This document shows, piece by piece, positions 1-64,000 of a stretch of 64,000 bases of DNA. A model generated the notes under the pieces. The model was not told the origin of the DNA, ran no database searches, and saw nothing but the letters and a program-made list of their open reading frames with translations. The DNA is from Myxococcota bacterium (lineage in GTDB: Bacteria > Myxococcota_A > UBA9160 > UBA4427). The DNA is taken from NCBI GenBank assembly GCA_046583195.1, contig JAYGCV010000128.1, positions 10,113 to 74,112 on the forward strand, written 5' to 3'. Numbering within the stretch: position 1 is the stretch's first letter; the number at the start of each line of letters is the position of its first letter. The translations under genes were made by a program, and so were the position numbers.

Positions 1-691
1 GCTTTCACGCAATCTCGACCTGCACAAGAACAATGTGTTCCGGCTGCTCGCCACGCTCGAAGAGCGCGGCTACATCGAGCAGTGTTCGAAGAACGACCGC
101 TACCGACTCGGTTCGCGCTGCTTCCAGTTGGGCCAGTCCTTCGCACGCGGTCGCACCCTGCTGGTGACGGCGCGCCCGGCCCTCGAGGCCCTCTCCGCCG
201 AAAGCGGCGAGTCGGCGCACCTGGCTGTGCTCCGTGGCTTCGACGTGGTGCATCTCGATTCCGAAGTGGCGTCGCGTCTGGTGGCGACGACACCGCGCAT
301 CGGCATGAGCCTGCCCGCGCATTGCACCGCGCTGGGGAAGGTCCTGCTCGGTTGTGCAGACGACGAACTTCGCCAGGCCTTCGACGACGAAGTCGTCGCG
401 GTGACGGGGCTCGACGCACACACGCCCAACACCATCACGGATCGCGAGAAGTTCTTCGAGCACCTGCGCAGCGTTCGCGTGCAGGGCTTCGCAACCGATC
501 TCGAAGAATTCGAAACCGGTCTGCGTTGCGTGGCGGCACCGGTTTTCGACCGTGCTGGCGGGGTACTGGCAGCGCTCTCGCTGTCGATGCCGGAGCAGCG
601 CGCGAGCGATGACCAGCTACTGGGCGACCTGGCTTCAAAGGTCGTAGCGGCGGCCCACCGCGTCTCGGAAGGTCTGGGCCAGCTGGCTTGA
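1..691 (+). CDS. IclR-family transcriptional regulator (N-terminus cut by window edge)
   Basis: The frame of ORF 35..691 stays open back to position 2. An HTH-like stretch (NLDLHKNNVFRLLATLEERGYI) is followed by an IclR-type effector domain (GFATDLEEFETGLRCVAAPVFD). Confidence 0.8.
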   Translation, partial: LSRNLDLHKNNVFRLLATLEERGYIEQCSKNDRYRLGSRCFQLGQSFARGRTLLVTARPALEALSAESGESAHLAVLRGFDVVHLDSEVASRLVATTPRIGMSLPAHCTALGKVLLGCADDELRQAFDDEVVAVTGLDAHTPNTITDREKFFEHLRSVRVQGFATDLEEFETGLRCVAAPVFDRAGGVLAALSLSMPEQRASDDQLLGDLASKVVAAAHRVSEGLGQLA

Positions 692-915
692 TCCCGGTCT
701 GCGTGGCCGCCTTTCGCGCGGCTTTCGACTCCCTGCCGCGGGATACGGCCACGAGATAAGCCCACGGGCTAGGCCCACCGGGTGGGCCGCCCGCCGCCTT
801 CCTTGATGGGCTGTTGGGTCTCCCGTAAGCTCGGCGCCTTCCGGATGCCCGGGCCCCTGCGGTTCGCGCTCGTGCCCGATGCCGCCCCCGTCACCCCCAC
901 CCGGAGGTCCACGCG

Positions 916-2055
916 ATGGATTTTTCCCTGAACGACCAGCAGTTGACGCTGCAGGATGCGGCCCGCCGCTACGCCGCCGAAAAGATCGCGCCGGTCGCCG
1001 CTGAGTTCGATCAGAGCGGCGAGTTTCCGCACGAGGTGATCCGCGGAGCGTGGGAACTCGGGATGATGAGTACCTGCGTGCCCGAGGAATACGATGGCAT
1101 CGGTCTCTCGATGCTCGACAGCTGCATCATGGTCGAGGAACTCGCGTGGGGATGTTCGGGGATGACCACCTCGATCATGTGCAACGACCTTGGCCTGATG
1201 CCGATCCTGGTCGCGGGAAGCGACGACCAGAAGCGCGAGTGGATGGCTCCCTGTGCGTCCGAATTCAAGCTGGTCTCGTTCGGGCTCTCCGAGCCCAATG
1301 CCGGTTCGGACGTGGCAGGGCTGCAGTTGCTCGCCGAGGCCGATGGCGACGACTACGTGCTGAACGGCACGAAGTGTTGGATCACCAACGGGGGGCACGC
1401 CGACCTCTTCACGGTCTTCGCCACCCACGACCGCAAAAGCCGCCACAAGGGGATCTCGGCGTTCATCGTACCGGCGGGTACAAAGGGGCTTTCTCCGGGG
1501 AAGAAGGAAGACAAGATGGGGCAGCGTGCCAGCGATACCTGCGTCGTCCACTTCGACAACGTGAGGGTGAAAGCCAGCCAGCGGCTCGGCGCCGAGGGCG
1601 AGGGCTTCCGGATCGCCATGCAGACCCTCGACCGCACGCGGCCCTCGATCGCGGCCCTCGCGGTCGGCATCGCCCGGCGCGGTCTCGACGAGTGCCTCGC
1701 CTACGCCCAGGAGCGAAAGGCCTTCGGCTTCCCGATCGGGAGCTTCCAGGCGGTCCAGTTCATGCTGGCCGACATGGCGAAGGGGATCGAGGCCGCCCGC
1801 CTGCTCACCTACCAGAGCGCGTGGATGGTGGACCAGGGGATGCGGGCCTCGAAGCAGTCCTCCTTCGCGAAGTGCTTCGCCACCGACATGGCGATGCAGG
1901 CGACCACCGACGCGGTCCAGATCTTCGGCGGCAACGGCTACACGAAGGATTACCCGGTCGAAAAACTGATGCGTGACGCCAAGCTGATGCAGATCTACGA
2001 GGGCACGAACCAGATCCAGCGGCTGGTGATCGCCCGGGAGCTGTTGAAGGGTTAG
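916..2055 (+). CDS. acyl-CoA dehydrogenase (short/medium-chain type)
   Basis: 379 aa. Typical ACAD motifs are present ([37 protein letters not shown]). Confidence 0.9.
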
Positions 2056-2265
2056 CGGCCCTCGAGGATGGGTTCGGGGACCCGGCAGCGGGCTTGGCTG
2101 CGGCTCGCGGCGCCCCGTGGGCGATCTGATAGACTCGCGCTCTTCGTTTTTCGGGGTGCGTTGGCCCGGTTACCCGAAATGCGACCGCCTCGAAACGGCG
2201 ATGACTTGCGTCGGAGTTTCCCCCCAAAATCGCTTCGGGTCTAATGCGAAGACGAAGGAAATGCA

Positions 2266-3552
2266 GTGAACGACAAGCAGAAAGCACTCGCGTACCACTG
2301 TGAAGGCCGCCCGGGAAAGATCAAGGTCGTTCCAACGAAGCCAACGGCCACCCAGGAAGACCTGTCCCTCGCCTACAGCCCCGGCGTGGCAGAACCCTGC
2401 CGCGAGATCGCCAAAAACCCCGAAGACGCCTACCGCTACACCGCCAAGGGAAACCTCGTCGCGGTGATCAGCAACGGCACGGCGGTGCTGGGGCTCGGGA
2501 ACATCGGCGCTCTGGCGGGGAAGCCGGTGATGGAGGGGAAGGGAGTCCTCTTCAAGCGTTTTGCCGACATCGACGTTTTCGACATCGAGATCGACAGCGT
2601 GGACACCGACGAGATCGTCCGTACCTGCGAGTTGATCTCCCCGACCTTCGGCGGCATCAACCTCGAAGATTTCCGTGCGCCCGAATGCTTCGAAATCGAA
2701 AGACGCCTCCAGGCATTGGTGGACATTCCGGTCTTCCACGACGACCAGCACGGCACGGCGATCATTTCGGGCGCAGCGCTGCTCAATGCACTGCTGATCA
2801 CCGAGCGGAAGATTGAAGATACAAGGGTGGTGTTCTCGGGGGCTGGTGCCTCGGGTATCGCCTGTGCGCGTCTCTACAAGGACCTCGGCGTCAAGCCCGA
2901 GAACATCCTGCTCTGCGACAGTCGCGGCGTGATCCATTCCGGTCGCGAAGAGGGGATGAACTCCTACAAGGAAGAGTTCGCCATCGAGACCAAGGCGCGC
3001 ACCCTCAGTGACGCACTCGTCGATGCCGATGTCTTCGTCGGACTTTCTCAGGCGGGGCTGGTGAGCCAGCAGATGGTGAAGGCGATGGCGCCGAAGCCCA
3101 TCGTCTTCGCGATGGCGAACCCCGACCCGGAGATCACCCCCGAGGATGTCGCTGCAGTGCGCCCGGACGCGATCACGGCGACCGGCCGCTCGGACTACGC
3201 GAACCAGGTGAACAATGTGCTCGGTTTCCCCTTCATCTTCCGGGGGGCTCTCGACGTGCGCGCGCGGGAGATCAACGAGCCCATGAAGCACGCCGCGGTG
3301 CAGGCGCTCGCCGAGCTCGCCCAGCGCGGCGAAGCGGTGCCCGAGGTGGTCCGCCGCGCCTATCCGAACGAGAATTTCGACTTCGGGCCCAAGTACATCA
3401 TCCCGAAGCCCTTCGATAGCCGGGTGCTGCAATACGTGGCGCCGGCGGTCGCCCAGGCAGCCGTGGACAGTGGCGTCGCGCGCCTCGACCTCGACATCGC
3501 CGAGTACGAGCAGCGCATGATCCAGAAGATCGGCGAACTCTCGAACTCCTGA
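2266..3552 (+). CDS. NAD(P)-dependent malic enzyme (no PTA domain)
   Basis: 428 aa. Malic-enzyme signatures are present ([51 protein letters not shown]). Confidence 0.9.
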
Positions 3553-3598
3553 GGGCCATGGCTGTGCAACCCGCGACGTTTCAAGGAGCGAGGAGTCC

Positions 3599-5149
3599 AT
3601 GTCGATCACCGAGCAGCTGAAGAAGCTCGAACAATTGAATGCCCAGGTGGCCCTCGCCGGAGGCGAGGCGCGGATCGAGCGTCAGCATAAGCTCGGAAAG
3701 TTGACGGCGCGCGAGCGCTTCGAGCTGCTCTTCGATCCCGGGACCTTCGTCGAGATCGACAAGTTCGTGGTGCATCGCTGCACCGACTTTGGGATCCAGG
3801 ACCAGAAGTACCTCGGAGACGGCGTGGTGACCGGCTATGGCCGGGTGCACGGGCGCAAGGTCTTCGCCTTCGCGCAGGATTTCACGATCTTTGGCGGCAG
3901 TCTCTCCGAGGCCTTCGCCCGCAAGATCTGCAAGATCATGGATCTCGCGATCAAGGTGGGGGCTCCTGTCATTGGCCTGAACGACGGCGCGGGAGCGCGG
4001 ATCCACGAGGGTGTGAACTCGCTCGGCGGTTACGGCGACGTCTTCCTGCGCAACGTGATGTCTTCGGGGGTGATCCCGCAGATTTCGACGATCATGGGCC
4101 CGTGTGCCGGCGGCTCGGTCTATTCCCCGATCCTCACCGACTTCCTGATCATGGTGCAGGAGACCAGCAACATGTTCATCACGGGCCCGGACGTGGTGAA
4201 GACGGTGACCCACGAGGAGGTCAGCGCCGAGGATCTCGGCGGGGCGATGGTCCACGCGACCCGGAGTGGCATCGCACACTTCGCGGCGAAGGACGAGCAG
4301 GAGTGCATCGAGACGATCAAGCACCTGCTCTCCTACCTGCCCCAGAACAACATGGAGACGCCGGCTTTCGTCGCCACCCAGGATCCGGCGGATCGGATGG
4401 ACCCGGAGCTGCGATCGGTGATTCCGGAAAACCCGAACGAGCCCTACGACATCAAGGACATCATCCTGAAGACGGTGGACGACGGACAGTTTCTCGAGAT
4501 CCACGAGCGCTACGGCCGCAACGTGGTGGTGGGCTTTGCGCGATACGGCGGCCACGCTGTTGGCATCGTGGCGAACCAGCCGGCGGTGATGGCGGGCTCG
4601 CTCGATATCGAAGGCTCGCGCAAGGCGGCGCGCTTCGTTCGCTTCTGCGACGCCTTCAACATCCCGCTCGTCACCTTCGTCGATACCCCGGGCTTCCTGC
4701 CGGGGACCGATTCGGAGCACGCGGGCATCATCATCCACGGGGCGAAGCTGCTCTACGCCTTCTGCGAGGCGACGGTGCCGCGCATCACGATCGTCACGCG
4801 CAAAGCCTACGGCGGCGCCTATGTCGTGATGAACTCAAAGCACATCCGCGCGGACGTCAACCTCGCCTTCCCGAGTGCGCAGATCGCGGTGATGGGCCCG
4901 GACGGCGCGGCCAACATCGTCTTCCGCCGGGAGATCAAGGCCGCCGAAGACCCGGCCGCGAAACGCCTCGAGCTTCAGCAGGAGTACACCGACGCCTTCG
5001 CCAACCCCTACAAGGCCGCCGAGCTCGGTTTCATCGACGACGTCATCGTCCCCGAGCAGACGCGACCGCGGGTGATCGACGCCCTCGACCTGCTGGCCGG
5101 GAAGAAGGACGAAAACCCGCCGAAGAAGCACGGCAACATCCCGCTCTAG
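3599..5149 (+). CDS. pccB: acyl-CoA carboxylase carboxyltransferase subunit (propionyl-CoA carboxylase beta / methylmalonyl-CoA carboxyltransferase type)
   Basis: 516 aa with a two-lobed carboxyltransferase pattern (GRVHGRKVFAFAQDFTIFGGSLSE, IVANQPAVMAGSLDIEGSRKAARFVRFCDAFNIPLVTFVDTPGFLPG). Confidence 0.9.
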   Translation: MSITEQLKKLEQLNAQVALAGGEARIERQHKLGKLTARERFELLFDPGTFVEIDKFVVHRCTDFGIQDQKYLGDGVVTGYGRVHGRKVFAFAQDFTIFGGSLSEAFARKICKIMDLAIKVGAPVIGLNDGAGARIHEGVNSLGGYGDVFLRNVMSSGVIPQISTIMGPCAGGSVYSPILTDFLIMVQETSNMFITGPDVVKTVTHEEVSAEDLGGAMVHATRSGIAHFAAKDEQECIETIKHLLSYLPQNNMETPAFVATQDPADRMDPELRSVIPENPNEPYDIKDIILKTVDDGQFLEIHERYGRNVVVGFARYGGHAVGIVANQPAVMAGSLDIEGSRKAARFVRFCDAFNIPLVTFVDTPGFLPGTDSEHAGIIIHGAKLLYAFCEATVPRITIVTRKAYGGAYVVMNSKHIRADVNLAFPSAQIAVMGPDGAANIVFRREIKAAEDPAAKRLELQQEYTDAFANPYKAAELGFIDDVIVPEQTRPRVIDALDLLAGKKDENPPKKHGNIPL

Positions 5150-5227
5150 GCCCGTCCCGGTTTCTGATGACGTCCCCGTTTCTGACGTTTCTGATTATTT
5201 CGGACGCGCCGCGTACTTTCGGGTGAC
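5150..5227. repeat. intergenic repeat element (CGTCCC(C)GTTTCTGA tandem copies plus a TTTCGGACGCGCCGCGTAC motif), member of the CGGGGACG-core family
   Basis: It fills the whole convergent gap between the pccB stop and the ubiquitin-like gene stop. It contains cgtcccggtttctga, cgtccccgtttctga and tttctgatta direct copies. The motif GGACGCGCCGCGTAC resembles GGACGCGCGCGGGTAC at 53213. Confidence 0.5.
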
Positions 5228-5569
5228 TCAGATCATCCCGCCCACCAGCAGTGCAAGGCCAGCGCCCCCAAGGAGAGGGAGCGCGGACCCGAACACGAGA
5301 TAGATCGTCGACTCGGTTCCGATGCCATAGTCCGAAAGAGTGCGGCTGTCTTCCATTTCCCTGCCCGCGAATACGAGGAACTGCTCGGCGGGCGGAATGC
5401 CTTCCTTGTCCTCAATCTTGTGCTTGACGTTCTCGATGGTGTCGCCCGATTCGACTTCCAGGAGGAGGGTCTTTCCGGCGCTCGTCTTCACGAAGATCTG
5501 CATGGCGAAGCTAACGTTGGCCAGAAGCACCAAGGCGGTGACGACCAGAGCCAGCTGGGTTCGGTTCAT
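5228..5569 (-). CDS. exported ubiquitin-homolog protein (signal peptide + ubiquitin fold + hydrophobic C-terminal tail)
   Basis: 113-aa ORF. Residues 1-22 ([22 protein letters not shown]) look like a Sec signal peptide. Residues 23-94 ([72 protein letters not shown]) align without gaps to eukaryotic ubiquitin. The tail is [19 protein letters not shown]. Confidence 0.9.
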
Positions 5570-5590
5570 CGGAGTCTCACGCGATTTGCA

Positions 5591-5605
5591 ATCTGAACGG
5601 TTCAG
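5591..5605. promoter_or_regulatory. perfect 15-nt palindrome TCTGAACGGTTCAGA upstream of the ubiquitin-like gene (possible operator)
   Basis: 7-bp arms around a central G. It lies 22-36 nt upstream of the ATG at 5569, in the comparatively AT-rich 102-nt spacer after tatC. Confidence 0.3.
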
Positions 5606-5671
5606 ACGGTGACGCCCCGATAAAATTTGCAGGCGGGGGAGGCCGAACCGTTTCTCTCGCCGTCCCGCCGG

Positions 5672-6391
5672 CTATTTTTTGCCGAAGAGCCAGGCGACAC
5701 CGACGCCGACCAGGTAGAGCCCGATCATCGGGATCGCCAGCAGGATCTGCGAGATCCAGTCGGGCGGAGTGAGAATGGCGGCCGCCACGAAGACCGCCAG
5801 CACCGCGTAGGGGGTCCCCTTGAACAGCTGCTTCGCGGTCACGATCCCTGAGAGCGACAAGAAGAAGACGAACACCGGGAGCTCGAAGGCCAGGCCAAAC
5901 GCGAGAAAGAGCCGCGTCGTCAGCGCGAAGACCTCGCGCATCGTCCAGGCCGAGTGCACGAACTCGCTGTCGAAGCCCGTGAAGAACCCGAACATGATCG
6001 GGAAGACCACGCTGTAGCCGAAGAAGGCGCCCAGCAGGAAGAGGCCGGTCGACGTCACCACGAAGGGGACGACGAAGCGTTTTTCGTTTGCGTACAGCCC
6101 CGGCGAGATGAAGGCCCACACCTGCCAGAAGAAGACCGGAAGGGCCAGCACGAAGCCCGCCAGCAGGGCGGACTTCAGGTAGGTGAAGAAGATCTCGGTG
6201 GGGGCGATGGCCTGGAGCGTCGTGCCCTCGGGTGCCAGGGCGGCAACGGCCGGCGCCAGTAGGATCGCGAAGATCTGTTCGGCGAAGCTCCAGGCCAGGA
6301 TGGCGCCGACGAACCACGCCAGCAGGACCCGCAACAGCCGCGACCGAAGTTCGACGAGATGCTCGGTAACGGGGAGAGCGGTTTCATCCAC
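5672..6391 (-). CDS. tatC: twin-arginine translocase subunit TatC
   Basis: Polytopic membrane protein with TatC motifs (HLVELRSRLL, FFWQVWAFISPGLY, ILTPPD). The likely GTG start at 6391 gives VDETALPVTEHLVELR, which matches the spacing of the E. coli TatC N-terminus, and overlaps the tatA stop. The ORF track extends to 6460. Confidence 0.9.
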   Translation of the reverse strand: MDETALPVTEHLVELRSRLLRVLLAWFVGAILAWSFAEQIFAILLAPAVAALAPEGTTLQAIAPTEIFFTYLKSALLAGFVLALPVFFWQVWAFISPGLYANEKRFVVPFVVTSTGLFLLGAFFGYSVVFPIMFGFFTGFDSEFVHSAWTMREVFALTTRLFLAFGLAFELPVFVFFLSLSGIVTAKQLFKGTPYAVLAVFVAAAILTPPDWISQILLAIPMIGLYLVGVGVAWLFGKK

Positions 6392-6731
6392 CGCCGGGCT
6401 CGTGTCCTTCGTCCGGCAAAGGCTTGCGAGGCTCGTCGTTCGGGGTGGCCTCGGTGCCATCCTTCAAAGCACTGGTTTCGGGCGTGCTGCTGGGGTCGGT
6501 CTGCTCGAGATCAGGAGGCGCAATGCGGTAAGAATCCGATGACGCCGCGCGCTTCAAATCTTCGCTGATGTCGGCCTCCTGGATGCTGCGACGCAGGTCG
6601 TTCGAATGGCGACGAAACTCGGCCATGCTGCGGCCCAGCGATTGCGCGAGACCCGGAAGGCGTTTCGGTCCGACGACGATCAGCGCGACCGCGAGGATGA
6701 GGACCAGTTCCGTGGCACCGATTCCGAACAC
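6384..6731 (-). CDS. tatA: twin-arginine translocase TatA/TatB-family subunit
   Basis: The N-terminus MFGIGATELVLILAVALIVVGPKRLPGLAQSLGRSMAEFRR is the canonical TatA/E/B TM-plus-amphipathic-helix signature. The C-terminal tail is acidic and Pro-rich. Confidence 0.9.
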   Translation of the reverse strand: MFGIGATELVLILAVALIVVGPKRLPGLAQSLGRSMAEFRRHSNDLRRSIQEADISEDLKRAASSDSYRIAPPDLEQTDPSSTPETSALKDGTEATPNDEPRKPLPDEGHEPGGG

Positions 6732-6779
6732 ATCGGTACTCTAGCAGGCGGCGCAAGGACCCCGAACCGGGGGCGGCAG

Positions 6780-8654
6780 TCAGGAGCGTGGCGGAGCCGG
6801 CAGATCGATCACCAGCAGGCTCTCGCCGCCGCTGCCGGCGTTCAGGGTGAAACTCCCTCCGAGCGCGTCGACCACGCTGCGAGCGGCTACGAATTCGAAC
6901 ACCTCTTCGGCTTCGGCCGACGTCCGCGGTGCGCCGCCGCCGATAGCATCGGCCCCGACGAGCTCGCCCAGAAATGGAGCGCACTCAAAGCGCAGCAGGA
7001 TCCGCGCGCGTGCCGCGCGCTCATTGGTTTCTGCCAGGTGGTGCGAGGCCAGGAAGAGCGTGCCCCCCCGCGGCAGCCACTCGACCGCGCGTTCCAGGAC
7101 GCCGGCCAGTGCCGCTTCGAGCAGGCTGGCATCGGCGTGGGCGCGGCTTTCGCCTTCTTCGATTTCGGTTTCGAATAGACTGGCGCGCTCGTCGAGCACC
7201 TCGCTGCAGGCGTCGGCAAGGTGCCGCAACAGCGCCGACAGATCGATCTCGACGATGTCCGGGTTTTGCAGCGCGCGGAGGTTACGCAGTGCTGTAACCA
7301 CGTCCCGGATCCGCTCGGCATCCGCTCCAACTGCGTCCGGTTCCGAAAGCAGGGCGCCTGCTTCCGCGCCCTCCGGCCCCCCGGCGAAGGATTCGATCGA
7401 GACGAGGGGTTGGCGGATCTCGCGGTTCGCGGCCTCCACCAGCTTCGCCCAGGCAGATTCACCGGGCGATGCAAGCGCAGGCTCGGGCCTCGGCGGCTCT
7501 GAGGGAGGGGAGGACGGCTCGTCCCCCTCCGCCGCCAGGGGCAGGCCGGCGCTGGCTACCGGGTCACTTTCGAAGCGGAGCCCCCGCGGACCCAGGGTCT
7601 CGCCCTCGCAACCCGCGAGGCTGCGCAGCAGGACGCTTTCGGCCTCTGCGAGGTTTCCCGGCCAGGGATGGGTCCGCAGCACTTCGAGGGTGTCGTCGCG
7701 CAGCTGCGGCGCGGGGCGCCCGCGTTCTGTGCCCCAGGCCGCCAGCGTCGAGGCGATCAGATGGTCGAGTGTCCGGGGCTGGTCGCGCAGCGCGGGCAGC
7801 TCGACGACGCGTGAGGAGAGCAGTCGCTCGAGGCGCGCTTCGAAGCGTGTGCTCCGATGGCCCTCTGCGTCGGCGCCCGCGATCCAGCGCACGCAGAAGA
7901 GCCCAGAACCGGCGGGCGGCTCGAAGGCGATCCAATCGGCCAGCGTGTGCTGCAAGGTGGCCGGAAGCCGATCGACGTCGGCCAGGAAGACCGTTCCGCA
8001 GGCGGCGGATCGATCCCCGCCCAGAGCGTCTTCGAGTTCACGCCGCGAGCGCACTGCGCTCCCGGGAATCGAAACGAAGCGCGTATGCGGGTCGGGGCCG
8101 TGCTCGTGGAGGTAGCGTGCGAGCAGCGCACGTCCGCTCCCGGCTTCGCCCCGGATCAAGAGCGAGAGACCGCGCGCGCGCGGGTCGGTCGCCCCGAGCA
8201 GGGTTGCCGAAGGCGCTTCGCCAAACCAGCGGGCGAAGCGTTGGCTCACGCTCTCGCGTCGTCGCCGCGCCGAGAGCGGCAACACCGACTCGCGTTCGAT
8301 CGAGTCGAGCAGCAGCTGCGACAGCGCGCGCGGGTCCGGCGGCCAGGGGAGGATGTCGGCACGCAGGCTGTCGAAGAGTCGCCGTGCGTCCGCGTGGTCC
8401 TTTTCTTCGCACACCAGGATCCAGCGACGCGCGCCGAAACGCGGTGCCAGCCGGTGGGCGAACTCGAGTTCGAGTTCGAAATCGTCTTCCAAGCCGAGAA
8501 TGATCGCGCGCGGTTCGGGCACCGCCTCCGAATGGAAGACGGGGTCCCCGGGTCCGCCGGTGGCGATCGCGATCCTCTGGTTCACCAGACGCACCAGCGC
8601 CGCCCGGCGTTCCGGGTGGCGATGCACGATCCAGATGGCGGGGTCGGTTTGCAT
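6780..8654 (-). CDS. degenerate REC-like / NtrC-type AAA+ / histidine-kinase-like fusion protein
   Basis: Probable start is MQTDPAIWIV (ATG at 8654). The AAA+ core has GEAGSGRALLARYLH, VFLADVDRL and HPWPGNLAEAES. The C-terminus has a DHp-like ANREIRQPL and a CA-like GGSFTLNAGSGGESLLVIDLP. No C-terminal HTH is present. Confidence 0.75.
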   Translation of the reverse strand: MQTDPAIWIVHRHPERRAALVRLVNQRIAIATGGPGDPVFHSEAVPEPRAIILGLEDDFELELEFAHRLAPRFGARRWILVCEEKDHADARRLFDSLRADILPWPPDPRALSQLLLDSIERESVLPLSARRRRESVSQRFARWFGEAPSATLLGATDPRARGLSLLIRGEAGSGRALLARYLHEHGPDPHTRFVSIPGSAVRSRRELEDALGGDRSAACGTVFLADVDRLPATLQHTLADWIAFEPPAGSGLFCVRWIAGADAEGHRSTRFEARLERLLSSRVVELPALRDQPRTLDHLIASTLAAWGTERGRPAPQLRDDTLEVLRTHPWPGNLAEAESVLLRSLAGCEGETLGPRGLRFESDPVASAGLPLAAEGDEPSSPPSEPPRPEPALASPGESAWAKLVEAANREIRQPLVSIESFAGGPEGAEAGALLSEPDAVGADAERIRDVVTALRNLRALQNPDIVEIDLSALLRHLADACSEVLDERASLFETEIEEGESRAHADASLLEAALAGVLERAVEWLPRGGTLFLASHHLAETNERAARARILLRFECAPFLGELVGADAIGGGAPRTSAEAEEVFEFVAARSVVDALGGSFTLNAGSGGESLLVIDLPAPPRS

Positions 8655-9015
8655 TCGTGTGGTGGCTCTCTCTGCCGCCTCGGCGGCGGGGGTGCACGGG
8701 TCCGCAAAAACAAGGGGCAAGTCGCGTGCCAATCCGGCCCGGCGGCAGTCCCCAGGCAGTTTACCCGTGGATCGACTGCGGCGAAACGCAGCGCATGCGC
8801 CGACGCGCGCAGGCCACGCGCAAAAGCCCGGCCTACTCGTGCGGCATGCCCTGGAATGAGAGAAAGTTTTTACCCTCGCGGTCGCACGAACTTCCACCGG
8901 GCACGCCCTCGATTGCCCCGCGCGGCGGCTTCTGCGAGCCTCGGGCTGCGCCGGGTTTCGGGGGCCTGCATTCGTAGACCCACGGCCCATGAAAGCTTCG
9001 GGAGGGACGGGAAAA

Positions 9016-9972
9016 ATGCGATCCCACGTTCGCCAAATGGCCGGAAGCCTGTGTCTCGCGGTCGGTCTGCTAGCGCCGCTGTCGGCACAGGCCGAAGTCG
9101 ACCTGCTTGGAACCTGGTACGTCCTGATCCACTACAAGGACAGCGCCACCAACAACCCCGACGTCGACCGCTGGCTCGACCGCGTCTGGTCGATCGAGAA
9201 GAAGGGCAGCCGGCTGCAGTGGACCGAGTACCCGATCGTGGTCTTCCAGAACCAGACCGGCCGCTTCGAGCGCTACCGCGGGGTGCGCAGTCGGGTGCTC
9301 TCGGCCTGGGAGCCAAACGCCACCCAGCGAGCGCAGATCAAGAGCGGCCTCGAAATCAACTCGCGCGGAAGCAAGTCGAAGAGCCTGCGCGGCTCGTGGA
9401 AGAAGGGCTACAAGAGCACCACGCGGATGCGCACCCAGTCGGCGAACGTGATCGGATACGTCGAGAACTGGAGCATTGAAGACGCCGAAACCAACCCGAT
9501 CTTCACCTTCGATGACATGATGGGGAGCGGCCGCACCGAGAACCTCGAGGGCCAGACGCGATACGAGACCCAAAAAATCGAGGAAAACGGCGACCTTCTC
9601 AGAGGCCAATACAACCGCGATGACAATCGCGCCGGCACCTTCCAGCTGATGCGAGCGGGCTCGGTGGCGCGCGTGGCCGGGAAGAGCGATCGCGTGAAGA
9701 AGGAGCGACAACGCCTCTTCCTCGAGGGTCTCGAGCGCCTGGAGGAAGAGCAGGAGGGGGGACCCAGCTCGAGTTCGAAGGCGCTGAAGGAGTACATCGA
9801 CGCGCTCGACACGTCCGAGCGGCACTGGCTCGAGGATCGACTGGCGGGTCGGCCGATGCAGGAATGGGGTGTCGTCATCCAGAAGCACTTCCGTTCGCTG
9901 CCCAAGAGCGAGCAGAAGAGACTCGCCGGGCATCTCGAGGCGCTCGAGCGCGCCTTCTCGTCGGAGAACTAG
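9016..9972 (+). CDS. secreted hypothetical protein
   Basis: GGAGGGA lies 8 nt upstream of the ATG at 9016. The signal peptide is MRSHVRQMAGSLCLAVGLLAPLSAQA|EV. The composition looks coding, with a Lys/Glu-rich C-terminal helical part. I recognise no family. Confidence 0.65.
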   Translation: MRSHVRQMAGSLCLAVGLLAPLSAQAEVDLLGTWYVLIHYKDSATNNPDVDRWLDRVWSIEKKGSRLQWTEYPIVVFQNQTGRFERYRGVRSRVLSAWEPNATQRAQIKSGLEINSRGSKSKSLRGSWKKGYKSTTRMRTQSANVIGYVENWSIEDAETNPIFTFDDMMGSGRTENLEGQTRYETQKIEENGDLLRGQYNRDDNRAGTFQLMRAGSVARVAGKSDRVKKERQRLFLEGLERLEEEQEGGPSSSSKALKEYIDALDTSERHWLEDRLAGRPMQEWGVVIQKHFRSLPKSEQKRLAGHLEALERAFSSEN

Positions 9973-9973
9973 G

Positions 9974-10477
9974 GTGCCGGCGCACCCGAGGCGCAAAGCG
10001 TCTCGCCTCACCGGTCGAATCTTCGTGCCCGGTGTGCGCGAACTCGACCGCGTCGCTGCCCTTTGGACCGCGCTCAGCGGCGAGCACGCGGCGCTCGATC
10101 CCTCCTGGAAACCGCGAGCGGGTTCGAGCGAGGCACTGAGGCAGCTGGTTCTGCGGATGCACCGCGACCCCGAGACACTCATCCTGCTCTATGCAGTGGA
10201 GGACGAGATCGAGGGGCTTTGCATCGCTCGGATCGACGAGGCACCGCCGATTCTCGAGGAAGTGCGCCGCGCCGAGATCAGCGACCTCCTGGTGCGCAAG
10301 GACAGCCGACGCCAGGGCATCGGGAGCGACCTGGTGGCGGATGCCCTTGCCTGGATCGCCTCGCGCGGGGTGAGGCGAATCGAGATTCGGGTGGCGGTCG
10401 ACAACGCCGAGGGCCAGGGCTTCTGGCGTGCGCGCGGCTTCACGCCCCACGTGGACGTGCTCCAGAAAAGGTTCTAA
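9974..10477 (+). CDS. GNAT-family N-acetyltransferase
   Basis: Acetyl-CoA binding motif LLVRKDSRRQGIGSDLVADALAWIASRG. A GTG at 9974 lies just after the upstream stop. The ORF-track start at 9869 would overlap the previous gene. Confidence 0.75.
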   Translation: MPAHPRRKASRLTGRIFVPGVRELDRVAALWTALSGEHAALDPSWKPRAGSSEALRQLVLRMHRDPETLILLYAVEDEIEGLCIARIDEAPPILEEVRRAEISDLLVRKDSRRQGIGSDLVADALAWIASRGVRRIEIRVAVDNAEGQGFWRARGFTPHVDVLQKRF

Positions 10478-10538
10478 GGTCGCCGGTCGCTTCCCGCCCC
10501 CGCCGGGCTCCCGGCCCCATCTATCCCAGAGGTACGCG

Positions 10539-11870
10539 ATGACTCCCCCCAACCGCAAGCGAACCCCCCTGGCCCAGGCGCTCAACGGGAGCCTCGAGAA
10601 GTCCGCCCCCGAGGTGCTGGGGATGCTCTCGGATCTGGGTCAGGCCCTCTACTTTCCAAAGGGCATCCTGTCGCAGACTGCCGAAGCGAAGCAGAAAGCA
10701 CACCGCTTCAACGCCACCATCGGCACCGCGACCGAGGGCGGCGCCCCGATGTATCTGCCCTCGATGCACGCCCAACTGGGCGATCTCGACCCCACCGAGG
10801 TTTATCCCTACGCCCCGCCGGCCGGGCGACCCGGCCTGCGCAAACGCTGGCGCGAGAAGCTCCTGGCCGAGAATCCCTCGCTTGCCGGGAAGGAATTTGG
10901 ACTCCCGGTCACGACTGCCGCCATCACCCATGGCCTCGCGCTGGTGGGCGATCTCTTCGTGGACGCCGGCGACGTGATTCTGCTCCCCGACCAACTCTGG
11001 GGAAACTATCGGCTGACCTACGAAGTGCGGCTGGGAGCGCGCATCGAGACCTACTCGTTCTACAAGGATGGAGGCTTTGATTGCGAGGCCTTCGCCGCCG
11101 GGCTGGAGCGCGCTTCCGAGGGGCGCGAGAAGCTGATCGTGCTGCTCAATTTTCCCAACAACCCGACTGGCTACATGCCCACCGAGGCCGAGGGCGAAGC
11201 CATGGTGGCGGCGCTGTTGGCCCAGGCCGAAAAGGGAACGAAGCTGGTCGTGGTCCTCGACGACGCCTACTTCGGGCTCTTCTACCACCTGGGCGGGCCG
11301 TCGATGACCGAGTCGCTTTTCGGACGGCTGGCCGGTCGGCACCCGAACCTGCTGGCGGTGAAGCTCGACGGCGCCACCAAGGAACTCTTCGTCTGGGGGC
11401 TGCGCTGCGGTTTCATTACCTTTGGCCCCGGGCGCCCCGAGAGTGCGGCCGACGTCTGCGCGGTGCTCGACGCCAAGACCCGGGGAGCAATTCGCGGGGG
11501 CATCTCGAACGTTTCGCAGCTCTCCCAGTCGCTAGTCGAGCGCGCGCTGGTATCCGATTCGATCGCGCGTGAGCGCGCGGAGAAGTGCGAGATCCTGCGG
11601 GCGCGTGCCCAGCGCGTACACGAGGTGGTCTTTGAACCTCGTTTCACCGACAGCTGGGAGGTCTATCCCTTCAACAGCGGCTACTTCATGTGCCTGAAGG
11701 TGCGCGGCGTCGAGGCCGAGACGCTCCGGCTGAACCTCCTCGACGAGTACGGGATCGGCCTGATCGCCACCGGGAAGCACGATATCCGGGTGGCCTTCTC
11801 GTGCCTCGAGGTCGAGGACGTCGAGCCGCTCTTCGAGGCGCTCTCCGAGGCGATTCAGAAGCTCCAGTAG
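10539..11870 (+). CDS. class I/II PLP-dependent aminotransferase
   Basis: Start MTPPNRK (ATG 10539). Motifs: LLNFPNNPTGYMPT, DDAYFGLFY, and the Lys region GATKELFVWGLRCGFITF. Confidence 0.85.
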   Translation: MTPPNRKRTPLAQALNGSLEKSAPEVLGMLSDLGQALYFPKGILSQTAEAKQKAHRFNATIGTATEGGAPMYLPSMHAQLGDLDPTEVYPYAPPAGRPGLRKRWREKLLAENPSLAGKEFGLPVTTAAITHGLALVGDLFVDAGDVILLPDQLWGNYRLTYEVRLGARIETYSFYKDGGFDCEAFAAGLERASEGREKLIVLLNFPNNPTGYMPTEAEGEAMVAALLAQAEKGTKLVVVLDDAYFGLFYHLGGPSMTESLFGRLAGRHPNLLAVKLDGATKELFVWGLRCGFITFGPGRPESAADVCAVLDAKTRGAIRGGISNVSQLSQSLVERALVSDSIARERAEKCEILRARAQRVHEVVFEPRFTDSWEVYPFNSGYFMCLKVRGVEAETLRLNLLDEYGIGLIATGKHDIRVAFSCLEVEDVEPLFEALSEAIQKLQ

Positions 11871-12022
11871 CCTCGCGGCGGCGCCTCTTGGCCCCGCGGG
11901 GGAAATCCGCAGTCGCACCGAAGCGGAATGGGTGCGAACTGCGACCCGAGGTGCGGTACGCTTCGGCTTGCCGAAACCCGGTTTCGCAGCCTGCCACCCT
12001 CCCTCCCCTAGAGGACGACTCG

Positions 12023-13432
12023 TTGGCAAAACCCCGTCACAGTAGGCGCAGCCCCATCTCGCTGCGCGGGGTCGGCCTTGGGCTGACGATCGGTCTGGCG
12101 CTGGGCTGGTTTCTCTTTGCCCCGTCGATGTCGGTCGCTCCCGGAGACGAAGCGCTTCTGGCAGCCATGCCGGTAGCCCTCGGAGATTCCGACGCCGGGG
12201 TCGATGGCGGCGCGTCCAAAGCCGGCATGGGCGGCCCGCTGGGCCCTTCGTTGCCGCCGGGCTGGGCGCACGATCTCGCCGCCTCGATCATGGCGAAAAG
12301 TGGCGAGTCGAAGAGCGCCGTTCTCTCGGGTCGACTCGAGCGAGGCGAATCGCTGACGCGGGCCCTCGGCCGCTACGGGGTTCCGCAGGCGACGGTCACG
12401 CTGATCGCCAACGAGCTTCGTTCGCTCTTCGATTTCCGGGACTCGCGGCCCGGCGACTACTACCGGGTCGAGCTCGACCAAGACGGGCGCGTCCAGGATT
12501 TCGTCTACGTGAATGCCAATGAGGGGCCGCTGCACCTCTATTGGGACGGCGCGCGCTACCACGCGGAAGTCGAAAAGCGCGAGGTAGAGATCCGCACCGA
12601 GCGCATTGCCGGGGTCGTCGAAAACACGCTCTACGAGGCGATCCTCGCCCTCGGCGAGGATCCCCAACTCGCCAACGCCTTCTCCGAGGTCTTCACCTGG
12701 GAAATCGATTTCCGGCGCGGCGTCCGCCCGGGCGACAGCTTCAGCGCGGTTTACGAACGCGCCTACGAAAAGACTTCCGACGGGGGCGAACGCTACGTCG
12801 GTCTGGGCCGCATCCTGGCCGCGACCTACGTGGGTACCGCCGGCGACTACACCGCCTACCACTACAAGGCGAAGAACAAGCCGAGCGGCTATTACCGCGC
12901 CGACGGCACTTCGCTCGAAGGCCGCTTTCTCTTCCGCCCGGTCGAAACCGGGCGTATCAGCTCGGGCTATAGCAACGCGCGACGCCACCCGATCCTCAAG
13001 GTCACCCGACCCCACCACGGGATCGACTGGGCCGCCCCGCGCGGTTCGCCGGTCTGGGCGGTGGCGAGCGGCGAAGTCATCTTCCGCGGCCGCAACGGGA
13101 GCTTCGGCAACCTGGTCAAGATCCGCCACGAGAACGGCTACGTCTCCTATTACGGCCACCTCGAGGGCTTCCCGGGCAGTCTGCGCGTGGGCGATCACGT
13201 GCGCCAGAAGCAGGTGATCGGCTTCGTCGGGTCGACCGGACTCTCCACCGGGCCGCACGTAGATTTCCGCATGAAGAAGGGCGGGCGTTTCGTCAATCCG
13301 CGGAAAGTCAAAAGCTCGGCGGGGCCGTCGGTCGCGAAGGAAGATTGGAGCGACTTCCAACTGAGGCGCGACGAATTGACCGCCCGGTTGCTCGGCTCGC
13401 GACTTGCTGCGAACGAAAAACCCTCGACTTAG
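12023..13432 (+). CDS. M23-family metallopeptidase (MepM/YebA-like, N-terminal membrane anchor)
   Basis: C-terminal LytM motifs (HHGIDWAAPRGSPVWA, GNLVKIRHENGYVSYYGHL, GSTGLSTGPHVDF). TM segment GVGLGLTIGLALGWFLF. The proposed TTG start at 12023 is preceded by GAGGA; the start is uncertain. Confidence 0.8.
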   Translation: MAKPRHSRRSPISLRGVGLGLTIGLALGWFLFAPSMSVAPGDEALLAAMPVALGDSDAGVDGGASKAGMGGPLGPSLPPGWAHDLAASIMAKSGESKSAVLSGRLERGESLTRALGRYGVPQATVTLIANELRSLFDFRDSRPGDYYRVELDQDGRVQDFVYVNANEGPLHLYWDGARYHAEVEKREVEIRTERIAGVVENTLYEAILALGEDPQLANAFSEVFTWEIDFRRGVRPGDSFSAVYERAYEKTSDGGERYVGLGRILAATYVGTAGDYTAYHYKAKNKPSGYYRADGTSLEGRFLFRPVETGRISSGYSNARRHPILKVTRPHHGIDWAAPRGSPVWAVASGEVIFRGRNGSFGNLVKIRHENGYVSYYGHLEGFPGSLRVGDHVRQKQVIGFVGSTGLSTGPHVDFRMKKGGRFVNPRKVKSSAGPSVAKEDWSDFQLRRDELTARLLGSRLAANEKPST

Positions 13433-13441
13433 CGGGAACCG

Positions 13442-13559
13442 CCGAAAAACGGGGACGGGTTTTCTTTTTTCCTTTTATCTTTTTCTCCTCGCCCCTCGCG
13501 TCAGCTTGCGCGTAGAAAAAGACAAAAGGAAAAAAAGAAAACCCGTCCCCGTTTTTCGG
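13442..13559. repeat. near-perfect ~45-bp inverted repeat (long hairpin) with polypyrimidine/polypurine arms; probable terminator or MITE-like element
   Basis: Left arm 13442-13486 is ccgaaaaacggggacgggttttcttttttccttttatctttttct. The right arm 13514-13559 is its reverse complement with one extra T and one A/C mismatch. The loop is 27 nt. The element is AT-rich in a GC-rich genome. Confidence 0.85.
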
Positions 13560-13584
13560 TCCGCGTTTTTCGCAGGAGGCGCTG

Positions 13585-14007
13585 GTGGGACTCGAATCAC
13601 GGATCGCCCGCCTGGGACGCGAACTCGGAGAGCGCGAGTCGTCCCACGCTGCGGCCCTCGAAACAGCGCGCGAGCGCGCGACCGAGCTGCATGCGCAGGT
13701 CGAAGCGGCGATGGAGGGGTTCCACGCAGCGGCAGCGACCGCCGGGTCGCCGCACCTGCGCATCGAAGTCGGCCGCCCGAGGCTCGACGAGAAACACGTT
13801 CGCGCGGTCGAATTCGAGGTGCAGCGCGGGCGCACGCGGGGCCTCTTCGTGGTGAAGGCCCGCGGCGACGTCACGCTGGTGGGTCCGTTCGCCACGGGCA
13901 AGGCCGAGGGGCCCTGCCAGAGCATCGACTTCGAGGATTCGACCGCGCTGGCAGTGGCCGTCGAGGATTTCCTGTGTCGGTTTCTCGAAGCCGCGGCCCA
14001 GCCCTGA
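13585..14007 (+). CDS. hypothetical protein
   Basis: 140-aa GTG-initiated ORF with protein-like composition (N-terminal helical part, then a beta-rich part). It fits exactly between the hairpin and yjjX. No family recognised. Confidence 0.5.
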   Translation: MGLESRIARLGRELGERESSHAAALETARERATELHAQVEAAMEGFHAAAATAGSPHLRIEVGRPRLDEKHVRAVEFEVQRGRTRGLFVVKARGDVTLVGPFATGKAEGPCQSIDFEDSTALAVAVEDFLCRFLEAAAQP

Positions 14008-14072
14008 TGGCAGGGGCGCCGCAGTCTGAACGATCGGGCGTCCCGGTAGGCAGCGTTGCGACCTGGCGTCGC

Positions 14073-14690
14073 GTGCGCGTGGGCTCGATGCAGCCGGCGA
14101 AGCTCGGCGCGGTGCGTGAAGCGCTCGCTGCCTTTGCTGATGACGTCGACGTTACGGGCGTGGTGGTCGAAAGTGGGGTCGCCGAACAGCCGCTGGGCTT
14201 TTCGGAAATCGTTCGCGGGGCGCGCAACCGGGCGCACGCGGCGCGCGCCAGCGGCGACTGCGATCTCGCTGTCGGGATCGAGGACGGGCTCGTGGTGATC
14301 GACTCGCTGGGCGGAGCGGTGCTCAACATTGGCTGCGCCTGGCTGTGCAACGCCGAGCGCGATTCGTTTGGATTTTCGTCGGGGTTTTCCTACCCACCCG
14401 CTTGCGAGGGCGCAGCGGTGGATCGACGCGAGCCCATTGGAGAACTCTTCGACGCCCTCTGGCGGGATCGTCAAAAAACCAGTCCCGGGGGCTCGTCCTT
14501 GGCTGGCCCTTCGGGTTCTGGTGAGGGCAACATCGGACGTCTCACCGGGGGCGTGTTGACACGCACCGAGTACGGAAAGCAGGCGGTGCTCTGCGCTCTG
14601 GTGCGGTTTCTACACCCCGACCTGTATCCCGCCGAGCCGGGTGCGATGCTCCCGGAATGTCCGAAATCGGTGTTAGAGGAACCTCGTTGA
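14073..14690 (+). CDS. yjjX: inosine/xanthosine triphosphatase (YjjX/DUF84 NTPase)
   Basis: The GTG at 14073 gives (M)RVGSMQPAKLGAVREAL...VESGVAEQPLGFSEIVRGARNRA, which matches the YjjX pattern (STNPAK...VxSGVxEQP...GAxNR). Confidence 0.8.
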   Translation: MRVGSMQPAKLGAVREALAAFADDVDVTGVVVESGVAEQPLGFSEIVRGARNRAHAARASGDCDLAVGIEDGLVVIDSLGGAVLNIGCAWLCNAERDSFGFSSGFSYPPACEGAAVDRREPIGELFDALWRDRQKTSPGGSSLAGPSGSGEGNIGRLTGGVLTRTEYGKQAVLCALVRFLHPDLYPAEPGAMLPECPKSVLEEPR

Positions 14691-16042
14691 GCACCTCCCA
14701 GGACCCCGCCCAGAGCCGGCCGCTCGACTCGGTCGACGAGCTCGTCGACTACTTCCGTTCGGGTGAAAAACCACCGTCGGAATGGAAGGTCGGCACCGAG
14801 CACGAGAAGATCGGCGTGTACGAGGACACCGGGGAGCGCGTTCCCTACGAGGGGGAGCGCGGCATTGGTGTCCTGCTCGAACGCATTGCTTCGAGCGATG
14901 GTTGGGAACGGATTCGAGAAGACGGGAACACCGTGGCACTGGTGAAGCAAGGTGCCAGCATCACCCTCGAACCGGGGGGGCAGCTCGAACTCTCCGGCGC
15001 GCCGCTTCGAACATCCCGGGAAACTTGTTCCGAGTTTACCAGGCACGTAGAACTGGTGAAGCGCGAATCGCGCGATCTCGGGATTGTCTGGCTCGCCCTC
15101 GGTATCGATCCGATACACCGCATCGACGCGATCCCGAAGATGCCGAAGGGGCGCTACGAGATCATGGCCTCGTACCTGCCGCAGCGGGGGGCGCGGGCGC
15201 TTCACATGATGTTCGCCACCGCCACGGTCCAGGCGAATTTCGACTACGAGAACGAAGCCGACATGGCGCGGAAGATGCGCGCCGCCATGGGCTGCACGCC
15301 GATCACGTCGGCGCTCTTTGCAAACGCAGCGATCTCAGAGGGCGGCCCGAACGGCCGGGCCTCCCTGCGCGTGGCGATCTGGAGAGAGGTCGATCCCGAC
15401 CGCTGCGGTTTTCTCGACTTCGTGTTTCGCGACGACTTCGGCTACCGCACCTACGCCGAGTGGGCGCTCGACGTGCCGATGTTCTTCGTGGTTCGGGACG
15501 GAACCTATCGCTTCGCCCGGGGCACCACCTTCCGCCAGTTCATGCAATCGGGCTTCGAGGGCGAAGCGGCCACCCTGGCGGACTGGGATCTCCACCTCAC
15601 CACCCTCTTCCCGGAAATCCGCCTCAAGCGCTTCATCGAAGTCCGCGGAACCGACTGCGTTCCTCCCGAGCTGATCTGCGGAGTGCCGGCGCTGTGGAAG
15701 GGGTTGCTCTACGACAGCGCTGCCTGCGCGGAGGTGACGGAACTGGTGTCGAGTTGGGGGCGCGAGGAACGCGAAGCCTGCCTCGAAAGCGCCTCCTTGC
15801 ACGGACTCGCCGGCGACGTCGCCGGCCGACCGATGCTCGCCTGGGCGACCGACCTGGTATCCATCGCGCGGCAGGGCCTCGGCCGATTGGCGACCACCGA
15901 GGAGGGCGACGAGCGCTCCTTCCTCGAGCCGGTCGAGGCGCTTCTCGCGGCTGGGCGCAGCCCCGGAGAGTTGCTCCTCCAGCGCTGGCAGGCGGACCCT
16001 GCAAGCGGGATGCAGCGCCTCTTGAAATTCGCGCGCTACTGA
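14657..16042 (+). CDS. gshA: glutamate--cysteine ligase, GCS2 (plant/proteobacterial) type
   Basis: 461 aa with WKVGTEHEKIGV, LEPGGQLELSGAP, MPKGRYEIM, FPEIRLKRFIEVRG. An alternative TTG start at 14687 forms a TTGA overlap with the yjjX stop. Confidence 0.88.
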   Translation: MSEIGVRGTSLSTSQDPAQSRPLDSVDELVDYFRSGEKPPSEWKVGTEHEKIGVYEDTGERVPYEGERGIGVLLERIASSDGWERIREDGNTVALVKQGASITLEPGGQLELSGAPLRTSRETCSEFTRHVELVKRESRDLGIVWLALGIDPIHRIDAIPKMPKGRYEIMASYLPQRGARALHMMFATATVQANFDYENEADMARKMRAAMGCTPITSALFANAAISEGGPNGRASLRVAIWREVDPDRCGFLDFVFRDDFGYRTYAEWALDVPMFFVVRDGTYRFARGTTFRQFMQSGFEGEAATLADWDLHLTTLFPEIRLKRFIEVRGTDCVPPELICGVPALWKGLLYDSAACAEVTELVSSWGREEREACLESASLHGLAGDVAGRPMLAWATDLVSIARQGLGRLATTEEGDERSFLEPVEALLAAGRSPGELLLQRWQADPASGMQRLLKFARY

Positions 16043-16171
16043 GCGCCGCGCTGCTGGCAACCGGGGGAACCCGTCCGTACCATCCGCGCTTCCAAATTCC
16101 GATCGCATCCGGCAGCTTGCGGCATTCCCGGGGTTCGCGGTCGCAGTGACCTTTAGAAGGAGCGAAGCGGT

Positions 16172-17119
16172 ATGGGTGTCGATGCCTCGGGTGGCCACAC
16201 CCGGGTTCTGATCGTGGGCAGTGGGCCGGCGGGTTATACCGCGGCGGTCTATGCCGCAAGGGCGGGGCTCGAGCCCGTCGTCATCGCCGGCCTGGTTTCG
16301 GGCGGCCAACTGATGATCACCACCGACGTCGAGAACTATCCCGGCTTTCCCGAGGGCATCACCGGGCCCGACGTGATGGAGCGTTTTCAGAAGCAGGCCG
16401 AGCGCTTTGGGACCACGGTGATCGCCGAAGATGCCACGGAAATCGATCTTTCGAAGCGCCCTTTTCGGGTCCGGACCGATAGCGGTGTCTTCACCGGTGA
16501 CTGCCTGATCCTCGCCACCGGAGCGTCCGCCCGCTGGATGGGTCTCGAATCCGAGGAGCGGTTGCAGAACCGCGGAGTGTCGGCGTGCGCGACCTGTGAT
16601 GGCGCGCTCTTTCGCGACAAGCCGATGGCGGTGGTGGGCGGTGGGGATACCGCCATGGAAGAAGCGCTCTTCCTGACGCGCTTTGCAACCAGGGTGACGG
16701 TGGTCCATCGCCGCGGCGAGTTGCGCGCCTCGAAGATCATGCAGCAGCGTGCCCTCGACTCGGAGAAGATCGATTTCGCCTGGAACTCGGTGGTCGAAGA
16801 GGTACTCGGAGACGACTCTGTTTCCGGGGTCACGCTGCGCAACGTCCTCACCGGCGATCGCTCGGAACTCGCGGTGGAGGCGGTCTTCGTCGCGATCGGA
16901 CACCAGCCGAATACCGAACTCCTCGCTGGCCAACTCGACCTCGACGAAGCCGGCTATATCGCGACCGATGGAAGATCGACGCGAACCTCGGTCGAGGGCG
17001 TATTTGCTTGTGGCGACGTGATGGATCCCGTGTACCGTCAAGCCGTGACGGCGGCGGGAAGCGGGTGCATGTCGGCGATCGACGCGGAGCGCTGGTTGGC
17101 CGAGGCGGGAGTCGCCTAG
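16172..17119 (+). CDS. trxB: thioredoxin-disulfide reductase
   Basis: 315 aa with [10 protein letters not shown], the redox-active CATCDG, and [20 protein letters not shown] upstream. Confidence 0.95.
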
Positions 17120-17148
17120 CGACGGACGGCTGCTGCGCGGGGGTCCTT

Positions 17149-18225
17149 TTGACGCTGTCGAAGGCAAAGCTCGAGACGCTCACCGATCATTCCACGGATA
17201 TCGTGGTGGGCACCGATCGCAAGGGCATCGTCGTCTACTACAACGACGGAGCGACTCGCAGCCTCGGTTACACGCCGGACCAGATTCTCGGCTCCCACGT
17301 TGGGAAGCTCTACCCCAGCGTCGACGAAGCGCGCAATGTGATGAACGGCTTGCGCGCCCAGCGCGGCGAAGAATCCGTTGCCCCGGCGGCTGTCCGCACC
17401 ACCTTCGTTGCAAGAGACGGCACCGAGATCCCGGTGGCGATTTCGGGGACGGTCCTCTACGACGACGACGGAGAGGAAGACGGCAGCATCGGCTACGCAA
17501 AGGATCTCCGGGAGATCCTGCGCAAGGATCAACTAGCGATCCTCGGCGAAGTCGCGATCGGTCTCTCGCACGAGATCAACAACCCGCTCGCGGTGATCCT
17601 AAACCAGGCCGAGTTGCTCGAGCGCGACGTGGATCGCCTGGCGGGCGAAGGCGATGTCTCGGTCGAATCCGAACGTCTCGACGCCATTCGTCGCGAGGTC
17701 GTCCGGGTATCGGAGATTCTCGCCCGTCTCGGCAAGATCGCGGAAGGCGACCCCTACGAAACCGTCGAGTACCAGGGCCCCGCTCGCATGATCGATCTCC
17801 GCAGCCATCGCGAAGAAGTGCGCGACCCGCTCCTGGAAGGGCTTCGCGTGCTGGTGGTCGACGACGACCTGGGCATCCGAACGACCCTGAAGGAGATTCT
17901 CGAGGGTTGGGGTTGTTCGATCGAGACCGCGGCAGACGGCCTCGAGGCCCTCGCCTGCGTCGATGCATCGGATCTCGACCTGGTCCTGTCCGACGTGGTG
18001 ATGCCGAACATGGATGGCCACGATCTCTTTCTCGCGATTCGCGAGCGTCGCCCCGGGCTGCCGGTACTGATGATGACCGCATTCCACTACGACAAGGATC
18101 ACATCTTGAAGCGCAGCCGCCTCGAGGGCCTTCCCGGGGTGATTTTCAAGAAACCCGTCGATCCCGCCCGTCTGCGCGAAGTCATGATCGAGACGATCGC
18201 GGAAGCGGGTCGCGAACCCGTTTGA
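17149..18225 (+). CDS. PAS - HisKA(DHp) - receiver protein lacking an HATPase (CA) domain
   Basis: PAS is TDIVVGTDRKGIVVYYNDGATRSLGY. The H-box is GLSHEINNPLAVI. After about 60 aa comes a canonical REC (VLVVDDD, LVLSDVVMPNMDG, MMTA, FKKP). The start is uncertain (TTG 17149 after the trxB stop). Confidence 0.75.
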   Translation: MTLSKAKLETLTDHSTDIVVGTDRKGIVVYYNDGATRSLGYTPDQILGSHVGKLYPSVDEARNVMNGLRAQRGEESVAPAAVRTTFVARDGTEIPVAISGTVLYDDDGEEDGSIGYAKDLREILRKDQLAILGEVAIGLSHEINNPLAVILNQAELLERDVDRLAGEGDVSVESERLDAIRREVVRVSEILARLGKIAEGDPYETVEYQGPARMIDLRSHREEVRDPLLEGLRVLVVDDDLGIRTTLKEILEGWGCSIETAADGLEALACVDASDLDLVLSDVVMPNMDGHDLFLAIRERRPGLPVLMMTAFHYDKDHILKRSRLEGLPGVIFKKPVDPARLREVMIETIAEAGREPV

Positions 18226-18262
18226 GGTTGCGGTTGAGTTCGCGTTCCGATTAGCGGTCGGA

Positions 18263-19033
18263 TTAGGGATTCGATTCGCGGTCCGATTCGCGATGGAGCC
18301 CGGTGCGCGCGGCGCACACCGCGTCGACCCCGGAGGCGCCCGCGCGCAGCAATTCGCGCGCGGCCTCACGCAGCGTTGCGCCGGTGGTCGCGATGTCGTC
18401 CACCAACAAAATTTGACGCCCCTGTAGCTGTTCGCATCGCCGGGCGGCGAAGGCGCCGGCCACGTTGCGCCGACGTTCGCCGCGATCGAGCCGGGTCTGG
18501 CTGGGGGTGTCGCGCTGGCGCACCAGCAGGGAAAGCCGCGGTACAAAGCTGCCGGTCGCATGCGCAGCGGCACGCGCCAGCAGCGTCGACGGGTTGAAGC
18601 CGCGCTGGCGCAATCTTCGCGCGTGCAGGGGGACGGGAAGCACCCAGTCGGGAGGCGGCCCCGGACGGCGTGCGGCGGCGAGCGTGATGAATCGCCGGGC
18701 CACTACGGTGGGGCGCGGGTCGAGTCCCGCAAGGCCGCTTCTCGGGTATTTGAAGCGTCGCAGCCAGGCCTCGGCCCCGCTCGCGTAGTCGACCGCGGCA
18801 CGACAGTGGGTGACCTCGCTCCCATATCCGTGGCAGGCGTCGCAGGGGGAGCTGGTCGCGTCGCATCTGCAGGCGAGCCACGAAAGCTTCGCGCGGCAGC
18901 GCCAACAGAAGGGGTCTTTCTCCTGCACGGACTGGTCAAGGGGTGCGTCGCAATCGACGCAGCGCGGCGGCGCGATCAGATCCAGCACGCCGCGCAAGAG
19001 CAGCGTGACATCGGCGAGCAGGTCGCTGGCCAT
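18263..19033 (-). CDS. comF: ComF-family phosphoribosyltransferase-domain protein
   Basis: N-terminal Cys-rich zinc-ribbon (PPRCVDCDAPL...CWRC) and the C-terminal PRTase motif ILLVDDIATTGATL. Confidence 0.85.
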   Translation of the reverse strand: MASDLLADVTLLLRGVLDLIAPPRCVDCDAPLDQSVQEKDPFCWRCRAKLSWLACRCDATSSPCDACHGYGSEVTHCRAAVDYASGAEAWLRRFKYPRSGLAGLDPRPTVVARRFITLAAARRPGPPPDWVLPVPLHARRLRQRGFNPSTLLARAAAHATGSFVPRLSLLVRQRDTPSQTRLDRGERRRNVAGAFAARRCEQLQGRQILLVDDIATTGATLREAARELLRAGASGVDAVCAARTGLHRESDRESNP

Positions 19034-19062
19034 GCCGACTCCCGGGACCGGGAGCCCGCAGC

Positions 19063-20604
19063 CTAGCGAAGCAGCGAGCGCCCCGTCATCTCGGGGGGGA
19101 TCGGAAGCCCGATCAATTCGAGCACCGTCGGGGCCAGGTCGGCGAGGCCGCCGTTGGCGAGGGCCGTTTTCGGATTCGGTGTCGTCGACGGGCCCCGGAT
19201 CCAGTAGAGGGGAACCGGGTTGGTGGTGTGCGCGGTGTGGGGATCACCGGTTTCGGGGTCGACCATTTGTTCGCAGTTTCCGTGGTCCGCGGTGATCAGG
19301 ATCTGCCCTTCGAGCTCGAGAACGGCCCGGGTGAGTTCCTCGAGGCACGAGTCGATGGTTTCGACGGCCTTGACTGCCGCGTCGAGAACGCCGGTGTGTC
19401 CGACCATGTCCGGGTTCGCAAAGTTGACGAGGACGAAGGCGTAGTCGCCGTCGGAAAGTTTCGCCAGGATTGATTTCGTGAGCGGTTGGGCGCTCATTTC
19501 GGGTCGGTGGTCGTAGGTCGGGACCTCGCGCGGGGAGGGCACCAGCACGCGGTCTTCGCCGGGGAAGGGTTCCTCTGCGCCCGCGTTGAAGAAGAAGGTG
19601 ACGTGGGCGTACTTCTCGGTTTCGGCCATGCGCAACTGCCGCAGGGATGCCTCCGAAACCACTTCGCCGAGGACCTTCGCGGGCTGGTCGTTCGCGAAGG
19701 CTTCCGGCAACCCGAACGCCCGGTCGTAACGCGTGAGGCAGAGGAAGCTCGCAGTCGCGGGCACGCCAGCCCGGTCGAGTTGGCCTTCGAAGCGCTCCGG
19801 GCAGGCGCCGGTAATCGCGTTGCTGAGCTGGCGAGCCCGGTCCGAGCGAAAGTTGAAGAAGAAGACGCCGTCGCCCTCCTCGAGCGCGCGGCCGCCCTGG
19901 ATGACGCAGGGTTCGACGAACTCGTCGCCCTCTTCGCGTGCGTAGGCCATCGCGATGGCCTCGAGGGCATTGGGCTCCTCGCGCCCGCGACGGTGGACGA
20001 TGGCGTCGAGGGCCCGCTGGATCCGATCCCAGCGGTTGTCGCGATCCATGGCCCAGTAGCGCCCCATGACGGTGGCGATGTGTCCACCCGCGGCTTCGAC
20101 GTGGGGGATCAGGTCGCGCACGAAGCCCTGCCCCGAACGCGGCGGGGTATCGCGTCCATCGAGGAAGACGTGCACTGCGGTTTCGATCCCGCGAGCCGCA
20201 CAGCCACGAAGAATCTCGTAGAGGTGTTGCTGGTGACTGTGGACGCCGCCATCGGAGACGAGCCCGAGGAGGTGCAGGACCCCGCCGGAGGCCGCCACCG
20301 CGTCGAGGGTCTCGAGGATTCGCGGATTTTCGCGCATGGCGCCCTGACGGAAGGCCTCGCCGATACGCGTCAAGTCCTGAAGGATCACTCGGCCGGCGCC
20401 CATCGTCATGTGGCCGACTTCAGAATTCCCCATCTGCCCGGGAGGCAAGCCCACGGCCTCGCCCGAGGTTTCGAGCTGCGAGTGGGGGTGGGTGGCTGCG
20501 GTGCGCTCGAGAAAGGGCGCGTGGGCGAGGGCCGTGGCGTCGCTGGCTCCCCCGTCGCCGATGCCGAAACCATCGAGGACACAGAGGAGTACGGGACCGC
20601 TCAA
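19063..20604 (-). CDS. gpmI: 2,3-bisphosphoglycerate-independent phosphoglycerate mutase
   Basis: Motifs VLLCVLDGFG, GNSEVGHMTMGAGR, ADHGNCE. The proposed TTG start at 20604 forms a TTGA overlap with the rsfS stop. The ORF-track start is 20670. Confidence 0.92.
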   Translation of the reverse strand: MSGPVLLCVLDGFGIGDGGASDATALAHAPFLERTAATHPHSQLETSGEAVGLPPGQMGNSEVGHMTMGAGRVILQDLTRIGEAFRQGAMRENPRILETLDAVAASGGVLHLLGLVSDGGVHSHQQHLYEILRGCAARGIETAVHVFLDGRDTPPRSGQGFVRDLIPHVEAAGGHIATVMGRYWAMDRDNRWDRIQRALDAIVHRRGREEPNALEAIAMAYAREEGDEFVEPCVIQGGRALEEGDGVFFFNFRSDRARQLSNAITGACPERFEGQLDRAGVPATASFLCLTRYDRAFGLPEAFANDQPAKVLGEVVSEASLRQLRMAETEKYAHVTFFFNAGAEEPFPGEDRVLVPSPREVPTYDHRPEMSAQPLTKSILAKLSDGDYAFVLVNFANPDMVGHTGVLDAAVKAVETIDSCLEELTRAVLELEGQILITADHGNCEQMVDPETGDPHTAHTTNPVPLYWIRGPSTTPNPKTALANGGLADLAPTVLELIGLPIPPEMTGRSLLR

Positions 20605-20987
20605 GGGCTCGTCCCGGTGGTTTCGGTGTCCACCGCGATGCCGAGGTCGATGCGCGGCGCGTCGCTCCACAGCCGTTCGAGGTCGTAGTGCTCGCGCACC
20701 TCGCGCTGAAACACGTGCACGATCAGGTCGGTGAAATCCAGCAGCACCCAGCGACCCTCGCGGTAGCCTTCGACGCCGAGGGCGCGTTCGCCAGCGCTGC
20801 GTAGGCCGGCTTCGACCGCGTCAGCGATCGCGCAGACCTGGCGATCCGAGCGTCCCGTCAGTACGACGAAGGTGTCCGCGAACGAACTCACCTCGCGGAC
20901 GTCGAGCACCACCGGGTCTTCGGCCTTCCTCTCGAGCGCGCGAAGCAGGACTTCGCGCGCCTTTTCCAGGCGTTCCAATTCAGCCAT
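20601..20987 (-). CDS. rsfS: ribosome silencing factor RsfS
   Basis: Motifs DPVVLDVREVSSFADTFVVLTGRSDRQV and WVLLDFTDLIVHVFQREVREHYDLERLW. The start is ATG 20987 or 21005. Confidence 0.9.
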   Translation of the reverse strand: MAELERLEKAREVLLRALERKAEDPVVLDVREVSSFADTFVVLTGRSDRQVCAIADAVEAGLRSAGERALGVEGYREGRWVLLDFTDLIVHVFQREVREHYDLERLWSDAPRIDLGIAVDTETTGTSP

Positions 20988-21732
20988 GCCGCTCGTTTCT
21001 GCCATGGACGGTCACACTCCCTGCCTCGGCGCATTCGTTCGCGCCCCGATAGTGCCCGCTTTCGATCACCGCGCAATGGACCGCGGGGGGGAGCCAGGCG
21101 GACGCGGGCTCGTTTCTCGCGAGGGCCGCCCTGACTTCCGAGGAGGAAATGTCGAGAGCATCGATTTCGAGCTGCAGGAGCCTGGTACCGGCGCTGCGAT
21201 GCAGGGCGCTGCGTCCATCGCTCGAGAAGTCGAAGGCGCAGGCCAGCGCTTCCGGGATCCATTGCGCCAGGGCGCCGCGATTCGAAGGCGGTCGCGACAG
21301 CACCGCGAAATCGGCGAGCGCGAAGAGTGCCTCGGGCTCCCTCCACCCCGCGATCAGCCGGAACGCGTCGCAGCCGATGATGAAGACCGGGGGCCGCGCC
21401 TCGCCCTTGGCAGCGAGCGCTCGCAGCGTATCCACCGAGTACGACGGGCCGGGGCGCGTGAGTTCGATGGCGTCGACCTCGAATTTCGGATGCGCTTTTA
21501 CCGCGAGTCGAAGCCACTGCATCCGGTCCACTGCGGGGGCCATCGGTTCGGTTCCCGTTCCGGTTTTGTGAGGGGGCTCGGCGCTGGGGACGAAGACGAT
21601 GCGGTCGAGTTGCAGTGCGCGCAGGGTTTCTTCGGCAGCGCGTAGGTGCCCCAGGTGGATCGGGTCAAAGGTGCCACCGAAGAGTCCGACCCCCCCCGGA
21701 GCGCGCAGCGGCTTCGCGCTCGTAGCCGTCAT
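20980..21732 (-). CDS. nadD: nicotinate-nucleotide adenylyltransferase
   Basis: GLFGGTFDPIHLGHL (the (T/H)xGH motif) and conserved rsfS/proA neighbours. Confidence 0.9.
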   Translation of the reverse strand: MTATSAKPLRAPGGVGLFGGTFDPIHLGHLRAAEETLRALQLDRIVFVPSAEPPHKTGTGTEPMAPAVDRMQWLRLAVKAHPKFEVDAIELTRPGPSYSVDTLRALAAKGEARPPVFIIGCDAFRLIAGWREPEALFALADFAVLSRPPSNRGALAQWIPEALACAFDFSSDGRSALHRSAGTRLLQLEIDALDISSSEVRAALARNEPASAWLPPAVHCAVIESGHYRGANECAEAGSVTVHGRNERHG

Positions 21733-23009
21733 TCGCGGAGCTGGCCTTCCCCCCGGAGCACGAACTTCCGGCTGGTGAGATCGTCAAGGCCCATTGGACC
21801 GAAGGCGTGAAGCTTCGAAGTCGAGATGCCGATCTCGGCGCCGAGCCCCAGGCGATAACCGTCGGCGAAGGCGGTCGAGCAGTTCACGCCGACGGTGGAG
21901 GAGTTGACGCGGCGCAGCCACTCGTCGGCGTGGTCCTGGCTCGCGGTCACGATGATCTCGGTGTGGTCGGAGCCCCAGGCCCGGATGTGTTCGATGGCCT
22001 CGTCCATTCCCGCGACGACCTTGACCGCGAGGATTGGGGCCAGGTATTCGGCTGCCCAGTCTTCGTCGCTGGCGGGGCGGGCAGTGGCGAAGGCCTTGCG
22101 AGTCTCGGGACAGCCGCGGATCTCGATGCCTTCGGCGTGGAGCGCCTCGAGCACCTGAGGCAGCACCGTGCCCGCCGCGTCGCGGTGGCAGAGCAGGGTT
22201 TCGAGGCCGTTGCACACCGCCATCTGTCGCAGCTTCGAATCGACGGCGATTTCGGTGGCCATTTTTGGGTCTGCACTGGCATCGAGGTAGACGTGGCAGA
22301 CGCCGGCGTCGTGCTTGATCACGGGGATGCGCGAGGTCTCGCTCACCTTCTGGATCAGACCCGGACCACCGCGGGGGATCACGAGGTCGATGTCGCGCTC
22401 CGAGCGCAGCAGAAAGTCGATGGCGGCGCGATCCGTGGTGGGGACGACCGTCACCGCATCCTCCGGGATGCCCACGTCGCGGGCGGCGGCGCGCAGCACC
22501 TCGCCGAGGGCGACGTTGGACTGGATCGCCTCGGAGCCGCCGCGCAGGATTACGGCGTTTCCCGATTTGACGCAGAGTGCGGCGGCGTCGATGGTGACGT
22601 TGGGGCGCGATTCGTAGATGATCGCGATCACGCCGAGCGGAATCCGCATGCGCCCGACCTGCAAGCCATTGGGACGCTCGCGCAGGTCCTCGATGCGCCC
22701 GACGGGATCGTCGAGAGCGGCGATGTCCGCAAGGCCCTTTAGCATCGTCGTCCAGCGGTCCTCGCCAAGGGCCAGCCGGTTGAGGAGCGGCTCGGAGATG
22801 TTGCGTGCCGCGGCCTGCTCGAGGTCGCGGGTATTCGCTGCGAGAATGGTCTCGCGCGCTTCTTTGAGTCGGTCGGCGACGCGCAGCAGCCAGGCGTTCT
22901 TGGTCGCGGTGTCGACTTCGCCGAGCACTACCGACGCGGCTCGGGAACGGGCGGTGAGTTCTCGAATTTGCTGTTCGAGGCCGGGGGAGGCGAGGTCGGG
23001 GGAGGACAT
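21729..23009 (-). CDS. proA: glutamate-5-semialdehyde dehydrogenase
   Basis: 426 aa. ALDH-like ProA pattern (IYESRPNVT, GLETLL, catalytic Cys in AVCNGLE). Follows proB. Confidence 0.93.
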   Translation of the reverse strand: MSSPDLASPGLEQQIRELTARSRAASVVLGEVDTATKNAWLLRVADRLKEARETILAANTRDLEQAAARNISEPLLNRLALGEDRWTTMLKGLADIAALDDPVGRIEDLRERPNGLQVGRMRIPLGVIAIIYESRPNVTIDAAALCVKSGNAVILRGGSEAIQSNVALGEVLRAAARDVGIPEDAVTVVPTTDRAAIDFLLRSERDIDLVIPRGGPGLIQKVSETSRIPVIKHDAGVCHVYLDASADPKMATEIAVDSKLRQMAVCNGLETLLCHRDAAGTVLPQVLEALHAEGIEIRGCPETRKAFATARPASDEDWAAEYLAPILAVKVVAGMDEAIEHIRAWGSDHTEIIVTASQDHADEWLRRVNSSTVGVNCSTAFADGYRLGLGAEIGISTSKLHAFGPMGLDDLTSRKFVLRGEGQLRE

Positions 23010-23012
23010 GGC

Positions 23013-24149
23013 TCAGGTCTCCAGCACGACAAGATCGTCTCGGTGGATTACCTCGTCGCCATTCCACGAGCCTAGCACTCGCTTGGCGTCGCGAGCTTTC
23101 AGGCCCTTGACCTTCTCGAGATCGCCGGAGGAATAGGCGACCAGACCGCGCGCAAACTCGCGACCGCGACTGTCGAGACAGGACACGGAGTCGCCCACGC
23201 GAAAGCGACCGTGAACGGCCTTGATGCCGGCCGCGAGCAGGCTCTTGCCCCGGGCCGTAAGGGCGTTGCGGGCACCTTCGTCGAGTACCAGTTCTCCGCG
23301 CGATCGGGTCGCGAAGGCGATCCAGTGCTTGCGGCTGGTCATACGCTCGGTCGGGTGGAAGAGTGTTCCAATCGCTTCCCCCGAAAGCACGCGCTGCAAT
23401 ACGAAGCGGCTGCGTCCGGAGCAGATTACCGTGGTGGCGCCCGAACGCGAAGCCATTTCGGCGGCCTCGAGTTTTGTGACCATGCCGCCGCTGCCGAGCT
23501 TTGACCCGGCACTCCCCGCGGCTCTCCGTAAGGCGGGCGTGATGGCTTTGACCTCATCGAGGATCGGGGGAGTGGCCTCGCCTGCGACGGGCTTTCGCTC
23601 GTAGACACCGCCGACATCGGTGAGGATCACAAGGGCGTCGGCGTCGACGAGGTTGACCAGGATCGCGGACAGACGGTCGTTGTCTCCGAAGAGAATCTCC
23701 TCGGTGGCGACGGTGTCGTTTTCGTTCACCACCGGGACCACGCCGAAGCGAAGCAACTCGAGGAGCGTATGCCGTGCGTTCAGGAAGCGCTCCCGGTCGG
23801 CCAGGCCCGAACGCGTGACGAGAACCTGGCCGACGAGGCGCTTGCGTCGCGAGAAGCGTCGCCGGTAGAGTTCCGCCAGCCCGATCTGGCCGACCGCGGC
23901 CGCGGCTTGTTTTTCTCGCGTCGAGCGTTCGCGCGTCCCCCAGCCGAGTTCGAAGCTGCCCACGGCGATGGCTCCGGAAGACACGAGCACCACCTCGATC
24001 CCCGAGTCCATGAGGTCGGCGATCTGGCGCACCAGTTCGCTCACCTTTCGGGTCCGCAGTCGCCCGTCGCGCGTGAGTGTGCTGCTGCCGACCTTTACGA
24101 CGATCCGCCGAGCCCGGGTGAGCCGCTTGCGTGCAGGCGAGGCGCTCAT
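23013..24149 (-). CDS. proB: glutamate 5-kinase (with PUA domain)
   Basis: 378 aa with RIVVKVGSSTLT, VLVSSGAIA, NENDTVA, and a C-terminal PUA-like region. Confidence 0.93.
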   Translation of the reverse strand: MSASPARKRLTRARRIVVKVGSSTLTRDGRLRTRKVSELVRQIADLMDSGIEVVLVSSGAIAVGSFELGWGTRERSTREKQAAAAVGQIGLAELYRRRFSRRKRLVGQVLVTRSGLADRERFLNARHTLLELLRFGVVPVVNENDTVATEEILFGDNDRLSAILVNLVDADALVILTDVGGVYERKPVAGEATPPILDEVKAITPALRRAAGSAGSKLGSGGMVTKLEAAEMASRSGATTVICSGRSRFVLQRVLSGEAIGTLFHPTERMTSRKHWIAFATRSRGELVLDEGARNALTARGKSLLAAGIKAVHGRFRVGDSVSCLDSRGREFARGLVAYSSGDLEKVKGLKARDAKRVLGSWNGDEVIHRDDLVVLET

Positions 24150-25207
24150 GCCGAGGCCTCGTCCTGCTTTGCCGTGTCGATCTCGGCAGCGGCGTCGATG
24201 GTTCGCAAGGTCTCCTGCATCAGCGCGTCGACCCCTTCTCCGGTCGCCCCCGAAATCGCAAAGACGCGACAGCCCTCGGCCTCGAACCTTTCGCGAAGCG
24301 CTGCGAGACGTTGCCGATCCGAAACCAGGTCGACCTTGTTGAGCACCACCACCTCGCTCCGCCCGAGCAGTTCGGGATCAAAGAGACCGAGTTCATTGCG
24401 CAGCGTACGATAGTCGTCGAAGGGGTCTCGATCTTCGAGCCAGGCCCCGCCCACATCGAGAAGATGAAGCAATACCCGCGTGCGTTCGACGTGGCGCAGG
24501 AAGCGATCGCCGAGGCCGACCCCCTCGCTGGCGCCGGCGATGAGGCCGGGCAGGTCCGCGACGATGAAGCGCCGCTCATCGACTTCGACCACGCCGAGCG
24601 CGGGGACCAGGGTCGTGAAGGGATAGTTTGCGACAGCGGGCTTTGCCGCCGAGATGCGACCGAGGAGTGTCGACTTGCCGGCATTTGGAAGCCCGAGCAG
24701 GCCGACGTCCGCGAGCAGCTTCAGTCGCAGTTCGAGCGTTCGGGTCTCTCCGGCGAGGCCGGGCTTCGCGAAGTCGGGAGCCTGCCTTGTCGACGTGGCG
24801 AAGTGGGGATTGCCCCAGCCCCCGCGTCCCCCGCGCGCGGCGTGGAAACGATCCCCATCGCGCCGCAGGTCGGCGACCGGGGTGTCGGCTTCGGTGTCGG
24901 GGGACTCGTAGAAAACGGTCCCTACGGGAACCCGCACTTCGATATCCCGACCTGCTGCGCCGTGCCGGCTGCGCACTTCGCCAGGGCGTCCTGCCTCGGC
25001 TTCGATGTGGCGCCGCCTCGCGAACTCGAGCAGGGTGTTGCGATTGCGGTCGGCGATGAAGATCACATTGCCGCCGCGTCCGCCGTCGCCCCCGTCCGGT
25101 CCCCCACGCGGTTCGAACTTTCCGCGATAGAAGTGGACGCAGCCGTCTCCGCCCCGCCCCGAGGCGATCGTCACGCAGACTTCATCGACGAATCCCGACT
25201 TCTTCAT
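24146..25207 (-). CDS. obg: GTPase Obg/CgtA
   Basis: N-terminal Gly-rich Obg fold (GGDGGRGGNV) and a G domain (GLPNAGKST, DLPGLI, NKVD). Confidence 0.95.
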   Translation of the reverse strand: MKKSGFVDEVCVTIASGRGGDGCVHFYRGKFEPRGGPDGGDGGRGGNVIFIADRNRNTLLEFARRRHIEAEAGRPGEVRSRHGAAGRDIEVRVPVGTVFYESPDTEADTPVADLRRDGDRFHAARGGRGGWGNPHFATSTRQAPDFAKPGLAGETRTLELRLKLLADVGLLGLPNAGKSTLLGRISAAKPAVANYPFTTLVPALGVVEVDERRFIVADLPGLIAGASEGVGLGDRFLRHVERTRVLLHLLDVGGAWLEDRDPFDDYRTLRNELGLFDPELLGRSEVVVLNKVDLVSDRQRLAALRERFEAEGCRVFAISGATGEGVDALMQETLRTIDAAAEIDTAKQDEASA

Positions 25208-25297
25208 GGGAGGGTCCCCAGAGAGAAGGCATGGCCGAGCCCGCGCTCGTACCAGGGGAAATCGGATCGGGTAATAGAGCGGGGCTCCGGTCGCTGC

Positions 25298-25549
25298 CTA
25301 CGGCTGATCGACCGACGCCTGCACCCGACCGCGAGAGCGGCCGTACCGCACCGTGCCGTTGCAGAGCGCAAAGAGGGTGTAATCCCTGCCGAGGCCGACG
25401 TTCTGCCCGGGGTGGATACGGGTGCCAAGCTGCCGCACGAGGATCGCACCCGCTTGCACGGTCTGACCGCCGAATACCTTCATGCCGCGGCGCTGACCGT
25501 TGCTATCTCGGCCGTTCCGCGAACTTCCCTGTCCCTTTTTATGCGCCAT
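25298..25549 (-). CDS. rpmA: 50S ribosomal protein L27
   Basis: [29 protein letters not shown]. The ATG at 25549 overlaps the rplU stop by 1 nt. Confidence 0.95.
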
Positions 25550-25860
25550 CAGCAACCCTCGATGGCGTCGACCAGGACTTCGGTGTAGTCCTGGCGATGA
25601 CCGTATTTGCGGCGGTAGCCGGTGCGGCGCTTCATCTTGAAGATCCGCAACTTCGGGCCACGACCCTGCTCTACGATGGTACCGCGAACGACCGCGCCCT
25701 CTACGAGCGGTCTGCCGATCTGGATATTCTCGCCGCCGACGAGCAGGACTTCCGGGAACTCCACCGTGTCGCCCACCGCGCCTTCCAGCTTCTCGACCCG
25801 GACGGCCTCACCGGGCTCGACCCGAACCTGTTTTCCACCGGTCTTGACCACCGCGTACAT
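25549..25860 (-). CDS. rplU: 50S ribosomal protein L21
   Basis: [18 protein letters not shown]...[13 protein letters not shown]. Confidence 0.95.
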
Positions 25861-27722
25861 TAGTTTTCCTCAGCTTCCGGGACGGGCGGCAGTATCGGCG
25901 ATTCCGCAGCGTCGTCAAGCGGTTGGGGCACCTCCGCGAGGTCTGGATCAGCTTCCGCATCCCCCTCGGGGGCCGCGTCGGCCTCGGGGGCGACCGCCGC
26001 GTCAGCCTCGGGGGCGACCGCCGCGTCGATTTCGGGCTCGATCTCCGGCATTTCGGGGTCGTCGAGCAGCTCCAGCGGAGCTTCGATGAGCCCCTCTAGC
26101 GTTATTTCCGGCGATTTCTCGGCCTCGATCACCGCTTCTTCCGGGGCCGCTTCGGCCACCTCGGGTTCCGCAGCGGGTTCGTCGCCGGCTGCCAGCCAGC
26201 GCAGCGGGATCACCACCGGCTCGCCGCGGCCCCGTGCCTGCACTTCGAACTGCTCCTGGTGCAGCCCGGGCCGGGCGCGCACCTCGATCTCGAAGCCGAG
26301 GTCGGAGCCGAGGTCGGCAAGGGCCTCGTTCTCGGGTGCGAGCAGTGCCTCGGCCACCGAGGGGTTCACGCTGATGGCGATCTGGCGGCCGCTGAAGCGC
26401 GGGAGATCCTTGCGCACCTCGCGGATGATGCTGAAGGCCACGCTCTCGCTCGAGAGCACGTAGCTGCGTCCCTCGCAATAGGGGCAGGGCTCGCACAGGG
26501 TCTGCACGAGATTCTCGCGGGTGCGCTTGCGGGTCATCTCGACCAGGCCGAGTTCGGAGATCTTGAGGATGTTGGTCCGGGCCTTGTCCTGGCGCAGGGC
26601 TTCGGCCAGCGCGCGGTAGACGCGGTCTCGATTCGAGGCGGATTCCATGTCGATCAGGTCGAGGATCACGATGCCGCCGATGTTGCGAAAGCGCAGCTGG
26701 TGGGCGATCTCCTTGACCGCCTCGAGGTTGGTCTTGAGCACCGTTTCTTCGAGGTTGCGCTTACCGACGAAGCGGCCGGTGTTCACGTCGATCGAGGTCA
26801 GCGCTTCGCTCTGGTCGATGATCAGCGAGGCCCCGGACTTGAGAAAGACCCGGCGCTCGAGGTTGGCCTGGATCTGCGACTCCAGACCGAAGTGGTCGAA
26901 GATCGGAGTCTGGCCTTCGTAGTGCTCGAGATGGGGACGCGGCTCTGCGACGAATTCGTCGACGAAGGCGCGGACCGTGCGGTAGGTCTCCGCGGAATCG
27001 ATCGCGATGCGCTTCGTGTCCGGGCCGCTGAGGTCGCGGATCATGCGCAGGGCCAGCTCAGGCTCGGCGTAGAGGACCTTCGGTGCCCGGGCGTTCTGGG
27101 CGCTCCTTTGGACCGTCTTCCATACCTTTGTCAGGTAGCGGACATCCGCCTCGAGATCGGCGTCACGCACGCCGTCCCCGGCGGTGCGGATGATGAAGCC
27201 CAGCTTCTCCGGGCGGATCTTGTCGACGATCTCGCGCAGCCGCCGGCGCTCCCGATCCGAGCCGATGCGGCGCGAGACGCCGACGCGGCTCGACCCGGGG
27301 GTGAGGACGAGGTGCCGTCCTGGGATCGAGATCTGCGAAGTGATGCGCGCACCCTTGGTGCCGATGGGCTCCTTCGCGATCTGTACCACGATCTCCTGGC
27401 CTTCCTTGAGGATCGCGTCGATCTGGATGTGGCTGCGACCGTTGCCCCTGCGCCGCCGCGGGTTGGAGCCATCGCCCCCAGAAGTCTGGCTCTTCGTGTC
27501 GATGTAGTCGCCGGCGTAGAGGAACGCGGCCTTCTCGAGGCCGATGTCGACAAAGGCAGCCTGCATCCCGGGGAGGACGCGCGAGACGCGCCCCAGGATC
27601 ACGCTGCCCATCACGTTGCGATCAGAGCCGCGTTCGATGTGGAGCTCGGTAAAGGAGGAGCCTTCGAGCAGCGCGACGCGGGTCTCGCCCCGCTCAGCGT
27701 TGACGATGATTTCGTTGTTCAT
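25860..27722 (-). CDS. Rne/Rng-family ribonuclease (RNase E/G) with acidic repeat C-terminal extension
   Basis: Start MNNEIIVNAERGETRVALLE (ATG 27722). S1 domain GSVILGRVSRVLPGMQAAFVDIG. Catalytic region IIDQSEALTSIDVNTG. Zn-link CPYCEG. The C-terminus is rich in E/A/P/D. Confidence 0.9.
   Translation of the reverse strand: MNNEIIVNAERGETRVALLEGSSFTELHIERGSDRNVMGSVILGRVSRVLPGMQAAFVDIGLEKAAFLYAGDYIDTKSQTSGGDGSNPRRRRGNGRSHIQIDAILKEGQEIVVQIAKEPIGTKGARITSQISIPGRHLVLTPGSSRVGVSRRIGSDRERRRLREIVDKIRPEKLGFIIRTAGDGVRDADLEADVRYLTKVWKTVQRSAQNARAPKVLYAEPELALRMIRDLSGPDTKRIAIDSAETYRTVRAFVDEFVAEPRPHLEHYEGQTPIFDHFGLESQIQANLERRVFLKSGASLIIDQSEALTSIDVNTGRFVGKRNLEETVLKTNLEAVKEIAHQLRFRNIGGIVILDLIDMESASNRDRVYRALAEALRQDKARTNILKISELGLVEMTRKRTRENLVQTLCEPCPYCEGRSYVLSSESVAFSIIREVRKDLPRFSGRQIAISVNPSVAEALLAPENEALADLGSDLGFEIEVRARPGLHQEQFEVQARGRGEPVVIPLRWLAAGDEPAAEPEVAEAAPEEAVIEAEKSPEITLEGLIEAPLELLDDPEMPEIEPEIDAAVAPEADAAVAPEADAAPEGDAEADPDLAEVPQPLDDAAESPILPPVPEAEEN
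25981..26028. repeat. 24-nt tandem duplication inside the rne-family C-terminal tail
   Basis: gcctcgggggcgaccgccgcgtca followed by gcctcgggggcgaccgccgcgtcg, which encodes DAAVAPEA twice on the minus strand. Confidence 0.8.
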
Positions 27723-27873
27723 GAATCGTTCCGGTGCAAGAGGAAGCGCAGCTCGGCCGCCTTTGCGACCGGTCATTTCGCGGGGCCTATAGCCTCGCGA
27801 TGGCGTTCCTCCGCTGAAAAGGCGAGCTCAGCGTTTCCGGACGATCGAAGTGTCGTGTCGTCGCAAAGCGACC

Positions 27874-28047
27874 ACGGTGGCGGGACCGCAAGGGGTCACC
27901 GGCTCGCAAGGAGTCGGTGAATGGACGTAGACGGGCTTCGATTCGGCAGCGCCGAAGTGGAAACGGTTGATTCGCACGGGGAAAAAGACTCTCGGTCCGG
28001 CCGGGTAAAATTCCTCTCGAGTCCCTCGCGGTAGCTCCCGCCACCGT
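27874..28047. ncRNA. candidate structured RNA: 174-nt long imperfect hairpin in the rne/selA divergent intergenic region (strand undetermined)
   Basis: A 12-bp perfect closing helix pairs acggtggcggga (27874-27885) with tcccgccaccgt (28036-28047). After a 4-nt bulge, a second helix pairs ccgcaagggg with cccctcgcgg-like sequence. Further pairing occurs around ccggctcg/cggtccgg and a central ttcggcagcgccgaa hairpin. No credible ORF. Confidence 0.3.
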
Positions 28048-28249
28048 CCATCTCGAAGCGGTTCCCCCGTGGGAAACATCCGGGTTCCGACGCGCTCTGC
28101 AGCGCGGCTTTCAGCCGATATCCTCTACCCGGTATCTTTCGTTCCGGGTGGCTCCACACGGGTGTGGAGTTCGCAGCTGAAATGATCGCCCTTCTGGGTC
28201 CACGGTTCGCGACCCGGCCGGGCCGCCAAATTTTCTAGCCCCTACCATC

Positions 28250-29674
28250 ATGGATCCGAGACAAGCCGTCAAGCCGGACCCCCGACGCGGGCTGCCCTCC
28301 GTGGATCGTCTGATCCGCGAAGCGAGCGGCGCGGCTTCGGAGCTGCCCAACTGGGCCGTGCGCGCCGCTGCGCGCGAGGCGGTCGAAGCGCTCCGGGGGG
28401 AGTTGGAAGCCCAAGGAGCGGCGGCGGACACCCGCGGGGCGAATGCCGCTGATGGCGACGTCCTGGGGCGCGCCGTGGCGGACTGCCTGGCACGGGCCGA
28501 GCGCCTGGCGAAGCCAAGCCCCCGCCGCGTGCTCAACGCTACGGGCGTCGTACTCCACACCAACCTGGGGCGGGCTCCGCTTTCTCGGGCGGCGGCCGAC
28601 GCAGTGCAGGCTGCCGCGCTCTCGTATTCGGACCTCGAGATGGACCTCGAGCAGGGGGGCCGAGGCGATCGCCTCGCCGGTGTCGCCCAGAAGCTAAGAC
28701 TGCTCTCGGGGGCCGAATCGGCCCACGTCTCCAACAACAACGCGGCCGCGCTCCTGTTGGTCCTCGACACCCTCGCCCGCGACCGCGAGGTGATCGTCTC
28801 GCGTGGAGAGTTGGTCGAAATCGGGGGCTCGTTCCGGGTTCCCGAGATCATGCAGCGCGCCGGGGTGCGCCTGGTCGAGGTGGGGACCACGAACCGTACC
28901 CACGCCGAGGACTACGAGAACGCAATCGGTCCCCAGACGGCCCTGCTGCTGAAGGTGCATCGCAGCAATTTCGAACAGAAGGGGTTCGTCGCCGAAGTGG
29001 GCCTTCCGGCACTGGCTGCGATCGGCGCGCGCGCTGGGCTGCCGGTGGTCGATGATCTCGGCAGCGGGACCCTCGTCGACCTGTCGGACCGGGGAATTCC
29101 CATCGAGGCTTTCGCCCCCTCGCGGCTCACGGCCGGCGCCGACGTGGTGTGTTTTTCCGGGGATAAACTTCTGGGCGGTCCCCAGGCCGGGATCCTGCTG
29201 GGGAAGCAGGAGATCGTGGAGCGTTGCCGACGCAACCCCCTGGCGCGAGCCCTGCGTCCAGACAAGCTCGGGATCGCAGCACTCGATGCCACCCTCGAGT
29301 GCCTGCTCGATGGGCGCGGCGAAGAGGAGATCCCGGTACTGCGGCGCTTGCTCGAGCCGGTGGCTTCGCTCGAAGCGCGCGCCCGCAAGCTCGCCGGACG
29401 GCTCGCGAAGAATCACCCCGCTCCGCTGCGCTTCGAGGTTGCGAAGGAGAGCGCCCCCGTGGGTGGCGGATCGCTGCCGGGCTTCGCACTCGAGACCTGG
29501 GTGGTCGAAGTGTCTGGCGCCGGCTCCGCCGAACGCCTCGCGGCCCGGTTGCGCCGGGCGGAAACGCCGGTCCTCGCGCGGCTTCGAGACGGTCTGCTGA
29601 AGATCGACCTGCGCACTCTCGAAGACGACGAGTGCGCCGAAGTCGAGCGCATGCTCGACGCGGCGCTTCGCTGA
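28250..29674 (+). CDS. selA: L-seryl-tRNA(Sec) selenium transferase
   Basis: 474 aa. N-terminal LPSVDRLIRE signature, the PLP-Lys region VCFSGDKLLGGPQAG, and the overall SelA layout. Confidence 0.9.
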   Translation: MDPRQAVKPDPRRGLPSVDRLIREASGAASELPNWAVRAAAREAVEALRGELEAQGAAADTRGANAADGDVLGRAVADCLARAERLAKPSPRRVLNATGVVLHTNLGRAPLSRAAADAVQAAALSYSDLEMDLEQGGRGDRLAGVAQKLRLLSGAESAHVSNNNAAALLLVLDTLARDREVIVSRGELVEIGGSFRVPEIMQRAGVRLVEVGTTNRTHAEDYENAIGPQTALLLKVHRSNFEQKGFVAEVGLPALAAIGARAGLPVVDDLGSGTLVDLSDRGIPIEAFAPSRLTAGADVVCFSGDKLLGGPQAGILLGKQEIVERCRRNPLARALRPDKLGIAALDATLECLLDGRGEEEIPVLRRLLEPVASLEARARKLAGRLAKNHPAPLRFEVAKESAPVGGGSLPGFALETWVVEVSGAGSAERLAARLRRAETPVLARLRDGLLKIDLRTLEDDECAEVERMLDAALR

Positions 29675-29714
29675 TGCTGCCCGGGGCAGCGGATCGATTC
29701 AAAACGGATCCGTC

Positions 29715-30311
29715 ATGCTGAATTCGAGTGTCCTGGTCCTGAATCGCTCCTTTCTCCCGGTCCACGTGACTTCGCTGCGGCGCGCCTTCACGCTGGTTTA
29801 CGTGGGCGGTGCGCGCGCCGTCGACAGCCGCTACCAGACGTTCGATTTCGAGGAGTGGACCAGCGGCGGCGCCCCGACGGATGCCGAGGCCGTGGGCTCG
29901 ACCGCTGGGCCCGTGCCGGTACCCCGGGTCATCCTGTTGACTCATTTCGACGGTGTGCCGAAGCGTCGGGTGCGCTTCAGTCGCAGCAACGTGTTCGCCC
30001 GGGATCGCTTCACCTGCCAGTACTGCGGGGAGCAACGACCTCGCAGCGATCTGAACCTCGACCATGTCGTGCCCCGAACAATGGGGGGACGCACGACCTG
30101 GGAGAACGTCGTTTGCTGCTGTTTATCCTGCAATCGTCGCAAGGGCGGGCGCACCCCCGAGCAGGCGGGGTTTCGCCTGGGGCGCAAGCCGGCTCGTCCT
30201 CGCTGGAGTCCGGTGCTGAGCGTGGCGCCCGCGAAGGTTCGCTACCGCGAATGGCGCCCCTTTCTCTTCTCCAGCGACGCTTCGGCGGCCTCGCAGGGCG
30301 TCGCGGTCTGA
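29715..30311 (+). CDS. HNH endonuclease-domain protein
   Basis: CQYCGEQRPRSDLNLDHVVPRTMGGRTTWENVVCCCLSCNRRKG is an HNH/zinc-finger core. The N-terminal half is a conserved unknown domain. Confidence 0.85.
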   Translation: MLNSSVLVLNRSFLPVHVTSLRRAFTLVYVGGARAVDSRYQTFDFEEWTSGGAPTDAEAVGSTAGPVPVPRVILLTHFDGVPKRRVRFSRSNVFARDRFTCQYCGEQRPRSDLNLDHVVPRTMGGRTTWENVVCCCLSCNRRKGGRTPEQAGFRLGRKPARPRWSPVLSVAPAKVRYREWRPFLFSSDASAASQGVAV

Positions 30312-30395
30312 ACGCCGGGGGAGCCGCCCGTCGCCCTTCGATTTTGCGAAACGGGGGGTTCCCGAAAGCGGGGTTTCCGCGGTAGGATTCAAAAG

Positions 30396-31382
30396 GTGGG
30401 GGATGGATCCACGGAAGCGACGACTCGGGCGACGGAGATTTCGAGGGCGGCCACTGGTCGCGGGCCGCGACTCGTCGCGGTCGGGAGTGGCAAGGGGGGC
30501 GTCGGTCGCAGTGTCGTCGCGGCCAACGTTGCCACGGCACTCGCCGACTCGGGCCAGCGCGTCATCGCCGTCGACACCGATCTCGGATCGGCGAACCTCC
30601 ACACCCTCCTGGGGGTCGAGCATCCGCGCGAAGGCCTTTCGGATTTCGTCGCGCGCCGCGAAGAGGACCTTCGGAAGCTGGCGATCGAGACGCCGGTTGC
30701 GAACCTGCGGTTGGTGGCGGGTACCGGTGGTCATCTCGATGACGCCCAGCCCGACAACGCGCGCCGGGTTCGCCTGATCCGGGACCTGCGCCAGCTCGAT
30801 GCGGATTGGGTGGTTCTCGATCTCGGTGCAGGGGTACACCCAGCGACCCTCGACTATTTCCTCGTCGCCGACGACGCCCTGCTCATCCTCTCCCCGGAAC
30901 CCACCTGCATCGAGAGTGCCTACGCGTTCCTACGGGCGGCGTTCTACCGGCGGCTTTGGCAGTCGATGGTCAGTCAGAACCTGCGCGATCTCGTCACCGA
31001 TGCGATGGACCCGCGGAACGAGCGCGGGATCCAGAACCCCCTCGACCTGCTGCGCGAAGTGGAAGCGGCCGATCCGGCGGAGGGTGCTCGTTTCTTGCGC
31101 ACGGTGGACGAGTTTCGGCCGAAGATCGTGATCAATGGTGCGCGCAGCGCGGACGATATCCGTCTCGGCTTCTCCGTCGTGACCGTGTGTCGGCGCTACT
31201 TTGGCGCCAACTTCAAATATCTCGGCTACATCAATTATGACGAGGCGGTGCGGCGCTCGGTGATTGCAAAGGTGCCCCTGGTGCACTTTGCCAAGGAAGC
31301 CGATGCGGCGAACTACCTCACGCGGATCGCCCGCAAAATCAGCGAGCCGCCTCCGGCGGTCTCGCTCGGGCGACACCGATGA
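30396..31382 (+). CDS. MinD/ParA/FlhG-family P-loop ATPase
   Basis: Deviant Walker A VGSGKGGVGRSVVAANVA, then VIAVDTDLGSANLH, then Walker B-like VVLDLGAG. GTG start at 30396. Confidence 0.85.
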   Translation: MGDGSTEATTRATEISRAATGRGPRLVAVGSGKGGVGRSVVAANVATALADSGQRVIAVDTDLGSANLHTLLGVEHPREGLSDFVARREEDLRKLAIETPVANLRLVAGTGGHLDDAQPDNARRVRLIRDLRQLDADWVVLDLGAGVHPATLDYFLVADDALLILSPEPTCIESAYAFLRAAFYRRLWQSMVSQNLRDLVTDAMDPRNERGIQNPLDLLREVEAADPAEGARFLRTVDEFRPKIVINGARSADDIRLGFSVVTVCRRYFGANFKYLGYINYDEAVRRSVIAKVPLVHFAKEADAANYLTRIARKISEPPPAVSLGRHR

Positions 31383-32047
31383 AGGCCGTTTCCGAACTCG
31401 ACCATTACGAACTTCTAGAGCTGCCCGTAGGCGCCGATCCCGCGCAGATCGAGAAGGCCTACAAGACGCTGCGTGCGACCTACGCCGCCGATTCGATGGC
31501 GGTCTACTCGATTCTCGAGCCCTCCGAAGCCGAGCAGATCCGCGAGCGGATCGAGGGCGCCTACCGGGTGCTCTCGGACGAGGAGGAGCGACACCGCTAC
31601 GACGTGATTCGAGCGAAGGGCAGAAGCGGGATGGTCGGGGCGACGCATTCGGCGCTGGAGCAGGCGCTCCCGAAGAGCGTCGAGGTGCCCGAGGAGGCGC
31701 CGACTCCCGAAGGGGCAGCCGCTGGAGAGCCCAGCCCGGGAGCGGCGGCGTCGATTCTCGACGATGCCGACGAATGCAACGGCCGAACGCTGCAGCAACT
31801 GCGTCTGCAGCGCGGTGTCGCCCTTGACCAACTGGCGGCAACGACGAAGATCAGCCCCAACACCCTTCGCTGCATCGAGGAGGATCGCTACGACGAACTC
31901 CCGGCATTGGTCTACGTGCGCGGCTTCGTGATCGCCTACGCCCGGGCCCTCGGCTTCGACTCCGAGAAGGTGGCGAACCGCTACATGGAGCATCTCGAGT
32001 CGTCGCGCGGGGTGCCGCGTCGGAGTCGGTTTCTCGGACGGGACTGA
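31379..32047 (+). CDS. J-like domain (no HPD) + RodZ-type helix-turn-helix protein
   Basis: The N-terminus DHYELLELPVGADPAQIEKAYKTLRATYAADS...AYRVLSDEEERHRYD has a J-domain outline but ATYAAD replaces HPD. The C-terminus LQQLRLQRGVALDQLAATTKISPNTLRCIEEDRYDELPALVYVRGFV is a cytoskeleton-protein RodZ-like HTH. The start overlaps the upstream stop (ATGA). Confidence 0.75.
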   Translation: MKAVSELDHYELLELPVGADPAQIEKAYKTLRATYAADSMAVYSILEPSEAEQIRERIEGAYRVLSDEEERHRYDVIRAKGRSGMVGATHSALEQALPKSVEVPEEAPTPEGAAAGEPSPGAAASILDDADECNGRTLQQLRLQRGVALDQLAATTKISPNTLRCIEEDRYDELPALVYVRGFVIAYARALGFDSEKVANRYMEHLESSRGVPRRSRFLGRD

Positions 32048-32050
32048 GCC

Positions 32051-33028
32051 TTGGCGGAGGGTCCCGACCTGGCGGAAAGTCCCGACGGCCCTCTCGATGA
32101 GGAACTGGTGCTGGTCTTCGAGGTTTCCGATGCCGAGGCCGGAGAGCGGGTCGACGTCGCGCTTGCGACCCTGTCGGGGTTGCCGCGCTCTGCGGTGAAA
32201 CGCTGGATCGCTGCGAAACGTGTTGAAGTCAACGAACAGCCCTGTCGTGCAAGCCGTCGGGTCTCGCTTGGCGATCGCGTTCGGGCGCGACCGCCGGAAC
32301 CCGTACAACCGTCGCTTGCCCCAGAGGCGATTCCGCTCGTCGTGCTCTACGAGGATTCGGATCTGATCGTGATCGACAAGCCGGCGGGGCTCGTCGTGCA
32401 TCCGGCGCCCGGACATCCGCGCGGCACACTCGTGAATGCGCTGCTCCACCACTGCAATGACCTGGCGGGAGTCGGTGGTGTGCTGCGCCCCGGAATCGTG
32501 CATCGTCTCGATCGCGGAACGTCTGGGGTCATGCTGGCGGCGAAGAACGACACCGCCCACGCGGCGCTTTCGAAACAGTTCCGCGACCATTCGATCGAGC
32601 GCGTCTACCGGGCCGTGGTGCGCGGAAGCCCCGGTGTCGAGGAGGGCGTCGTCGATCGCCCCATTGGTCGACACCCGCGAGACCGGAAGCGCATGTCGGT
32701 GGCCGCGCGAAACGGACGGCGAGCGGTCACCCGCTATCGGCTCGTGGAACGCTTTGCGGCGTCCGACCGGAGTGAGCTCGAGATGCACCCCGAAACCGGC
32801 CGCACGCACCAGATCCGTGTGCACCTCGCCAGTCTGGGCCTGCCGATCGTGGGAGATCCAGTGTACGGGAAGGTGCGCAGGGCTGAAATCGATCGGCCAG
32901 CCCTGCACGCAGCCAAGCTGGGGTTCGTGCATCCACGGTCGGGCGAGATGCTGCGCTTCGAAGCCGGGTTGCCCGATGACATGGCGGCATTGATCGAGAA
33001 GCTGCGTGCGCGCGAAACGGCCTCGTGA
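32051..33028 (+). CDS. rluD: RluA-family 23S rRNA pseudouridine synthase (RluD-like)
   Basis: S4-like N-terminus, then VIDKPAGLVVHP, the catalytic HRLDRGTSGVML, and TGRTHQIRVH. Confidence 0.9.
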   Translation: MAEGPDLAESPDGPLDEELVLVFEVSDAEAGERVDVALATLSGLPRSAVKRWIAAKRVEVNEQPCRASRRVSLGDRVRARPPEPVQPSLAPEAIPLVVLYEDSDLIVIDKPAGLVVHPAPGHPRGTLVNALLHHCNDLAGVGGVLRPGIVHRLDRGTSGVMLAAKNDTAHAALSKQFRDHSIERVYRAVVRGSPGVEEGVVDRPIGRHPRDRKRMSVAARNGRRAVTRYRLVERFAASDRSELEMHPETGRTHQIRVHLASLGLPIVGDPVYGKVRRAEIDRPALHAAKLGFVHPRSGEMLRFEAGLPDDMAALIEKLRARETAS

Positions 33029-33696
33029 CCCGGGGTTTTCTGTGTCACCCGGTGCTCGGTGCACTGGGGGTCGAACACGGCTTCGGTACCCGTGCAGCCC
33101 GGTCCCCGTCGCGAGTGGCTCTGCCCCGCCAGGTTCACGGCACGGTGGTGGCGACGGTCGACTCGAAGGGCGAAGCGCATCCGGAAGAAGCCGACGCCAT
33201 CGTCAGCGGGGCGGGAGAGGGGCCGGTGGGCATCGTGACCGCCGACTGCGTTCCGATTCTTGCGGCTAGCGCTGACGCCTCGAAGGTGGTGGCGATCCAC
33301 GCGGGCTGGCGTGGTCTGGCGGCCGGTGTCGTCGAGGCGGGAATCGCCGCCCTCGGACCCGGCGATGCACACGAGATCCGCGCGGTGATTGGGCCCGCGA
33401 TCGGAGTCTGTTGTTACGAAGTGGATGCGCCGGTTCTCGGCGCGCTGCGCCTGCGTTTCGACGGCGGCCTTGATCGCGCGACCTTCGAGAGTCGTCCCGG
33501 GCACGCACGACTCGATCTCTGCGAGTTGGTGCGAACCGAGTTGCACGCACTCGGACTCGCTGCCTCGAAGATCGGTGCCATCGAGAACGCATGCACCCGC
33601 TGCGACGATCGTCGCTTCCATTCCTATCGCCGTGACGGTGCCGAATCCGGGCGGCTGCTCCACTTCATCGAGCCCCGTTCGAGCGATCAGGCTTGA
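33025..33696 (+). CDS. pgeF: YfiH/PgeF (DUF152) purine nucleoside phosphorylase / peptidoglycan editing factor family
   Basis: Motifs [41 protein letters not shown]. It is adjacent to rluD, as in many bacteria. Confidence 0.88.
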
Positions 33697-33721
33697 CAGT
33701 GTCTGGGGGCGGGGATAGCGT
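33693..33721 (+). promoter_or_regulatory. candidate sigma70-type promoter for rho (TTGACA - 17 nt - TAGCGT)
   Basis: -35 TTGACA at 33693-33698, a 17-nt spacer, and -10 TAGCGT at 33716-33721. This would give a leader of about 320 nt before the rho ATG. Confidence 0.3.
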
Positions 33722-34040
33722 CCAAAACGTCCGAAACCCCCGAAAATTTTCACGAATAGCCTCGAGCTCGCACGGCCACGGCGGTGTGCCCGGCCGCTGC
33801 GAACTCGGACGCGGGGTCACTTCTCCTGCCGATCGACCGATTAGGCCTCTACCCGCCGCACGCCTTCGGCCTCCCGTTGCTTCAAAGAACGGCTCAGTCA
33901 GCGAGCCAAGCAGAGTGCGGAGTGGCTTCTATTGCACATTCGCGAAGTGGATCGCTCCGAACCCACCGAGCCCTCTAACGAACGTTTGCAGGCGGATGCT
34001 GCACCCACAAGAGGGCCGAATCGATGACGGGATTGCGCAC

Positions 34041-35474
34041 ATGAGCCAGCGAACGACCGAATCGAACGGATCCGGGGGCAATCGCAATCGACGCGGACGC
34101 GGCCGCAGGCCGCGCACATCGGGAAGTTCGCGGGAGGCACACGCTCCGCGGCGTGACTACCTGCCCTCGGACGATGAACTCGACGAGGACGGCGCTGCCG
34201 CCCAGTCGGACGAATCCGGAGAGCGTGTCGACGTCGCTCTTCTGAAGGCGAAGACGATGGCAGAGCTCGCGAAGATCGCGGGCGATCTCGGGGTAGAAAA
34301 CGCGGGAGGCCTGCGGAAGCCGGAGTTGATGTTTTCGATCCTGAAGGGTAAGACCGAGAACTGCGAGCGTATCTTTTCCGAGGGCGTGCTCGAGATCCTT
34401 CAGGATGGGTTCGGGTTCCTGCGCGCGCCCGACCAGAACTATCTCGCTGGCCCGGACGACATCTACGTGTCGCCCTCGCAGATCCGGCGCTTCAACCTGC
34501 GCACCGGGGACACCGTCACGGGTCAGATCCGGTCTCCGAAGGAGGGCGAGCGCTACTTCGCGCTCCTGAAGGTCGAAGCAATCAACTTTGACCCGCCGGA
34601 GAAGGCCCTCAAGAAGATCCCCTTCGACGATCTGACACCGCTCTACCCCGAGGAGCGATTCGATCTCGAGGGTGGTGGCGGCGATCTGACGAGTCGCGTC
34701 ATCGATCTGATCGCACCGCTCGGAAAGGGGCAGCGCGCGCTCATTACCTCGCCGCCCAAGGCGGGAAAAACGATGATCCTGAAGGAGATCGCGAACGCCA
34801 TCGCCCTGCACCATCCCGAGGCCTACCTGATCGTTCTCTTGATCGACGAGCGGCCCGAAGAAGTCACCGATATGCGGCGCACCGTGAAGGCCGAAGTGGT
34901 TTCTTCGACCTTCGACGAGCCGGCCACGCGTCACGTCCAGGTGGCTGAGATGGTGATCGCAAAGGCGAAGCGCCTGGTGGAGCACAAGCGCGACGTGGTG
35001 ATTCTCCTCGATTCGATCACGCGCCTCGCACGGGCCTACAATACCGTGGTGCCCCACTCCGGGAAAATCCTTTCGGGCGGCGTAGATTCGAATGCGCTCC
35101 ACAAGCCGAAGCGGTTTTTCGGGGCGGCGCGCAACGTCGAAGAGGGCGGGAGCCTGACCATCGTCGGCACCGCGCTGATCGATACCGGCTCGCGGATGGA
35201 CGAGGTGATTTTCGAGGAATTCAAGGGCACGGGGAACAGCGAACTCGTGCTCGATCGCAAGCTCGCCGACCGCAGAACCTACCCGGCCATCGACATCAAT
35301 CGTTCGGCCACCCGGCGAGAAGAGTTGCTCCTCAGCGAAGCCGCCCTGAACCGCATGTACATCCTGCGAAAATTGCTGTCCCCGCTCTCGCCGGTGGACT
35401 CGATGGAATTCCTGCTCGAGAAGGTGAAGCACACCGAAACGAACGAGGAGTTCCTGGACTCGATGAACTCCTGA
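34041..35474 (+). CDS. rho: transcription termination factor Rho (with Arg/Gly-rich N-terminal insertion)
   Basis: Motifs [14 protein letters not shown], the Walker A region [27 protein letters not shown], and [23 protein letters not shown]. The start is ATG 34041 (alternative 33996). The ORF-track start at 33693 is unlikely. Confidence 0.92.
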
Positions 35475-35560
35475 TCGAGGCGGGGCTCTTTGCGCCCCGC
35501 AGCCCGTACCCCCATTTCGGAATCCCACCCCCACCCGGCCCGCCGTGGGAGAAATGCTCG

Positions 35561-36628
35561 ATGCCCGATTTTCTGGCCAGAATCGACGAATCGACCGAGC
35601 GAACCTCGGCCCTCGAGGCTGACCTCGCCAACCCGGAAATTTCGCGACAGCCCGGGCGCTACCAGAAACTCGCGAAAGAGTTGGCGCGCCTGCGGCCGGT
35701 GGTGGAAACCGGCGCTGCCTACCGCGCGGCCCTCCTGCAGATTACTGAATCCGAGATCATGGCCTCGGACGACGACGCGGAGATCGCCGATCTCGCCCGC
35801 AGCGAACTCGAAGAGTTGAAGGCGACGAAGGCTTCGCTCGAGAAAAAGCTCCGAGAACTCTTGATCCCACGCGATCCCAACGACGATCGAAACGCGATCT
35901 TCGAGATCCGGGCGGGCACCGGGGGGGAGGAAGCCTCACTCTTCGCTGCGGACCTCTTCCGCATGTACTCGCGCTACGCCGAGAACCTGGGCTGGAAGAT
36001 CGAGGTGCTTTCGCAGTCCGCAACGGATGCCGGCGGGTTCAAGGAAGTGATCGCGATGATCGAAGGCGAAGAGGTGTTTTCGCGCTTCAAATACGAACGC
36101 GGGGTTCACCGTGTACAGCGGGTACCGACCACCGAATCCCAGGGGCGGATCCATACTTCGACGGTAACCGTCGCGGTGATGCCCGAAGCGGAAGAAGTCG
36201 ACATCGAGATCGATCCCGCCGATCTGCGCATCGATGTGATGCGGGCCGGGGGGCCTGGCGGACAGAGCGTCAACACCACCGATTCGGCGGTGCGGATCAC
36301 TCACGGTCCAACGGGCCTCGTGGTGCAGTGCCAGGACGAGAAATCGCAGCACAAGAACAAGGCCAAGGCGATGAAGGTGCTGCGCTCCCGGCTCTACGAG
36401 CTCGAGGAAGAGCGCCTGGCCGCCGAGCGTTCCGAGGCGCGTCGCGCGCAGGTGGGGACCGGAGAGCGAAGCGAAAAAATCCGCACCTACAACTTTCCGC
36501 AGAACCGTGTGACCGATCATCGCGCGGGCATCACGCTCCACAAGCTCGATCACGTGATGGAAGGCGAACTCGCCGAACTCCTCGATGCGGTGGCGGCGCA
36601 CCTCGTTTCCGAAATCGAATTTTCCTGA
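35561..36628 (+). CDS. prfA: peptide chain release factor 1
   Basis: The PxT-type region and the GGQ motif ([21 protein letters not shown]) are present; 355 aa. Confidence 0.95.
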
Positions 36629-37545
36629 TGACGTCGGATCTTCGAAGTGACGAGTCGCTGGTGGCGGCTTCGGGCGCGGAGACTTCCGGCGAGGTGTGGA
36701 CGGTGATGGCCCTGCTGCGCTGGACCACCGACTACTTTGCAAAGCAGGGGATCGATTCGCCGCGGCTGGACGCCGAGTGCCTGCTGGCCTTTGCTCTCGA
36801 CTGCGATCGGGTCGCGCTCTATGTCGAATACGAGAAACCGGTGGTCGAAGCCGAGAGAAGTCGCTTTCGCGAACTGGTTCAGCGTCGTGCGCGCGAGCGG
36901 GTGCCGGTCGCGCAGCTTCTGGGTCGTCGCGAGTTCTGGTCGCTCTCCTTCGAGGTGACGAGCGATGTCCTGACGCCACGCCCCGAAACCGAGACACTGG
37001 TCGCCGCGCTCCTCGAACGGATCGCCTCGTCGCCGGAGAGCACGCGGGTGCTCGAACTCGGAACGGGCTCGGGCTGCATCGCGATCGCGCTGGCCCGGGA
37101 GTGTCCGCGACTCGAAATCACGGCCACCGACATTTCCGATGCGGCGCTCTGCGTGGCGAAGCGAAACGCGGCGCGCCTCGAAGTGGCGGACCGGATCGAC
37201 TTTCGCCGCGGCGATCTCCTCGCCCCGGTGGCCGGCGAGCACTTCGACTGGATCGTTTCGAACCCGCCCTACCTGGCCCGCGACGAGGCCGAAACACTTC
37301 CTCCGGAGCTCGCCTCGGAACCCGATGGGGCGCTCTTCGGAGGGGCGGACGGCCTGGAGATCACTCGTCGAATCTGGCAGGAAGCGCCGGCTGCGCTCGC
37401 TGCGGGGGGGCGGATCCTGTTGGAGGTCGGTCTCGGGCAGGCTGATGCAGTTTGCGGTGGCTTTCGGGGGGTAGGGCTGTCCAATTGCGAGGTGGTGAGC
37501 GACCTTTCGCATTGCCCGCGCGTCATCGTGGCGTCGCGGGCGTAG
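36628..37545 (+). CDS. prmC: release factor glutamine N5-methyltransferase PrmC (HemK)
   Basis: The ATG at 36628 overlaps the prfA TGA by 1 nt. Motifs: LELGTGSGCIAIALA and the NPPY motif (VSNPPYL). Confidence 0.9.
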   Translation: MTSDLRSDESLVAASGAETSGEVWTVMALLRWTTDYFAKQGIDSPRLDAECLLAFALDCDRVALYVEYEKPVVEAERSRFRELVQRRARERVPVAQLLGRREFWSLSFEVTSDVLTPRPETETLVAALLERIASSPESTRVLELGTGSGCIAIALARECPRLEITATDISDAALCVAKRNAARLEVADRIDFRRGDLLAPVAGEHFDWIVSNPPYLARDEAETLPPELASEPDGALFGGADGLEITRRIWQEAPAALAAGGRILLEVGLGQADAVCGGFRGVGLSNCEVVSDLSHCPRVIVASRA

Positions 37546-37566
37546 GCCTTTCGAGGGGGACACCGA

Positions 37567-38826
37567 GTGGACCGCATCATCGTGCGCGGAGAAGCGCGAC
37601 TCGAGGGAACGGTTCGCGTCGCGGGCTCGAAGAACGCCACCCTCAGCCTGATGGCCGCGGCGCTGCTCGGACGCGGCGAAACCGTCCTCGAGAATGTTCC
37701 GAAGGTGCGCGATGTCGGGCACATGGTCGATCTGCTGCGGGCCCTCGGCGCAAGCGTGGAGTGGGACGCCGAAGATGATCGCTGCCTGCGGATCGATCCC
37801 GAGAGCGTGGCGACGCCGGAGGCCCCCTACGACCTGGTCCGCAAGATGCGCGCCTCGTTCATGGTGCTCGGGCCGCTTGTCGCGCGCTTTGGTTGCGGAC
37901 GCGTCTCCGAGCCCGGTGGCTGCGCGATCGGCGTGCGCCCGATCGATCAGCACCTGAAGGGCCTCGCAGCCCTCGGCGCGAAGATCCGCCTGGACGCGGG
38001 CGTCATCGAGGCCTTCGGTGCGCGACTCTGCGGGACGCGGATCCACTTCGACATCACGACGGTCAACGGCACCCAGAACGTGATGATGGCTGCGACCCTG
38101 GCCCAGGGAGAGACGATTCTCGACAATGCGGCACGCGAGCCCGAGGTGGTCGAACTCGCAGAGATGCTCTGCCGCATGGGTGCGCGGATTTCGGGTGCCG
38201 GTAGCGACCGTATCGTGATTCGCGGCGTATCCGACCTCCGCGGGGTGAGGCACGAAATTTCGGGCGACCGCATCGAGGCCGGAACCCTGCTCGCCGCCGG
38301 CATGATCACCCGCGGCGCGGTACGGGTCGAGGGGATCGATCCCACCAGCATGGATTCGATGGTCGAGAAGATGCGAGAGACGGGTGCTGCGATCGAAGTC
38401 GAAACGGACGCGATCTCGGTCGTGTCCCAGGGCGCGTCTCGGCCGATCCGCGTGGTGACGGCCCCCTACCCGGGGTTTCCCACCGACATGCAGGCGCAGT
38501 TGACCGCGGTTCTCTGCGTCGGAGAGTCTTCGAGTGTCGTGACCGAGACGATTTTCGAGAATCGCTTCATGCATATTCCCGAACTCGTGCGGATGGGTGC
38601 GGATATTTCCCTCGACGGACGCTCGGCCCACGTGCGTGGGCGCCCCTTCCTCACCGCCGCCCCGGTGATGGCAACGGATTTGCGCGCTTCGGCATCGCTG
38701 ATCCTGGCGGCCCTCGCGGCACGCGGCGAAACGGCCATCAGCCGCGTTTATCACATCGACCGCGGCTACGAGCGGATCGAAGAGAAGCTTGCGAGCCTCG
38801 GCGCCGAGATTCGGCGAGAGACCTGA
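37567..38826 (+). CDS. murA: UDP-N-acetylglucosamine 1-carboxyvinyltransferase
   Basis: 419 aa with GSKNATL, the active-site Cys region (PGGCAIGVRPID), and GFPTDMQAQ. Confidence 0.95.
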   Translation: MDRIIVRGEARLEGTVRVAGSKNATLSLMAAALLGRGETVLENVPKVRDVGHMVDLLRALGASVEWDAEDDRCLRIDPESVATPEAPYDLVRKMRASFMVLGPLVARFGCGRVSEPGGCAIGVRPIDQHLKGLAALGAKIRLDAGVIEAFGARLCGTRIHFDITTVNGTQNVMMAATLAQGETILDNAAREPEVVELAEMLCRMGARISGAGSDRIVIRGVSDLRGVRHEISGDRIEAGTLLAAGMITRGAVRVEGIDPTSMDSMVEKMRETGAAIEVETDAISVVSQGASRPIRVVTAPYPGFPTDMQAQLTAVLCVGESSSVVTETIFENRFMHIPELVRMGADISLDGRSAHVRGRPFLTAAPVMATDLRASASLILAALAARGETAISRVYHIDRGYERIEEKLASLGAEIRRET

Positions 38827-38830
38827 GCCG

Positions 38831-40201
38831 ATGGCCGCGCGCAGTGCATCGGAGCCCTTGAGGGTTCTCAGAACCCGGGACGAGGGTTTCGCGAAAGTCT
38901 GGACGAAGATCCGCCAGCGCCGCGAGGACAGCGTCGAGGACGTTTCGGAGGCTGCGGCGGCGATCATCGCGAGAGTGCGTCGCGGCGGCGACTCCGAGCT
39001 GCGTGCCTGCATCAAAGAATTTGACGGCGCATCGCTGGATGCCATCGAAGTATCCCCCGCCGAGTGGGATGCGGCCTGCGACGCGGTGGATCCCGCCGAT
39101 CGTGCCGCGCTCGGAAAGGCGGCGATGCGGGTGCGCGACTTCCACAAGAAGCGCATCGCATCGAGTTGGGAGGTGCGCGAAGAGGGGGGTGCGACCCTCG
39201 GGCAGAGGGTCCGTCCGCTCGAGCGAGCGGGTCTCTACGTACCCGGCGGCAAGGCCTTCTATCCCTCTTCGGTGATCATGAACGCGGTCCCGGCTTCGGT
39301 GGTGGAAGTTCCCGAGATCACGATGGCTTCGCCGCCCGGTCCCGATGGCTGCCTGCGGCCCGAGGTGCTGATGGCCGCTCGTCTCGCGGGGGTGCACCGG
39401 GTCTTTAAGATGGGCGGGGCCCACGCGGTGGCGGCTCTCGCCTACGGCACGCAAAGCGTGCCGAAGGTCGACAAGATCGTCGGGCCGGGAAGCGTGTGGG
39501 TCGCTGCGGCGAAGCGGCTGGTCTACGGCGAGGTCGGGATCGACGCGGAAGCCGGCCCCACCGAAGTCTGCATTGTCGCCGATTCGAGTGCGACACCGGC
39601 CTGGCTGGCCGCCGACCTGATCTCGCAGGCCGAACACGACGAACTCGCCCAGTCCATCCTGATCACCCACTTGAAGGGCCTTGCTTCGAAGGTGTCCGCG
39701 GAGTTGACGAAGCAGCTCCGGGTGCTCGAACGGAAAGCCATCGCCGAGATCTCGTTGCGTCGGCGCGGCGCGATCGTGTTGACGCGGAATCTCGCGGAGT
39801 CGATCGCTCTCGCGAACGAATACGCCGCCGAGCACCTGGTACTGGCGGTGGACGACCCGGATGCCGCCCTGGCCCTTGTCACCAACGCAGGGGCGGTCTT
39901 CCTGGGCCACTATACGCCGGTTGCGGTGGGGGACTATCTCGCTGGCCCGAATCACGTGCTACCCACCGGCGGGACCGCGCGTTTCTTCTCGCCCCTGGGC
40001 GTGGAGGACTTCCTGAAGCGAACCTCGGTGGTGCGCTTCGAAGCATCGAAGCTGAAGGAGTTGGGGAGCGACGTGATTCGGCTGTCCGAGATCGAGGGTC
40101 TCGGGGGTCATGGTCGCTCGGTCGCGCTGCGGCTGGAGAAAATCCGGCGCCAGCGGCGTGAACGCGACGCGGAGCGCGGAAAGGACGAGTCGGAACTCTG
40201 A
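38831..40201 (+). CDS. hisD: histidinol dehydrogenase
   Basis: Motifs YVPGGKAFYPSSVIMNAVPA, ISQAEHD, and GDYLAGPNHVLPTGG. ATG at 38831 just after the murA stop. Confidence 0.93.
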   Translation: MAARSASEPLRVLRTRDEGFAKVWTKIRQRREDSVEDVSEAAAAIIARVRRGGDSELRACIKEFDGASLDAIEVSPAEWDAACDAVDPADRAALGKAAMRVRDFHKKRIASSWEVREEGGATLGQRVRPLERAGLYVPGGKAFYPSSVIMNAVPASVVEVPEITMASPPGPDGCLRPEVLMAARLAGVHRVFKMGGAHAVAALAYGTQSVPKVDKIVGPGSVWVAAAKRLVYGEVGIDAEAGPTEVCIVADSSATPAWLAADLISQAEHDELAQSILITHLKGLASKVSAELTKQLRVLERKAIAEISLRRRGAIVLTRNLAESIALANEYAAEHLVLAVDDPDAALALVTNAGAVFLGHYTPVAVGDYLAGPNHVLPTGGTARFFSPLGVEDFLKRTSVVRFEASKLKELGSDVIRLSEIEGLGGHGRSVALRLEKIRRQRRERDAERGKDESEL

Positions 40202-40227
40202 GTGGATCGAGCCGGCGGGGGGAGAGC

Positions 40228-40842
40228 ATGAGCGAAAACGACCAGAACAGCTTTAGCAAGCGCAGTGCTTCGATCGAACGGAATACGAAGGAGACCCAGA
40301 TCCAGATCGATCTGGATCTCGACGGTCGCGGCGACTATGCGATCGACACCGGCATCCCCTTCTTCGATCACATGCTCGAATCGTTTGCGCGGCATGGCCT
40401 CTTTGATCTGCGGATCAAGGCTCGAGGCGATCTAGACGTCGATACCCACCACACCGTGGAAGACGTGGGCATTGTCCTGGGGATGGCCCTTCGCAAAGCA
40501 CTCGGCAGCGCCGCGGGCATTCGCCGATTTGGCCAGTGCACCCTTCCGATGGCCGAATCGAAGGTCGACGTGGCGGTGGACGTGTCGAACCGTCCCTTCC
40601 TGGTCTACCGCGTCGAGTTGGTAAACGACCGAATCGGAAACTTCGATGCGACGTTGACTGAAGATTTTTTGCAGGCGCTGTCCCAGAACGCCGGACTCGA
40701 CCTGCACATCGAGCAGCGCTACGGACGCAATCCGCACCACCTCGTCGAGGCGGTTTTCAAGGGGCTTGCGCGCGCACTTCGGCTTGCCCTTGAGCGGGAT
40801 CCCCGACAGACGGGACTTCCGACGGTCAAGGGAGCCCTCTGA
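40228..40842 (+). CDS. hisB: imidazoleglycerol-phosphate dehydratase
   Basis: Motifs [47 protein letters not shown]. Confidence 0.95.
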
Positions 40843-40852
40843 GGAACGACCG

Positions 40853-41500
40853 ATGGCCACCCCCCCGACGATCGCGATCGTCGACTACGGAGCCGGCAAT
40901 CTCCGGAGCGTCGCGCGGGCCCTCGAGCGCTCGCAGTTGCGCCCGCAGGTCACCAGCACGCCCCGGGAAGTCGTTGCGGCGGACGGCGTCGTGCTGCCCG
41001 GTGTCGGGGCCTTTCGCGACGCGATCTTGCGCCTGGAAAAGGCGGGCCTCGACGATGCTCTCCGAGAAGTTCTTGGGCGCGGCCGTCCCTACCTTGGGCT
41101 GTGCCTGGGGCTGCAGGTGCTCTTCGACGAAAGCGATGAACACGGGCAGACTGCGGGCCTGGGTGTTCTCGCGGGTCGCGTGGAGCGCTTCCCCGACACC
41201 GACTCTGCGGGAGCACGTCTGCGCGTCCCGCAAATCGGCTGGAACGAAGTCCACTTCGAGGGCGACCACCCAATGCTCGCGGGGCTTCCCGAGCGCGATT
41301 ACTTCTATTTCGTCCATTCCTACCGAGCGGTTCCCAGCGACCCGTCGTGTGTCGTCGGCACCGCGAACCACGGGGGAGACTTCACCGCGGCGGTCGCCAC
41401 CGAAGGACTTTTCGCGGTTCAATTCCACCCCGAGAAGAGCCAGGCCGCTGGGCGCCGCCTGCTCGATGCCTTCCGGGACTGGGTGGAGGCACGCCGATGA
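40853..41500 (+). CDS. hisH: imidazole glycerol phosphate synthase, glutamine amidotransferase subunit
   Basis: Motifs [23 protein letters not shown] (catalytic Cys), FHPEKS. Confidence 0.93.
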
Positions 41501-42249
41501 CCCCGCGCGGAGAAAAAATGTTCGAGGTCATCCCCGCCATCGATCTTCTCGACGGCCGCTGCGTGCGACTCTCCCAGGGGCGTTACGACCAGGCCACGGT
41601 CTACGACGCCGACCCGGTCGCCGTGGCCGAGCGATTCGTCGCGGAGCCGATCCGGCGCCTCCACGTGGTCGATCTCGACGGTGCCCGGGCAGGGCGGCCG
41701 ATCAATTCGGAAATTGTCGCGAAGATCGTGACGGCGGCGAAGGGAGTGCCGGTCCAACTCGGGGGGGGGCTCCGCGACGCGAATGCCGTCGAAGCGGCTC
41801 TCGGGCTGGGAATCGATCGCGCGATCCTCGGGACCGTCGCGCTGCGCGACCCCGCCTTCGTTCGCGAGGTCGCGGCACGCTTTCCGGGACGGATTGCGGT
41901 CGGCCTCGACGCACGCGAGGGGAGGGTGGCGGTGGAAGGTTGGCTCGAAGCCAGCGATGCCCTCGCGCTGGACGTCGCACGCAGCTTCGAGGATGCCGGG
42001 GTGGCGGCGATCATCTACACCGACATCGCGCGCGATGGGATGCTGACCGGACCCAACCTCGAAGCCACCATCGAACTCGCCGAAGCGGTTTCGGTCCCGG
42101 TGATCGCCTCGGGCGGTGTTGCCTGCGAGGGCGACATCGAGAAGAGCGCGGGCCTTGCCAGCCGCGGGCTGGCAGGAGTGATCGTCGGGCGAGCCCTTTA
42201 TACCGGTGCGGTTCAGTTGCCGCGCGCGCTGGAGATCGCGGCGTGCTGA
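41497..42249 (+). CDS. hisA: 1-(5-phosphoribosyl)-5-[(5-phosphoribosylamino)methylideneamino]imidazole-4-carboxamide isomerase
   Basis: Motifs [33 protein letters not shown]. The ATG at 41497 overlaps the hisH stop (ATGA); an alternative ATG is at 41518. Confidence 0.92.
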
Positions 42250-43058
42250 CCAAGCGCATCATTCCCTGCCTCGACGTGAATGCAGGACGCGTGGTGAAGG
42301 GCGTCCGCTATGTCGACCACGTCGATGCGGGCGATCCGGTCGAGGTGGCCCAGCACTACGACGCGCAGGAGGCGGACGAGATCATCTTTCTCGATATCAC
42401 CGCGAGTTCGGACGAACGGCGGATCCTGCTCGACGTCGTGACGCGCACGGCCGAAACCGTGTTCATGCCGCTCACCGTGGGCGGTGGCGTGCGCTCGCTC
42501 GACGACGTTCGCGACTTGCTCAACGCGGGGGCGGACAAGGTCTCGATCATGACCGCTGCGGTCGAGAACCCCGACCTGGTGGCCGAGGCGGCGATCCGGA
42601 TCGGCAGTGCCAACCTGGTCGTGGCGATCGACGCCCGCCGCGTCGATGGCGATGCGGCCGAGCCGCGTTTCGAGGTCTACACCCACGGAGGGCGCCGGCC
42701 CACGGGGATCGACGCGGTCGAGTGGGCGGGGAAGATGGCCGAGGCCGGTGCCGGCGAGATCCTGCTCACGAGCATGGACCGCGACGGAACCAAGAGTGGC
42801 TACGACCTCGAATTGCTGAGGGCGACCGCCGCGCGGGTATCGATTCCGGTGATCGCATCAGGGGGCGGTGGCAGTGCCGCAGACCTGGCGGCGGCGCTCT
42901 CGGAAGGGCCGGAGGGGGGCCACGCCCAGGCCGCGTTGGCGGCCTCGATCTTCCACTTTGGGGAGGTCAGCGTCGGCGAGGTGAAACGCGACCTCCTTTC
43001 CCGCGGGATCGCAGTGCGTCCCCCGAGCCCCGAGGCCGCGGGAGCGCTGATTTCTTGA
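42243..43058 (+). CDS. hisF: imidazole glycerol phosphate synthase, cyclase subunit
   Basis: The GTG at 42243 gives (M)[11 protein letters not shown]. Motifs: [40 protein letters not shown]. Confidence 0.93.
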
Positions 43059-43425
43059 TGCGAAAGAGCCCCTGCGCTAGCTTAGGGAGCTAGGCGCGAA
43101 AACAGGTTTTCGCTTGGAATTCCGGGGCTCTGCAGGCGATCTGCGTTGCGCAAAGGCCGTTCCGAACGGCCCAATTGAGAAATTGAGAGGATGCTGAGAG
43201 CCCGGATCCGGGCGGGGCGAGCCGCTGAGCTGCGCCACCCCGCGACGCCCAGAACCAGTCCGTCGGATCGGTTCGCGGTGCCGACGACACACAATTGGGA
43301 AGTGACACCCCCGCGCTGGCGGGCGTCCCCAGGACCCGAGTCCCAAGCGTAAGCCCGGCGCTGTTTCGCGCCCCACCAAGAACCCGTCGATCAGAAGAAT
43401 CGAAGACAGAGAAGAAGAGGTTTCG

Positions 43426-43623
43426 ATGCCGGTCATCAAGGTCAAGGACAACGAGTCGTTCGAGCAGGCGATGAAGCGATTCAAGAAGACCTGCGAGAAG
43501 GCCGGGATCCTCACCGAACTCCGCCGCCGCGAGTACTACGACAAGCCCAGCATTCGCCTGAAGAAGAAAGCTGCGGCCGCACGCAAGCGCGCTCTCAAGA
43601 AGATGCGCCGAATGTCCCGATGA
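43426..43623 (+). CDS. rpsU: 30S ribosomal protein S21
   Basis: [42 protein letters not shown], at the head of the rpsU-dnaG-rpoD arrangement. Confidence 0.95.
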
Positions 43624-43665
43624 ACTTCTCGCTCCGTTAGCGAGACCCTGGTAGCCGGGGGGAAG

Positions 43666-45480
43666 ATGGCCCGTATCCCCGAAGAGACGATCCGCGAGAT
43701 CCGTGACCGGATCGACATCGTGAGCCTCATCGGGCGCTACGTCGACCTGAGACAGAACGGTCGCAGCCATAAGGGCCTGTGTCCGTTTCACGAGGAGAAG
43801 ACCGCCTCGTTCACGGTCGACGGGGAGAACGGTGTCTACTACTGCCACGGGGCGTGCAAGGAGGGCGGCGACGCCTTCGGCTTCCTCGCGCAGAAAGAGA
43901 ACCTCAATTTCCCCGAAGCCGTGCGCCAGCTTGCACGCGAAGTCGGCGTCGACATCCCGGAAGACCGGGGCGATGGCGAAGACCGGATCTCTCCCCTGGT
44001 AGCGGCCAACGAGCTCGCCCAGCGTTTCTTCCGGGCACAGCTCGATCGCCCGGAGGGCGAAGCGGCTCGCCGCTACCTGGCTTCGCGTGGCATCGACGCC
44101 GAGACGATCGAGAGCGTCGGGATCGGTTTTGCGCCGGATCGCTGGGATGCGCTTTCGGGAGCGTTGCGGGCGCGCGGCATCGCCGACGACATTGGCCAGA
44201 GCGCGGGGCTTCTGGTGCCGCCGAAGCAGGAAGGGCGCGGCGCCTACGACCGCTTTCGCGGTCGCGTCACTTTCCCGATCCTCGACGTGGGCCGTCGACC
44301 GATCGGTTTTGGCGCGCGTGCCCTCGAGAAGGACCAGCAGCCGAAGTACCTGAACACCCCGGAGACGCCCCTGTTCCGGAAACGGAAAGTTTTCTACGGG
44401 CTCCCCGACGCACTCTCGGCGATTCGCAAAAGCGGGCGTGCGATCCTCTGCGAGGGTTACTTCGATCGCATTGCGTTGGCGCGAGCGGGCATGGCAGAAG
44501 GGCTCGCAACCTGCGGTACCGCCCTCACCGAGGACCACGCCAACGAGTTGCGTCGGCGTCGGGTAAAGGATGTAGTGCTGCTCTTTGACGGGGATGCCGC
44601 CGGACACAAAGCCCTCGAGCGCTCGCTCGAGGTATTGCTGCCGAAGGGCCTGCGTGTGCGCGCGGTTTCGCTGCCGCCCGGTCACGATCCGGATTCGTTT
44701 CTCGAGGAGGCGGGTGCCGAGGCCCTCTGCGAAGTGGTCGATTCGGCTCCCGACGCCATTGAGAACCTCGTCCAGGCAGCCGTGAGCGCGGGCGTGGCTT
44801 CTCCCGCCGAGAAGGCCGATCGGGTCGATCACCTGGCGCGCTTCGTCGTGCTCGTCCCGAACCCGGTCGAACGGGACGACTACGTCGCGAAGGTGGCTGC
44901 GGCACTCGGCGCTCGGATCGAATCGGTCGAGAAAGTCGTATGGAGCACCCGCCGGGGTGCGCGTTCCACCGACGCCCGGGCCCCCGGCGAGAGCGATCTC
45001 GAGGCGCCGCGGATCACTGGTCGTGATCGCGAGCACGGGTTGCGTATCATCGCTCTCGTGGCAAGGCACCCCGAGATCCTCGGCACCGCCGAGCGCGCAC
45101 GACTGAAGGCCACCTTCCCGGACGGCGATCTGGCGATCCTCTTCTCGCGCCTCTTCGAAGGGCCGGTGCGGGCGGCGTCCGATGGCACGAGCGAAATCGA
45201 CTGGACGGGTTTCGACGAAGCTGGAGCCGTCCCGAACCAGATGCTTCTCGAGGCGCTGACCCAGGACGCTTCGGCGGTGGATCCCGAAATCTCGCCGAGC
45301 GAAGAGTTGGCGAAGCGTCTCGATTGGTTCGATCGGAAGCGCCAGCGCGACGAGAGCGGCGAGCTGACCCGGAAACTTCGAGATCCCGAGGCCGATGCCG
45401 AAGCGGTACTGGCCGAGAAGCAGCGATTGATCGAGGACCGCCGCGCCGCACAGCGCAGCAACCCGGGAGCGCTGGCCTAG
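43666..45480 (+). CDS. dnaG: DNA primase
   Basis: Zinc-binding [13 protein letters not shown]...YYCHGC-like motif and a TOPRIM region ([18 protein letters not shown]). Confidence 0.95.
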
Positions 45481-45545
45481 GAAAGTTGTCAGAGTCAACC
45501 GAGGTCGCACAGCCGTGTGCGGACCTCGAAGAGGAGATCCCCCCC

Positions 45546-47378
45546 ATGTCCCCCAACGCGCCGTACCCGCAGGGTTCCGAGGACAATGTTTACTCGCTAG
45601 ACGAGCATCGCGCCGACGAATCGTCGGAAGCGGCCGCATCGGAAGAAGCCGCCGAGCGCGGACTCGCGGCCGGCACCGACGCCCTGCTCGATTCCGAGGG
45701 CTTTCGGAAATTCACGGAAGAGGCCATGCGTAGGGGCGAAGTCTCTCTCGCTTCCCTGCGTGCGCGGATTCGAAAATCCGGAGCGGATGCTCGAAGCGCG
45801 GTCGGTCTAGCGGCAGCCCTCGAGGAGCGCGGGGTCTCGGTGATCGATGTCGAGCCGGCGCGCCGGGCAGTGCGGCGGGAGGCCGCCGACGAGAAGGTCC
45901 GCAGTGTCGACCCGGTCAGGGCCTACCTGCGCGAGATGGGCCAGGTTTCGTTGCTGACCCGCGAGGGAGAGGTCGATCTCGCGAAGCGCATCGAGTCCGG
46001 TCTCCACGATCGCTATCGCGCCGTGATGACAACGCCCTTCGGGATCGCTCGGGTCCTGGAGATCGGCGCACTCTTTTGTTCGGGAGAAATCGTGCTCCGG
46101 AAGATCGTCGACGGTTCCGACGACGAGAGCGCCCCCCCTCGCGAGGCGATCGCCGAACGTCTGCAGCAGGGGCTCGTGCGGCTTGCGGCCATCGAGGCGC
46201 TGGTCGGGCGAAAGCAGAACTCGAAGCACAATCCGCGGACCAAGGTGGCTACGTGCGAGCGCCTGGCAGACGAGATCAAGGCGCTCCAGAGGGAAGCTTT
46301 CGAGGTGCTGCTCGCTGTGCGCTTCGCCCGGTCCCGGATGGAAGACATCCTCGAGGCCTACGACGAACTCGGATCCGAGTTTTCGGCGCTGCAGGCCCGG
46401 ATGCAGTCGGTTTCGCGGCGCTTCGGGCTGCGACCCGCGGAGTTCGAGGAGGCGGCGCTGCTCTCGACCCGACGCAGCCAGCGTGGACGCACGGCGCTTC
46501 GCGAACTCGGGGCAGATGCCGGGCGAATCGCCGCAGCCCGGGACGAACTCGCCGAGTATCGGCGCGTCGTCGACAAGCTCGAGTCTGCAATCCGGATGAC
46601 CCGGGATGGCGTTTTCGAAGTACGCGCGCGCGTTGCCGAGGCGGGGCAGCGCTACGAGCAGGCGAAGAGCGAGCTGATCGAGGCGAATCTTCGGCTCGTG
46701 GTGTCGATCGCCAAGCGCTACACGAATCGCGGCCTCCAGTTCCTCGATCTGATCCAGGAAGGGAACATTGGCCTGATGAAGGCCGTCGATAAGTTCGAAT
46801 ACCAGCGCGGCTACAAGTTCTCGACCTACGCCACCTGGTGGATCCGGCAGGCCATCACCCGCGCCATCGCAGACCAGGCGCGCACGATCCGCGTTCCGGT
46901 CCACATGATCGAGACCATCAACCGCCTGGTTCGGGCGACCCGCCACCTGGTGCAGGTGCTCGGTCGCGAACCCACCGGCGAGGAGCTCTCGGAGCGTCTC
47001 GAACTCCCCCTGGACAAGGTGCGGACCGTGCTGAAGATCGTAAAGGAACCCATCAGCCTCGAAACGCCCGTGGGCGACGAAGAAGACAGCCAACTGGGCG
47101 ACTTCATCGAGGATCCGACGGCAGTCGACCCGCAAAAGGAGGTGATCCGCCATAGCCTTGCGGAGCAGACGCGCGAGGCGCTTGCGACGCTGGCGCCGCG
47201 CGAGGCGAAGGTGCTGCGGATGCGTTTTGGGATCGGCGAACGCTCGAACCACACCCTCGAGGAGGTCGGACGCGATTTCGACGTGACGCGCGAACGCATT
47301 CGTCAGATCGAGGCAAAGGCGCTGCGAAAGCTCCGCCACCCGAGCCGCAGCCGTACGCTGAAGGCGTTCCTCGACTAG
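45546..47378 (+). CDS. rpoD: RNA polymerase sigma factor RpoD
   Basis: Region 2 is [64 protein letters not shown]. Region 4 is [30 protein letters not shown]. The start at ATG 45546 is provisional. Confidence 0.93.
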
Positions 47379-47531
47379 CCCGGCCTAGCAGGGACGTTGT
47401 TGCTTTCCCGGGCGGAGCGGGGACGTTGTTTACTTTTCGAGCGATTCAATGCTCCGCAATTCGAGAGCGGGCGCCCTTCTCGAAAAGTAAACAAGTAAAC
47501 AACGTCCCCGCTCCATTCCTGTTAGGCCGGG
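47379..47531. repeat. nested palindromic intergenic element (CGGGGACG-core family); probable bidirectional terminator / MITE-like
   Basis: Outer 9-bp inverted repeat CCCGGCCTA (47379-47387) / TAGGCCGGG (47523-47531). The inner 28-nt arm GGAGCGGGGACGTTGTTTACTTTTCGAG (47414-47441) has its reverse complement at 47479-47514, carrying an 8-nt internal tandem duplication (AAGTAAAC). A degenerate extra arm copy lies at 47388-47412. Confidence 0.85.
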
Positions 47532-48901
47532 GCGTGGCGCTCCATCCAGGCATCGAAGCCATCGAAGCCGACGGCAGACTGGCGAGCCGCGATGCGCTCG
47601 AGTAGCGCGCTGCGCTCGGCGTCGCTGGCTCCCGCGACGCCGCTGGCCGCCTGGGCCACGCGTTCGGTGGCTTCTTCGTCGACGGCCCCGGCCAGGGCTT
47701 CTTCGCCCGCGTGCCCGTCGCCAAGCCCGAGGAATGCCTCGATGGCACCCTGTGAGACACGCGCAGCGTGTTTGCGCGAGGCCACGATGTTGCCCTTCCC
47801 GGTGACGACGTTTCCTACCGAGAAGACCGTCGGCCAGGCTTCGAGACGGCCGACATCCCAGTCGCTGAAGTCGAAGAGTTCGCCCTTCATGTCGATCCCC
47901 GGAATCGCCTCGGGGATGCTGCCGATCGACGAAATCACGCAGGCGCCCCGTCGCTCGAAGACCTCTTCGGTGGTGACGACGCGCCCGTTTTCGATCCGCG
48001 TGCGCCGCAAGCCAAGGCCCACGAGCCGGTCGCCTTCGATGATCGCGGTCTCGGGAGCGCAGAGCGGTTCGAGCGTGAAGCAGAACTTCGCCATCGCTTT
48101 CTCGAGGATCTTGCGGCGGCCCTTGCGGACCTTTGCCGCGCGCTCGGGAGTGGCGCCCTCGGGAATCTCGGAGAGGGGCATGTCCTCGACATCGCGGCGA
48201 TAGAGGATCGTGCAGCCTGCGAGTCCGAGGTCTTCGAAGACGAGGTCGTGGGTGGCGAGAATCTTCGGGATGCCCCTGGTTTCGAGTTCGCCGATCGAGG
48301 CCTCGAGCCCGCGTTCTTTGAGCCGTGCGCGGGTGGTTTCGAGCATCAACACCTTCGCGACGTCAATCGAGGCGAGCCCGCCTCCCACCACGAGCGCGCC
48401 GTCCGGGTAGGCGAAGCGAGGTCCGTCGTAGCCGGGCTCTTCTTCGTGGTTGAAGGCGATGATGAAGGGGTTCTGGTAGACGAGCCCGCGACCCGTGAAG
48501 GCGTCGATGCCGTCGATTGGCAGCGAGCGGTCGCGCCAGGCTCCGTTGGCCAGGACCACCGAGGTAAAGCCCCAGTCGTTCACCAACTCGGCGAAGTCGA
48601 CGTCGCGACCGACCTTCGTGTTCGGCACGAAGTGGACGCCCTCACGCCCGAGTTTCTCGCGAATGGTCGCGTATTCCTTCTTCCGAAGGTTCACATGCCA
48701 GCGTGGCAGGCCGTCTTCGATCTTGCCAAAGGGGCGGGGGTTCTGGTCGAAGACCGCCACCAGGGCACCGCGGTCGGCGAGTCGAGCCGCCACTTCCGCA
48801 CCCGCGGTGGCGCCGCCGATCACGGCGACGCAGGGAGTTTCTTTCGCGGGGATCGGTTCCGACATCGCGGGCATGGTGCCAACTTCGCCCGCGCGCGACA
48901 A
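47522..48901 (-). CDS. FAD/NAD(P)-binding oxidoreductase (ferredoxin-NADP reductase / glutamate-synthase small-subunit-like)
   Basis: Two dinucleotide-binding motifs (VAVIGGATAGAEVA, ALVVGGGLASIDVA) and a C-terminal GNVVTGKGNI. The start could be 48901, 48874 or 48865. Confidence 0.75.
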   Translation of the reverse strand: MSRAGEVGTMPAMSEPIPAKETPCVAVIGGATAGAEVAARLADRGALVAVFDQNPRPFGKIEDGLPRWHVNLRKKEYATIREKLGREGVHFVPNTKVGRDVDFAELVNDWGFTSVVLANGAWRDRSLPIDGIDAFTGRGLVYQNPFIIAFNHEEEPGYDGPRFAYPDGALVVGGGLASIDVAKVLMLETTRARLKERGLEASIGELETRGIPKILATHDLVFEDLGLAGCTILYRRDVEDMPLSEIPEGATPERAAKVRKGRRKILEKAMAKFCFTLEPLCAPETAIIEGDRLVGLGLRRTRIENGRVVTTEEVFERRGACVISSIGSIPEAIPGIDMKGELFDFSDWDVGRLEAWPTVFSVGNVVTGKGNIVASRKHAARVSQGAIEAFLGLGDGHAGEEALAGAVDEEATERVAQAASGVAGASDAERSALLERIAARQSAVGFDGFDAWMERHAPA

Positions 48902-48932
48902 TGCGCCGCGCGCTCGCCTAGACTGTCGGCGC

Positions 48933-49006
48933 GGGCCCTTAGCTCAGTTGGTGAGAGCAACCGGCTCATAACCGGACGGTCCCAGGTTCGAGTCCTGGAG
49001 GGCCCA
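48933..49006 (+). tRNA. tRNA with CAU anticodon (elongator Met or lysidine-modified Ile2; not initiator)
   Basis: The manual cloverleaf has acceptor GGGCCCT/AGGGCCC, D-arm GCTC-AGTTGGTGA-GAGC and an anticodon loop CTCATAA. The T-arm is CCAGG-TTCGAGT-CCTGG with discriminator A. The paired 1:72 and the absence of a GGG/CCC anticodon stem argue against fMet. CCA is not encoded. Confidence 0.85.
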
Positions 49007-49090
49007 CCGCGTCCTGCGCGCGTCGATCAGAATCCCAGGGCCGAAGGCCGCGCTGCGACCCGCCCCGAAAATTCGCCGCGCGCGGCAATC

Positions 49091-49808
49091 CTACTTGTTG
49101 TGGACCAGAATCCCGCTCTCGCCGACGTAGAAGCTTTGGGTGCCGTCGACTTCGATGTTGTAGACGAGACCCCTGCCGCGGGCGACGGATCCGCCGGGAG
49201 CTTTACCGAAGGCGGCGTTTGCCGCTCTGGCCGTGGCCGCCTATCCCGCATAGAACGTGGGCATGTCCACGCGCTGGCTGCGCACCACCTTTGAGAGATG
49301 TCCTTCGCGGGTGCGGAGTACGTCGCCTGCGACGATCTCGCCGGCCTCGGTAGCCGCGACCGGTCACCCAGAAGGGGTGGCTGTCGGTGGTGTGCAGGAC
49401 CTGTCCGGCCACTTCGATCTCGCGCAGCTGGTGGGCCGGGTGCTCGTAGACCTTCGTCACCTTCGCCAGCACGCTCTGGCCGGTGTTCGGGTCGAAGGAC
49501 CAGACCTTCTCGCCGACCGCAATGTTCTCGATCGGGCGGGGTCCGGTCTCGGTGGCCACCGCGGTGTCCCCGCGGAAGCAGCCGGAATAGAAGCGGTCTC
49601 GCCCACTGCAGGTAACCGCACCCCTGCCAAAGACGGCTTCGAAAACCGTGGTTTCTTCGTCGCTGAGTCCAAGTGATTCGGCGAGATCGCTGCCGCAGCG
49701 CGCCTTCCAGCTGACGCGCCCTCCCTGCAGGTCCCCGCCGCGCTCGTTGGCGCGTGCCGTCCAACTGGCACTACAGGATTCCACGGTGACCTCGCTGACC
49801 GAGGCCAC
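49091..49808 (-). pseudogene. decayed Hint / bacterial intein-like (BIL) domain gene (one frameshift, one in-frame TAG)
   Basis: ORF 49203..49808 carries Hint blocks A/B (CFRGDTAVATETG..., TTDSHPFWV). After about 49361 the sense continues in another frame (VAATEAGEIVAGDVLRTREG...), passes a TAG at 49241-49243, and ends GLVYNIEVDGTQSFYVGESGILVHNK-stop at 49091-49093. Confidence 0.7.
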
Positions 49809-49859
49809 CCGGCCGCTGCGTGCGGGGACCCGCTAGCTTCGCGCTGCGAGGAGGGAGCC

Positions 49860-50291
49860 GTGCCCGAAATCGAAACGAGCGTTGGCGGCGCCTGTTATTG
49901 CGGGGCGGTCGGCTTCGAGGTCCGTCTGCCCACGCTCTGGTGCGGCCACTGCCACTGCAGCATGTGTCGTCGCAGCCATGGGGCCGGCTTCGTGACCTGG
50001 TTCGCGGTCCCGCGCGAGCGCTTTTTGCTCAGCGCGGGCGAAGAGAATTTGGTTCGCTTCGCTTCGTCGGATCACGGCACCCGCTCCTTCTGCGGCCGCT
50101 GCGGCAGCACCCTCTTCTGCGAATCGTCAAAGCACCCCGAGCAGGTCGACATCGTGCTCGCCAACATGCAGGCTGCGATCGACCGCGCGCCCCAGGCCCA
50201 CATCTATTGGAGCGATCGCGCCGACTGGATCAGCGCCGACGACGGCCTTCCAAAACTGGGCGGCGAAACCGGCCTCGAACCGCTTGCCTAG
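49860..50291 (+). CDS. GFA-family (glutathione-dependent formaldehyde-activating / CENP-V-like) zinc protein
   Basis: Cys pattern GACYCGAV...CHCSMCRRSHGAGF...FCGRCGSTLF. Confidence 0.8.
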   Translation: MPEIETSVGGACYCGAVGFEVRLPTLWCGHCHCSMCRRSHGAGFVTWFAVPRERFLLSAGEENLVRFASSDHGTRSFCGRCGSTLFCESSKHPEQVDIVLANMQAAIDRAPQAHIYWSDRADWISADDGLPKLGGETGLEPLA

Positions 50292-50368
50292 GCATCCGCC
50301 GCCCGTGCGCTGTTCGGCCGAACGGGCGGGGCAGTCGCTGCAGCCGGTCGCTGGGAGGATCCACTTCG

Positions 50369-50770
50369 ATGCAACCCCGACTCAGTCTGCTGACCCTCGG
50401 TGTCGCCGATCTCGACCGCGCCACCGACTTCTACGCCGACGTTCTCGGTCTGCCGAGGCTGCCGTCGCCGCCATCGATCGTCTTTTTCGAACTCGGAAAG
50501 ACGTGGCTGGCCCTCTACCCGCGCGAAGCGCTTGCCGCGGATGCCGGTGTCGAAGCCGACCCAGCGCCGCGCTTCCCGGGCTTTTGCCTGGCGCACAACG
50601 TGGCCTCGGAAGCCGAAGTCGATGCGCTCGTTGCCGAAGTCGAGGCCGGGGGCGGCCGTATCGTGAAGCCCCCCCAGCACGCCGATTGGGGTGGCTACTC
50701 GGGGTATTTCGCTGACCCGGACGGCTTCCTGTGGGAGGTCGCGTGGAACCCCAATTTTCCGCACGTCTAA
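50369..50770 (+). CDS. VOC-family (glyoxalase/bleomycin-resistance fold) protein
   Basis: MQPRLSLLTLGVADLDRATDFYADVLGL ... GYFADPDGFLWEVAWNP. ATG at 50369 within the longer ORF-track frame. Confidence 0.8.
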   Translation: MQPRLSLLTLGVADLDRATDFYADVLGLPRLPSPPSIVFFELGKTWLALYPREALAADAGVEADPAPRFPGFCLAHNVASEAEVDALVAEVEAGGGRIVKPPQHADWGGYSGYFADPDGFLWEVAWNPNFPHV

Positions 50771-51024
50771 AGATCGTATAGACTCGAAACTGCGCGGAAG
50801 GGAACGAGGCATGGCCGAAGTGTCGGCGGGAGAGCAGATCGACCTGGTTTCGATCCCGAGCCCACACTGGCTCTGGATCGGCGTCGGCACCCTCGTCGGC
50901 GCGGTCGCTCTCACGATTCTCCCGGAGAGGGTCTGGGGGACCTACGTCGGCGGAAGGGATCCGGGCGCGGGAGCGGGCGGGTGCTGAGCCCGAGCCCCCG
51001 GCGGTACCGGGTCCGACGTCGCCG

Positions 51025-52230
51025 ATGAGTGTCGACCTCCGCACGCGAGTCGATTCGGAGCAGGCACCGGTAGAGGCGGCGACCTTCTTCCGAGAGACCC
51101 TGCCCGCCCTCTTCGACGCACACCAGGCCTTGATCGCCCCCGGTGCCAGCAAACTCCTCCTCGAAGATTTCTGCATCGAGACCGAGGGCGAGTCCTTCAG
51201 CCTGCGCTGGCGTGACGCCCGGGTCGAGGTGTTGGAGGGAAACCGGGGCAGCGTCCACGTGCGACTCACGCGCGAACAATTAAGCGACCTGGCGAACGAC
51301 CAGAGCACGCCGGTGGCCTGGATGAGCACCCGCACCCTCGACATGCCCGAGGGAAACCTCGCGGATTTCCTGAACTGGTGGCTCGTACTGCGCGCCGCCC
51401 TTGACGAGCGACGCATCCATGCACCGGGCGACGTTCGCTTCGCGGGCGAGACGAGGCGCAGCTTCACGCCCGAAGATTCGGACGAGGTCATGCGCGCCTT
51501 TCTCGAGGACTGCGGCTACCTGCATATCCGCGGGCTGTTTACGAAAGAGGAGATGGCGGCGGTCGAAGCCGACTACGCCGTGGCGGAGCCGCACTACGAG
51601 AAGGGCGATCCCCGCGCGTGGTTCGCGACGACGAAGGACGGCACCGAGCACCTGGTGCGGATGGAGGGCTTCGACCGCTTCAGCGAGACCACCGCATCGC
51701 TGATCGACGAGGATCGGTTCCAGCGGATCGCGGGCATCCCCGGAATCGGTCACGAGATGGTTCGAAAACCCGGTACCCGGGTGGGAGCCCTGTCGAAGCC
51801 GATCGGCGTGGTGAAGGGGATCTCCGACGTCCCCTGGCACAAGGACTGCAGCCTCGGTCGTCACTCCTACGAGTGCTGCGGGATCACCGTCGGGATCTCG
51901 GTCACCGGTGCCGACGCGCGATCGGGCCAGCTGCGGGTCGTTCCGGGTACTCACCGTGCGCTGGTCTGGCCCGCGCCGACCACCCAGCCGGGCCTCGACC
52001 TCGAGCCCGTCGCTCTCCCCACCAAAACCGGCGACGTGACTGTGCACCTCTCCTGCACCCAGCACATGAGCCAACCCCCGGTCGAGCGCGGCCGAAAGGT
52101 TCTTTACACCGGCTTCGGCCAGCGGCCCGTCGATCGCGAGGCCGCCGATCGGAACCGCCAGCGATTGAACCGCGTGCGCGCGAAGACCCACACCAGCATC
52201 TCGCAGGAGCCCGGCTACCTCGGCGATTGA
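51025..52230 (+). CDS. phytanoyl-CoA dioxygenase (PhyH)-like Fe(II)/2OG oxygenase family protein with extra N-terminal domain
   Basis: The C-terminal half has a PhyH-like outline (GYLHIRGLF, VPWHKDCS with an HxD-type motif, RVVPGTHR, VTVHLSCTQH). About 150 aa at the N-terminus belong to no family I recognise. The family call is tentative. Confidence 0.6.
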   Translation: MSVDLRTRVDSEQAPVEAATFFRETLPALFDAHQALIAPGASKLLLEDFCIETEGESFSLRWRDARVEVLEGNRGSVHVRLTREQLSDLANDQSTPVAWMSTRTLDMPEGNLADFLNWWLVLRAALDERRIHAPGDVRFAGETRRSFTPEDSDEVMRAFLEDCGYLHIRGLFTKEEMAAVEADYAVAEPHYEKGDPRAWFATTKDGTEHLVRMEGFDRFSETTASLIDEDRFQRIAGIPGIGHEMVRKPGTRVGALSKPIGVVKGISDVPWHKDCSLGRHSYECCGITVGISVTGADARSGQLRVVPGTHRALVWPAPTTQPGLDLEPVALPTKTGDVTVHLSCTQHMSQPPVERGRKVLYTGFGQRPVDREAADRNRQRLNRVRAKTHTSISQEPGYLGD

Positions 52231-52251
52231 GGCCGACGCGCCCAGGCGTTC

Positions 52252-53133
52252 TCAATCCGTGGGCAGGGTCCCCGCGAGCGCTTCACGCCCGTGGATGGCT
52301 TCGGCGAACTGCAAGAAGGAGGGGCCGCGGCGCAGGTGGTGGCCGCCGTCGACGTCGATGGCGGTTCCGGTGATCCAGCGCGCTTCGGGCCCGAGCAGGA
52401 AACGGCAGAGCGCCGCGACGTCGCGTCCCTCGCCCACGTCGCCAAGCGGGGTGTTCTCGATGTAGCTCCGATAGACGTCGCTGTCGCGCGGGATGCCCTC
52501 CATCAACTCGGTGGCGATGAAGCCCGGGCGCACCGCGTTGAAGCGGATCTTCGCGGGTCCATATTCGTCGGCAGCGTTGCGCATCATTTCTTCGATGCCC
52601 GCCTTGCCGACGGTGTAAGCGCCGAAATAGGGATGGGTAACGTGCGCCGCGATCGAGGACATCCCCACGAAGCTGCCGCCGCCCGCCGCGATCATCCGCG
52701 GCAGCGTGTGCTTCACGCAGAGCATCGTGCCGAGCACGTTCAGGTGGAGCACGCGCAGGAATTCGTCCTTCTCCTGCAGGGCGTAGGGAGCCATGGCGCC
52801 GCCGCCCCCGGCATTGGCGATGCAGCCGTCGAGTTGGCCGGTAACTTCGGCCGCGCGTTTGACCGCAGCCTCGACCGAAGCCTCGTCGGTGACGTCGGCC
52901 TCGATGCTGTGGATCGAACCGCCGTGCTCCGGGGCAATGCGCGCCACCGCGTCGGCGAGCCGCTCCGGGTTGCGGCCGCAGATGGTGACCGCGGCGCCGT
53001 CGGTCGCCAGCGCGGCGGCACAGGCGCGGCCGATACCACTGCCGCCGCCCGTCACGAGGTAGGCGCGTCCTTCGAGTCCACCGGAACTGCTGGTTAAGGG
53101 TTCGATGCCCTCGGGGGCGTGGGGCGTGGACAT
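52252..53133 (-). CDS. SDR-family oxidoreductase
   Basis: Motifs TGGGSGIGRA, NAGGGG, and the catalytic YxxxK (YFGAYTVGKAG). Confidence 0.88.
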   Translation of the reverse strand: MSTPHAPEGIEPLTSSSGGLEGRAYLVTGGGSGIGRACAAALATDGAAVTICGRNPERLADAVARIAPEHGGSIHSIEADVTDEASVEAAVKRAAEVTGQLDGCIANAGGGGAMAPYALQEKDEFLRVLHLNVLGTMLCVKHTLPRMIAAGGGSFVGMSSIAAHVTHPYFGAYTVGKAGIEEMMRNAADEYGPAKIRFNAVRPGFIATELMEGIPRDSDVYRSYIENTPLGDVGEGRDVAALCRFLLGPEARWITGTAIDVDGGHHLRRGPSFLQFAEAIHGREALAGTLPTD

Positions 53134-53202
53134 GGTTTCTCCTCCTGGCCAGCGCGATCGGCTCGGCGAAACCTACCGCACGCCGCAGCGGAACGGGCCG
53201 GG

Positions 53203-53330
53203 CCGAAAACGGGGACGCGCGCGGGTACATCGTTGCCCTGTTGCCTCTTCGGCAGGCGGTCGGTCGTCTACTTTCCGGGGCCACGGCCACGGCGGTGGAC
53301 CGCGAGAAGTAGACAACGTCTCCGCTTCGC
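53203..53330. repeat. intergenic palindromic element, degenerate member of the CGGGGACG-core family (after the pcm 3' end)
   Basis: CCGAAAACGGGGACG (53203-53217) matches 13442-13457 apart from one fewer A. The reverse complement of 53301-53330 (gcgaagcggagacgttgtctacttctcgcg) matches the 47412 arm at about 25 of 30 positions. A partner arm gtcgtctactt lies at 53264-53274. Confidence 0.6.
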
Positions 53331-53332
53331 GG

Positions 53333-54073
53333 TCAGTCGCGCTCGGCCTCGCCGACCATCGGAACGAAGCGGACCGGCAGCAGCGATTCGAAGTGGAGCC
53401 CCTGTGCGTCGCGCGTGACGAGGACCAGCTCCTGGAGGCCGACGCCGACGGGCGCGACCAGGCGTCCGCCGACCGCGAGTTGCTCGAGTAGAGGCTCCGG
53501 GATGTCGTCGGGGGCCGCGGTCAGCAAAATGGCGTCGAAGGGGGCGTGTTCCGGCCAGCCCCCATAGCCGTCGCCGCTCCGCACCTCGACGTTCGCGATT
53601 CCCTTCGCTTCGAGGAGTGCCCGGCTGCGCTGCGCCAGGGCCTCGACGATTTCGATCGAGTAGACGCGCGCGGCAAGTCGCCCGAGGATGGCCGCCTGGT
53701 AGCCGGATCCAGTGCCGATCTCGAGCACCTTCTCACTGCCATCGAGTTCGAGTTGCTCGGTCATGAAAGCGACGATGTAGGGCTGCGAGATCGTCTGGCC
53801 GTAGCCAATGGGAAGGGGTGAATCACGGTGGGCGCGGTCGCGCACCTCGGCGGGGACGAAGTCGGCCCGCGGGATCTCGCGCATCGCTTGCAACACGCGG
53901 GGGTCGCGGATGCCGCGCGCCTCGATCTGCGAATGCACCATGAACTCGCGCTCCTGTTGCTCGAGTGGAGGGGCAGGAGGCGGGTCGGTCTCGACCCGCG
54001 GGCTCGCCTCGCAGCCCACCAGCACCGCGAGAGCCGAGAGCAGCGGAAGCACGCCTGCGAAGGATTGGGACAC
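53333..54073 (-). CDS. pcm: protein-L-isoaspartate O-methyltransferase with predicted lipoprotein signal
   Basis: Pcm core (GYGQTISQPYIVAFM, VLEIGTGSGYQAA). The N-terminus (V)SQSFAGVLPLLSALAVLVGC has lipobox LVGC. The GTG start at 54073 is provisional; the ORF track starts at 54205. Confidence 0.85.
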   Translation of the reverse strand: MSQSFAGVLPLLSALAVLVGCEASPRVETDPPPAPPLEQQEREFMVHSQIEARGIRDPRVLQAMREIPRADFVPAEVRDRAHRDSPLPIGYGQTISQPYIVAFMTEQLELDGSEKVLEIGTGSGYQAAILGRLAARVYSIEIVEALAQRSRALLEAKGIANVEVRSGDGYGGWPEHAPFDAILLTAAPDDIPEPLLEQLAVGGRLVAPVGVGLQELVLVTRDAQGLHFESLLPVRFVPMVGEAERD

Positions 54074-54191
54074 TCGATACCTCGGGCCTCTCAGTGTACG
54101 TCCGCCGGGATCGGTGAAATGGGCCCTTTTGCTATGCTCCAAGATAGTCGGTCGCGTGGGCGCGGCGACCTCCACCAGGCGGCGATGGACG

Positions 54192-55232
54192 ATGCGAAAA
54201 GACAAGGACCGCTACTGGGATTGCCTGGACCAGGCGATGGAAGCTTCGCACGGGGGCCGCACCGACGAGGCCCTCGCCTGGCTCGACGAGGCCCTGAAGG
54301 CCCAGCCGGGCGGTGCCGAGGCCCACAACGGCCGCGGCGAGATCCTGTGGGACGAGGCGCGGGTGGACGAGGCGCTCGCTGAGTTCGAGCGGGCCATCGA
54401 CACCGACCGCAAGTTCACGGCCGCCCACATGAACCGTGCCGAACTCCTGATCGAGGAGCTGGGCGAGTTCGAGGCCGCGCTCCGCCAGTGCGACACCCTG
54501 CTCGCCGGGAATCCGGAAATGCCCCGGGCGGATCGGCTGCTCCAGGCCGAGATCCACTACCTGAAGTCGAAGGCACTCTTTTACCTCGACGATCTCGAGG
54601 GGGCGGCCTTCCTGGTGCGCCGCGCGAGCCAGGCCGTGGCCGACCAGCCGGTGTACTTCGCCTTCGAGGGACAGATCCTCTTCGAACTCGGCCAGAGCGA
54701 CGACGCGCGCCGCGTTCTCGAACGCGCCGTGGCGATGGACCCCGACGCTCCCCACGCGCTTTATCACCTGGCGTTGGTCCTCGAACGCCTCGAGAGCGCC
54801 GAAGCCTCGGAGCCTCTCTTTGTCCGCGCCAACGCCCTCGATCCCGACCACTACCCGCTCCCGGCCGAAGTCGACACCGAGACCTTCGAGCAGGCAGTGC
54901 GCGAATCCCTCGACAACCTTCCGCGATCGATCCGCGAGTACATCGAACCCGTCGAGGTGATGGTCGAAGACTGGCCGTCGAATGAACTCGTCTCTTCCGA
55001 GAGGATCTCCCCGCAGATCCTGGGAATTTTCATTGGCGTACCGCGAACCGGAGCTTCTCTCGACGTACAGGTACACGATCTCGATCGCGTGATTCTTTTC
55101 AAGAAAAATCTCGAGAAGGTCTGTCGCAGCGTCGACGAATTGATCGACCAGATCGAGATCACCGTCCGTCACGAGATCGGGCACTATCTCGGTCTCGATG
55201 AAGACGACATGGAGCGGCTCGGTCTCGCGTAG
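54192..55232 (+). CDS. TPR-repeat protein with C-terminal minimal zincin (HExxH) metallopeptidase-like domain
   Basis: ATG at 54192 (MRKDKDRYW). TPR-like repeats (AEAHNGRGEILWDEARVDEALAEFERAIDTD...). The C-terminal VRHEIGHYLGLDEDDMERLG resembles the DUF1025/zincin-1 family. Confidence 0.75.
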   Translation: MRKDKDRYWDCLDQAMEASHGGRTDEALAWLDEALKAQPGGAEAHNGRGEILWDEARVDEALAEFERAIDTDRKFTAAHMNRAELLIEELGEFEAALRQCDTLLAGNPEMPRADRLLQAEIHYLKSKALFYLDDLEGAAFLVRRASQAVADQPVYFAFEGQILFELGQSDDARRVLERAVAMDPDAPHALYHLALVLERLESAEASEPLFVRANALDPDHYPLPAEVDTETFEQAVRESLDNLPRSIREYIEPVEVMVEDWPSNELVSSERISPQILGIFIGVPRTGASLDVQVHDLDRVILFKKNLEKVCRSVDELIDQIEITVRHEIGHYLGLDEDDMERLGLA

Positions 55233-55253
55233 CGCCGCCGCACGGGGTTTGCG

Positions 55254-56690
55254 ATGTCGGTGCTGATCGACCGTCTCAGCAGGATCGTCGGTGCACGCCA
55301 TTGTCTGGCGAGCGCCGAGGAACTCTTCGTCTACGAGTGCGACGGGTTGACCCTCGATCCGGTACGCCCGGTGGCGGTGGTCCTGCCGGTCGACGCCGCC
55401 GAGGTTTCCGGAGTGGTGCGGGTGTGTTCCGAACTCGGGCATCCGGTGGTTCCGCGCGGAGCGGGAACCGGGCTCTCCGGGGGCGCGCAACCGATCGAAG
55501 GCTCGGTCGTGGTGGAGTGCTCGCGGATGGACCGGATCCTCGAAATTCGCCCCGAAGATCGCGTCGCCGTGGTGCAGCCCGGGGTGATCAACGCCGAACT
55601 CTCGACCGCCGTCGCCGAACTCGGCCTCTTTTATGCCCCCGACCCGTCGAGCCAGCAGGCCTGCACCATCGGTGGCAACGTCGCCGAAAATTCGGGTGGC
55701 CCCCACACCCTCAAGTACGGCACGACGACCAACCATGTGCTCGCCCTCGAATTGGTGCAGAGCGATGGCGAACGCCTGCGGCTCGGTAGCCGCGCAGGAC
55801 GCTCCCGCGAGTTCGATCTGGTGGGCGTCGTGGTGGGAAGCGAGGGCACTCTCGGGATCGTGACCGAGATCAGTGTGCGGCTCTCCCCGATTCCGGAAGG
55901 CGTCGAGACGTTGCTCGCCATCTTCGACGACACGGTCTCGGCGTGCCGCGCCGTGGGGAGCATCATTCGCAGCGGCCTGATTCCCGCGGCCCTCGAGATC
56001 ATCGATCAGCGCACGATCAACGCGGTCGAGGACAGTGTCTACCGAGCCGGCCTGCCCCGTGACGCCGGAGCGGTGTTGATCGCAGAAGTCGACGGCGCGC
56101 CATGCTCGCTACCCGGAGAAGTGGAACGCATTGGAGAATGCGCGCGCGAAGCTGGTGCGAGGGAGTGTCGGGTGGCGCGCGACGAAGCCGAGCGCGCGCG
56201 CTTCTGGCGGGCGCGAAAGGGGGCCTTCGGCGCCATGGGCCGTCTTGCGCCCGACCTCTACGTCCACGACGCGGTCGTGCCCCGCGCGAGACTCCCGGAG
56301 GTCATCGAGAAGATCTGCGAGATCGGCGACCGCTACCAACTCACGCTCTCGAACGTCTTTCACGCCGGCGACGGAAACCTCCACCCGAACATCTCCTTCG
56401 ATCGACGCAATGCAGAGGAGGTCGAACGGGTGATCGCGGCGGGGCGCGAAATTCTCGAAACTTGCGTTGCGGCCGGTGGCGTCATCACCGGCGAACACGG
56501 CATCGGAGTCGAAAAGCGCGACTACATGAAGCTCGTATTCGAGGACGAGGACCTGCTGCCGATGCTCTATGTGCGCGACGCTTTCGACCCGGAGCGTGTC
56601 TTCAACCCGACCAAGATATTCCCAACGACCCGATTCTGTTTCGAATCGAACCCCCGGGCCCGGGGATACGACCGCGTTCCATTCAAATGA
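55254..56690 (+). CDS. glcD: glycolate oxidase subunit GlcD (FAD-linked oxidase)
   Basis: 478 aa. FAD-binding PCMH domain (PRGAGTGLSGGAQP) and C-terminal GEHGIGVEKR. Followed by glcE and glcF. Confidence 0.9.
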   Translation: MSVLIDRLSRIVGARHCLASAEELFVYECDGLTLDPVRPVAVVLPVDAAEVSGVVRVCSELGHPVVPRGAGTGLSGGAQPIEGSVVVECSRMDRILEIRPEDRVAVVQPGVINAELSTAVAELGLFYAPDPSSQQACTIGGNVAENSGGPHTLKYGTTTNHVLALELVQSDGERLRLGSRAGRSREFDLVGVVVGSEGTLGIVTEISVRLSPIPEGVETLLAIFDDTVSACRAVGSIIRSGLIPAALEIIDQRTINAVEDSVYRAGLPRDAGAVLIAEVDGAPCSLPGEVERIGECAREAGARECRVARDEAERARFWRARKGAFGAMGRLAPDLYVHDAVVPRARLPEVIEKICEIGDRYQLTLSNVFHAGDGNLHPNISFDRRNAEEVERVIAAGREILETCVAAGGVITGEHGIGVEKRDYMKLVFEDEDLLPMLYVRDAFDPERVFNPTKIFPTTRFCFESNPRARGYDRVPFK

Positions 56691-57958
56691 GCGACGATCG
56701 CAAAACGCAGCCGGCGGGGACGCCCGAAAGGCCGGACCGCGCGCAGCTTCTTCGGCAGCTCGGTGCCGAGGAACATGCCCCGGTCTCGATCGATGGGGCC
56801 CTGGTGCACCGCAGCCTTCGGCCGGGAGACGCTGCGGCCGTCGCGGATATTCTTTCGCAACTGCGCGGCAGCGACATCGCGGTGGTGGTGCGGGGGGCGG
56901 GCTCTTCGCCCGGGCCCTCGAACCCGCCGAAGCGCGCCGATCTGCTTCTCGAGACCACGAAGCTCAGCGGTGTCGACGACTTCGATCCCGAGGAAGGGGT
57001 CATTCACGTGGGTGCCGGTACCCGGCTCTCTACCATTCGCGAGGCCGCCCGTGCCGCGGGCTGGGAACTTCCACTCGATCCGCCGGGCGCGAGCGCGACC
57101 CTCGGCGGTATTCTTGCCCGGGCCGCGGTGGGTCCACGCGAACTCGGCTTTGGCCCTGCTCGCGATTGCGCACTCGGTGTCGACGTCGTTCTCGCCGATG
57201 GGACCGTCACCCGCTGCGGCGGGCGAGTCGTAAAGAACGTCACCGGCTTCGACCTCGCCAGGCTCTACACCGGTTCCTGCGGAATTCTTGGCGTGATCGT
57301 CGGTGCCTGGCTGCGCCTGCGCCCGCGCCCGGCGGCCGTCAAGGCGCTCCGCGCGAGCGGTTTCGACCGCCCGCGTCTGCTTGCGTGGACGGCAGAAGCG
57401 GCGCTGCGGGGAACGGCGCGTGCCGCGGGACTCGTGACTTCGGGCCTGCTTCCGGGAGGGTCCACTGAAGAGGGCTGCTTGGCGTGGGTCGAATTCGCCG
57501 GCGAGGTTCTCGCGGTGGAAGAGGATGCGAACGCCACCTTTCGGGCGCTGCCCGGAGTCGAGGAGGTCGAAGAGGCCGCTGGCCCGCTGCGTGAATGGCA
57601 AGCCGCTTCGCTCGGAGACCGGGCCTTGCGCGCGCGTCTCCATGCGGGCACGGGTTCGATCGAAACCGCCAGCGCAGCGCTCGAAGAAGCGGGCTTCGCG
57701 CAGCTCGTGTACCCCGGCACGGGGACCCTCTACGCGCACACGCGCGCCTCGGCGTTGCACGGCCCGATCAAAATCCTGCGCAGCCTTCGGGAGCGACTCG
57801 GCGGTGACCTGTGTTTCGAGGAAATGCCCGACGATGCGAAGGCAGATTATGATGCCTTCGAAGTCAGCCCGGACGAACGCCAACTCTGGTCTGCCCTGAA
57901 ACAGCGCTTCGACTCCGAAGGTCGCCTGAACCCGGGCCGCGGCGCGGGAAGGCTCTAA
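56687..57958 (+). CDS. glcE: glycolate oxidase FAD-binding subunit GlcE
   Basis: The ATG at 56687 overlaps the glcD stop (ATGA). FAD-binding domain with VVKNVTGFDLARL. Sits between glcD and glcF. Confidence 0.8.
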   Translation: MSDDRKTQPAGTPERPDRAQLLRQLGAEEHAPVSIDGALVHRSLRPGDAAAVADILSQLRGSDIAVVVRGAGSSPGPSNPPKRADLLLETTKLSGVDDFDPEEGVIHVGAGTRLSTIREAARAAGWELPLDPPGASATLGGILARAAVGPRELGFGPARDCALGVDVVLADGTVTRCGGRVVKNVTGFDLARLYTGSCGILGVIVGAWLRLRPRPAAVKALRASGFDRPRLLAWTAEAALRGTARAAGLVTSGLLPGGSTEEGCLAWVEFAGEVLAVEEDANATFRALPGVEEVEEAAGPLREWQAASLGDRALRARLHAGTGSIETASAALEEAGFAQLVYPGTGTLYAHTRASALHGPIKILRSLRERLGGDLCFEEMPDDAKADYDAFEVSPDERQLWSALKQRFDSEGRLNPGRGAGRL

Positions 57959-59241
57959 TGGGCGAGCGGAAACACTCGAGCGGGGGGCTCCCCGATTCGC
58001 TCTACCAGGGCACCCTCGACTGCGTTCACTGTGGCCTGTGTCTCTCTGCTTGCCCGACCTACCGGGTGACCGGCCAGGAGATCGCGTCGCCGCGCGGGCG
58101 CATCTACCTGATGCGCGGCGTGGCGGAGGGGCGCATCGAACTCGGGTCGGGTTTGGCGCAGGAGAGCCGCCTGTGTCTCGGCTGTCGAGCCTGCGAGACG
58201 GCCTGCCCGGCGGGTGTCGGCTACGGCGCGTTGCTCGAGGCCACGCGCAGCGTGGTGGCGCGCGAGCGCATTGACTGGGGAATCTTCCAGCGAATCGAGC
58301 GGATGGTGTTGCGCCAGTGGGTGCCACGGCCACGGAGGCTGCATTGGGCGCTCTCGCTATTGCGAGCGTTCCAGGGCCTGAAACTCGATCGACTCGCTGC
58401 TCGCTGGCTTCCGCGAAACCTAAGCGGCGCCCTGGAACTCGCACCGAGGGTTCCCCCCGCGTCTTCTCGTCGGCGCCTTCCCGCGCAGACTCCGGCGCGC
58501 GGCGAACGGCGCGGGTGCGTCGCCTTCCTCGAAGGCTGCGTGATGCCCGAGCTCTTTGGCGACGTCAACAGGGCCAGTGTCGAGCTGCTCTCGCGCCAGG
58601 GTTTCGAGGTGTTGGTCCCCGAGGCGCAGGGTTGCTGCGGAGCACTGCAAGCCCACGCCGGAGATCTCGAGACCGCGCACACACTGGCCTCGAAGAACGC
58701 GGCGGCCTTCGACGCGCTCGACGTGGATGCGATCGTGGTAAATTCTGCCGGCTGTGGTGCGGCGCTTCGCGAATGCGAGAGATGGATCGGAGCGGCGGGC
58801 GAGCGCACGGCCTCTCGCATTCGGGATATCAGCGAGTTCCTCGACGAAGTGGGCCTGCGCGGTCCCCTCGGTCGGGTTTCGCTGCGCCTCGCCTACGACG
58901 ATCCGTGCCACCTGGTCCACGCACAGGGCGTGGCCGAGGCCCCTCGGCGGTTGCTGAAGGCCATCCCCGGAATCGATCTGGTCGAACACGCCGAGGCGTC
59001 GGCGTGCTGCGGTGCGGCCGGCACCTACAACCTCGCCCAACCCGAAATGGCAAGAGCCGTTCTCGACCGCAAACTCGATCATCTCCTTGCAGCCGCACCG
59101 GAGTGTGTCGCTACCGGAAACCCGGGCTGCCTGATGCAGATCGCCTCTGGTCTGGCGCGCCGTGGCTCTGCGATTCGAGTGCTCCACCCGGTGGAGATCC
59201 TGCTCGAGGCCTGTCGGGGAGCTTCCGAGACTCAGCGGTAG
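57958..59241 (+). CDS. glcF: glycolate oxidase iron-sulfur subunit GlcF
   Basis: Two 4Fe-4S ferredoxin motifs (CVHCGLCLSACP, CLGCRACETACP) plus two CCG domains (DPCH..., NPGC). Confidence 0.9.
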   Translation: MGERKHSSGGLPDSLYQGTLDCVHCGLCLSACPTYRVTGQEIASPRGRIYLMRGVAEGRIELGSGLAQESRLCLGCRACETACPAGVGYGALLEATRSVVARERIDWGIFQRIERMVLRQWVPRPRRLHWALSLLRAFQGLKLDRLAARWLPRNLSGALELAPRVPPASSRRRLPAQTPARGERRGCVAFLEGCVMPELFGDVNRASVELLSRQGFEVLVPEAQGCCGALQAHAGDLETAHTLASKNAAAFDALDVDAIVVNSAGCGAALRECERWIGAAGERTASRIRDISEFLDEVGLRGPLGRVSLRLAYDDPCHLVHAQGVAEAPRRLLKAIPGIDLVEHAEASACCGAAGTYNLAQPEMARAVLDRKLDHLLAAAPECVATGNPGCLMQIASGLARRGSAIRVLHPVEILLEACRGASETQR

Positions 59242-61592
59242 AGGAAAGCGTCGGGCGTCGGTTTCGGCGTGCGCCAGCGCGGGAAGGCGCCCAGCGAGAG
59301 GTCGCCCAGTGAGCCCTGGAAGACCAGATCGAAGGGCAGGATCGATTCCCGAGAGCGCACCATTCCGTACTTTTCGCGCAGGCTCTCGTAGACGTAGGTC
59401 GATTGCGCCGCGGGTCGGTGGTCGATCGTTTCGGTGAGGCCGAGGCGAGCGCGCTCGAAGTAGAGATCGCGGCGCGCGTCGGCCTCGACGGCGGCGTCTT
59501 GGTCGATGCGCGCGGTTTCGAAGGTGCTCTCTTCCAGGATGGCGATCGTGCGCGCCAGACGCTCTTGCGAGATCGGCCGCTTGATCCGGTGGGGCTCATC
59601 GTCTTCGCTGGCGTTCGCGTCGACGAAGTCGAACTCGATGATGCGCCCGCCGAGAAAGGTCACGCCGCGTGGATGCAGTTCGCCGTTGGCCAGTTCGCCG
59701 TCGACGTACTCCGCCCGCAGCCCGAGCCCGTAGGGCCCTGCCACCGCGGGGTTTTCATACAGAAACCCTCGTGTCATGCGGATGCTCTGGGGGAAGCCCT
59801 CCTCGACTTCGGTTCTTGCCATGGTTCCCGCAGCGGCACCGGCTTCGGAGTCGGGATAGTCGCGTGCCAGATTCCGCAGCAGCGTGGAGCGCAGGTCACG
59901 CCGTCGGATCTTTCCCGCTGCCGTGAGCGTCTGGCCGCCGGTCTTTTCGACCAACTCGAGGCGCTTCGCCGCCGGGAAGCCCGGCTGGAAGTCGGCGAGA
60001 CGCAGCGCACGGTGAAAGTGCCCGCGACCTTCTTCGTATTCGTAGAGCCACGCGATCAGTTCTCGCGAATGCGCTCCCTCGGGGTTGCGGTCGAGATAGC
60101 GGTAGGCAGAGATCGCCATCCCTCTCTCGAAGTCGGGCTTCACGCCGCTGGTCTGCATCAGGTGGCGCAGCGGCGCGGTGACCGCCGCCTGGGCCAGGCG
60201 CGGAATCGCCATGGCGTAGCCTGCGGCTTGCGGCAGCGCCTTGTAGCGCGGCATGCGGATGTCACCGAAGACGTACCAGACGGCTTCGCGGCGCTGTTTC
60301 GTTGTCCGCTCGGCCAGGAACGTTCCGTAGGGGTTTTGATGGGGATCGCTCACCAGCGCGGCGGCGTGTCGCGCCATGTTCGATTTTGTGGGAGAGAGAC
60401 GCGCGATCGCGCCGAGATGTCGCCAACTCGCGCGCTCGCGCCCGGCTTCAAAGTGGTCGAGGGCAGCGATGAAGGCGGCCTCATCGTGCAATTCGCCCGA
60501 AGCGTCGGCGGCGCGCAATTCGCGCGCGATCGCGTCGAGATCCGAACCGGGCAGCAGCAGCGATTCCGAGACGCGTCGCACGACCACGGGGCGGCGCATC
60601 GCCAGCTCCGACAACTCGGCCTCGAAGCCCGGACCGGCCGCAAGTGTGCGCGGCCTTTCGGGCGGGTGTGACAGCTCCGTGGGCCGCTCCGTGTTCGCCT
60701 GCAGGCTGCGGTGGCGCAGGCGGCGCTGTCGCGCGATCTGTGAACTGGCTTGCGCGCCGATCGCGACCACGTTGGAGGCACCCTGAACCTCTCGTTGCGC
60801 GTGTTTCGCGTAGACTTCGGCCAGCCGCGGCTGGCCCGCTTCGAGGGCGGCATCCGCGGTTCCGGCGAGTGATCGCGCTCGCGTCTCGTGCAAGTCGCGT
60901 TCGGCACTCACGATCTGTTCGCGAACCTTCGGAGCCTCCGGTGCATCGGGGTGGGCATCGAGAAAGTGTCGCCGCAGCACCAGTGCCTGGCGTTCGGGGA
61001 GGCTGAGAGGGTCGACCTCGAGCATTCGCACCGCCCACTGCAGGACGCTCACTGCGATCTTGTAGGGGGCCAGCGCCAGTCCGCTGAGCACGGAAGTTCC
61101 GAGGGGTTCGGCAATGGCGTTGAAGGTGTGGGCGAAGAGCGTGTGACGGTGATCGAAAATGTGCCGGTCCGCGCGCTGTAGCGGATCGGAGTCGACGGCG
61201 GCCTCCAGGCGCTTTTCGAGCAGGGGGTCTGCGTTGCCCTCGGCAAGGAGCTTCTTCGAGGCTTCGCGGTAGGCCGTCGGGTCGTCGAGGCTCGCGTTTG
61301 CGAGATCGCGGCCCAGGGGTGCGAGGCGCGGGTCGGTCATTTCGAGGACGTAGAGGCTGCGCGCCACCTCTTGCTGGGAAGCGCCGAGGCTCGCCTCCAG
61401 CAGTTCAGCCGCTGCGCGATCCCGTCGCAACGGGAGCGGCGAGCGCGCCCTTCGCATCGGCTCGAGCGTGGTGGCTGCGGTGGGCACAGTCCGTGGTGGC
61501 GTGCTCTGGCAGCCGACCGTCGCCAGCAGGGCGAGCCCCGCGGTCAGCGCGATCCAAAGGCGGTGTCGGCGGTTATTGCGTGAAGCGGTCAC
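59232..61592 (-). CDS. large lipoprotein of unknown function
   Basis: The proposed GTG start at 61592 gives (M)TASRNNRRHRLWIALTAGLALLATVGC (positive n-region plus lipobox). About 786 aa, mostly helical composition, no family recognised. The ORF track extends to 61733. Confidence 0.65.
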   Translation of the reverse strand: MTASRNNRRHRLWIALTAGLALLATVGCQSTPPRTVPTAATTLEPMRRARSPLPLRRDRAAAELLEASLGASQQEVARSLYVLEMTDPRLAPLGRDLANASLDDPTAYREASKKLLAEGNADPLLEKRLEAAVDSDPLQRADRHIFDHRHTLFAHTFNAIAEPLGTSVLSGLALAPYKIAVSVLQWAVRMLEVDPLSLPERQALVLRRHFLDAHPDAPEAPKVREQIVSAERDLHETRARSLAGTADAALEAGQPRLAEVYAKHAQREVQGASNVVAIGAQASSQIARQRRLRHRSLQANTERPTELSHPPERPRTLAAGPGFEAELSELAMRRPVVVRRVSESLLLPGSDLDAIARELRAADASGELHDEAAFIAALDHFEAGRERASWRHLGAIARLSPTKSNMARHAAALVSDPHQNPYGTFLAERTTKQRREAVWYVFGDIRMPRYKALPQAAGYAMAIPRLAQAAVTAPLRHLMQTSGVKPDFERGMAISAYRYLDRNPEGAHSRELIAWLYEYEEGRGHFHRALRLADFQPGFPAAKRLELVEKTGGQTLTAAGKIRRRDLRSTLLRNLARDYPDSEAGAAAGTMARTEVEEGFPQSIRMTRGFLYENPAVAGPYGLGLRAEYVDGELANGELHPRGVTFLGGRIIEFDFVDANASEDDEPHRIKRPISQERLARTIAILEESTFETARIDQDAAVEADARRDLYFERARLGLTETIDHRPAAQSTYVYESLREKYGMVRSRESILPFDLVFQGSLGDLSLGAFPRWRTPKPTPDAFLYR

Positions 61593-62577
61593 GGTCCACC
61601 TTGAGCGTGAAGGCGAGGAAGGCCTCGAAGCGCCGGGCCGCCTGGAGTTTCTCGGGCGTCCCGTCCTCGGAGGCCACAGTCTGGTAGATCTGCGATGCCG
61701 CTTCCACCAGTTCCTCGAAGACCACCGGATCAAAGCGCAGGCTCTCCGGGGGGTTCGCCTGTACGTACTCCTGGGCCATCAGCGCGTAGAAGTCGGCGGC
61801 GTCGAGCAGGTGTTGGCGTTTTCCCTTGCTGGCGGCGTGCCGCGAGGCCACGCGCTGCAGTTCGGAGATGGTTCGTACCGAGCCGTTTACCAAGACGTGG
61901 CGCAGCGCCTTGAAGTAGCGCGCTCGGGTGACGTCGGAGCGTTCGATCTCTTCCCTTGCGACGTGCGCGTAGTGGTTGTCCGCATTCGACTCGACGATTT
62001 TGGAAAGCAGCGCAATGCGCTCGTCGAGCCCGGCGACGACGGCTTCAGGATCGGTGGGCAGGGTCTGGTTGGCGGCTCCCGGCGCGAAGGGGTCGGGGAG
62101 ATCGATCCCGACCCGATTTGCGCGGTCGATGGCCTCGACGGTGGCAGCGCTCGTTAGCGCCTCCTTGCGCAGGCGCGGACTCTTCTCGGCGGCGGCACGG
62201 TAGTGCTCGGCGGCGAGGTCGTAGGCGCGCAGACGTTCGAGACTTCGGGCCTTCGCGAAACCGATGGCAGCGTCCATGTGGCCTGCGCGGAGCGTGTCGG
62301 CGTGCATCTTCTCGAGGTTTTCGAGGCGCAAGAGCGTCGAGCGGTAGACGTTCCGGTCGGTGAAATCGGTGGCGGGTGCGAAGCGATAGGTGTCGTCCGG
62401 CACATGGCGACGCAGCACCGCGATGACTTCGATGACGCTCTCGGTGGGCCCGTAGATCGCCTCTTCGCGTTTTTGAGGGCTCTGGCAGCCGAGCCCGAAC
62501 CCCAGTGCGAGCACGAGCAGCAGCGCGACCCCGGCTGCGCCTGCGCCCGGCGATTTTGTGTGGATTGCACCCGGCAC
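61573..62577 (-). CDS. lipoprotein of unknown function
   Basis: The proposed GTG start at 62577 gives (M)PGAIHTKSPGAGAAGVALLLVLALGFGLGC (lipobox LGC). About 334 aa, helical/TPR-like composition. The rest of ORF 61573..63978 upstream is an Arg-rich shadow of cimA. Confidence 0.6.
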   Translation of the reverse strand: MPGAIHTKSPGAGAAGVALLLVLALGFGLGCQSPQKREEAIYGPTESVIEVIAVLRRHVPDDTYRFAPATDFTDRNVYRSTLLRLENLEKMHADTLRAGHMDAAIGFAKARSLERLRAYDLAAEHYRAAAEKSPRLRKEALTSAATVEAIDRANRVGIDLPDPFAPGAANQTLPTDPEAVVAGLDERIALLSKIVESNADNHYAHVAREEIERSDVTRARYFKALRHVLVNGSVRTISELQRVASRHAASKGKRQHLLDAADFYALMAQEYVQANPPESLRFDPVVFEELVEAASQIYQTVASEDGTPEKLQAARRFEAFLAFTLKVDRDRFTQ

Positions 62578-62603
62578 GCAGGGACCCGGTCCTGGCTTCC
62601 GGC

Positions 62604-64000
62604 TCAGCGCGCGCGCCGCGTGCCGCGGCCGCTTCGCGTTGGCGACGGAGTTCTCGGCGCCATGGCGTTGAGCATCTTCTCGGTGGCGATGATCGCCGCC
62701 GCCAGCTGATCGGAATCGACGCCGATGGTTGCAAAGCTGTCCTCTCCGTCGCCGCTGCGGCGTCCCTCGGAGCTCCAGGTGATGGTCGTCTCGACCAGCG
62801 CCCCCGTGCGCCCGCCCGGCGGGATGCGAACGCGGAAATCGCGGAGGCGGGGGACTTCGATGCCGAGCCCCTTCGCGGCCTTGCGCGTGGCATTCATGAA
62901 GGCGTCGTAGCCGCCGTCGCCGCTGGCCACAGCGGTCTTCGTCTCGCCGCCGAAGGCCAGGGAGACCTCGGCATGGGGCGAACCGCCGCTGCTCACCGAG
63001 ACTTCCCAGGTCTCCACCCGGACCAACTGTTCTCCCGGTGTCTTCAGGACATCCGCGATGATGTAGGGAAGGTCTTCCGGGGTGACGGAGTGCTTGCGGT
63101 CCCCCAGATCGACGATGCGTTCGAGCACCAGCGCGTGCTGGGGAGGCGTCAGCGAGATCCCGAGGTTCTCGAGATTGTGATCGAGCGAGGCTTTCCCAGA
63201 GAGTTTTCCGAGGGCGTAGCGGCGCGCTCGGCCGAAGCGGGCCGGTACCAGGCGGTTGGCATAGAGATCGCCCTTTGCGTCTCCGTCCGCGTGGATGCCC
63301 GAAGTCTGGGTGAAGACGTCGCGGCCCACGATCGGGCTGTTGCTCGCGACCTCCTTGCCACTGAAGCGCTCGACCAATCGGGAAAGGGCACTCAACTTCG
63401 ATTCGTTGACGCCGGTGCGGTGCGGAGAGTGGTCGTGGAGCGCAGCCACCACCTCGGCGAGGCGCGTGTTTCCCGCCCGTTCGCCGAGGCCATTGACGCT
63501 GGTGTGCACGCCGCGCGCACCCGAAGCGACCGCGGCCAGGCAATTTGCGGTGGCGAGGTTGTAGTCGTTGTGGGCGTGAAATTCGAAGTCGACGGCGGGC
63601 CAGGTCGTGGTCATCAGCGACACCGTCCGCGCAGTTGCCTCGGGTGAGAGGATTCCCAGCGTGTCCGGCAGGTAGATGCGGCCGACCCGCACTTCCCGGA
63701 GCAGTTGGACCAGTTCGTAGACGTAGTCGAACGAATCCTGAACGCCGTTCGACCAATCCTCGAGGTAGACATTCACCTGCATCCGCCGGCGGCGCGCGTA
63801 GCGGATGGTTTCGGCGATCGCCTCGCGGTGCTTTTCGGGGGTTTGGCGCAACTGTGTTCGACAGTGGGCCTCGGAGCCCTTCGTAAGCAGGTTCAGCACC
63901 TTTCCGCCGACGCCGGCAATCCAATCGACCGAGATCTTGCCGTCGCAGAAGCCGAGGATTTCGACGCGCTGCAGGCAACCCTCTTTGCGGGCGAAGGCGC
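62604..64000 (-). CDS. citramalate synthase / 2-isopropylmalate synthase family protein (N-terminus beyond window)
   Basis: The frame is open to the window edge (AFARKEGCLQRVEILGFCDGKISVDW...). Motifs: YLEDWSNG, FEFHAHNDYNLATAN, HTSVNGLGERAGN, and a C-terminal LeuA-dimer-like domain. Confidence 0.85.
   Translation of the reverse strand, partial: AFARKEGCLQRVEILGFCDGKISVDWIAGVGGKVLNLLTKGSEAHCRTQLRQTPEKHREAIAETIRYARRRRMQVNVYLEDWSNGVQDSFDYVYELVQLLREVRVGRIYLPDTLGILSPEATARTVSLMTTTWPAVDFEFHAHNDYNLATANCLAAVASGARGVHTSVNGLGERAGNTRLAEVVAALHDHSPHRTGVNESKLSALSRLVERFSGKEVASNSPIVGRDVFTQTSGIHADGDAKGDLYANRLVPARFGRARRYALGKLSGKASLDHNLENLGISLTPPQHALVLERIVDLGDRKHSVTPEDLPYIIADVLKTPGEQLVRVETWEVSVSSGGSPHAEVSLAFGGETKTAVASGDGGYDAFMNATRKAAKGLGIEVPRLRDFRVRIPPGGRTGALVETTITWSSEGRRSGDGEDSFATIGVDSDQLAAAIIATEKMLNAMAPRTPSPTRSGRGTRRAR

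Follow-up and report, generated by a model that had tools for sequence, protein, structure and literature searches.

A divergent eukaryote-type ubiquitin with a predicted signal peptide and hydrophobic tail in an uncultured marine Myxococcota lineage

Introduction

The closest described counterparts of the protein examined here are two secreted ubiquitin homologues, BfUbb from Bacteroides fragilis and BoUbb from Bacteroides ovatus (PMC3352274, PMC11467351). In 2018, B. fragilis was called the sole bacterium known to have a eukaryote-type ubiquitin; a 2024 paper added BoUbb. For antagonism by either protein, a C-terminal cysteine, and the disulfide that it forms, is reported to be crucial (PMC11467351, PMC3352274). 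Import of BfUbb relies on SusCD, which is specific to Bacteroides (PMC11467351). Note that PDB entry 8ysy_A may be BfUbb.

Two further groups of systems provide useful comparisons. First, in tripartite sorting signals, a Gly/Ser-containing or signature motif is combined with a hydrophobic helix and a basic cluster (PMC6219818, PMC11980579). The signature of the MYXO-CTERM/myxosortase system includes an invariant Cys (PMC11980579). Second, bacteria have ubiquitin-like (Ubl) conjugation systems. Their Ubl proteins are cytoplasmic, with an exposable Gly end, and diverge far more from ubiquitin; the genes lie next to those of the enzymes.

Here, we describe an open reading frame (ORF) from a 64 kb stretch of Myxococcota DNA, hereafter called the window. 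Like BfUbb and BoUbb, the encoded protein has a eukaryote-type ubiquitin after a bacterial signal peptide, predicted from sequence in the Myxococcota case. Identity to human ubiquitin is similar, at ~63-69% (48/76 for BfUbb and 49/76 for the Myxococcota protein). All have no usable C-terminal Gly-Gly, no E1 or E2 in the genome neighbourhood, and a patchy, strain- or lineage-specific, presence. The differences are equally clear. The Myxococcota protein has no cysteine, in either its 113- or 124-residue form, whereas BfUbb and BoUbb require a C-terminal disulfide. While BfUbb is a free protein of 76 residues, encoded in a low-GC island, the Myxococcota protein has a hydrophobic helix at its end, which is followed by a basic cluster in only one of two alleles, and its gene occupies a housekeeping slot of host-like GC content. 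The phylum is also different, and the habitat is marine. With Bil/Bub E1-E2-JAB operons, and with ThiS/MoaD, the protein has only the beta-grasp fold in common. Pup, a bacterial protein modifier ending in Gln/Glu, does not share even this. Compared to the bacterial Ubl operons, the Myxococcota protein stands apart: it has a predicted signal peptide, its gene has none of these neighbours, and it is 69% identical to ubiquitin.

Results

The ORF encodes a divergent ubiquitin

The features of the locus are listed in Table 1. An earlier reading of the DNA, made without database searches (the sequence-only reading), had proposed that the ORF encodes ubiquitin, with about 49 of 72 positions identical in a hand-counted, gap-free alignment. 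The alignment of residues 23-93 is indeed free of gaps, and the exact count is 49 identities with human ubiquitin over the first 71-72 positions (69%, or 49/76 at full length). A Pfam profile search matched PF00240 to residues 25-92 with 81.5 bits (E=3.8e-23), where the curated cut-off is 25.4 bits. Against the PDB, phmmer returned ~90-98 bits per ubiquitin unit. The AlphaFold2 model has a mean pLDDT of 87.7, rising above 90 across the ubiquitin domain. When compared with solved ubiquitins in the PDB, using Foldseek, this model superposes with an rmsd of 0.4-0.7 Å over 71-74 residues, and target-normalised TM scores are 0.9-0.97. The ubiquitin assignment, proposed from sequence and now checked by profile and structure, is confirmed and far beyond chance. 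As was also claimed, the protein is far closer to eukaryotic ubiquitin than are ThiS, MoaD and the Ubl proteins of bacterial conjugation operons.

Table 1. Coordinates of the ubiquitin gene, its parts and its neighbours in the window
Feature	Position	Strand	Remarks
tatA/B	6384-6731	-	Pfam family; upstream of ubiquitin gene
tatC	5672-6391	-	Pfam family; directly upstream of ubiquitin gene
Spacer, tatC stop to ubiquitin start, 102 nt	5570..5671	-	Contains invariant palindrome TCTGAACGGTTCAGA at 5592-5606
Ubiquitin ORF, TGA allele, 113 aa	5228..5569	-	ATG start; predicted signal peptide, ubiquitin domain, hydrophobic tail and TGA
Predicted signal peptide, residues 1-22	5504..5569	-	Basic n-region, hydrophobic core, S-F-A at -3 to -1; read from sequence
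Ubiquitin fold, residues 23-93 (ubiquitin positions 1-71)	5291..5503	-	PF00240, PDB phmmer, Foldseek
Residues 94-113, short linker and hydrophobic helix replacing the ubiquitin RLRGG tail	5231..5290	-	Sequence, AlphaFold2 model
Polymorphic codon, TGA stop or TGG Trp	5228..5230	-	Alignment of 9 contigs
Ten codons (VTRKYAARPK) and TAA, read through only in TGG allele	5195..5227	-	Basic cluster; in P0001 and other 124-aa members
pccB	3599-5149	+	Pfam family; convergent towards ubiquitin gene

The protein is a single ubiquitin unit, with neither a polyubiquitin arrangement nor a ribosomal fusion. Relative to human ubiquitin, K6, K11, K27, K29, K33 and V70 are retained, and the changes include L8S, R42F, I44V, K48R, K63T, H68Y and R72G. 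Hence, the canonical recognition surface and chain-forming lysines (L8, I44, H68, R42, R72, K48 and K63) are not kept. Since eukaryotic E1 and ubiquitin receptors rely on these residues, the target of the Myxococcota protein is probably not the canonical ubiquitin machinery, which better-conserved bacterial cousins could still mimic. The protein also has no LRLRGG sequence that is free, or could be exposed, for E1 activation; ubiquitin positions 72-76 are GSALP, followed by the hydrophobic helix.

A Sec-type signal peptide is predicted

The leader of the ORF is supported as a predicted Sec-type signal peptide, in agreement with the sequence-only reading. The AlphaFold2 model has a helix at residues 3-17 and, on inspection, the leader contains neither a twin-arginine motif nor a lipobox cysteine. 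Because cleavage is predicted after S-F-A, the mature N-terminus would be Met1 of ubiquitin. Note that export, cleavage and location are all predictions from sequence patterns. The description of the protein as exported fits with the predicted leader, but the protein does not appear to be simply exported; its C-terminal hydrophobic helix had been left uninterpreted.

The C-terminal tail is polymorphic

The final codon of the ORF differs between contigs. The TGA allele, as found in the window, is present in at least 15 contigs, from 10 different samples, and the TGG allele in at least 8 contigs from the same population. In the latter case, the protein has 124 residues, the extra 11 (WVTRKYAARPK) preceding a TAA codon at 5195-5197. 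For the long-allele protein, AlphaFold2 places the helix at residues 102-120. Across 9 aligned contigs, the stretch downstream of the polymorphic codon is invariant and, besides the stop change, all differences in the gene are synonymous. The TGA allele occurs on at least two flanking-SNP backgrounds. We considered, and rejected, recoding of TGA as selenocysteine: there is no SECIS element, or other Rfam match, nearby, and the codon is read as a plain stop. The RNA downstream of TGA folds no better than shuffled sequences (z = -0.48). SelA is encoded within the window.

The tail of the long allele comprises a motif, helix and basic cluster and is shaped like a bacterial sorting signal. The same C-terminal arrangement is found in GlyGly-CTERM/rhombosortase, MYXO-CTERM, PEP-CTERM/exosortase and IPTL-CTERM systems. 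In particular, the tail has the GlyGly-CTERM form (GS..LLGGAG, helix, TRKYAARPK), but with no NCBIfam match to that model at E<=10. Indeed, among NCBIfam sorting-domain models searched at E<=10, none reached its cut-off, the best being GVDTG_CTERM (10.4 bits against a cut-off of 29). IPTL-CTERM (TIGR04174 / PF18203) does not match the 124-residue protein P0001 even at E<=10. Similarly, the MYXO-CTERM model does not match the tail, which has no Cys and hence is not MYXO-CTERM. The tail further differs from these tripartite signals in having no PEP or IPTL motif, and the TGA allele has no basic cluster. No second ORF in the window carries the same tail, and the PLLGGAG motif is shared with one relative only (P0022). 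A hydrophobic helix at this position, followed in the long allele by the basic cluster, suggests that the protein is tethered or sorted and not freely secreted. By analogy with VesB, when without an intact GlyGly-CTERM (PMC6219818), the TGA allele probably shifts the protein from an anchored towards a released form.

The gene occupies a replaceable slot among housekeeping genes

The region has a GC content of 66% and contains housekeeping genes. A Pfam scan of ~50 ORFs, in the 64 kb window, identified no E1 (ThiF), E2 (UQ_con), JAB/DUB, sortase, rhomboid or exosortase gene; the visible part of the genome spans ~87 kb, and no sorting enzyme can be named from it. The high-GC housekeeping context, with no E1, E2 or DUB-like gene, is thus as first described. 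Neither a sigma-70-like promoter nor a terminator was found in the 102-nt spacer, which means that the gene could be co-transcribed with tatAC. The TTGCA close to the palindrome was also considered as a sigma-54 (-24/-12) element, and rejected, because the spacing does not fit. The GC3 of the ubiquitin gene is 0.79-0.81, which is like that of host neighbours and implies long residence without loss. The gene order tatA-tatC-Ub-pccB is found on at least 23 metagenome contigs, from many samples and up to 87 kb in length. The exact 113-aa protein is NCBI entry MFP6564800.1, a MAG-derived 'ubiquitin-like protein [Myxococcota bacterium]'.

In the nearest relative found (L089, with PccB 91% identical), the pccB/tatC junction has an IU-nucleoside hydrolase gene and no ubiquitin gene. 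Homology ends at the pccB stop codon and resumes inside tatC. Hence, the ubiquitin gene fills a replaceable slot and, given the different occupant in L089, is a lineage-specific insertion. The absence fits with horizontal acquisition, as the sequence-only reading had suggested.

Signal-peptide ubiquitins are widespread in prokaryotes

Near-eukaryotic ubiquitin is encoded in at least 568 stretches of GTDB species genomes, from bacteria of many phyla and some archaea, and members of the family were seen in metagenomes too. At 55 of 61 parsed prokaryotic loci, a signal peptide ending A-x-A directly precedes Met1 (A-x-A then MQIF). The Myxococcota protein shares this junction, as well as the single ubiquitin unit at the mature N-terminus, the stand-alone gene and, as in other short forms, an end consisting of a hydrophobic helix and basic cluster. 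It differs in having a tail that matches no curated model, where many relatives have IPTL-CTERM, T9SS, autotransporter or SLH domains. Three relatives (P0031, P0033 and P0042) pass the IPTL-CTERM cut-off of 20.5 bits, with scores of 21.0, 25.1 and 31.6 bits respectively, and L048 passes in Pfam. Beyond the ORF studied here, members are fused to an autotransporter beta-domain, a T9SS sorting domain, SLH repeats, or SdrD_B/Cna_B stalks. Hence, surface-anchored proteins of this family repeatedly have ubiquitin as their N-terminal tip. When the ORFs lying within ~6 kb of 58 ubiquitin loci were compared by all-against-all BLASTP, no neighbour family occurred at more than 6 of the 58, besides ubiquitin and its shadow frames. 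NCBI labels the members only 'ubiquitin family protein', and we found no published description of the family in the accessible literature. Some GTDB genomes also hold contaminant polyubiquitin on tiny contigs (L056, L063, L071, L073 and L088).

Identity to eukaryotic ubiquitin is 80-95% for most family members, in which L8, I44, K48, K63 and R42 are conserved. The Myxococcota protein is a long branch: 49/76 positions match human ubiquitin, compared to a family median of 67/76, and no relative is identical at more than 51/71. Many of its private substitutions fall at otherwise nearly invariant positions. Since the protein is equidistant (49-51/71) from eukaryotic and prokaryotic ubiquitins, identification of a donor by nearest neighbour has no resolution, and we rejected this approach. 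However, because at least 568 prokaryotic stretches encode such proteins, nearly all with the same junction between signal peptide and Met1, the direct donor may have been another prokaryote already carrying the cassette, rather than a eukaryote. A viral vector was also considered and rejected. IMG/VR contains at least 585 ubiquitin stretches and, of 78 parsed, 75 have no signal peptide and carry RLRGG at the C-terminus; the remaining three are artefacts, caused by non-coding sequence upstream. Among viruses in this survey, then, ubiquitin in the signal-peptide form was not seen.

Discussion

With confidence a little above even, we favour the view that this uncultured marine Myxococcota lineage has horizontally acquired a eukaryote-type ubiquitin, which is exported, tethered to the envelope and not conjugated. 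The gene would have been kept long enough for codon usage to become host-like. In this scheme, the hydrophobic signal peptide would route the nascent chain via Sec, and signal peptidase I would cut after S-F-A, at the junction conserved across the family, so that the mature protein starts at Met1. The ubiquitin fold, as modelled, would then form outside the cytoplasm. Next, the C-terminal helix would retain the protein in the membrane, the long allele acting as a stop-transfer anchor with its basic cluster in the cytoplasm. Alternatively, by analogy with tripartite signals, the tail may act in sorting, with the protein being passed on to the cell surface. The outcome would be a displayed binding or mimicry module. 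With neither a free Gly-Gly nor a cysteine in the protein, and neither an E1, E2 or DUB gene nearby nor a conserved partner gene, conjugation is not expected to be involved. A conjugation-independent role outside the cytoplasm, proposed in the sequence-only reading, thus seems the natural interpretation of the C-terminus. Several considerations weigh against this view. In a diderm, a plain stop-transfer anchor would place ubiquitin in the periplasm and not on the surface. A long branch and a common truncating allele are also expected from relaxed selection. Finally, the tail matches no curated sorting model, and the allele in the window is without the basic cluster.

The protein could instead be a weapon resembling BfUbb: released freely or in vesicles, it would gain entry to competing or prey bacteria and act as a poison in their periplasm, for instance on a PPIase. 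Such a weapon would be in keeping with a predatory or competitive way of life in a myxobacterium. The design is also that of BfUbb, in which a signal peptide precedes a protein 64-69% identical to ubiquitin and both Gly-Gly and conjugation genes are absent (PMC3352274, PMC11467351), and the TGA allele could, by analogy, be the released form (PMC6219818). However, the cysteine on which BfUbb and BoUbb antagonism depends is missing, the membrane helix and basic cluster of the long allele have no counterpart in BfUbb, and BfUbb uptake depends on SusCD, which is particular to Bacteroides. Furthermore, we found neither an immunity-like nor a toxin-like neighbour, and the family has no conserved neighbour. 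We regard a weapon as unlikely. Hence, the inter-strain antagonism suggested previously, by analogy with BfUbb, gains no specific support.

Equally unlikely, in our assessment, is a decaying acquisition, in which a ubiquitin cassette drifts under relaxed selection and TGA marks the first step of pseudogenisation. The low identity to human ubiquitin relative to the family, the private changes at near-invariant positions, a common nonsense allele on at least two haplotype backgrounds, and the absence of the gene from L089 would all be explained. Conversely, each of the 23 or more contigs retains an intact frame, signal peptide and fold-determining core, and host-level GC3 implies that the gene has long been resident without being lost. 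Stop aside, only synonymous differences separate the 9 aligned contigs, the AlphaFold2 model is confident, and truncation costs only 11 residues past the helix.

Covalent attachment is less probable still, and we consider it very unlikely. Here, the tail would be a true, and new, sorting signal, in which an intramembrane protease cuts the conserved LLGG. This would leave a ubiquitin-like glycine end outside the cytoplasm, for amide linkage to a phospholipid head group or a surface polymer, in the way that rhombosortase acts on GlyGly-CTERM proteins. The generic sorting-signal form of the long allele (PMC6219818, PMC11980579), the occurrence of PLLGGAG in an independent relative, and the bona fide IPTL-CTERM of other family members are in keeping with this. 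However, there is no match to the GlyGly-CTERM, MYXO-CTERM, PEP-CTERM or IPTL-CTERM models, the tail is in no other ORF of the window, the scan of the 64 kb revealed neither a rhomboid nor an exosortase gene, and a common allele is without the basic cluster. If true, such processing would amount to 'ubiquitin-lipid' conjugation outside the cytoplasm, independent of E1/E2, and to a bacterial counterpart of Atg8-PE that uses true ubiquitin. The TGA/TGG polymorphism would then determine whether the protein is released or anchored.

That the protein serves the Tat system as a periplasmic housekeeping accessory, its gene being transcribed together with tatA-tatC, is a more distant prospect again. 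The gene is on the same strand as tatC, 102 nt downstream, with no promoter- or terminator-like site between, and this arrangement is constant across contigs. Yet, the closest relative has tatA-tatC without the ubiquitin gene, tat neighbours occur at 0/57 other ubiquitin loci, and there is no twin-arginine motif. Lastly, although some GTDB genomes do hold contaminant polyubiquitin, an assembly chimera with eukaryotic DNA, or eukaryotic contamination, is effectively refuted by the same junctions on at least 23 independently assembled contigs of up to 87 kb, host-like GC3, a predicted bacterial signal peptide and hydrophobic tail, and a single ubiquitin unit with no ribosomal fusion.

So far as the accessible literature goes, eukaryote-type ubiquitin is a curiosity that, among bacteria, belongs to Bacteroides. 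In that literature, BfUbb was rightly named by the sequence-only reading as the precedent, but it is far from the only case in genome data. Rather, the locus and its family suggest a much wider spread. Signal-peptide ubiquitins, usually near-identical to the eukaryotic protein, are encoded by hundreds of bacterial, and some archaeal, species and are found on every common type of surface anchor. If displayed on surfaces, they would be a widespread prokaryotic means of presenting ubiquitin to grazers, hosts or neighbours. Returning to our favoured interpretation, a tethered and non-conjugated ubiquitin, the Myxococcota gene provides an informative, divergent example, in which canonical recognition residues have been lost and a membrane tail is present. 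The natural TGA/TGG polymorphism, which strips the anchor of its basic cluster, offers a ready-made pair of alleles for comparing anchoring with release.

A ubiquitin fold with an exchanged C-terminus

The 113-aa ORF picked out by the sequence-only reading is present as quoted. In Pfam, residues 25-92 belong to the ubiquitin family (PF00240, E=3.8e-23; score 81.5 bits, cut-off 25.4). An exact tally gives 49 identities over the first 71-72 ubiquitin positions, matching the earlier hand count of about 49/72. When all PDB chains were searched with phmmer, human ubiquitin aligned with residues 23-93 without gaps (~90-98 bits per unit). The AlphaFold2 model (mean pLDDT 87.7) contains a helix (3-17), the ubiquitin beta-grasp (23-93), and a second helix (102-120). 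Foldseek superposed it on solved ubiquitins with rmsd 0.4-0.7 Å and target-normalised TM of 0.9-0.97. Identity to human ubiquitin is 49/76, and no eukaryotic or prokaryotic relative exceeds 51/71. Judged by such comparisons, the protein is a long branch in its family. Many substitutions are private and affect positions near-invariant in 106 leader-bearing relatives (T14L, R42F, L50M, G53S, N60G, Q62G, and K63T). L8, R42, I44, K48, K63, H68, and R72 are lost or altered; K6, K11, K27, K29, and K33 are kept.

In the first 22 residues a basic n-region precedes a strongly hydrophobic core, and S-F-A occupies -3 to -1. Neither a twin-arginine motif nor a lipobox was seen in this leader. With the predicted cleavage, the mature chain would begin at ubiquitin Met1. 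After ubiquitin position 71, LRLRGG is absent. Instead there is GSALP, 15 further residues, and TGA. In eight contigs from the same population TGG replaces TGA, adding W-VTRKYAARPK before a TAA stop. Hence, the tail of the long allele runs from a short motif through a hydrophobic helix to a basic cluster, a layout shared with prokaryotic C-terminal sorting signals as defined for GlyGly-CTERM and MYXO-CTERM (PMC6219818, PMC11980579). No curated sorting-domain model matches the tail, and MYXO-CTERM identity was ruled out because the tail has no cysteine. No second ORF in the 64-kb window has the same tail. Among homologues examined, only P0022, a metagenomic relative, shares the PLLGGAG motif of the tail. 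P0022 (1,074-bp contig) has a twin-arginine-like leader with SRRRPLAVV; the window leader has no RR, though the gene adjoins tatC.

Coordinates of features in the window or, where named, on other contigs
Feature	Position	Strand	Remarks
Ubiquitin ORF	5228-5569	-
Polymorphic codon TGA/TGG	5228-5230 + flanks	-	Contigs L001-L008, L095-L104
TAA of long allele	5195-5197
Ubiquitin/pccB convergent spacer	5150-5227; L095 1843-2030		9-nt TCAGAAACG repeats and 18-nt unit
Perfect 7+1+7 palindrome TCTGAACGGTTCAGA	5592-5606		23 nt upstream of ubiquitin ATG
ORF without Pfam match	8989-9972	+	Signal peptide
ORF without Pfam match	17599-18702	-
ORF without Pfam match	59232-61778	-	849 aa
SelA (selenocysteine synthase)	28181-29674	+
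HNH-endonuclease-domain ORF	29601-30311	+	Directly after SelA
tRNA gene	48933-49006	+	Only one in window
Hint-like ORF	49206-49832	-	Weak Hint/pretoxin-HINT matches, E ~2e-6, bits near cut-off
Two tandem signal-peptide-ubiquitin paralogues	L051 2692-5555		Rhodocyclaceae MAG
Two ubiquitin proteins, Thr-rich linkers	L069 6366-10753		Microthrixaceae MAG; no signal peptide
Signal-peptide-ubiquitin-SdrD_B/DUF11 protein	L032 773-5278		Methanothrix archaeon; 1,500 aa
Signal-peptide ubiquitin, four cysteines	L067 10001-10276		Flavobacterium sp. KJJ; 96 aa, ending SNPCP

The 90% cluster, with 21 members, contains each allele repeatedly. At least two flanking-SNP backgrounds carry TGA, which suggests recombination or recurrent mutation. 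Of 41 variable sites, the window differs at 7 from the TGG contig L002 and at 13 from the main TGA group; its haplotype is thus nearer to the TGG contig. We rejected TGA as a selenocysteine codon, in favour of a plain stop, since no SECIS or other Rfam element matched there and the RNA fold is unremarkable. The window does encode SelA; hence, the organism probably uses selenocysteine. VesB whose GlyGly-CTERM is not intact is released rather than kept at the surface of the cell (PMC6219818). The TGA allele has no basic cluster; by analogy, its product may likewise be released, and localisation may differ between the alleles.

A bacterial gene inserted between pccB and tatC

Window GC is 66%. 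GC3 is neighbour-like, at 0.79 in the ORF and 0.81 in its ubiquitin part; the ORF's lower overall GC is due to codon positions 1 and 2, i.e. to conserved protein sequence. NCBI MFP6564800.1, 'MAG: ubiquitin-like protein [Myxococcota bacterium]', is the exact 113-aa protein. At least 15 contigs carry it, and the 10 listed come from as many different samples. The 124-aa form is on 8 further contigs. Wherever the contig is long enough, the order is constant: sigma-54 activator, tatA/B, tatC, ubiquitin, and pccB converging from the opposite side. Among named matches, PccB is closest (71-73% identity) to MAGs of Myxococcota, Deltaproteobacteria, and Gemmatimonadota, and TARA ocean sampling supplied a close relative. 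Given the host-like GC3, the exact MAG protein, and the repeated synteny, contamination or chimerism, including the eukaryotic chimera considered earlier, is excluded for practical purposes. An artefact is scarcely conceivable.

The pccB/tatC junction fits the horizontal acquisition proposed previously. L089, the nearest relative found (PccB 91% identical, ~79% nucleotide identity), has the same flanks, with an inosine-uridine nucleoside hydrolase gene in this slot and no ubiquitin on its 9.8 kb contig. Nucleotide homology ends precisely with the pccB stop codon and restarts at the tatC 3' end. In less close relatives (PccB 81% and 73% identical) pccA follows pccB. Hence, the ubiquitin gene is not universal or vertical in the wider lineage, the outcome that the sequence-only reading required for horizontal acquisition, and the alignments point to a lineage-specific insertion. 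Since GC3 is host-like, the transfer is not recent. Because the leader/Met1 junction is common to the family and the tail motif is shared with P0022, the donor seems no less likely to have been a bacterium than a eukaryote.

The spacer between the ubiquitin gene and pccB varies between strains in copies of its 18-nt unit, with 27, 45, 135, or 153 nt from TAA to the pccB stop. Long variants contain a ~75-nt near-perfect palindrome (REP-like hairpin). For the palindrome upstream of the ubiquitin ATG, invariant in 9/9 aligned contigs, possible roles are an operator site and a stem closing tatC.

Pfam scans of ~50 ORFs, with precomputed annotations, identify housekeeping genes: IclR regulator, acyl-CoA dehydrogenase, malic enzyme, pccB, tatAC, sigma-54 activator, aminotransferase, M23 peptidase, GCS2, thioredoxin-reductase-like protein, iPGM, RsfS, NadD-like protein, ProA/ProB, Obg, RNase E/G, SelA, Rho, EPSP synthase, HisD/B/H, S21, DnaG, RpoD, PCMT, and others. 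As claimed before, no E1-, E2-, or DUB-like gene is among them (ThiF, UQ_con, JAB/DUB); nor is a rhomboid, exosortase, or sortase. A small number of ORFs lack any Pfam match, including three sizeable ones with a good coding signature. The Hint-like ORF adjoins the tRNA gene.

A family of signal-peptide ubiquitins in prokaryotes

When one genome per GTDB species was scanned by pattern, at least 568 stretches proved to encode near-eukaryotic ubiquitin. Among the best 80 of these, five tiny contigs in GTDB isolate assemblies (L056, L063, L071, L073, and L088; 470-1104 bp) carry plant-type polyubiquitin and are contamination. Species-representative assemblies affected are Flavobacterium sp. LB3P6, Rugosimonospora acidiphila, Marinobacter salinexigens, and Ectobacillus ponti. 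The 61 bona fide loci parsed come in part from isolates and complete chromosomes (Dyella species, Denitrificimonas caeni, Paenibacillus sp. FA6, Cohnella, Novipirellula rosea, Conexibacter, Arcobacter, Cocleimonas flava, and Flavobacterium sp. KJJ) and include Methanothrix archaea. Median identity to human ubiquitin is 67/76.

A hydrophobic leader and A-x-A-type junction directly precede MQIF in 55/61 loci. The chain ends at or near LRLRGG in six, and ~10 have short helix-plus-basic tails. In 38, ubiquitin is the N-terminus of a long protein. Domains seen in such long forms are an autotransporter beta-domain, the C-terminal sorting domain of T9SS, a set of three SLH repeats, IPTL-CTERM, and stalks of the SdrD_B/Cna_B/DUF11 type. 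Coupling to surface anchors is family-wide. Metagenomic relatives pass the IPTL-CTERM cut-off. No neighbouring gene is common to more than 6 of 58 ubiquitin loci. Among the matches listed, viral contigs have abundant ubiquitin, without signal peptides and ending RLRGG. Tandem paralogues and paired proteins also occur (see table). The L067 protein represents, in Bacteroidota, the form with cysteines that resembles BfUbb; of single-domain PDB entries, 8ysy_A matches it best, above human ubiquitin.

Discussion

The window protein would be exported by Sec, cleaved before Met1, and folded outside the cytoplasm. Its C-terminal helix would then tether the ubiquitin, or sort it to the surface, where it would serve in display or binding without being conjugated. 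The analysis shows the fold, the loss of a usable Gly-Gly, the layout of the tail, the polymorphism, the lack of conjugation genes, and the link to surface anchors across the family, whereas export, cleavage, topology, and any function are inferred. Overall, we consider this reading somewhat probable. The sequence-only observation is confirmed and its interpretation partly supported: a horizontally acquired ubiquitin without conjugation genes is retained; the C-terminal tail was overlooked there, as was the large family.

The window protein is of the same kind as BfUbb of Bacteroides fragilis, an exported, non-conjugatable bacterial ubiquitin. It stands apart by its tail, which is of membrane or sorting type, by its stop-codon polymorphism, and by the phylum in which it occurs. 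An antibacterial toxin like BfUbb is doubtful, as the window protein has no cysteine and has a hydrophobic tail. Decay of a functionless acquisition, which the long branch and nonsense allele would fit, is no less doubtful: reading frame and fold are intact, codon usage is ameliorated, and variation is synonymous only. Processing at the LLGG of the tail, with covalent attachment, is improbable, and a Tat accessory role more so.

The searchable literature on ubiquitin, also in combination with sorting signals, exosortase, beta-grasp, and secretion, yielded nothing beyond BfUbb and its B. ovatus homologue BoUbb. A 2018 paper names B. fragilis as the sole bacterium known to possess a eukaryote-type ubiquitin; BoUbb was added in 2024 (PMC11467351). 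The main value of the window gene is that it exposes a widespread prokaryotic family of signal-peptide ubiquitins, of which we found no description.

Follow-up and report, generated by a model that had tools for sequence, protein, structure and literature searches.

Secreted homologues of ubiquitin are already known from bacteria, in the form of BfUbb of Bacteroides fragilis and BoUbb of B. ovatus (PMC3352274, PMC5705921, PMC11467351). BfUbb is released, imported by ButCD, and inactivates a periplasmic PPIase (PMC3352274, PMC5705921, PMC11467351), and a C-terminal cysteine/disulfide is needed for the activity of both proteins (PMC11467351). The LPXTG, PEP-CTERM, GlyGly-CTERM, PGF-CTERM and MYXO-CTERM sorting signals have a common layout of a motif, a hydrophobic helix and a basic cluster (PMC3237569, PMC11980579). 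The protein described here is like those of the GlyGly-CTERM/rhombosortase, PEP-CTERM/exosortase and MYXO-CTERM/myxosortase systems in general architecture (PMC3237569, PMC6219818, PMC11980579), and its expected pathway would be alike as well: export through Sec, a stage in which the helix retains the protein in the inner membrane, then cleavage and passage to the surface.

The closest studied relative of this protein, which comes from a marine Myxococcota bacterium, is the Bacteroides BfUbb. With BfUbb and BoUbb it shares a horizontally transferred bacterial gene of eukaryotic type, a signal peptidase I (SPI) signal abutting the ubiquitin fold, about 60-68% identity to human ubiquitin and a C-terminus that has no Gly-Gly and is not conjugatable. 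It differs in that BfUbb ends shortly past the fold, whereas the protein studied here continues into a tag made of a motif, a transmembrane segment and basic residues, and is free of cysteine. The sorting or anchor tag is the new feature, in a family that has hardly been described; a literature search for ubiquitin joined to sorting tags found no description beyond those of BfUbb and BoUbb. The initial annotation of this DNA had noticed a ubiquitin core between a signal peptide and a hydrophobic tail, an observation that is confirmed far beyond chance, while its interpretation is partly supported. With moderate confidence, the gene is read here as a horizontally acquired eukaryotic-type ubiquitin that would have been refitted as an exported cell-envelope protein, combining Sec export, a three-part C-terminal tag and, in a 124-aa form, delivery by a sorting enzyme; the DNA analysed carries a truncated allele.

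A ubiquitin core behind a predicted Sec signal peptide

The gene occupies 5228..5569 on the minus strand of the window, the 64-kb stretch of DNA that was analysed. From ATG to TGA it is an ORF of 113 codons, its translation matches the protein of the initial annotation exactly, and its product contains, in order, a Sec-type signal peptide, the ubiquitin core and a hydrophobic tail:

5504..5569, minus strand: Sec-type signal peptide, codons 1-22, from the sequence, its hydrophobic core, an AlphaFold2 (AF2) helix at residues 3-16 and the A-x-A|MQIF junction of relatives
5288..5503, minus strand: ubiquitin beta-grasp core, codons 23-94, equivalent to ubiquitin residues 1-72, from PF00240, a gapless alignment, AF2 and Foldseek
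5231..5287, minus strand: motif A-L-P-L-L-G-G and hydrophobic helix, codons 95-113, from alignment to the tags of relatives and an AF2 helix at 102-120

The first 22 residues contain a single Arg (MNRTQ), no Cys and a hydrophobic core of 12 residues, in which the top 10-aa Kyte-Doolittle mean reaches 3.1. Both a lipobox Cys and the twin-arginine that would mark the n-region of a Tat substrate are absent from this segment. With Ser at -3 and Ala at -1 of Met23 (SFA|MQIF), SPI is predicted to cut after A22 and thereby expose Met1 of ubiquitin. The N-terminus is thus classified from its sequence as a Sec/SPI signal, of neither Tat nor lipoprotein type. Both assignments had been made in the initial annotation, and the precise placement before Met1 recurs in other bacteria and archaea: 65 of 82 ORFs, taken from the best 80 of at least 568 loci, have a signal-peptide-like extension directly before MQIF, with Ala at -1 in 55 of these and at -3 in 42.

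The core matches Pfam PF00240 with 81.5 bits (gathering cut-off 25.4, E 3.8e-23, residues 25-92). Residues 23-93 pair with ubiquitin 1-71 without a gap, and 49 of the 72 residues in positions 1-72 (68%) are identical to human ubiquitin. In an AF2 model built from an alignment of 32 relatives, the beta-grasp core has a pLDDT of about 86-91, accompanied by an N-terminal helix at 3-16 and, in the 124-aa form, a C-terminal helix at 102-120. The top Foldseek matches of the core are PDB ubiquitin chains, with an rmsd of 0.5-1.2 A over 71-75 columns and a target-normalised TM score of 0.89-0.97.

The likeness to eukaryotic ubiquitin thus covers the beta-grasp fold, the sequence and five lysines (K6, K11, K27, K29 and K33). 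The protein differs in being, as predicted, exported rather than cytosolic, in having a membrane tag in place of LRLRGG, and in the absence of E1, E2 and DUB genes near its gene. The substitutions listed in the initial annotation (L8S, I44V, K48R and K63T) are correct, and R42F, H68Y and R72G are added to them. A C-terminal LRLRGG with a free G76 is missing, as are R42 and R72, which E1 uses. By its sequence, the core demonstrably lacks what E1 activation and chain building would call for (R42F, R72G, no G75-G76, K48R, K63T), and the changes at L8, R42, K48, K63, H68 and R72 speak against a function that works through the eukaryotic ubiquitin machinery. Because the residues for activation and chain building are lost, the core would serve as a fold or binding module, and not as a conjugatable modifier.

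A further model is that of a diffusible antibacterial toxin of the BfUbb kind, which would be released and poison a periplasmic target of competitors. The outline is indeed that of BfUbb and BoUbb, with an SPI signal, a ubiquitin about 60-68% identical to human and no Gly-Gly end, and a truncated allele might favour release. However, the activity of BfUbb and BoUbb needs the C-terminal disulfide, while neither the 113-aa nor the 124-aa product contains a single Cys, which argues against the BfUbb mechanism. The membrane tag is absent from BfUbb, whose ButCD importer and PPIase target are both Bacteroides-specific. This model is considered highly unlikely.

A stop codon dimorphism within the tail

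Further contigs are available from this species. At 100% identity, P0001 is the best match in the database, yet it is 124 aa long and ends in ...GGMI-W-VTRKYAARPK, and the difference arises at one codon:

5228..5230, minus strand: polymorphic codon 114, TGA (stop) here and TGG (Trp) elsewhere, from DNA alignment of same-species contigs
5195..5227, minus strand: ten in-frame codons for VTRKYAARPK plus TAA, the basic cluster of the tag, intact in both alleles and translated in the TGG allele only
28250-29674: gene for SelA

Where the DNA was compared, codon 114 is TGA in the window and 10 other contigs, and TGG in 9 contigs. The exact 124-aa product is found on 8 metagenome contigs, all with the gene order sigma54-type activator, tatA, tatC, ubiquitin. 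At the DNA level, these 8 TGG contigs share 96.6-99.7% identity with the window; they differ among themselves within the ORF at synonymous positions only, so that the 124-aa protein is identical in all, and the ten codons after 114 and the TAA are identical to those of the window. The exact 113-aa product is encoded by 15 contigs, drawn from no fewer than 10 samples (ENA, JGI, Logan), making the truncating TGA the commoner allele (15 versus 8 contigs). Searching JGI metagenomes for the pattern with TGR gave one further contig of each type, the cluster at 90% contains additional variants of both types, and NCBI has MAG records under the name Myxococcota bacterium for the 113-aa form (MFP6564800.1) as well as the 124-aa form (MFP6579803.1, MFP6662459.1).

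When 21 sequences are aligned (9 with TGG and 12 with TGA, the latter counting the window and one contig entered twice), TGA lies mainly on one SNP background and on at least 2 others, among them that of the window. TGA is therefore either old enough to have been moved by recombination or has arisen more than once. A sequencing or assembly error is refuted by these data, since the same TGA recurs in 10 further independent contigs on differing SNP backgrounds, and its likelihood is practically nil. The single-base difference from the first eight contigs had made such an error look plausible. The concern that a mis-called frame might hide a normal ubiquitin end was also followed up, and no RGG-stop was found: LRLRGG is absent in every frame.

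We infer that TGG is the ancestral state, because the codons downstream would encode a basic cluster of the kind that other bacteria have after the helix of their homologous tails. The TGA form is thus a natural and frequent variant in which a three-part tag, conventional in other respects, is truncated. The statement in the initial annotation that the protein ends with no basic residues holds for the window allele and fails for the TGG allele, in which Trp and VTRKYAARPK follow. The absence of a basic cluster is hence not a matter of protein design: the tail lacks basic residues because the TGG-to-TGA polymorphism removes Trp and the cluster.

Could the TGA nevertheless be decoded, as selenocysteine or through leaky read-through by tRNA-Trp, so that the 124-aa protein is still made wholly or in part? 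SelA is encoded in the window, and the codons past the TGA are undamaged. Read-through of UGA by tRNA-Trp is established bacterial genetics, and here it would restore the exact ancestral residue. However, the 71-nt stretch that surrounds and follows the TGA is no more stably folded than shuffled sequences (z = 0.19) and includes no SECIS-like hairpin, so that neither recoding nor selenocysteine is indicated, SelA in the window notwithstanding. The identical downstream sequence, moreover, follows TGG in other strains, and TGA is an ordinary stop in this organism, where it ends 18 of 26 Pfam-confirmed genes. Decoding of the TGA consequently seems most improbable. An alternative genetic code is excluded by the predominance of TGA among the stop codons.

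A weightier objection to the envelope-protein reading is that the gene may be a dispensable acquisition in decay, the TGA being one of several loss-of-function variants that drift or are selected, for example because they shed a surface target. Several observations fit this account. The gene is missing at the syntenic site of a sister taxon, and the truncating allele is the commoner one. One strain (L095) retains TGG, but its codon 56 is a nonsense codon and its signal peptide carries L6P; such a mid-gene nonsense codon and the commonness of the truncated allele suggest that the gene may be dispensable. Variants in the cluster, which are non-conservative singletons, alter invariant ubiquitin residues (G47D and D58N/Y59D in P0248, R54P in P0252) or the signal peptide (A12D in P0244). 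Against decay, one identical 124-aa protein is maintained on 8 contigs that are 96.6-99.7% identical in DNA, and the 113-aa product is itself identical on 15 contigs. The 33 nt past the TGA are invariant in all 21 sequences, although this is weak evidence, as fewer than one variant would be expected, and the pN/pS of 0.45 is no different from that of the neighbouring genes, on tiny counts. Decay of the gene is regarded as unlikely, though still quite credible and slightly more probable than the other alternatives.

The tail compared with known sorting tags

The interval given in the initial annotation (5228-5296) spans residues 92-113 and the stop codon. Ubiquitin positions 73-76 are replaced by S-A-L-P, followed by the membrane tag, and the first GG of the tail falls at ubiquitin positions 79-80, where it had been placed. 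The C-terminus of the 124-aa form opens with a short linker and motif (G-S-A-L-P-L-L-G-G), continues as a hydrophobic helix of about 14-20 residues and, after W, closes with the segment VTRKYAARPK, which contains the basic cluster R-K...R-P-K. This three-part layout at the extreme C-terminus is present in the TGG allele, and the 113-aa allele is missing its basic cluster.

In two alignments (A2 and A3), the tail falls on the tags of other bacterial ubiquitins with signal peptides, which consist of (I/V)P(T/A/V)L..G and a transmembrane part. Three of these relatives pass the IPTL-CTERM model TIGR04174 (cut-off 20.5 bits), with 25.1 (P0033), 22.5 (P0040) and 31.6 bits (P0042). Intermediate tails exist as well, namely AVPLLGGAGF... 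(P0022), AVPVLGPVG... (P0032) and AVPALSPAGL... (P0065), the last of which, as an isolated tail, scores 17.1 bits on TIGR04174, below the cut-off. The contigs that carry P0022 and P0032, the nearest tail relatives, are 1.1-1.4 kb long and offer no gene context.

A profile was built from 28 other tags, with the studied protein left out. The tail of P0001 scores 14.5 bits against it, a value reached by none of 2000 shuffled sequences (mean 0.8, sd 2.0, max 12.1), and a stretch of 16 residues aligns to PTLsewGlallallLl of the profile; the tags used for the profile score 27-53 bits, well above the tail. This weakly suggests that the tail is homologous to IPTL-type tags. It is like IPTL-CTERM in having a three-part C-terminal layout on a protein predicted to be Sec-exported, with Pro-x-Leu at the aligned position, and sister ubiquitin proteins bear bona fide IPTL-CTERM. 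It differs in its motif, LPLLGGAG as against IPTLSEWG, in not reaching the model threshold and, in the window allele, in the complete lack of a basic cluster.

The initial annotation had proposed a search of C-terminal sorting models, and this gave no curated match: none of the IPTL-CTERM, PEP-CTERM, GlyGly-CTERM, MYXO-CTERM and LPXTG models reports the tail at E = 0.1. NCBIfam scans of the 113-aa and 124-aa products and of the isolated tails found no sorting domain, the best match being generic, with 10 bits, far under the cut-offs. On TIGR04174, for which at least 20.5 bits are needed, P0001 and its isolated tail are unmatched at E <= 10, and for PEP-CTERM (TIGR02595) the tail has neither a PEP motif nor an HMM match. 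MYXO-CTERM (TIGR03901), the typical tag of the phylum, is excluded, since the protein is without its invariant Cys (PMC11980579). Because the curated models report nothing, the tail is filed as an unclassified, putatively IPTL-like three-part tag, outside every named class. Its general assignment as an anchor or sorting tail, as opposed to a conjugation tail, which was among the options raised in the initial annotation, agrees with the absence of LRLRGG and with the tag-like alignment to relatives. A sorting system is marked by many proteins that share one tag; a homology search for paralogous tags with a 40-aa tail query returned no candidates.

The two GG dipeptides invite comparison with a GlyGly-CTERM-like tag that a rhombosortase would cut at GG or GGAG. 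Proteins of this class occur in some Myxococcota (Anaeromyxobacter), and the 124-aa allele has the loose architecture described for them (PMC3237569), a class defined by a Gly-rich motif free of Cys, a transmembrane stretch and basic residues. TIGR03501, however, is silent on the tail even at E <= 10, the signature usual there is SGGS, the alignment of relatives puts the tail on the IPTL/VPxL type, and no rhomboid-like protein was found in the window. A GlyGly-CTERM-like tag is therefore held to be improbable.

A simpler proposal is that the C-terminal helix does nothing more than tether ubiquitin to the periplasmic face of the inner membrane, with no enzyme, cleavage or display. A helix and a basic cluster suffice for a type I anchor, curated sorting models leave the tail unmatched, and a sorting enzyme was found neither in the window nor near related genes. 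Set against this are the Pro-containing motif, which lies at the IPTL position of relatives that pass TIGR04174, and the fusion of the ubiquitin module elsewhere to type IX secretion (T9SS) tags (PF18962; P0076, P0112) and PEP-CTERM-like (P0047) tags, which points to surface delivery as a theme of the family. A plain anchor is judged rather unlikely, if still quite credible.

A proposed route to the cell surface

In the envelope-protein reading, the 124-aa preprotein would leave through Sec and be cut by SPI after SFA22, so that the mature protein would begin at Met1 of ubiquitin, and the ubiquitin fold would form in the periplasm. The C-terminal helix would hold this form in the inner membrane, with the basic cluster on the cytoplasmic side, until a sorting enzyme encoded elsewhere would cut at or near LPLLGG and pass the protein to the cell surface. 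This enzyme would most likely be exosortase-like, given that related proteins have homologous tags of the IPTL-CTERM type, with a rhombosortase-like enzyme as the alternative. IPTL-CTERM (TIGR04174 / PF18203) is attributed by NCBIfam naming to the exosortase XrtH; overlapping matches to NF033207, 'midcut-by-XrtH', are the sole tool output in support of this link.

As the 113-aa form is without the stop-transfer cluster, it is expected to be poorly retained, mis-sorted or released, although read-through in TGA strains may yield a little of the full form. Loss of anchoring is the classical outcome when LPXTG proteins are deprived of their charged tail. By analogy, the expectation also draws on TraA, which Myxococcus cells release from their surface once its MYXO-CTERM tag has been deleted (PMC11980579). 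Unlike the substrates of the three sorting systems introduced above, the studied tail has no PEP motif, no MYXO-CTERM Cys and no match to the GlyGly-CTERM model.

Genomic context and origin

The gene is flanked by two short spacers:

5570..5671, minus strand: 102-nt spacer from the tatC stop to the ubiquitin start, from a promoter/terminator scan
5150..5194, no strand assigned: intergenic spacer to pccB, with the 18-nt direct duplication CGTCCC[C/G]GTTTCTGA and indels between strains

A promoter and terminator scan of 5100-6900 gave nothing useful, with neither a sigma-70-like promoter nor a terminator in the 102-nt spacer. The composition is host-like, the gene having a GC3 of 0.79, which matches its neighbours, in a window of 66% GC. 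Housekeeping genes in the window include those for malic enzyme, pccB, tatAC, proBA, nadD, RNase E/G, selA, rho, prfA, hisD, hisB, hisA/F, dnaG, rpoD and glcDF. Genes for E1, E2, JAB, DUB, sortase or exosortase are absent from the 64 kb, and when all genes of the window were screened by hydropathy for a sorting enzyme, TatC proved to be the sole polytopic membrane protein. The tagged ubiquitin genes in five other genomes (L011, L014, L029, L035 and L062) have SecDF, NhaA, Mrp and transporters as neighbours, with no sorting enzyme among them.

The nearest named homologues of PccB are from Myxococcota or 'Deltaproteobacteria' MAGs (72-73% identity). A closer sister taxon, from a marine metagenome, has a PccB that is 91% identical (about 79% DNA identity) and the gene order IclR, acyl-CoA dehydrogenase, malic enzyme, pccB ... 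tatC, tatA, activator. At the syntenic site it carries a gene for an inosine-uridine nucleoside hydrolase, and the ubiquitin gene is absent; in a more distant relative, pccA follows pccB. By this comparison, the ubiquitin gene appears as a lineage-specific insertion or replacement. The initial annotation had mentioned the tatAC neighbours, which are without significance here: as the sister taxon keeps pccB-tatC-tatA with the hydrolase in the place of ubiquitin, the adjacency is incidental. A scan of viral contigs gave at least 568 ubiquitin relatives, of which the best 80 were kept. Giant-virus MAG contigs account for many of these, and in most the match is confined to the core, so that the scan says little about the source of the gene.

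Ubiquitin-first proteins in bacteria and archaea

Ubiquitin is an emblem of eukaryotic protein regulation, and yet hundreds of bacterial and archaeal species carry ubiquitin of the eukaryotic type. A family scan in which each bacterial and archaeal species was represented by one genome gave at least 568 loci with ubiquitin relatives, the best 80 of which gave the 82 ORFs examined. The majority of these 82 ORFs encode long secreted or surface proteins that start with ubiquitin, and exported proteins of this ubiquitin-first kind form a large, almost unstudied class. A short tag of transmembrane segment and basic residues with an (I/V)P(T/A/V)L motif is found in 10 of the 82, the T9SS C-terminal domain PF18962 in P0076 and P0112, and a PEP-CTERM-like tag in P0047, while LPXTG-like ends in Gram-positive relatives were read from the sequence only. 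Other ORFs from the best 80 of at least 568 loci end at LRLRGG. Many of the bacterial and archaeal ubiquitins examined thus bear recognised surface-sorting tags.

If ubiquitin is displayed at the surface in these organisms, it may have been recruited for mimicry towards grazers or hosts, for antagonism of the BfUbb type, or as a robustly folding module, and how it spreads between phyla becomes a question in its own right. The two common alleles described here provide a natural experiment within one species. Because they differ only by the cytoplasmic basic cluster of the tag, the roles of the cluster and of the tag can be tested directly. The locus also carries a caution for annotation, as an odd C-terminus may reflect a segregating nonsense allele instead of a new kind of signal.

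A bolder proposal, distinctly speculative and considered quite unlikely, is that the codon-114 dimorphism is a maintained switch between anchored or sorted and released surface ubiquitin, and not mere decay, with UGA read-through by tRNA-Trp supplying the anchored form at a low level, in a member of the unstudied ubiquitin-first class. If true, the mature proteins of this class would start with a ubiquitin of eukaryotic origin, followed by an IPTL-CTERM, PEP-CTERM, T9SS or LPXTG-like tag or by a giant adhesin-like body.

Relative to human ubiquitin, the cores of the relatives are 82-96% identical (median 90%), a figure that the search patterns bias upward; the studied protein, at 68%, is unusually divergent from this median. 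A few of the 82 ORFs lie on short poly-ubiquitin contigs that resemble eukaryotic contamination.

Strain Variation at the Ubiquitin Locus

A third allele of the ubiquitin gene was found on another contig of the same species:

L095:4911-5288, third allele of the ubiquitin gene (JGI contig Ga0310122_10000645)

In this allele codon 114 is TGG, yet a nonsense codon is present at position 56 (KIEDK*GIPP), and its signal peptide carries the changes T4S and L6P. The intergenic stretch separating the ubiquitin gene from pccB (window 5150-5194) shows high strain-to-strain indel polymorphism when the window is compared with the other contigs of the species (L001-L008, L095, L096 and L177-L186), including an 18-nt direct duplication whose presence or absence differs among strains and an insertion of ~130 nt in L095, L096/L178, L177 and L179. 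Because four single-base differences (5327, 5646, 5667 and 5678) are private to the window, being shared by 0 of the 20 other contigs, the window represents a somewhat divergent strain or assembly.

The organism possesses selenocysteine machinery, as SelA is encoded in the window:

28250-29674, + strand, SelA, L-seryl-tRNA(Sec) selenium transferase (PF03841, E 8.6e-135)

The presence of SelA bears on the reading of any in-frame TGA in this organism. No SECIS-like element was found 3' of the ubiquitin-gene TGA in the window.

In the sister taxon, represented by a marine metagenome contig, the pccB-tatC gap is occupied by a nucleoside hydrolase gene rather than the ubiquitin gene of the window, where no remnant of the hydrolase gene was detected (tblastn E > 1):

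L089:5062-6045, inosine-uridine nucleoside hydrolase (PF01156)

Other Open Reading Frames in the Window

Four long ORFs lack a Pfam match, and a further gene lies upstream of tatA:

8989-9972, + strand, N-terminus signal-peptide-like (…LCLAVGLLAPLSAQA), conserved in the sister contig
12008-13360, - strand, codon-position GC values unusual
24131-25588, + strand
59232-61733, - strand
6780-8990, - strand, sigma-54-activator-like protein, weak AAA+ matches only (PF14532, 31.6 bits)

The ORF at 12008-13360 may not be a genuine gene. The start of the sigma-54-activator-like ORF is uncertain, as its called length differs: the window has an ORF of 736 aa, against gene calls of 624 aa for other strains and 606 aa for the sister taxon.

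Ubiquitin Relatives in Cellular Genomes and Viral Contigs

Among the best 80 of at least 568 bacterial and archaeal loci (L009-L088), many phyla encode very large predicted surface proteins whose first domain behind a signal peptide is eukaryotic-type ubiquitin; the ubiquitin domains of these loci are 82-96% identical to human ubiquitin. Ubiquitin-first proteins include:

L075, predicted surface protein of ~2000 aa, Candidatus Lindowbacteria MAG
L032, predicted surface protein of ~1500 aa, Methanothrix MAG
L086, ORF whose C-terminal extension is long and of unassigned type, Prochlorococcus-labelled MAG
L025, L030 and L081, proteins with LPXTG-like ends, Clostridia and Coriobacteriaceae MAGs

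Five contigs of 470-1100 bp (L071, L073, L088, L063 and L056) consist of poly-ubiquitin repeats and belong to isolate assemblies of Marinobacter, Ectobacillus, Rugosimonospora and Flavobacterium; they look like eukaryotic contamination of these assemblies.

The viral-contig scan of IMG/VR revealed at least 568 ubiquitin relatives, and many of the 80 loci kept from these (L097-L176) lie on giant-virus MAG contigs. In most of the 80 the match is confined to the ubiquitin core. A few matches (L132, L101 and L097) begin within the signal-peptide region of the query.

Follow-up and report, generated by a model that had tools for sequence, protein, structure and literature searches.

A decaying Hint-domain gene beside tRNA-Met in a marine Myxococcota species, very probably derived from a rare family of secreted proteins with a terminal BIL-type domain

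The stretch of DNA analysed here (the window) comprises 64,000 nt from a Myxococcota bacterium. Its minus strand carries, from 49808 to 49091, a remnant open reading frame in which a Hint domain is split over two frames (Table 1). The remnant is convergent with a tRNA-Met(CAT) gene, which is a neighbour lying outside the gene, 82 nt from the remnant's stop codon; a first-pass annotation, made from the letters of the sequence alone, had recorded this adjacency correctly and put the distance at 84 nt. On the other side lies a divergent GFA-family gene, whose 5' leader adjoins the deletion junction described below and whose product is identical to NCBI MFP6564843.1 from a Myxococcota MAG. Metagenome contigs of the same species are syntenic with the window and 94–99.6% identical to it; one of them, L090, shows 99.56% identity over 20.7 kb. 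The gene order SDR / PhyH / Glyoxalase / GFA / Hint / tRNA-Met / Pyr_redox_2 / rpoD / dnaG / rpsU was found in all same-species contigs, the left flank reading more fully SDR-PhyH-58aa-Glyoxalase-GFA-Hint beside tRNA-Met. A tblastn search of the window with eight family members returned the remnant alone, and Rfam models identified no non-coding RNA besides the tRNA.

Table 1. Coordinates of the remnant, its lesions and its neighbours in the window.
Feature	Position	Strand	Basis
tRNA-Met (CAT)	48933..49008	+	ARAGORN; Rfam tRNA 69.8 bits
Native stop codon, right after HN-K as across the whole clade	49091..49093	-	
Hint (type-A BIL-like) domain remnant, Cys1 to terminal His-Asn-Lys	49094..49580	-	Translation, Pfam, TIGR, PDB, family alignment
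12-bp in-frame deletion, TCGCCGATCCCT	49179..49182 (~49180)	-	Between TCGCC direct repeats
In-frame TAG	49241..49243	-	TAC (Tyr) in all other alleles
2-bp deletion, frameshift	49350..49353	-	Alignments with L090, L001-4, L091-98
N-domain remnant, last ~70 of ~195 profile positions, 3 of 4 conserved Cys kept	49581..49803	-	hmmsearch 45.4 bits and alignments
5' deletion junction	49803..49808	-	Identity with alleles A/B/C ends at 49803-49807
GFA-family gene, divergent neighbour	49860..50291	+	ORF list; Pfam GFA on orthologous genes

All hallmark blocks of a Hint domain can be read on the minus strand, as the first-pass annotation had reported. Cys1, which has no exception across the family described below, is encoded at 49578-49580 within CFRGDTAVATETG, in the block-A motif CFRGDT. 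Block B (TxxH) reads TTDSHPFWV, with Thr at 49386-49388 and His at 49377-49379, and both residues of this TTDSH motif (49377-49388) are almost invariant in the family. The C-terminal block is GLVYNIEVDGTQSFYVGESGILVHN, with His at 49100-49102 and Asn at 49097-49099; the +1 position after His-Asn is the single Lys that had been noted earlier (49094-49096), followed directly by the stop, without a Cys, Ser or Thr nucleophile. At the block-F position, Gln is present in all alleles of this species and His in most intact family members.

The protein stitched from the two frames matched Pfam PT-HINT (PF07591) at E = 9e-12 (45.9 bits, cut-off 27.7), which was its best Pfam model, and scored above the cut-offs of both TIGR01445 and TIGR01443, the intein N- and C-terminal models. 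A phmmer search of the window sequence against the PDB returned the BIL domain 2LWY at E = 1.8e-15 as the sole solved-structure match. These PT-HINT, TIGR and 2LWY scores indicate that the Hint similarity is not a product of chance. Pfam Intein_splicing (25.6 bits, cut-off 35.8) and Pfam Hint PF01079 (24.0 bits, cut-off 29.7) fell below their thresholds. The HMMER check proposed in the first pass was thus positive for PT-HINT and not for Intein_splicing, and its reading of a Hint or BIL-type domain holds; by sequence criteria, the remnant would be assigned to the Hint superfamily as a type-A BIL domain. The Hint part aligns with the family along its whole length.

The ~76 residues preceding Cys1 had been described as unrelated. 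They correspond to profile positions 119-187 of 195 of the family N-domain, and the GTG at 49808 with which the open reading frame now begins is only a fortuitous start.

In this genome the gene has lost its 5' part and, further downstream, 12 bp in frame, and it carries a 2-bp frameshift and a nonsense codon. The 5' deletion removed the intergenic/promoter region, the ribosome-binding site, the start codon, the signal peptide and ~118 N-domain positions, and no promoter-like site was found upstream of the remnant; its junction is common to the window and L090, in which the truncation is independently confirmed. Relative to near-identical alleles, the frameshift is a 2-bp deletion after 49351 (GGCTGGACC to GGCTACC), at a site with no homopolymer; the two frames had been recognised in the first pass, and the shift had been placed ~10 nt away, near 49361-49365. 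The TAG, also seen earlier, interrupts the frame at a residue that is Tyr across the family (FYAGY motif); for this codon and the 2-bp deletion, both read from the window's assembly, an assembly error is conceivable. The 12-bp deletion, which the first pass had missed, is also present in allele L098. Over 20.7 kb, the window and L090 differ by 3 indels, two of which lie inside the 718-nt remnant. The 5' truncation, the 2-bp deletion and the TAG, seen against intact homologues, bear out the earlier judgement that the gene is decayed.

Every other allele of the gene in this species is broken, each in a different way. Allele W (the window and L090) lacks the 5' part. In allele A (L001-4), Cys1 and the whole N-domain are gone, as are the ribosome-binding site and ATG. 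Allele B (L091-94, L098) is missing the N-domain together with ~47 residues from the start of the Hint domain, and allele C (L095-97) equals B with a GG insertion. The segment GGCATCGAGGTTTCGAGCGATTGCGACGTGATCAGCGA is specific to allele B, and GTGGAATCCTGTAGTGCCAGTTGG to allele W. Because W, A and B each retain sequence absent from the other two, the three large deletions are independent; they are mutually non-nested and overlap in the central N-domain. The full-length ancestor is a reconstruction. The signal-peptide-like segments at the 5' end of A, B and C (ribosome-binding site, ATG, hydrophobic leader, and DFPRDD where the family has RPDRP) probably derive from this same ancestral gene; they gave no score against the N-domain profile and were assigned to the ancestral N-terminus by inspection.

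The first pass would have taken reads that correct both lesions as a refutation of its view; an allele with both the frameshift and the TAG repaired does exist. L090 (source assembly ERZ1643211) encodes P0022, an uninterrupted 235-codon open reading frame (235 aa). It nevertheless carries the same 5' truncation: the upstream region and the signal peptide are gone, and so are ~118 N-domain positions, among them one of the four invariant cysteines. Its product is therefore unlikely to be functional, although with the frame still open some residual function of the W allele is conceivable. No intact allele of the species was found in the collections searched. Within a subset of JGI metagenome contigs, a 24-mer taken from the N-domain remnant of the window had no exact match, and a 24-mer from the signal-peptide region returned only two further broken alleles.

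Constraint on the remnant is relaxed. Unique substitutions among the remnant alleles comprise 6 non-synonymous changes (one of them nonsense) and 3 synonymous ones, a ratio that is not statistically significant on its own, and 5 small indel events fall in at most 708 nt. The control genes gave non-synonymous to synonymous counts of 4:10 (Pyr_redox_2) and 2:2 (GFA), with 0 indels in each. It is conceivable, though unlikely, that the recurrent deletions record selection against an exposed N-domain, for example because it served phages as a receptor or was costly to keep on the surface, and that the Hint remnant hitch-hiked. The overlap of three independent large deletions in the central N-domain and the lack of an intact allele in the collections searched would suit such selection; however, Cys1 or the start signals were deleted as well, as random loss predicts, small lesions are scattered over the Hint part too, and the sample amounts to only about a dozen contigs, with two of the searches covering a metagenome subset.

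The closest relatives of the remnant are intact proteins of 316-396 aa, consisting of a signal peptide (signal peptides and leaders were called by eye), a Cys-bearing N-domain and a terminal Hint domain that ends ...VHNK-stop. The N-domain is ~170 aa long and beta-rich, with four conserved cysteines, and the junction and ends of the family read ...G-CFRGDT... TTDxH ... VLVHN-K-stop. All nine close relatives (~40% identity, 97-100% query coverage) end in HN-K-stop, which argues that the single Lys is the native C-terminus of the clade. This ending is unlikely to be a gene-calling artefact, since stop codons after HN-K were seen directly in the DNA of L010 and L011 and the open reading frames called in L005 and L009 are intact. 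Among the best 150 matches in a 1.84-billion-protein library, terminal-Hint proteins formed ~20 clusters at 50% identity, and proteins with this N-domain formed about a dozen. In the GTDB species representatives, a set that does not include this species, only 2 of 80 PT-HINT loci have the HN-K-stop end; the remaining loci have tails of ~40-1100 residues or run off the contig, and are mostly canonical toxin-bearing loci. Our literature search found no paper on the HN-K-terminal clade. Small proteins consisting of a signal peptide, Hint and K were observed elsewhere (P0042, P0038).

The AlphaFold model of relative P0007 (pLDDT 82.9) matched 2LWY in Foldseek at E = 2.9e-11, with a target-normalised TM-score of 0.90 and 31% identity, and also matched inteins (many structures) and the Hedgehog domain 1AT0. 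The N-domain, predicted with a pLDDT of 93.9, had no match in Pfam and none among PDB sequences even at E up to 10; among PDB folds nothing was significant (best E = 0.15, TM below 0.25).

Taken together, these results indicate that 49091-49808 is very probably a decaying pseudogene of a rare, uncharacterised terminal-BIL family, whose parent was a Sec-secreted protein, and not a toxin stump.

The first-pass annotation had favoured a different origin, in which the C-terminal cargo and most of the carrier are missing and an integrated cassette has left its scar beside the tRNA. On such a reading, a polymorphic-toxin protein (Rhs/CdiA/MafB-type) or an orphan toxin cassette, brought to tRNA-Met by a mobile element, would have lost its C-terminal toxin and N-terminal carrier and left this stump. 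PT-HINT is indeed the best Pfam model, NCBI labels the relatives "polymorphic toxin-type HINT domain-containing protein", and the more distant PT-HINT proteins P0011 and P0012 continue into a tail after HN-K. The close relatives, however, are complete proteins of 316-396 aa without carrier or toxin, and because they natively end in HN-K-stop, no C-terminal toxin was ever present; the residues before Cys1 are the family's own N-domain. Published PT-HINT domains always lie between a pre-toxin (PT) domain and a toxin (PMC3113570), which is not the arrangement here. The intact relatives with toxin/immunity pairs that the first pass had suggested looking for did not appear: the close relatives lack a toxin, and no immunity-like small gene was found downstream in the window, where the tRNA lies, or on the same strand beside P0007 or P0008. 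PADLOC gave no hits.

Two observations favour a mobile element. Intact family member P0009 sits between transposase and integrase genes, and gene content beside the 3' end of tRNA-Met varies in more distant relatives, with an SDR gene directly adjacent in L103 and a PhyH gene in L099 and L100. Against integration at this locus, no integrase Pfam was found among genes called within ~10 kb on each side of the orthologous locus in L090, or at L001; the 24-nt end of the tRNA occurs once in the 64 kb (at most 3 mismatches), and 48800-56000 holds no convincing direct repeat. GC content across the remnant (0.665-0.68) equals that of the flanks, and none of the intact family members elsewhere adjoins a tRNA. 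Because the flank differs among the more distant relatives, an old acquisition of the gene at tRNA-Met stays conceivable. A toxin or cassette origin overall appears quite improbable.

It is very unlikely that the gene is alive, its frameshift and TAG being assembly errors or bypassed and its product a minimal cytoplasmic BIL protein like that of L090: the uninterrupted L090 frame, so nearly identical in its surroundings, and the small proteins P0042 and P0038 would fit, but L090 is itself truncated, a promoter-like site is absent, each other allele is broken differently, indels are concentrated in the remnant, and the window's three lesions are of three kinds, with the frameshift away from any homopolymer. 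Programmed frameshifting or stop read-through was rejected, as sister alleles are plainly in-frame and others carry unrelated lesions.

On the pseudogene reading, the gene's place on the chromosome of this marine Myxococcota species is fixed, with the GFA gene on one side and tRNA-Met on the other, by rpsU-dnaG-rpoD. It is decaying there through independent lesions in different strains and has no present function. In the window copy, the 5' deletion came first, and the remaining fragment then gained the frameshift, the nonsense codon and the 12-bp deletion. Type-A BILs and Hedgehog suggest, by analogy, how the intact proteins would most likely work: through an N-S acyl shift between Gly and Cys, the Hint domain would convert the C-terminus of the N-domain into a thioester, and water or another nucleophile would resolve it and free the N-domain from Hint. 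Cyclisation at the conserved His-Asn, with loss of the terminal Lys, could occur as well. Autocleavage by the HN-K clade is a prediction.

A bolder proposal, to which we give little credence, is that the intact relatives are a Hedgehog-like autoprocessing family with a thioester-attached N-domain, and that the N-domain losses reflect selection and not drift. The terminal type-A BIL (always ...VHN-K-stop) would then turn the C-terminus of a secreted N-domain of novel structure into an active thioester, which would bind covalently to a lipid, the cell wall or a target amine; alternatively, the released Lys would cap the thioester by aminolysis, as has been proposed for type-A BILs.

The window feature is a dead gene, and its main use is corrective: a Hint domain need not be a truncated toxin module just because it stops one residue after HN. 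The parent clade is rare, and its small secreted members, in which a type-A BIL domain underlies a Hedgehog-like layout, are tractable for studying the role of terminal Hint domains in bacteria and the origin of Hog-type architectures. At the locus, one gene of one uncultured marine species has been inactivated several times independently, a clean natural series that can serve as a worked example of ongoing gene loss.

Compared with known systems, the family shares with inteins (mini-inteins) the fold and the catalytic blocks A, B, F and G. A true intein was rejected: as the first pass had held, there is no host extein, the upstream sequence being the family-specific N-domain; the remnant is not inserted in a conserved host protein and has neither a Cys, Ser or Thr at +1 nor a homing endonuclease. 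With pretoxin HINT, the window domain shares its sequence type, being 30-38% identical to the Hint domains of Paenibacillus and Amycolatopsis toxins; unlike those systems, the remnant and the close relatives have no pre-toxin carrier, C-terminal toxin or immunity gene.

The intact relatives resemble Hedgehog/Hog proteins in their signal peptide, Cys-containing N-domain, Gly-Cys-Phe junction and C-terminal Hint domain, a layout of which the remnant keeps no more than the junction and the final third of the N-domain. Secreted bacterial proteins that end in a Hint-like domain were noted by Dassa & Pietrokovski and by Bürglin in 2008 (PMC2362128), and Bürglin reports for them this layout and conserved cysteines upstream. 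That bacterial group is described as divergent from BILs, without the HN end; the HN-K clade, by contrast, is clearly BIL-A/PT-HINT-like. Hedgehog/Hog proteins further possess a sterol-recognition region, which is absent from the family, ending as it does one residue past HN, and PF01079 stayed below its cut-off.

Type-A BIL domains were reportedly described by Amitai et al. in 2003 and Dassa et al. in 2004, and structure 2LWY, of a Clostridium thermocellum BIL, is said to come from Aranko et al. in 2013. The absence of Cys, Ser or Thr at +1 after His-Asn belongs to the definition and mechanism of type-A BILs (PMC4031507), and BIL domains are found in non-conserved secreted proteins (PMC7765530). 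The window sequence has in common with type-A BILs an N-terminal Cys, TxxH, a C-terminal His-Asn and no +1 nucleophile; its similarity to 2LWY was detected by phmmer, and the P0007 model superposes on that structure. Described BILs lie inside larger proteins with a real C-terminal flank, whereas in the present family the domain is terminal and its "C-extein" is a single Lys; the window copy, unlike described BILs, is dead.

The feature at 49091-49808 is real: it is a pseudogene of a rare secreted protein with a terminal bacterial intein-like (BIL) domain, not a polymorphic-toxin remnant. For domain searches we used a stitched sequence of 239/240 residues, which matched Pfam PT-HINT (E=9e-12, 45.9 bits, cut-off 27.7) and exceeded the cut-offs of both the TIGR intein N-terminal and C-terminal models; Pfam Hint_2, Intein_splicing and Hint scored under their respective cut-offs. 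Its sole match in the PDB sequence set was the Clostridium thermocellum BIL domain 2LWY (E=1.8e-15). Judged by its sequence, the stitched remnant is a genuine Hint domain, and these matches confirm the domain recognized in the first-pass annotation. The two reading frames and the in-frame TAG it described are likewise present, and the frameshift, which it had placed near 49361-49365, is a 2-bp deletion after 49351. An in-frame 12-bp deletion near 49180 is an additional lesion; together with the TAG and a 5' truncation, these deletions substantiate the decayed state. The neighboring tRNA gene does adjoin the remnant, at 82 nt from the stop rather than the 84 nt reported.

Coordinates of the Hint remnant and of the adjoining tRNA gene
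Feature	Position	Strand	Basis or content
Hint remnant ORF	opens at GTG 49808	-	Translation: MASVSEVTVESCSASW…SGCFRGDTAVATETG…HTTDSHPFWVTGRG
Second-frame continuation of the homologous reading	from ~49351	-	…TEAGEIVAGDVLRTREGHLSKVVRSQRVDMPTFYAG*AATARA…GLVYNIEVDGTQSFYVGESGILVHNK*
In-frame TAG in the Hint remnant	49241-49243	-	Translation
Final stop of the Hint remnant	49091-49093	-	Translation
tRNA-Met(CAT)	48933-49008	+	Convergent with the remnant

The window's S21 and GFA proteins are exact matches of NCBI entries, which identifies its source as an uncultured Myxococcota MAG. Several marine metagenomes have contigs, at 94-99.6% identity to the window, that share the locus in the order SDR, PhyH, 58-aa ORF, Glyoxalase, GFA and Hint gene, followed by tRNA-Met, Pyr_redox_2, rpoD, dnaG, rpsU and his genes. 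Alignment of the GFA-to-tRNA interval defined four allele classes. Allele W (the window and contig L090) has lost the stretch that starts a little upstream of the GFA leader and reaches mid-way into the N-domain. Apart from this, the L090 frame is open (P0022, 235 aa), whereas the window also has the 2-bp deletion, the TAC to TAG change and the 12-bp deletion. Allele A (L001-4) retains the intergenic region, including an AT-rich stretch, and has a 49-nt deletion that took AAGGAG and the ATG; a leader-like segment is joined in frame to GDTAVATE, the N-domain and Cys1 are absent, and a 9-bp deletion is also present. Allele B (L091-94, L098) has the ribosome-binding site, ATG, leader and ~35 more residues, and its deletion extends into the Hint domain up to HQLREIEV, out of frame; allele C (L095-97) is allele B with a GG insertion. 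W has parts missing in A and B, A has Hint residues missing in B, and B has residues missing in A, so that each of the three large deletions must have arisen independently from a full-length gene. The 5' segments of alleles A, B and C would, from their features, represent the original N-terminus of this gene; too short or too divergent, they gave no score against the N-domain profile. Neither the protein database nor two DNA scans of metagenomes yielded an intact allele.

The AT-rich stretch of ~50 nt (GTAATTTACCTGATCTTAAATGGATATAAATATTTAGTTTTGGTGCAGAATAG; L001:3520-3575 and the equivalents in L091 and L095) lies between GFA and the Hint gene in alleles A, B and C, within a 67% GC genome, and is deleted from the window allele. 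It is probably a divergent promoter region, and its loss may also affect GFA expression.

Substitutions and indels together point to relaxed constraint. The unique substitutions among alleles of the remnant comprise six non-synonymous (one nonsense) and three synonymous changes, with five small indel events; on the same contigs, Pyr_redox_2 has four and ten and GFA two and two, respectively, each with no indels. Two of the three indels between the window and L090 over 20.7 kb fall within the 718-nt remnant; the only one outside it is a single-base indel at 50994, between Glyoxalase and PhyH. The block-F position is Gln in all alleles and His in most intact family members. Three different small indels occur within ~6 nt of the motif CGCGGCTGGACC (window 49345-49360; L095:~2990, L097, L098), namely a loss of 2 nt in the window, a gain of one G in L098 and a gain of two G in each of L095, L096 and L097; mutations seem to recur locally at this spot. 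An identical 12-nt deletion (TCGCCGATCCCT, between TCGCC direct repeats) is found at ~49180 in the window and in L098; since W and L098 otherwise belong to different deletion lineages, it reflects recurrent slippage or recombination between alleles.

Loss of the N-domain by selection rather than drift would be a less likely reading, compatible with the overlap of the large deletions. The two small lesions may be assembly errors, but a functional gene is unlikely, given that the 5' truncation is common to L090 and the breakage is species-wide.

Relatives were searched in 5.8 billion proteins. Apart from a single near-identical cluster (P0001, 90% identity), this yielded nine proteins of 316-396 aa at 38-44% identity, spanning 97-100% of the query including the portion before Cys1. 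These begin with a hydrophobic leader and an (E/D)RPDRP motif, continue with an N-domain of ~170 residues with four invariant Cys, and end in a Hint part reading …G-CFRGDT…TTDxHPFWVEGKGW…FYAGY…VYNIEVxGTHxFFVG…VLVHNK, then stop. When 1.84 billion cluster representatives were searched with a profile, the full architecture was seen in about a dozen 50%-identity clusters, and ~20 clusters among the best 150 matches had a Hint domain ending within 3 residues of HN; some of these bear other N-domains, and some are almost without one, consisting only of leader, short linker, Hint and Lys. Such minimal proteins occur in other lineages (group P0042, P0038, P0043, P0049), in which one minimal protein has Ser for Cys1 and an HHK end and one N-domain protein has an internally deleted Hint domain. 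These relatives suggest either a Hint-alone function or frequent decay of the family elsewhere too.

Among GTDB species representatives, 291 relatives were confirmed. Only two of the best 80 loci (Terriglobales, Binatia) end in HN-K; in the remainder, either the contig ends first or a tail of ~40-1100 residues (most often 90-140) follows, as pre-toxin HINT modules would be expected to have. Unlike most of these, the close relatives end in HN-K-stop, indicating that the single Lys is the clade's native terminus and not a toxin stump. The ~76 residues before Cys1, previously called unrelated, scored 45.4 bits against the family N-domain profile, aligning at positions 119-187 of its 195, with three conserved Cys among them. 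The window remnant lacks the front of the gene, not its back, and the supposed loss of C-terminal cargo falls away.

The scar of a toxin cassette integrated beside the tRNA is disfavored, both by this native HN-K end and family N-domain and by the locus itself: no integrase among called genes ~10 kb to each side, a tRNA 3' end that does not recur anywhere in the window with three mismatches allowed, no repeats found bracketing the region, and no GC deviation at the remnant. No mobile-element mark is present there today. Intact members elsewhere were not seen adjacent to a tRNA; one lies between transposase and integrase genes. Gene content changes especially often between relatives at the tRNA-Met 3' flank (48933-49090), with no integrase or att repeat visible. 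SDR-PhyH-58aa-Glyoxalase-GFA-Hint stands there in the window species; SDR adjoins tRNA-Met directly in a relative with 65%-identical Pyr_redox_2 (L103:5790-6010), as does PhyH in one at 72%, which has no Glyoxalase, GFA or Hint gene; PhyH has this place in L099 (L099:1-460) and L100. With the flank variable at greater distance, the Hint gene, and separately its neighbors, was gained in the window lineage or lost in others, and the tRNA flank may have been the site of an old acquisition. Elsewhere, GC is 0.58-0.60 at 54800-55400, in or near a TPR/Zincin_1 gene by L090 gene calls, against ~0.67 in the rest of the profiled stretch.

Alongside the established domain identity, family architecture, lesions and allele series, a mechanism may be proposed. 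In intact members, the Hint domain would form a thioester at the Gly-Cys junction; hydrolysis, or transfer to a different nucleophile, would then set the secreted N-domain free. Strict conservation of the HN-K end suggests a continuing need for Asn cyclization or for what block G contributes to the structure. The window copy could neither form the thioester nor release the N-domain, as it has no start signals or leader, a truncated N-domain and a Hint domain interrupted twice.

The intact relative P0007 was modeled with AlphaFold from a 16-sequence alignment (mean pLDDT 82.9), and residues ~189-344 adopt a Hint fold in the model. In the PDB it was again closest to 2LWY (E=2.9e-11, target-normalized TM-score 0.90, 31% identity); the BIL2 domain of Tetrahymena BUBL, many mini-inteins and the autoprocessing domain of Hedgehog came next. 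Modeled alone, the N-domain (~170 aa in P0007, P0002, P0031 and others; pLDDT 93.9, pTM 0.87) is predicted to be antiparallel beta structure with two helices, and had no Pfam match, PDB sequence match or significant PDB fold match. What is new is the parent family, which sets a known domain type in another architecture beside an N-domain with no significant fold match, together with the succession of independent inactivations across the population; there is nothing unusual about the window element as such.

By definition, type-A BILs have Cys1 and end in His-Asn with no +1 nucleophile. A thioester arises at their N-terminus, Asn cyclization cuts the C-terminal side, and the amino group set free there can attack the thioester (PMC4031507; PMC7765530). 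The window remnant has all of these sequence features. The polymorphic-toxin HINT domain, in contrast, is "always sandwiched" between a pre-toxin domain and a toxin (PMC3113570), a position that the window family does not share. The intact layout, with leader, Cys-containing N-domain, Gly-Cys-Phe junction and terminal Hint, is Hedgehog-like. Secreted proteins of bacteria that carry a Hint-like domain at the C-terminus, with conserved cysteines upstream of it, were noted in 2008 (PMC2362128), but those are of a more divergent Hint type than the present family.
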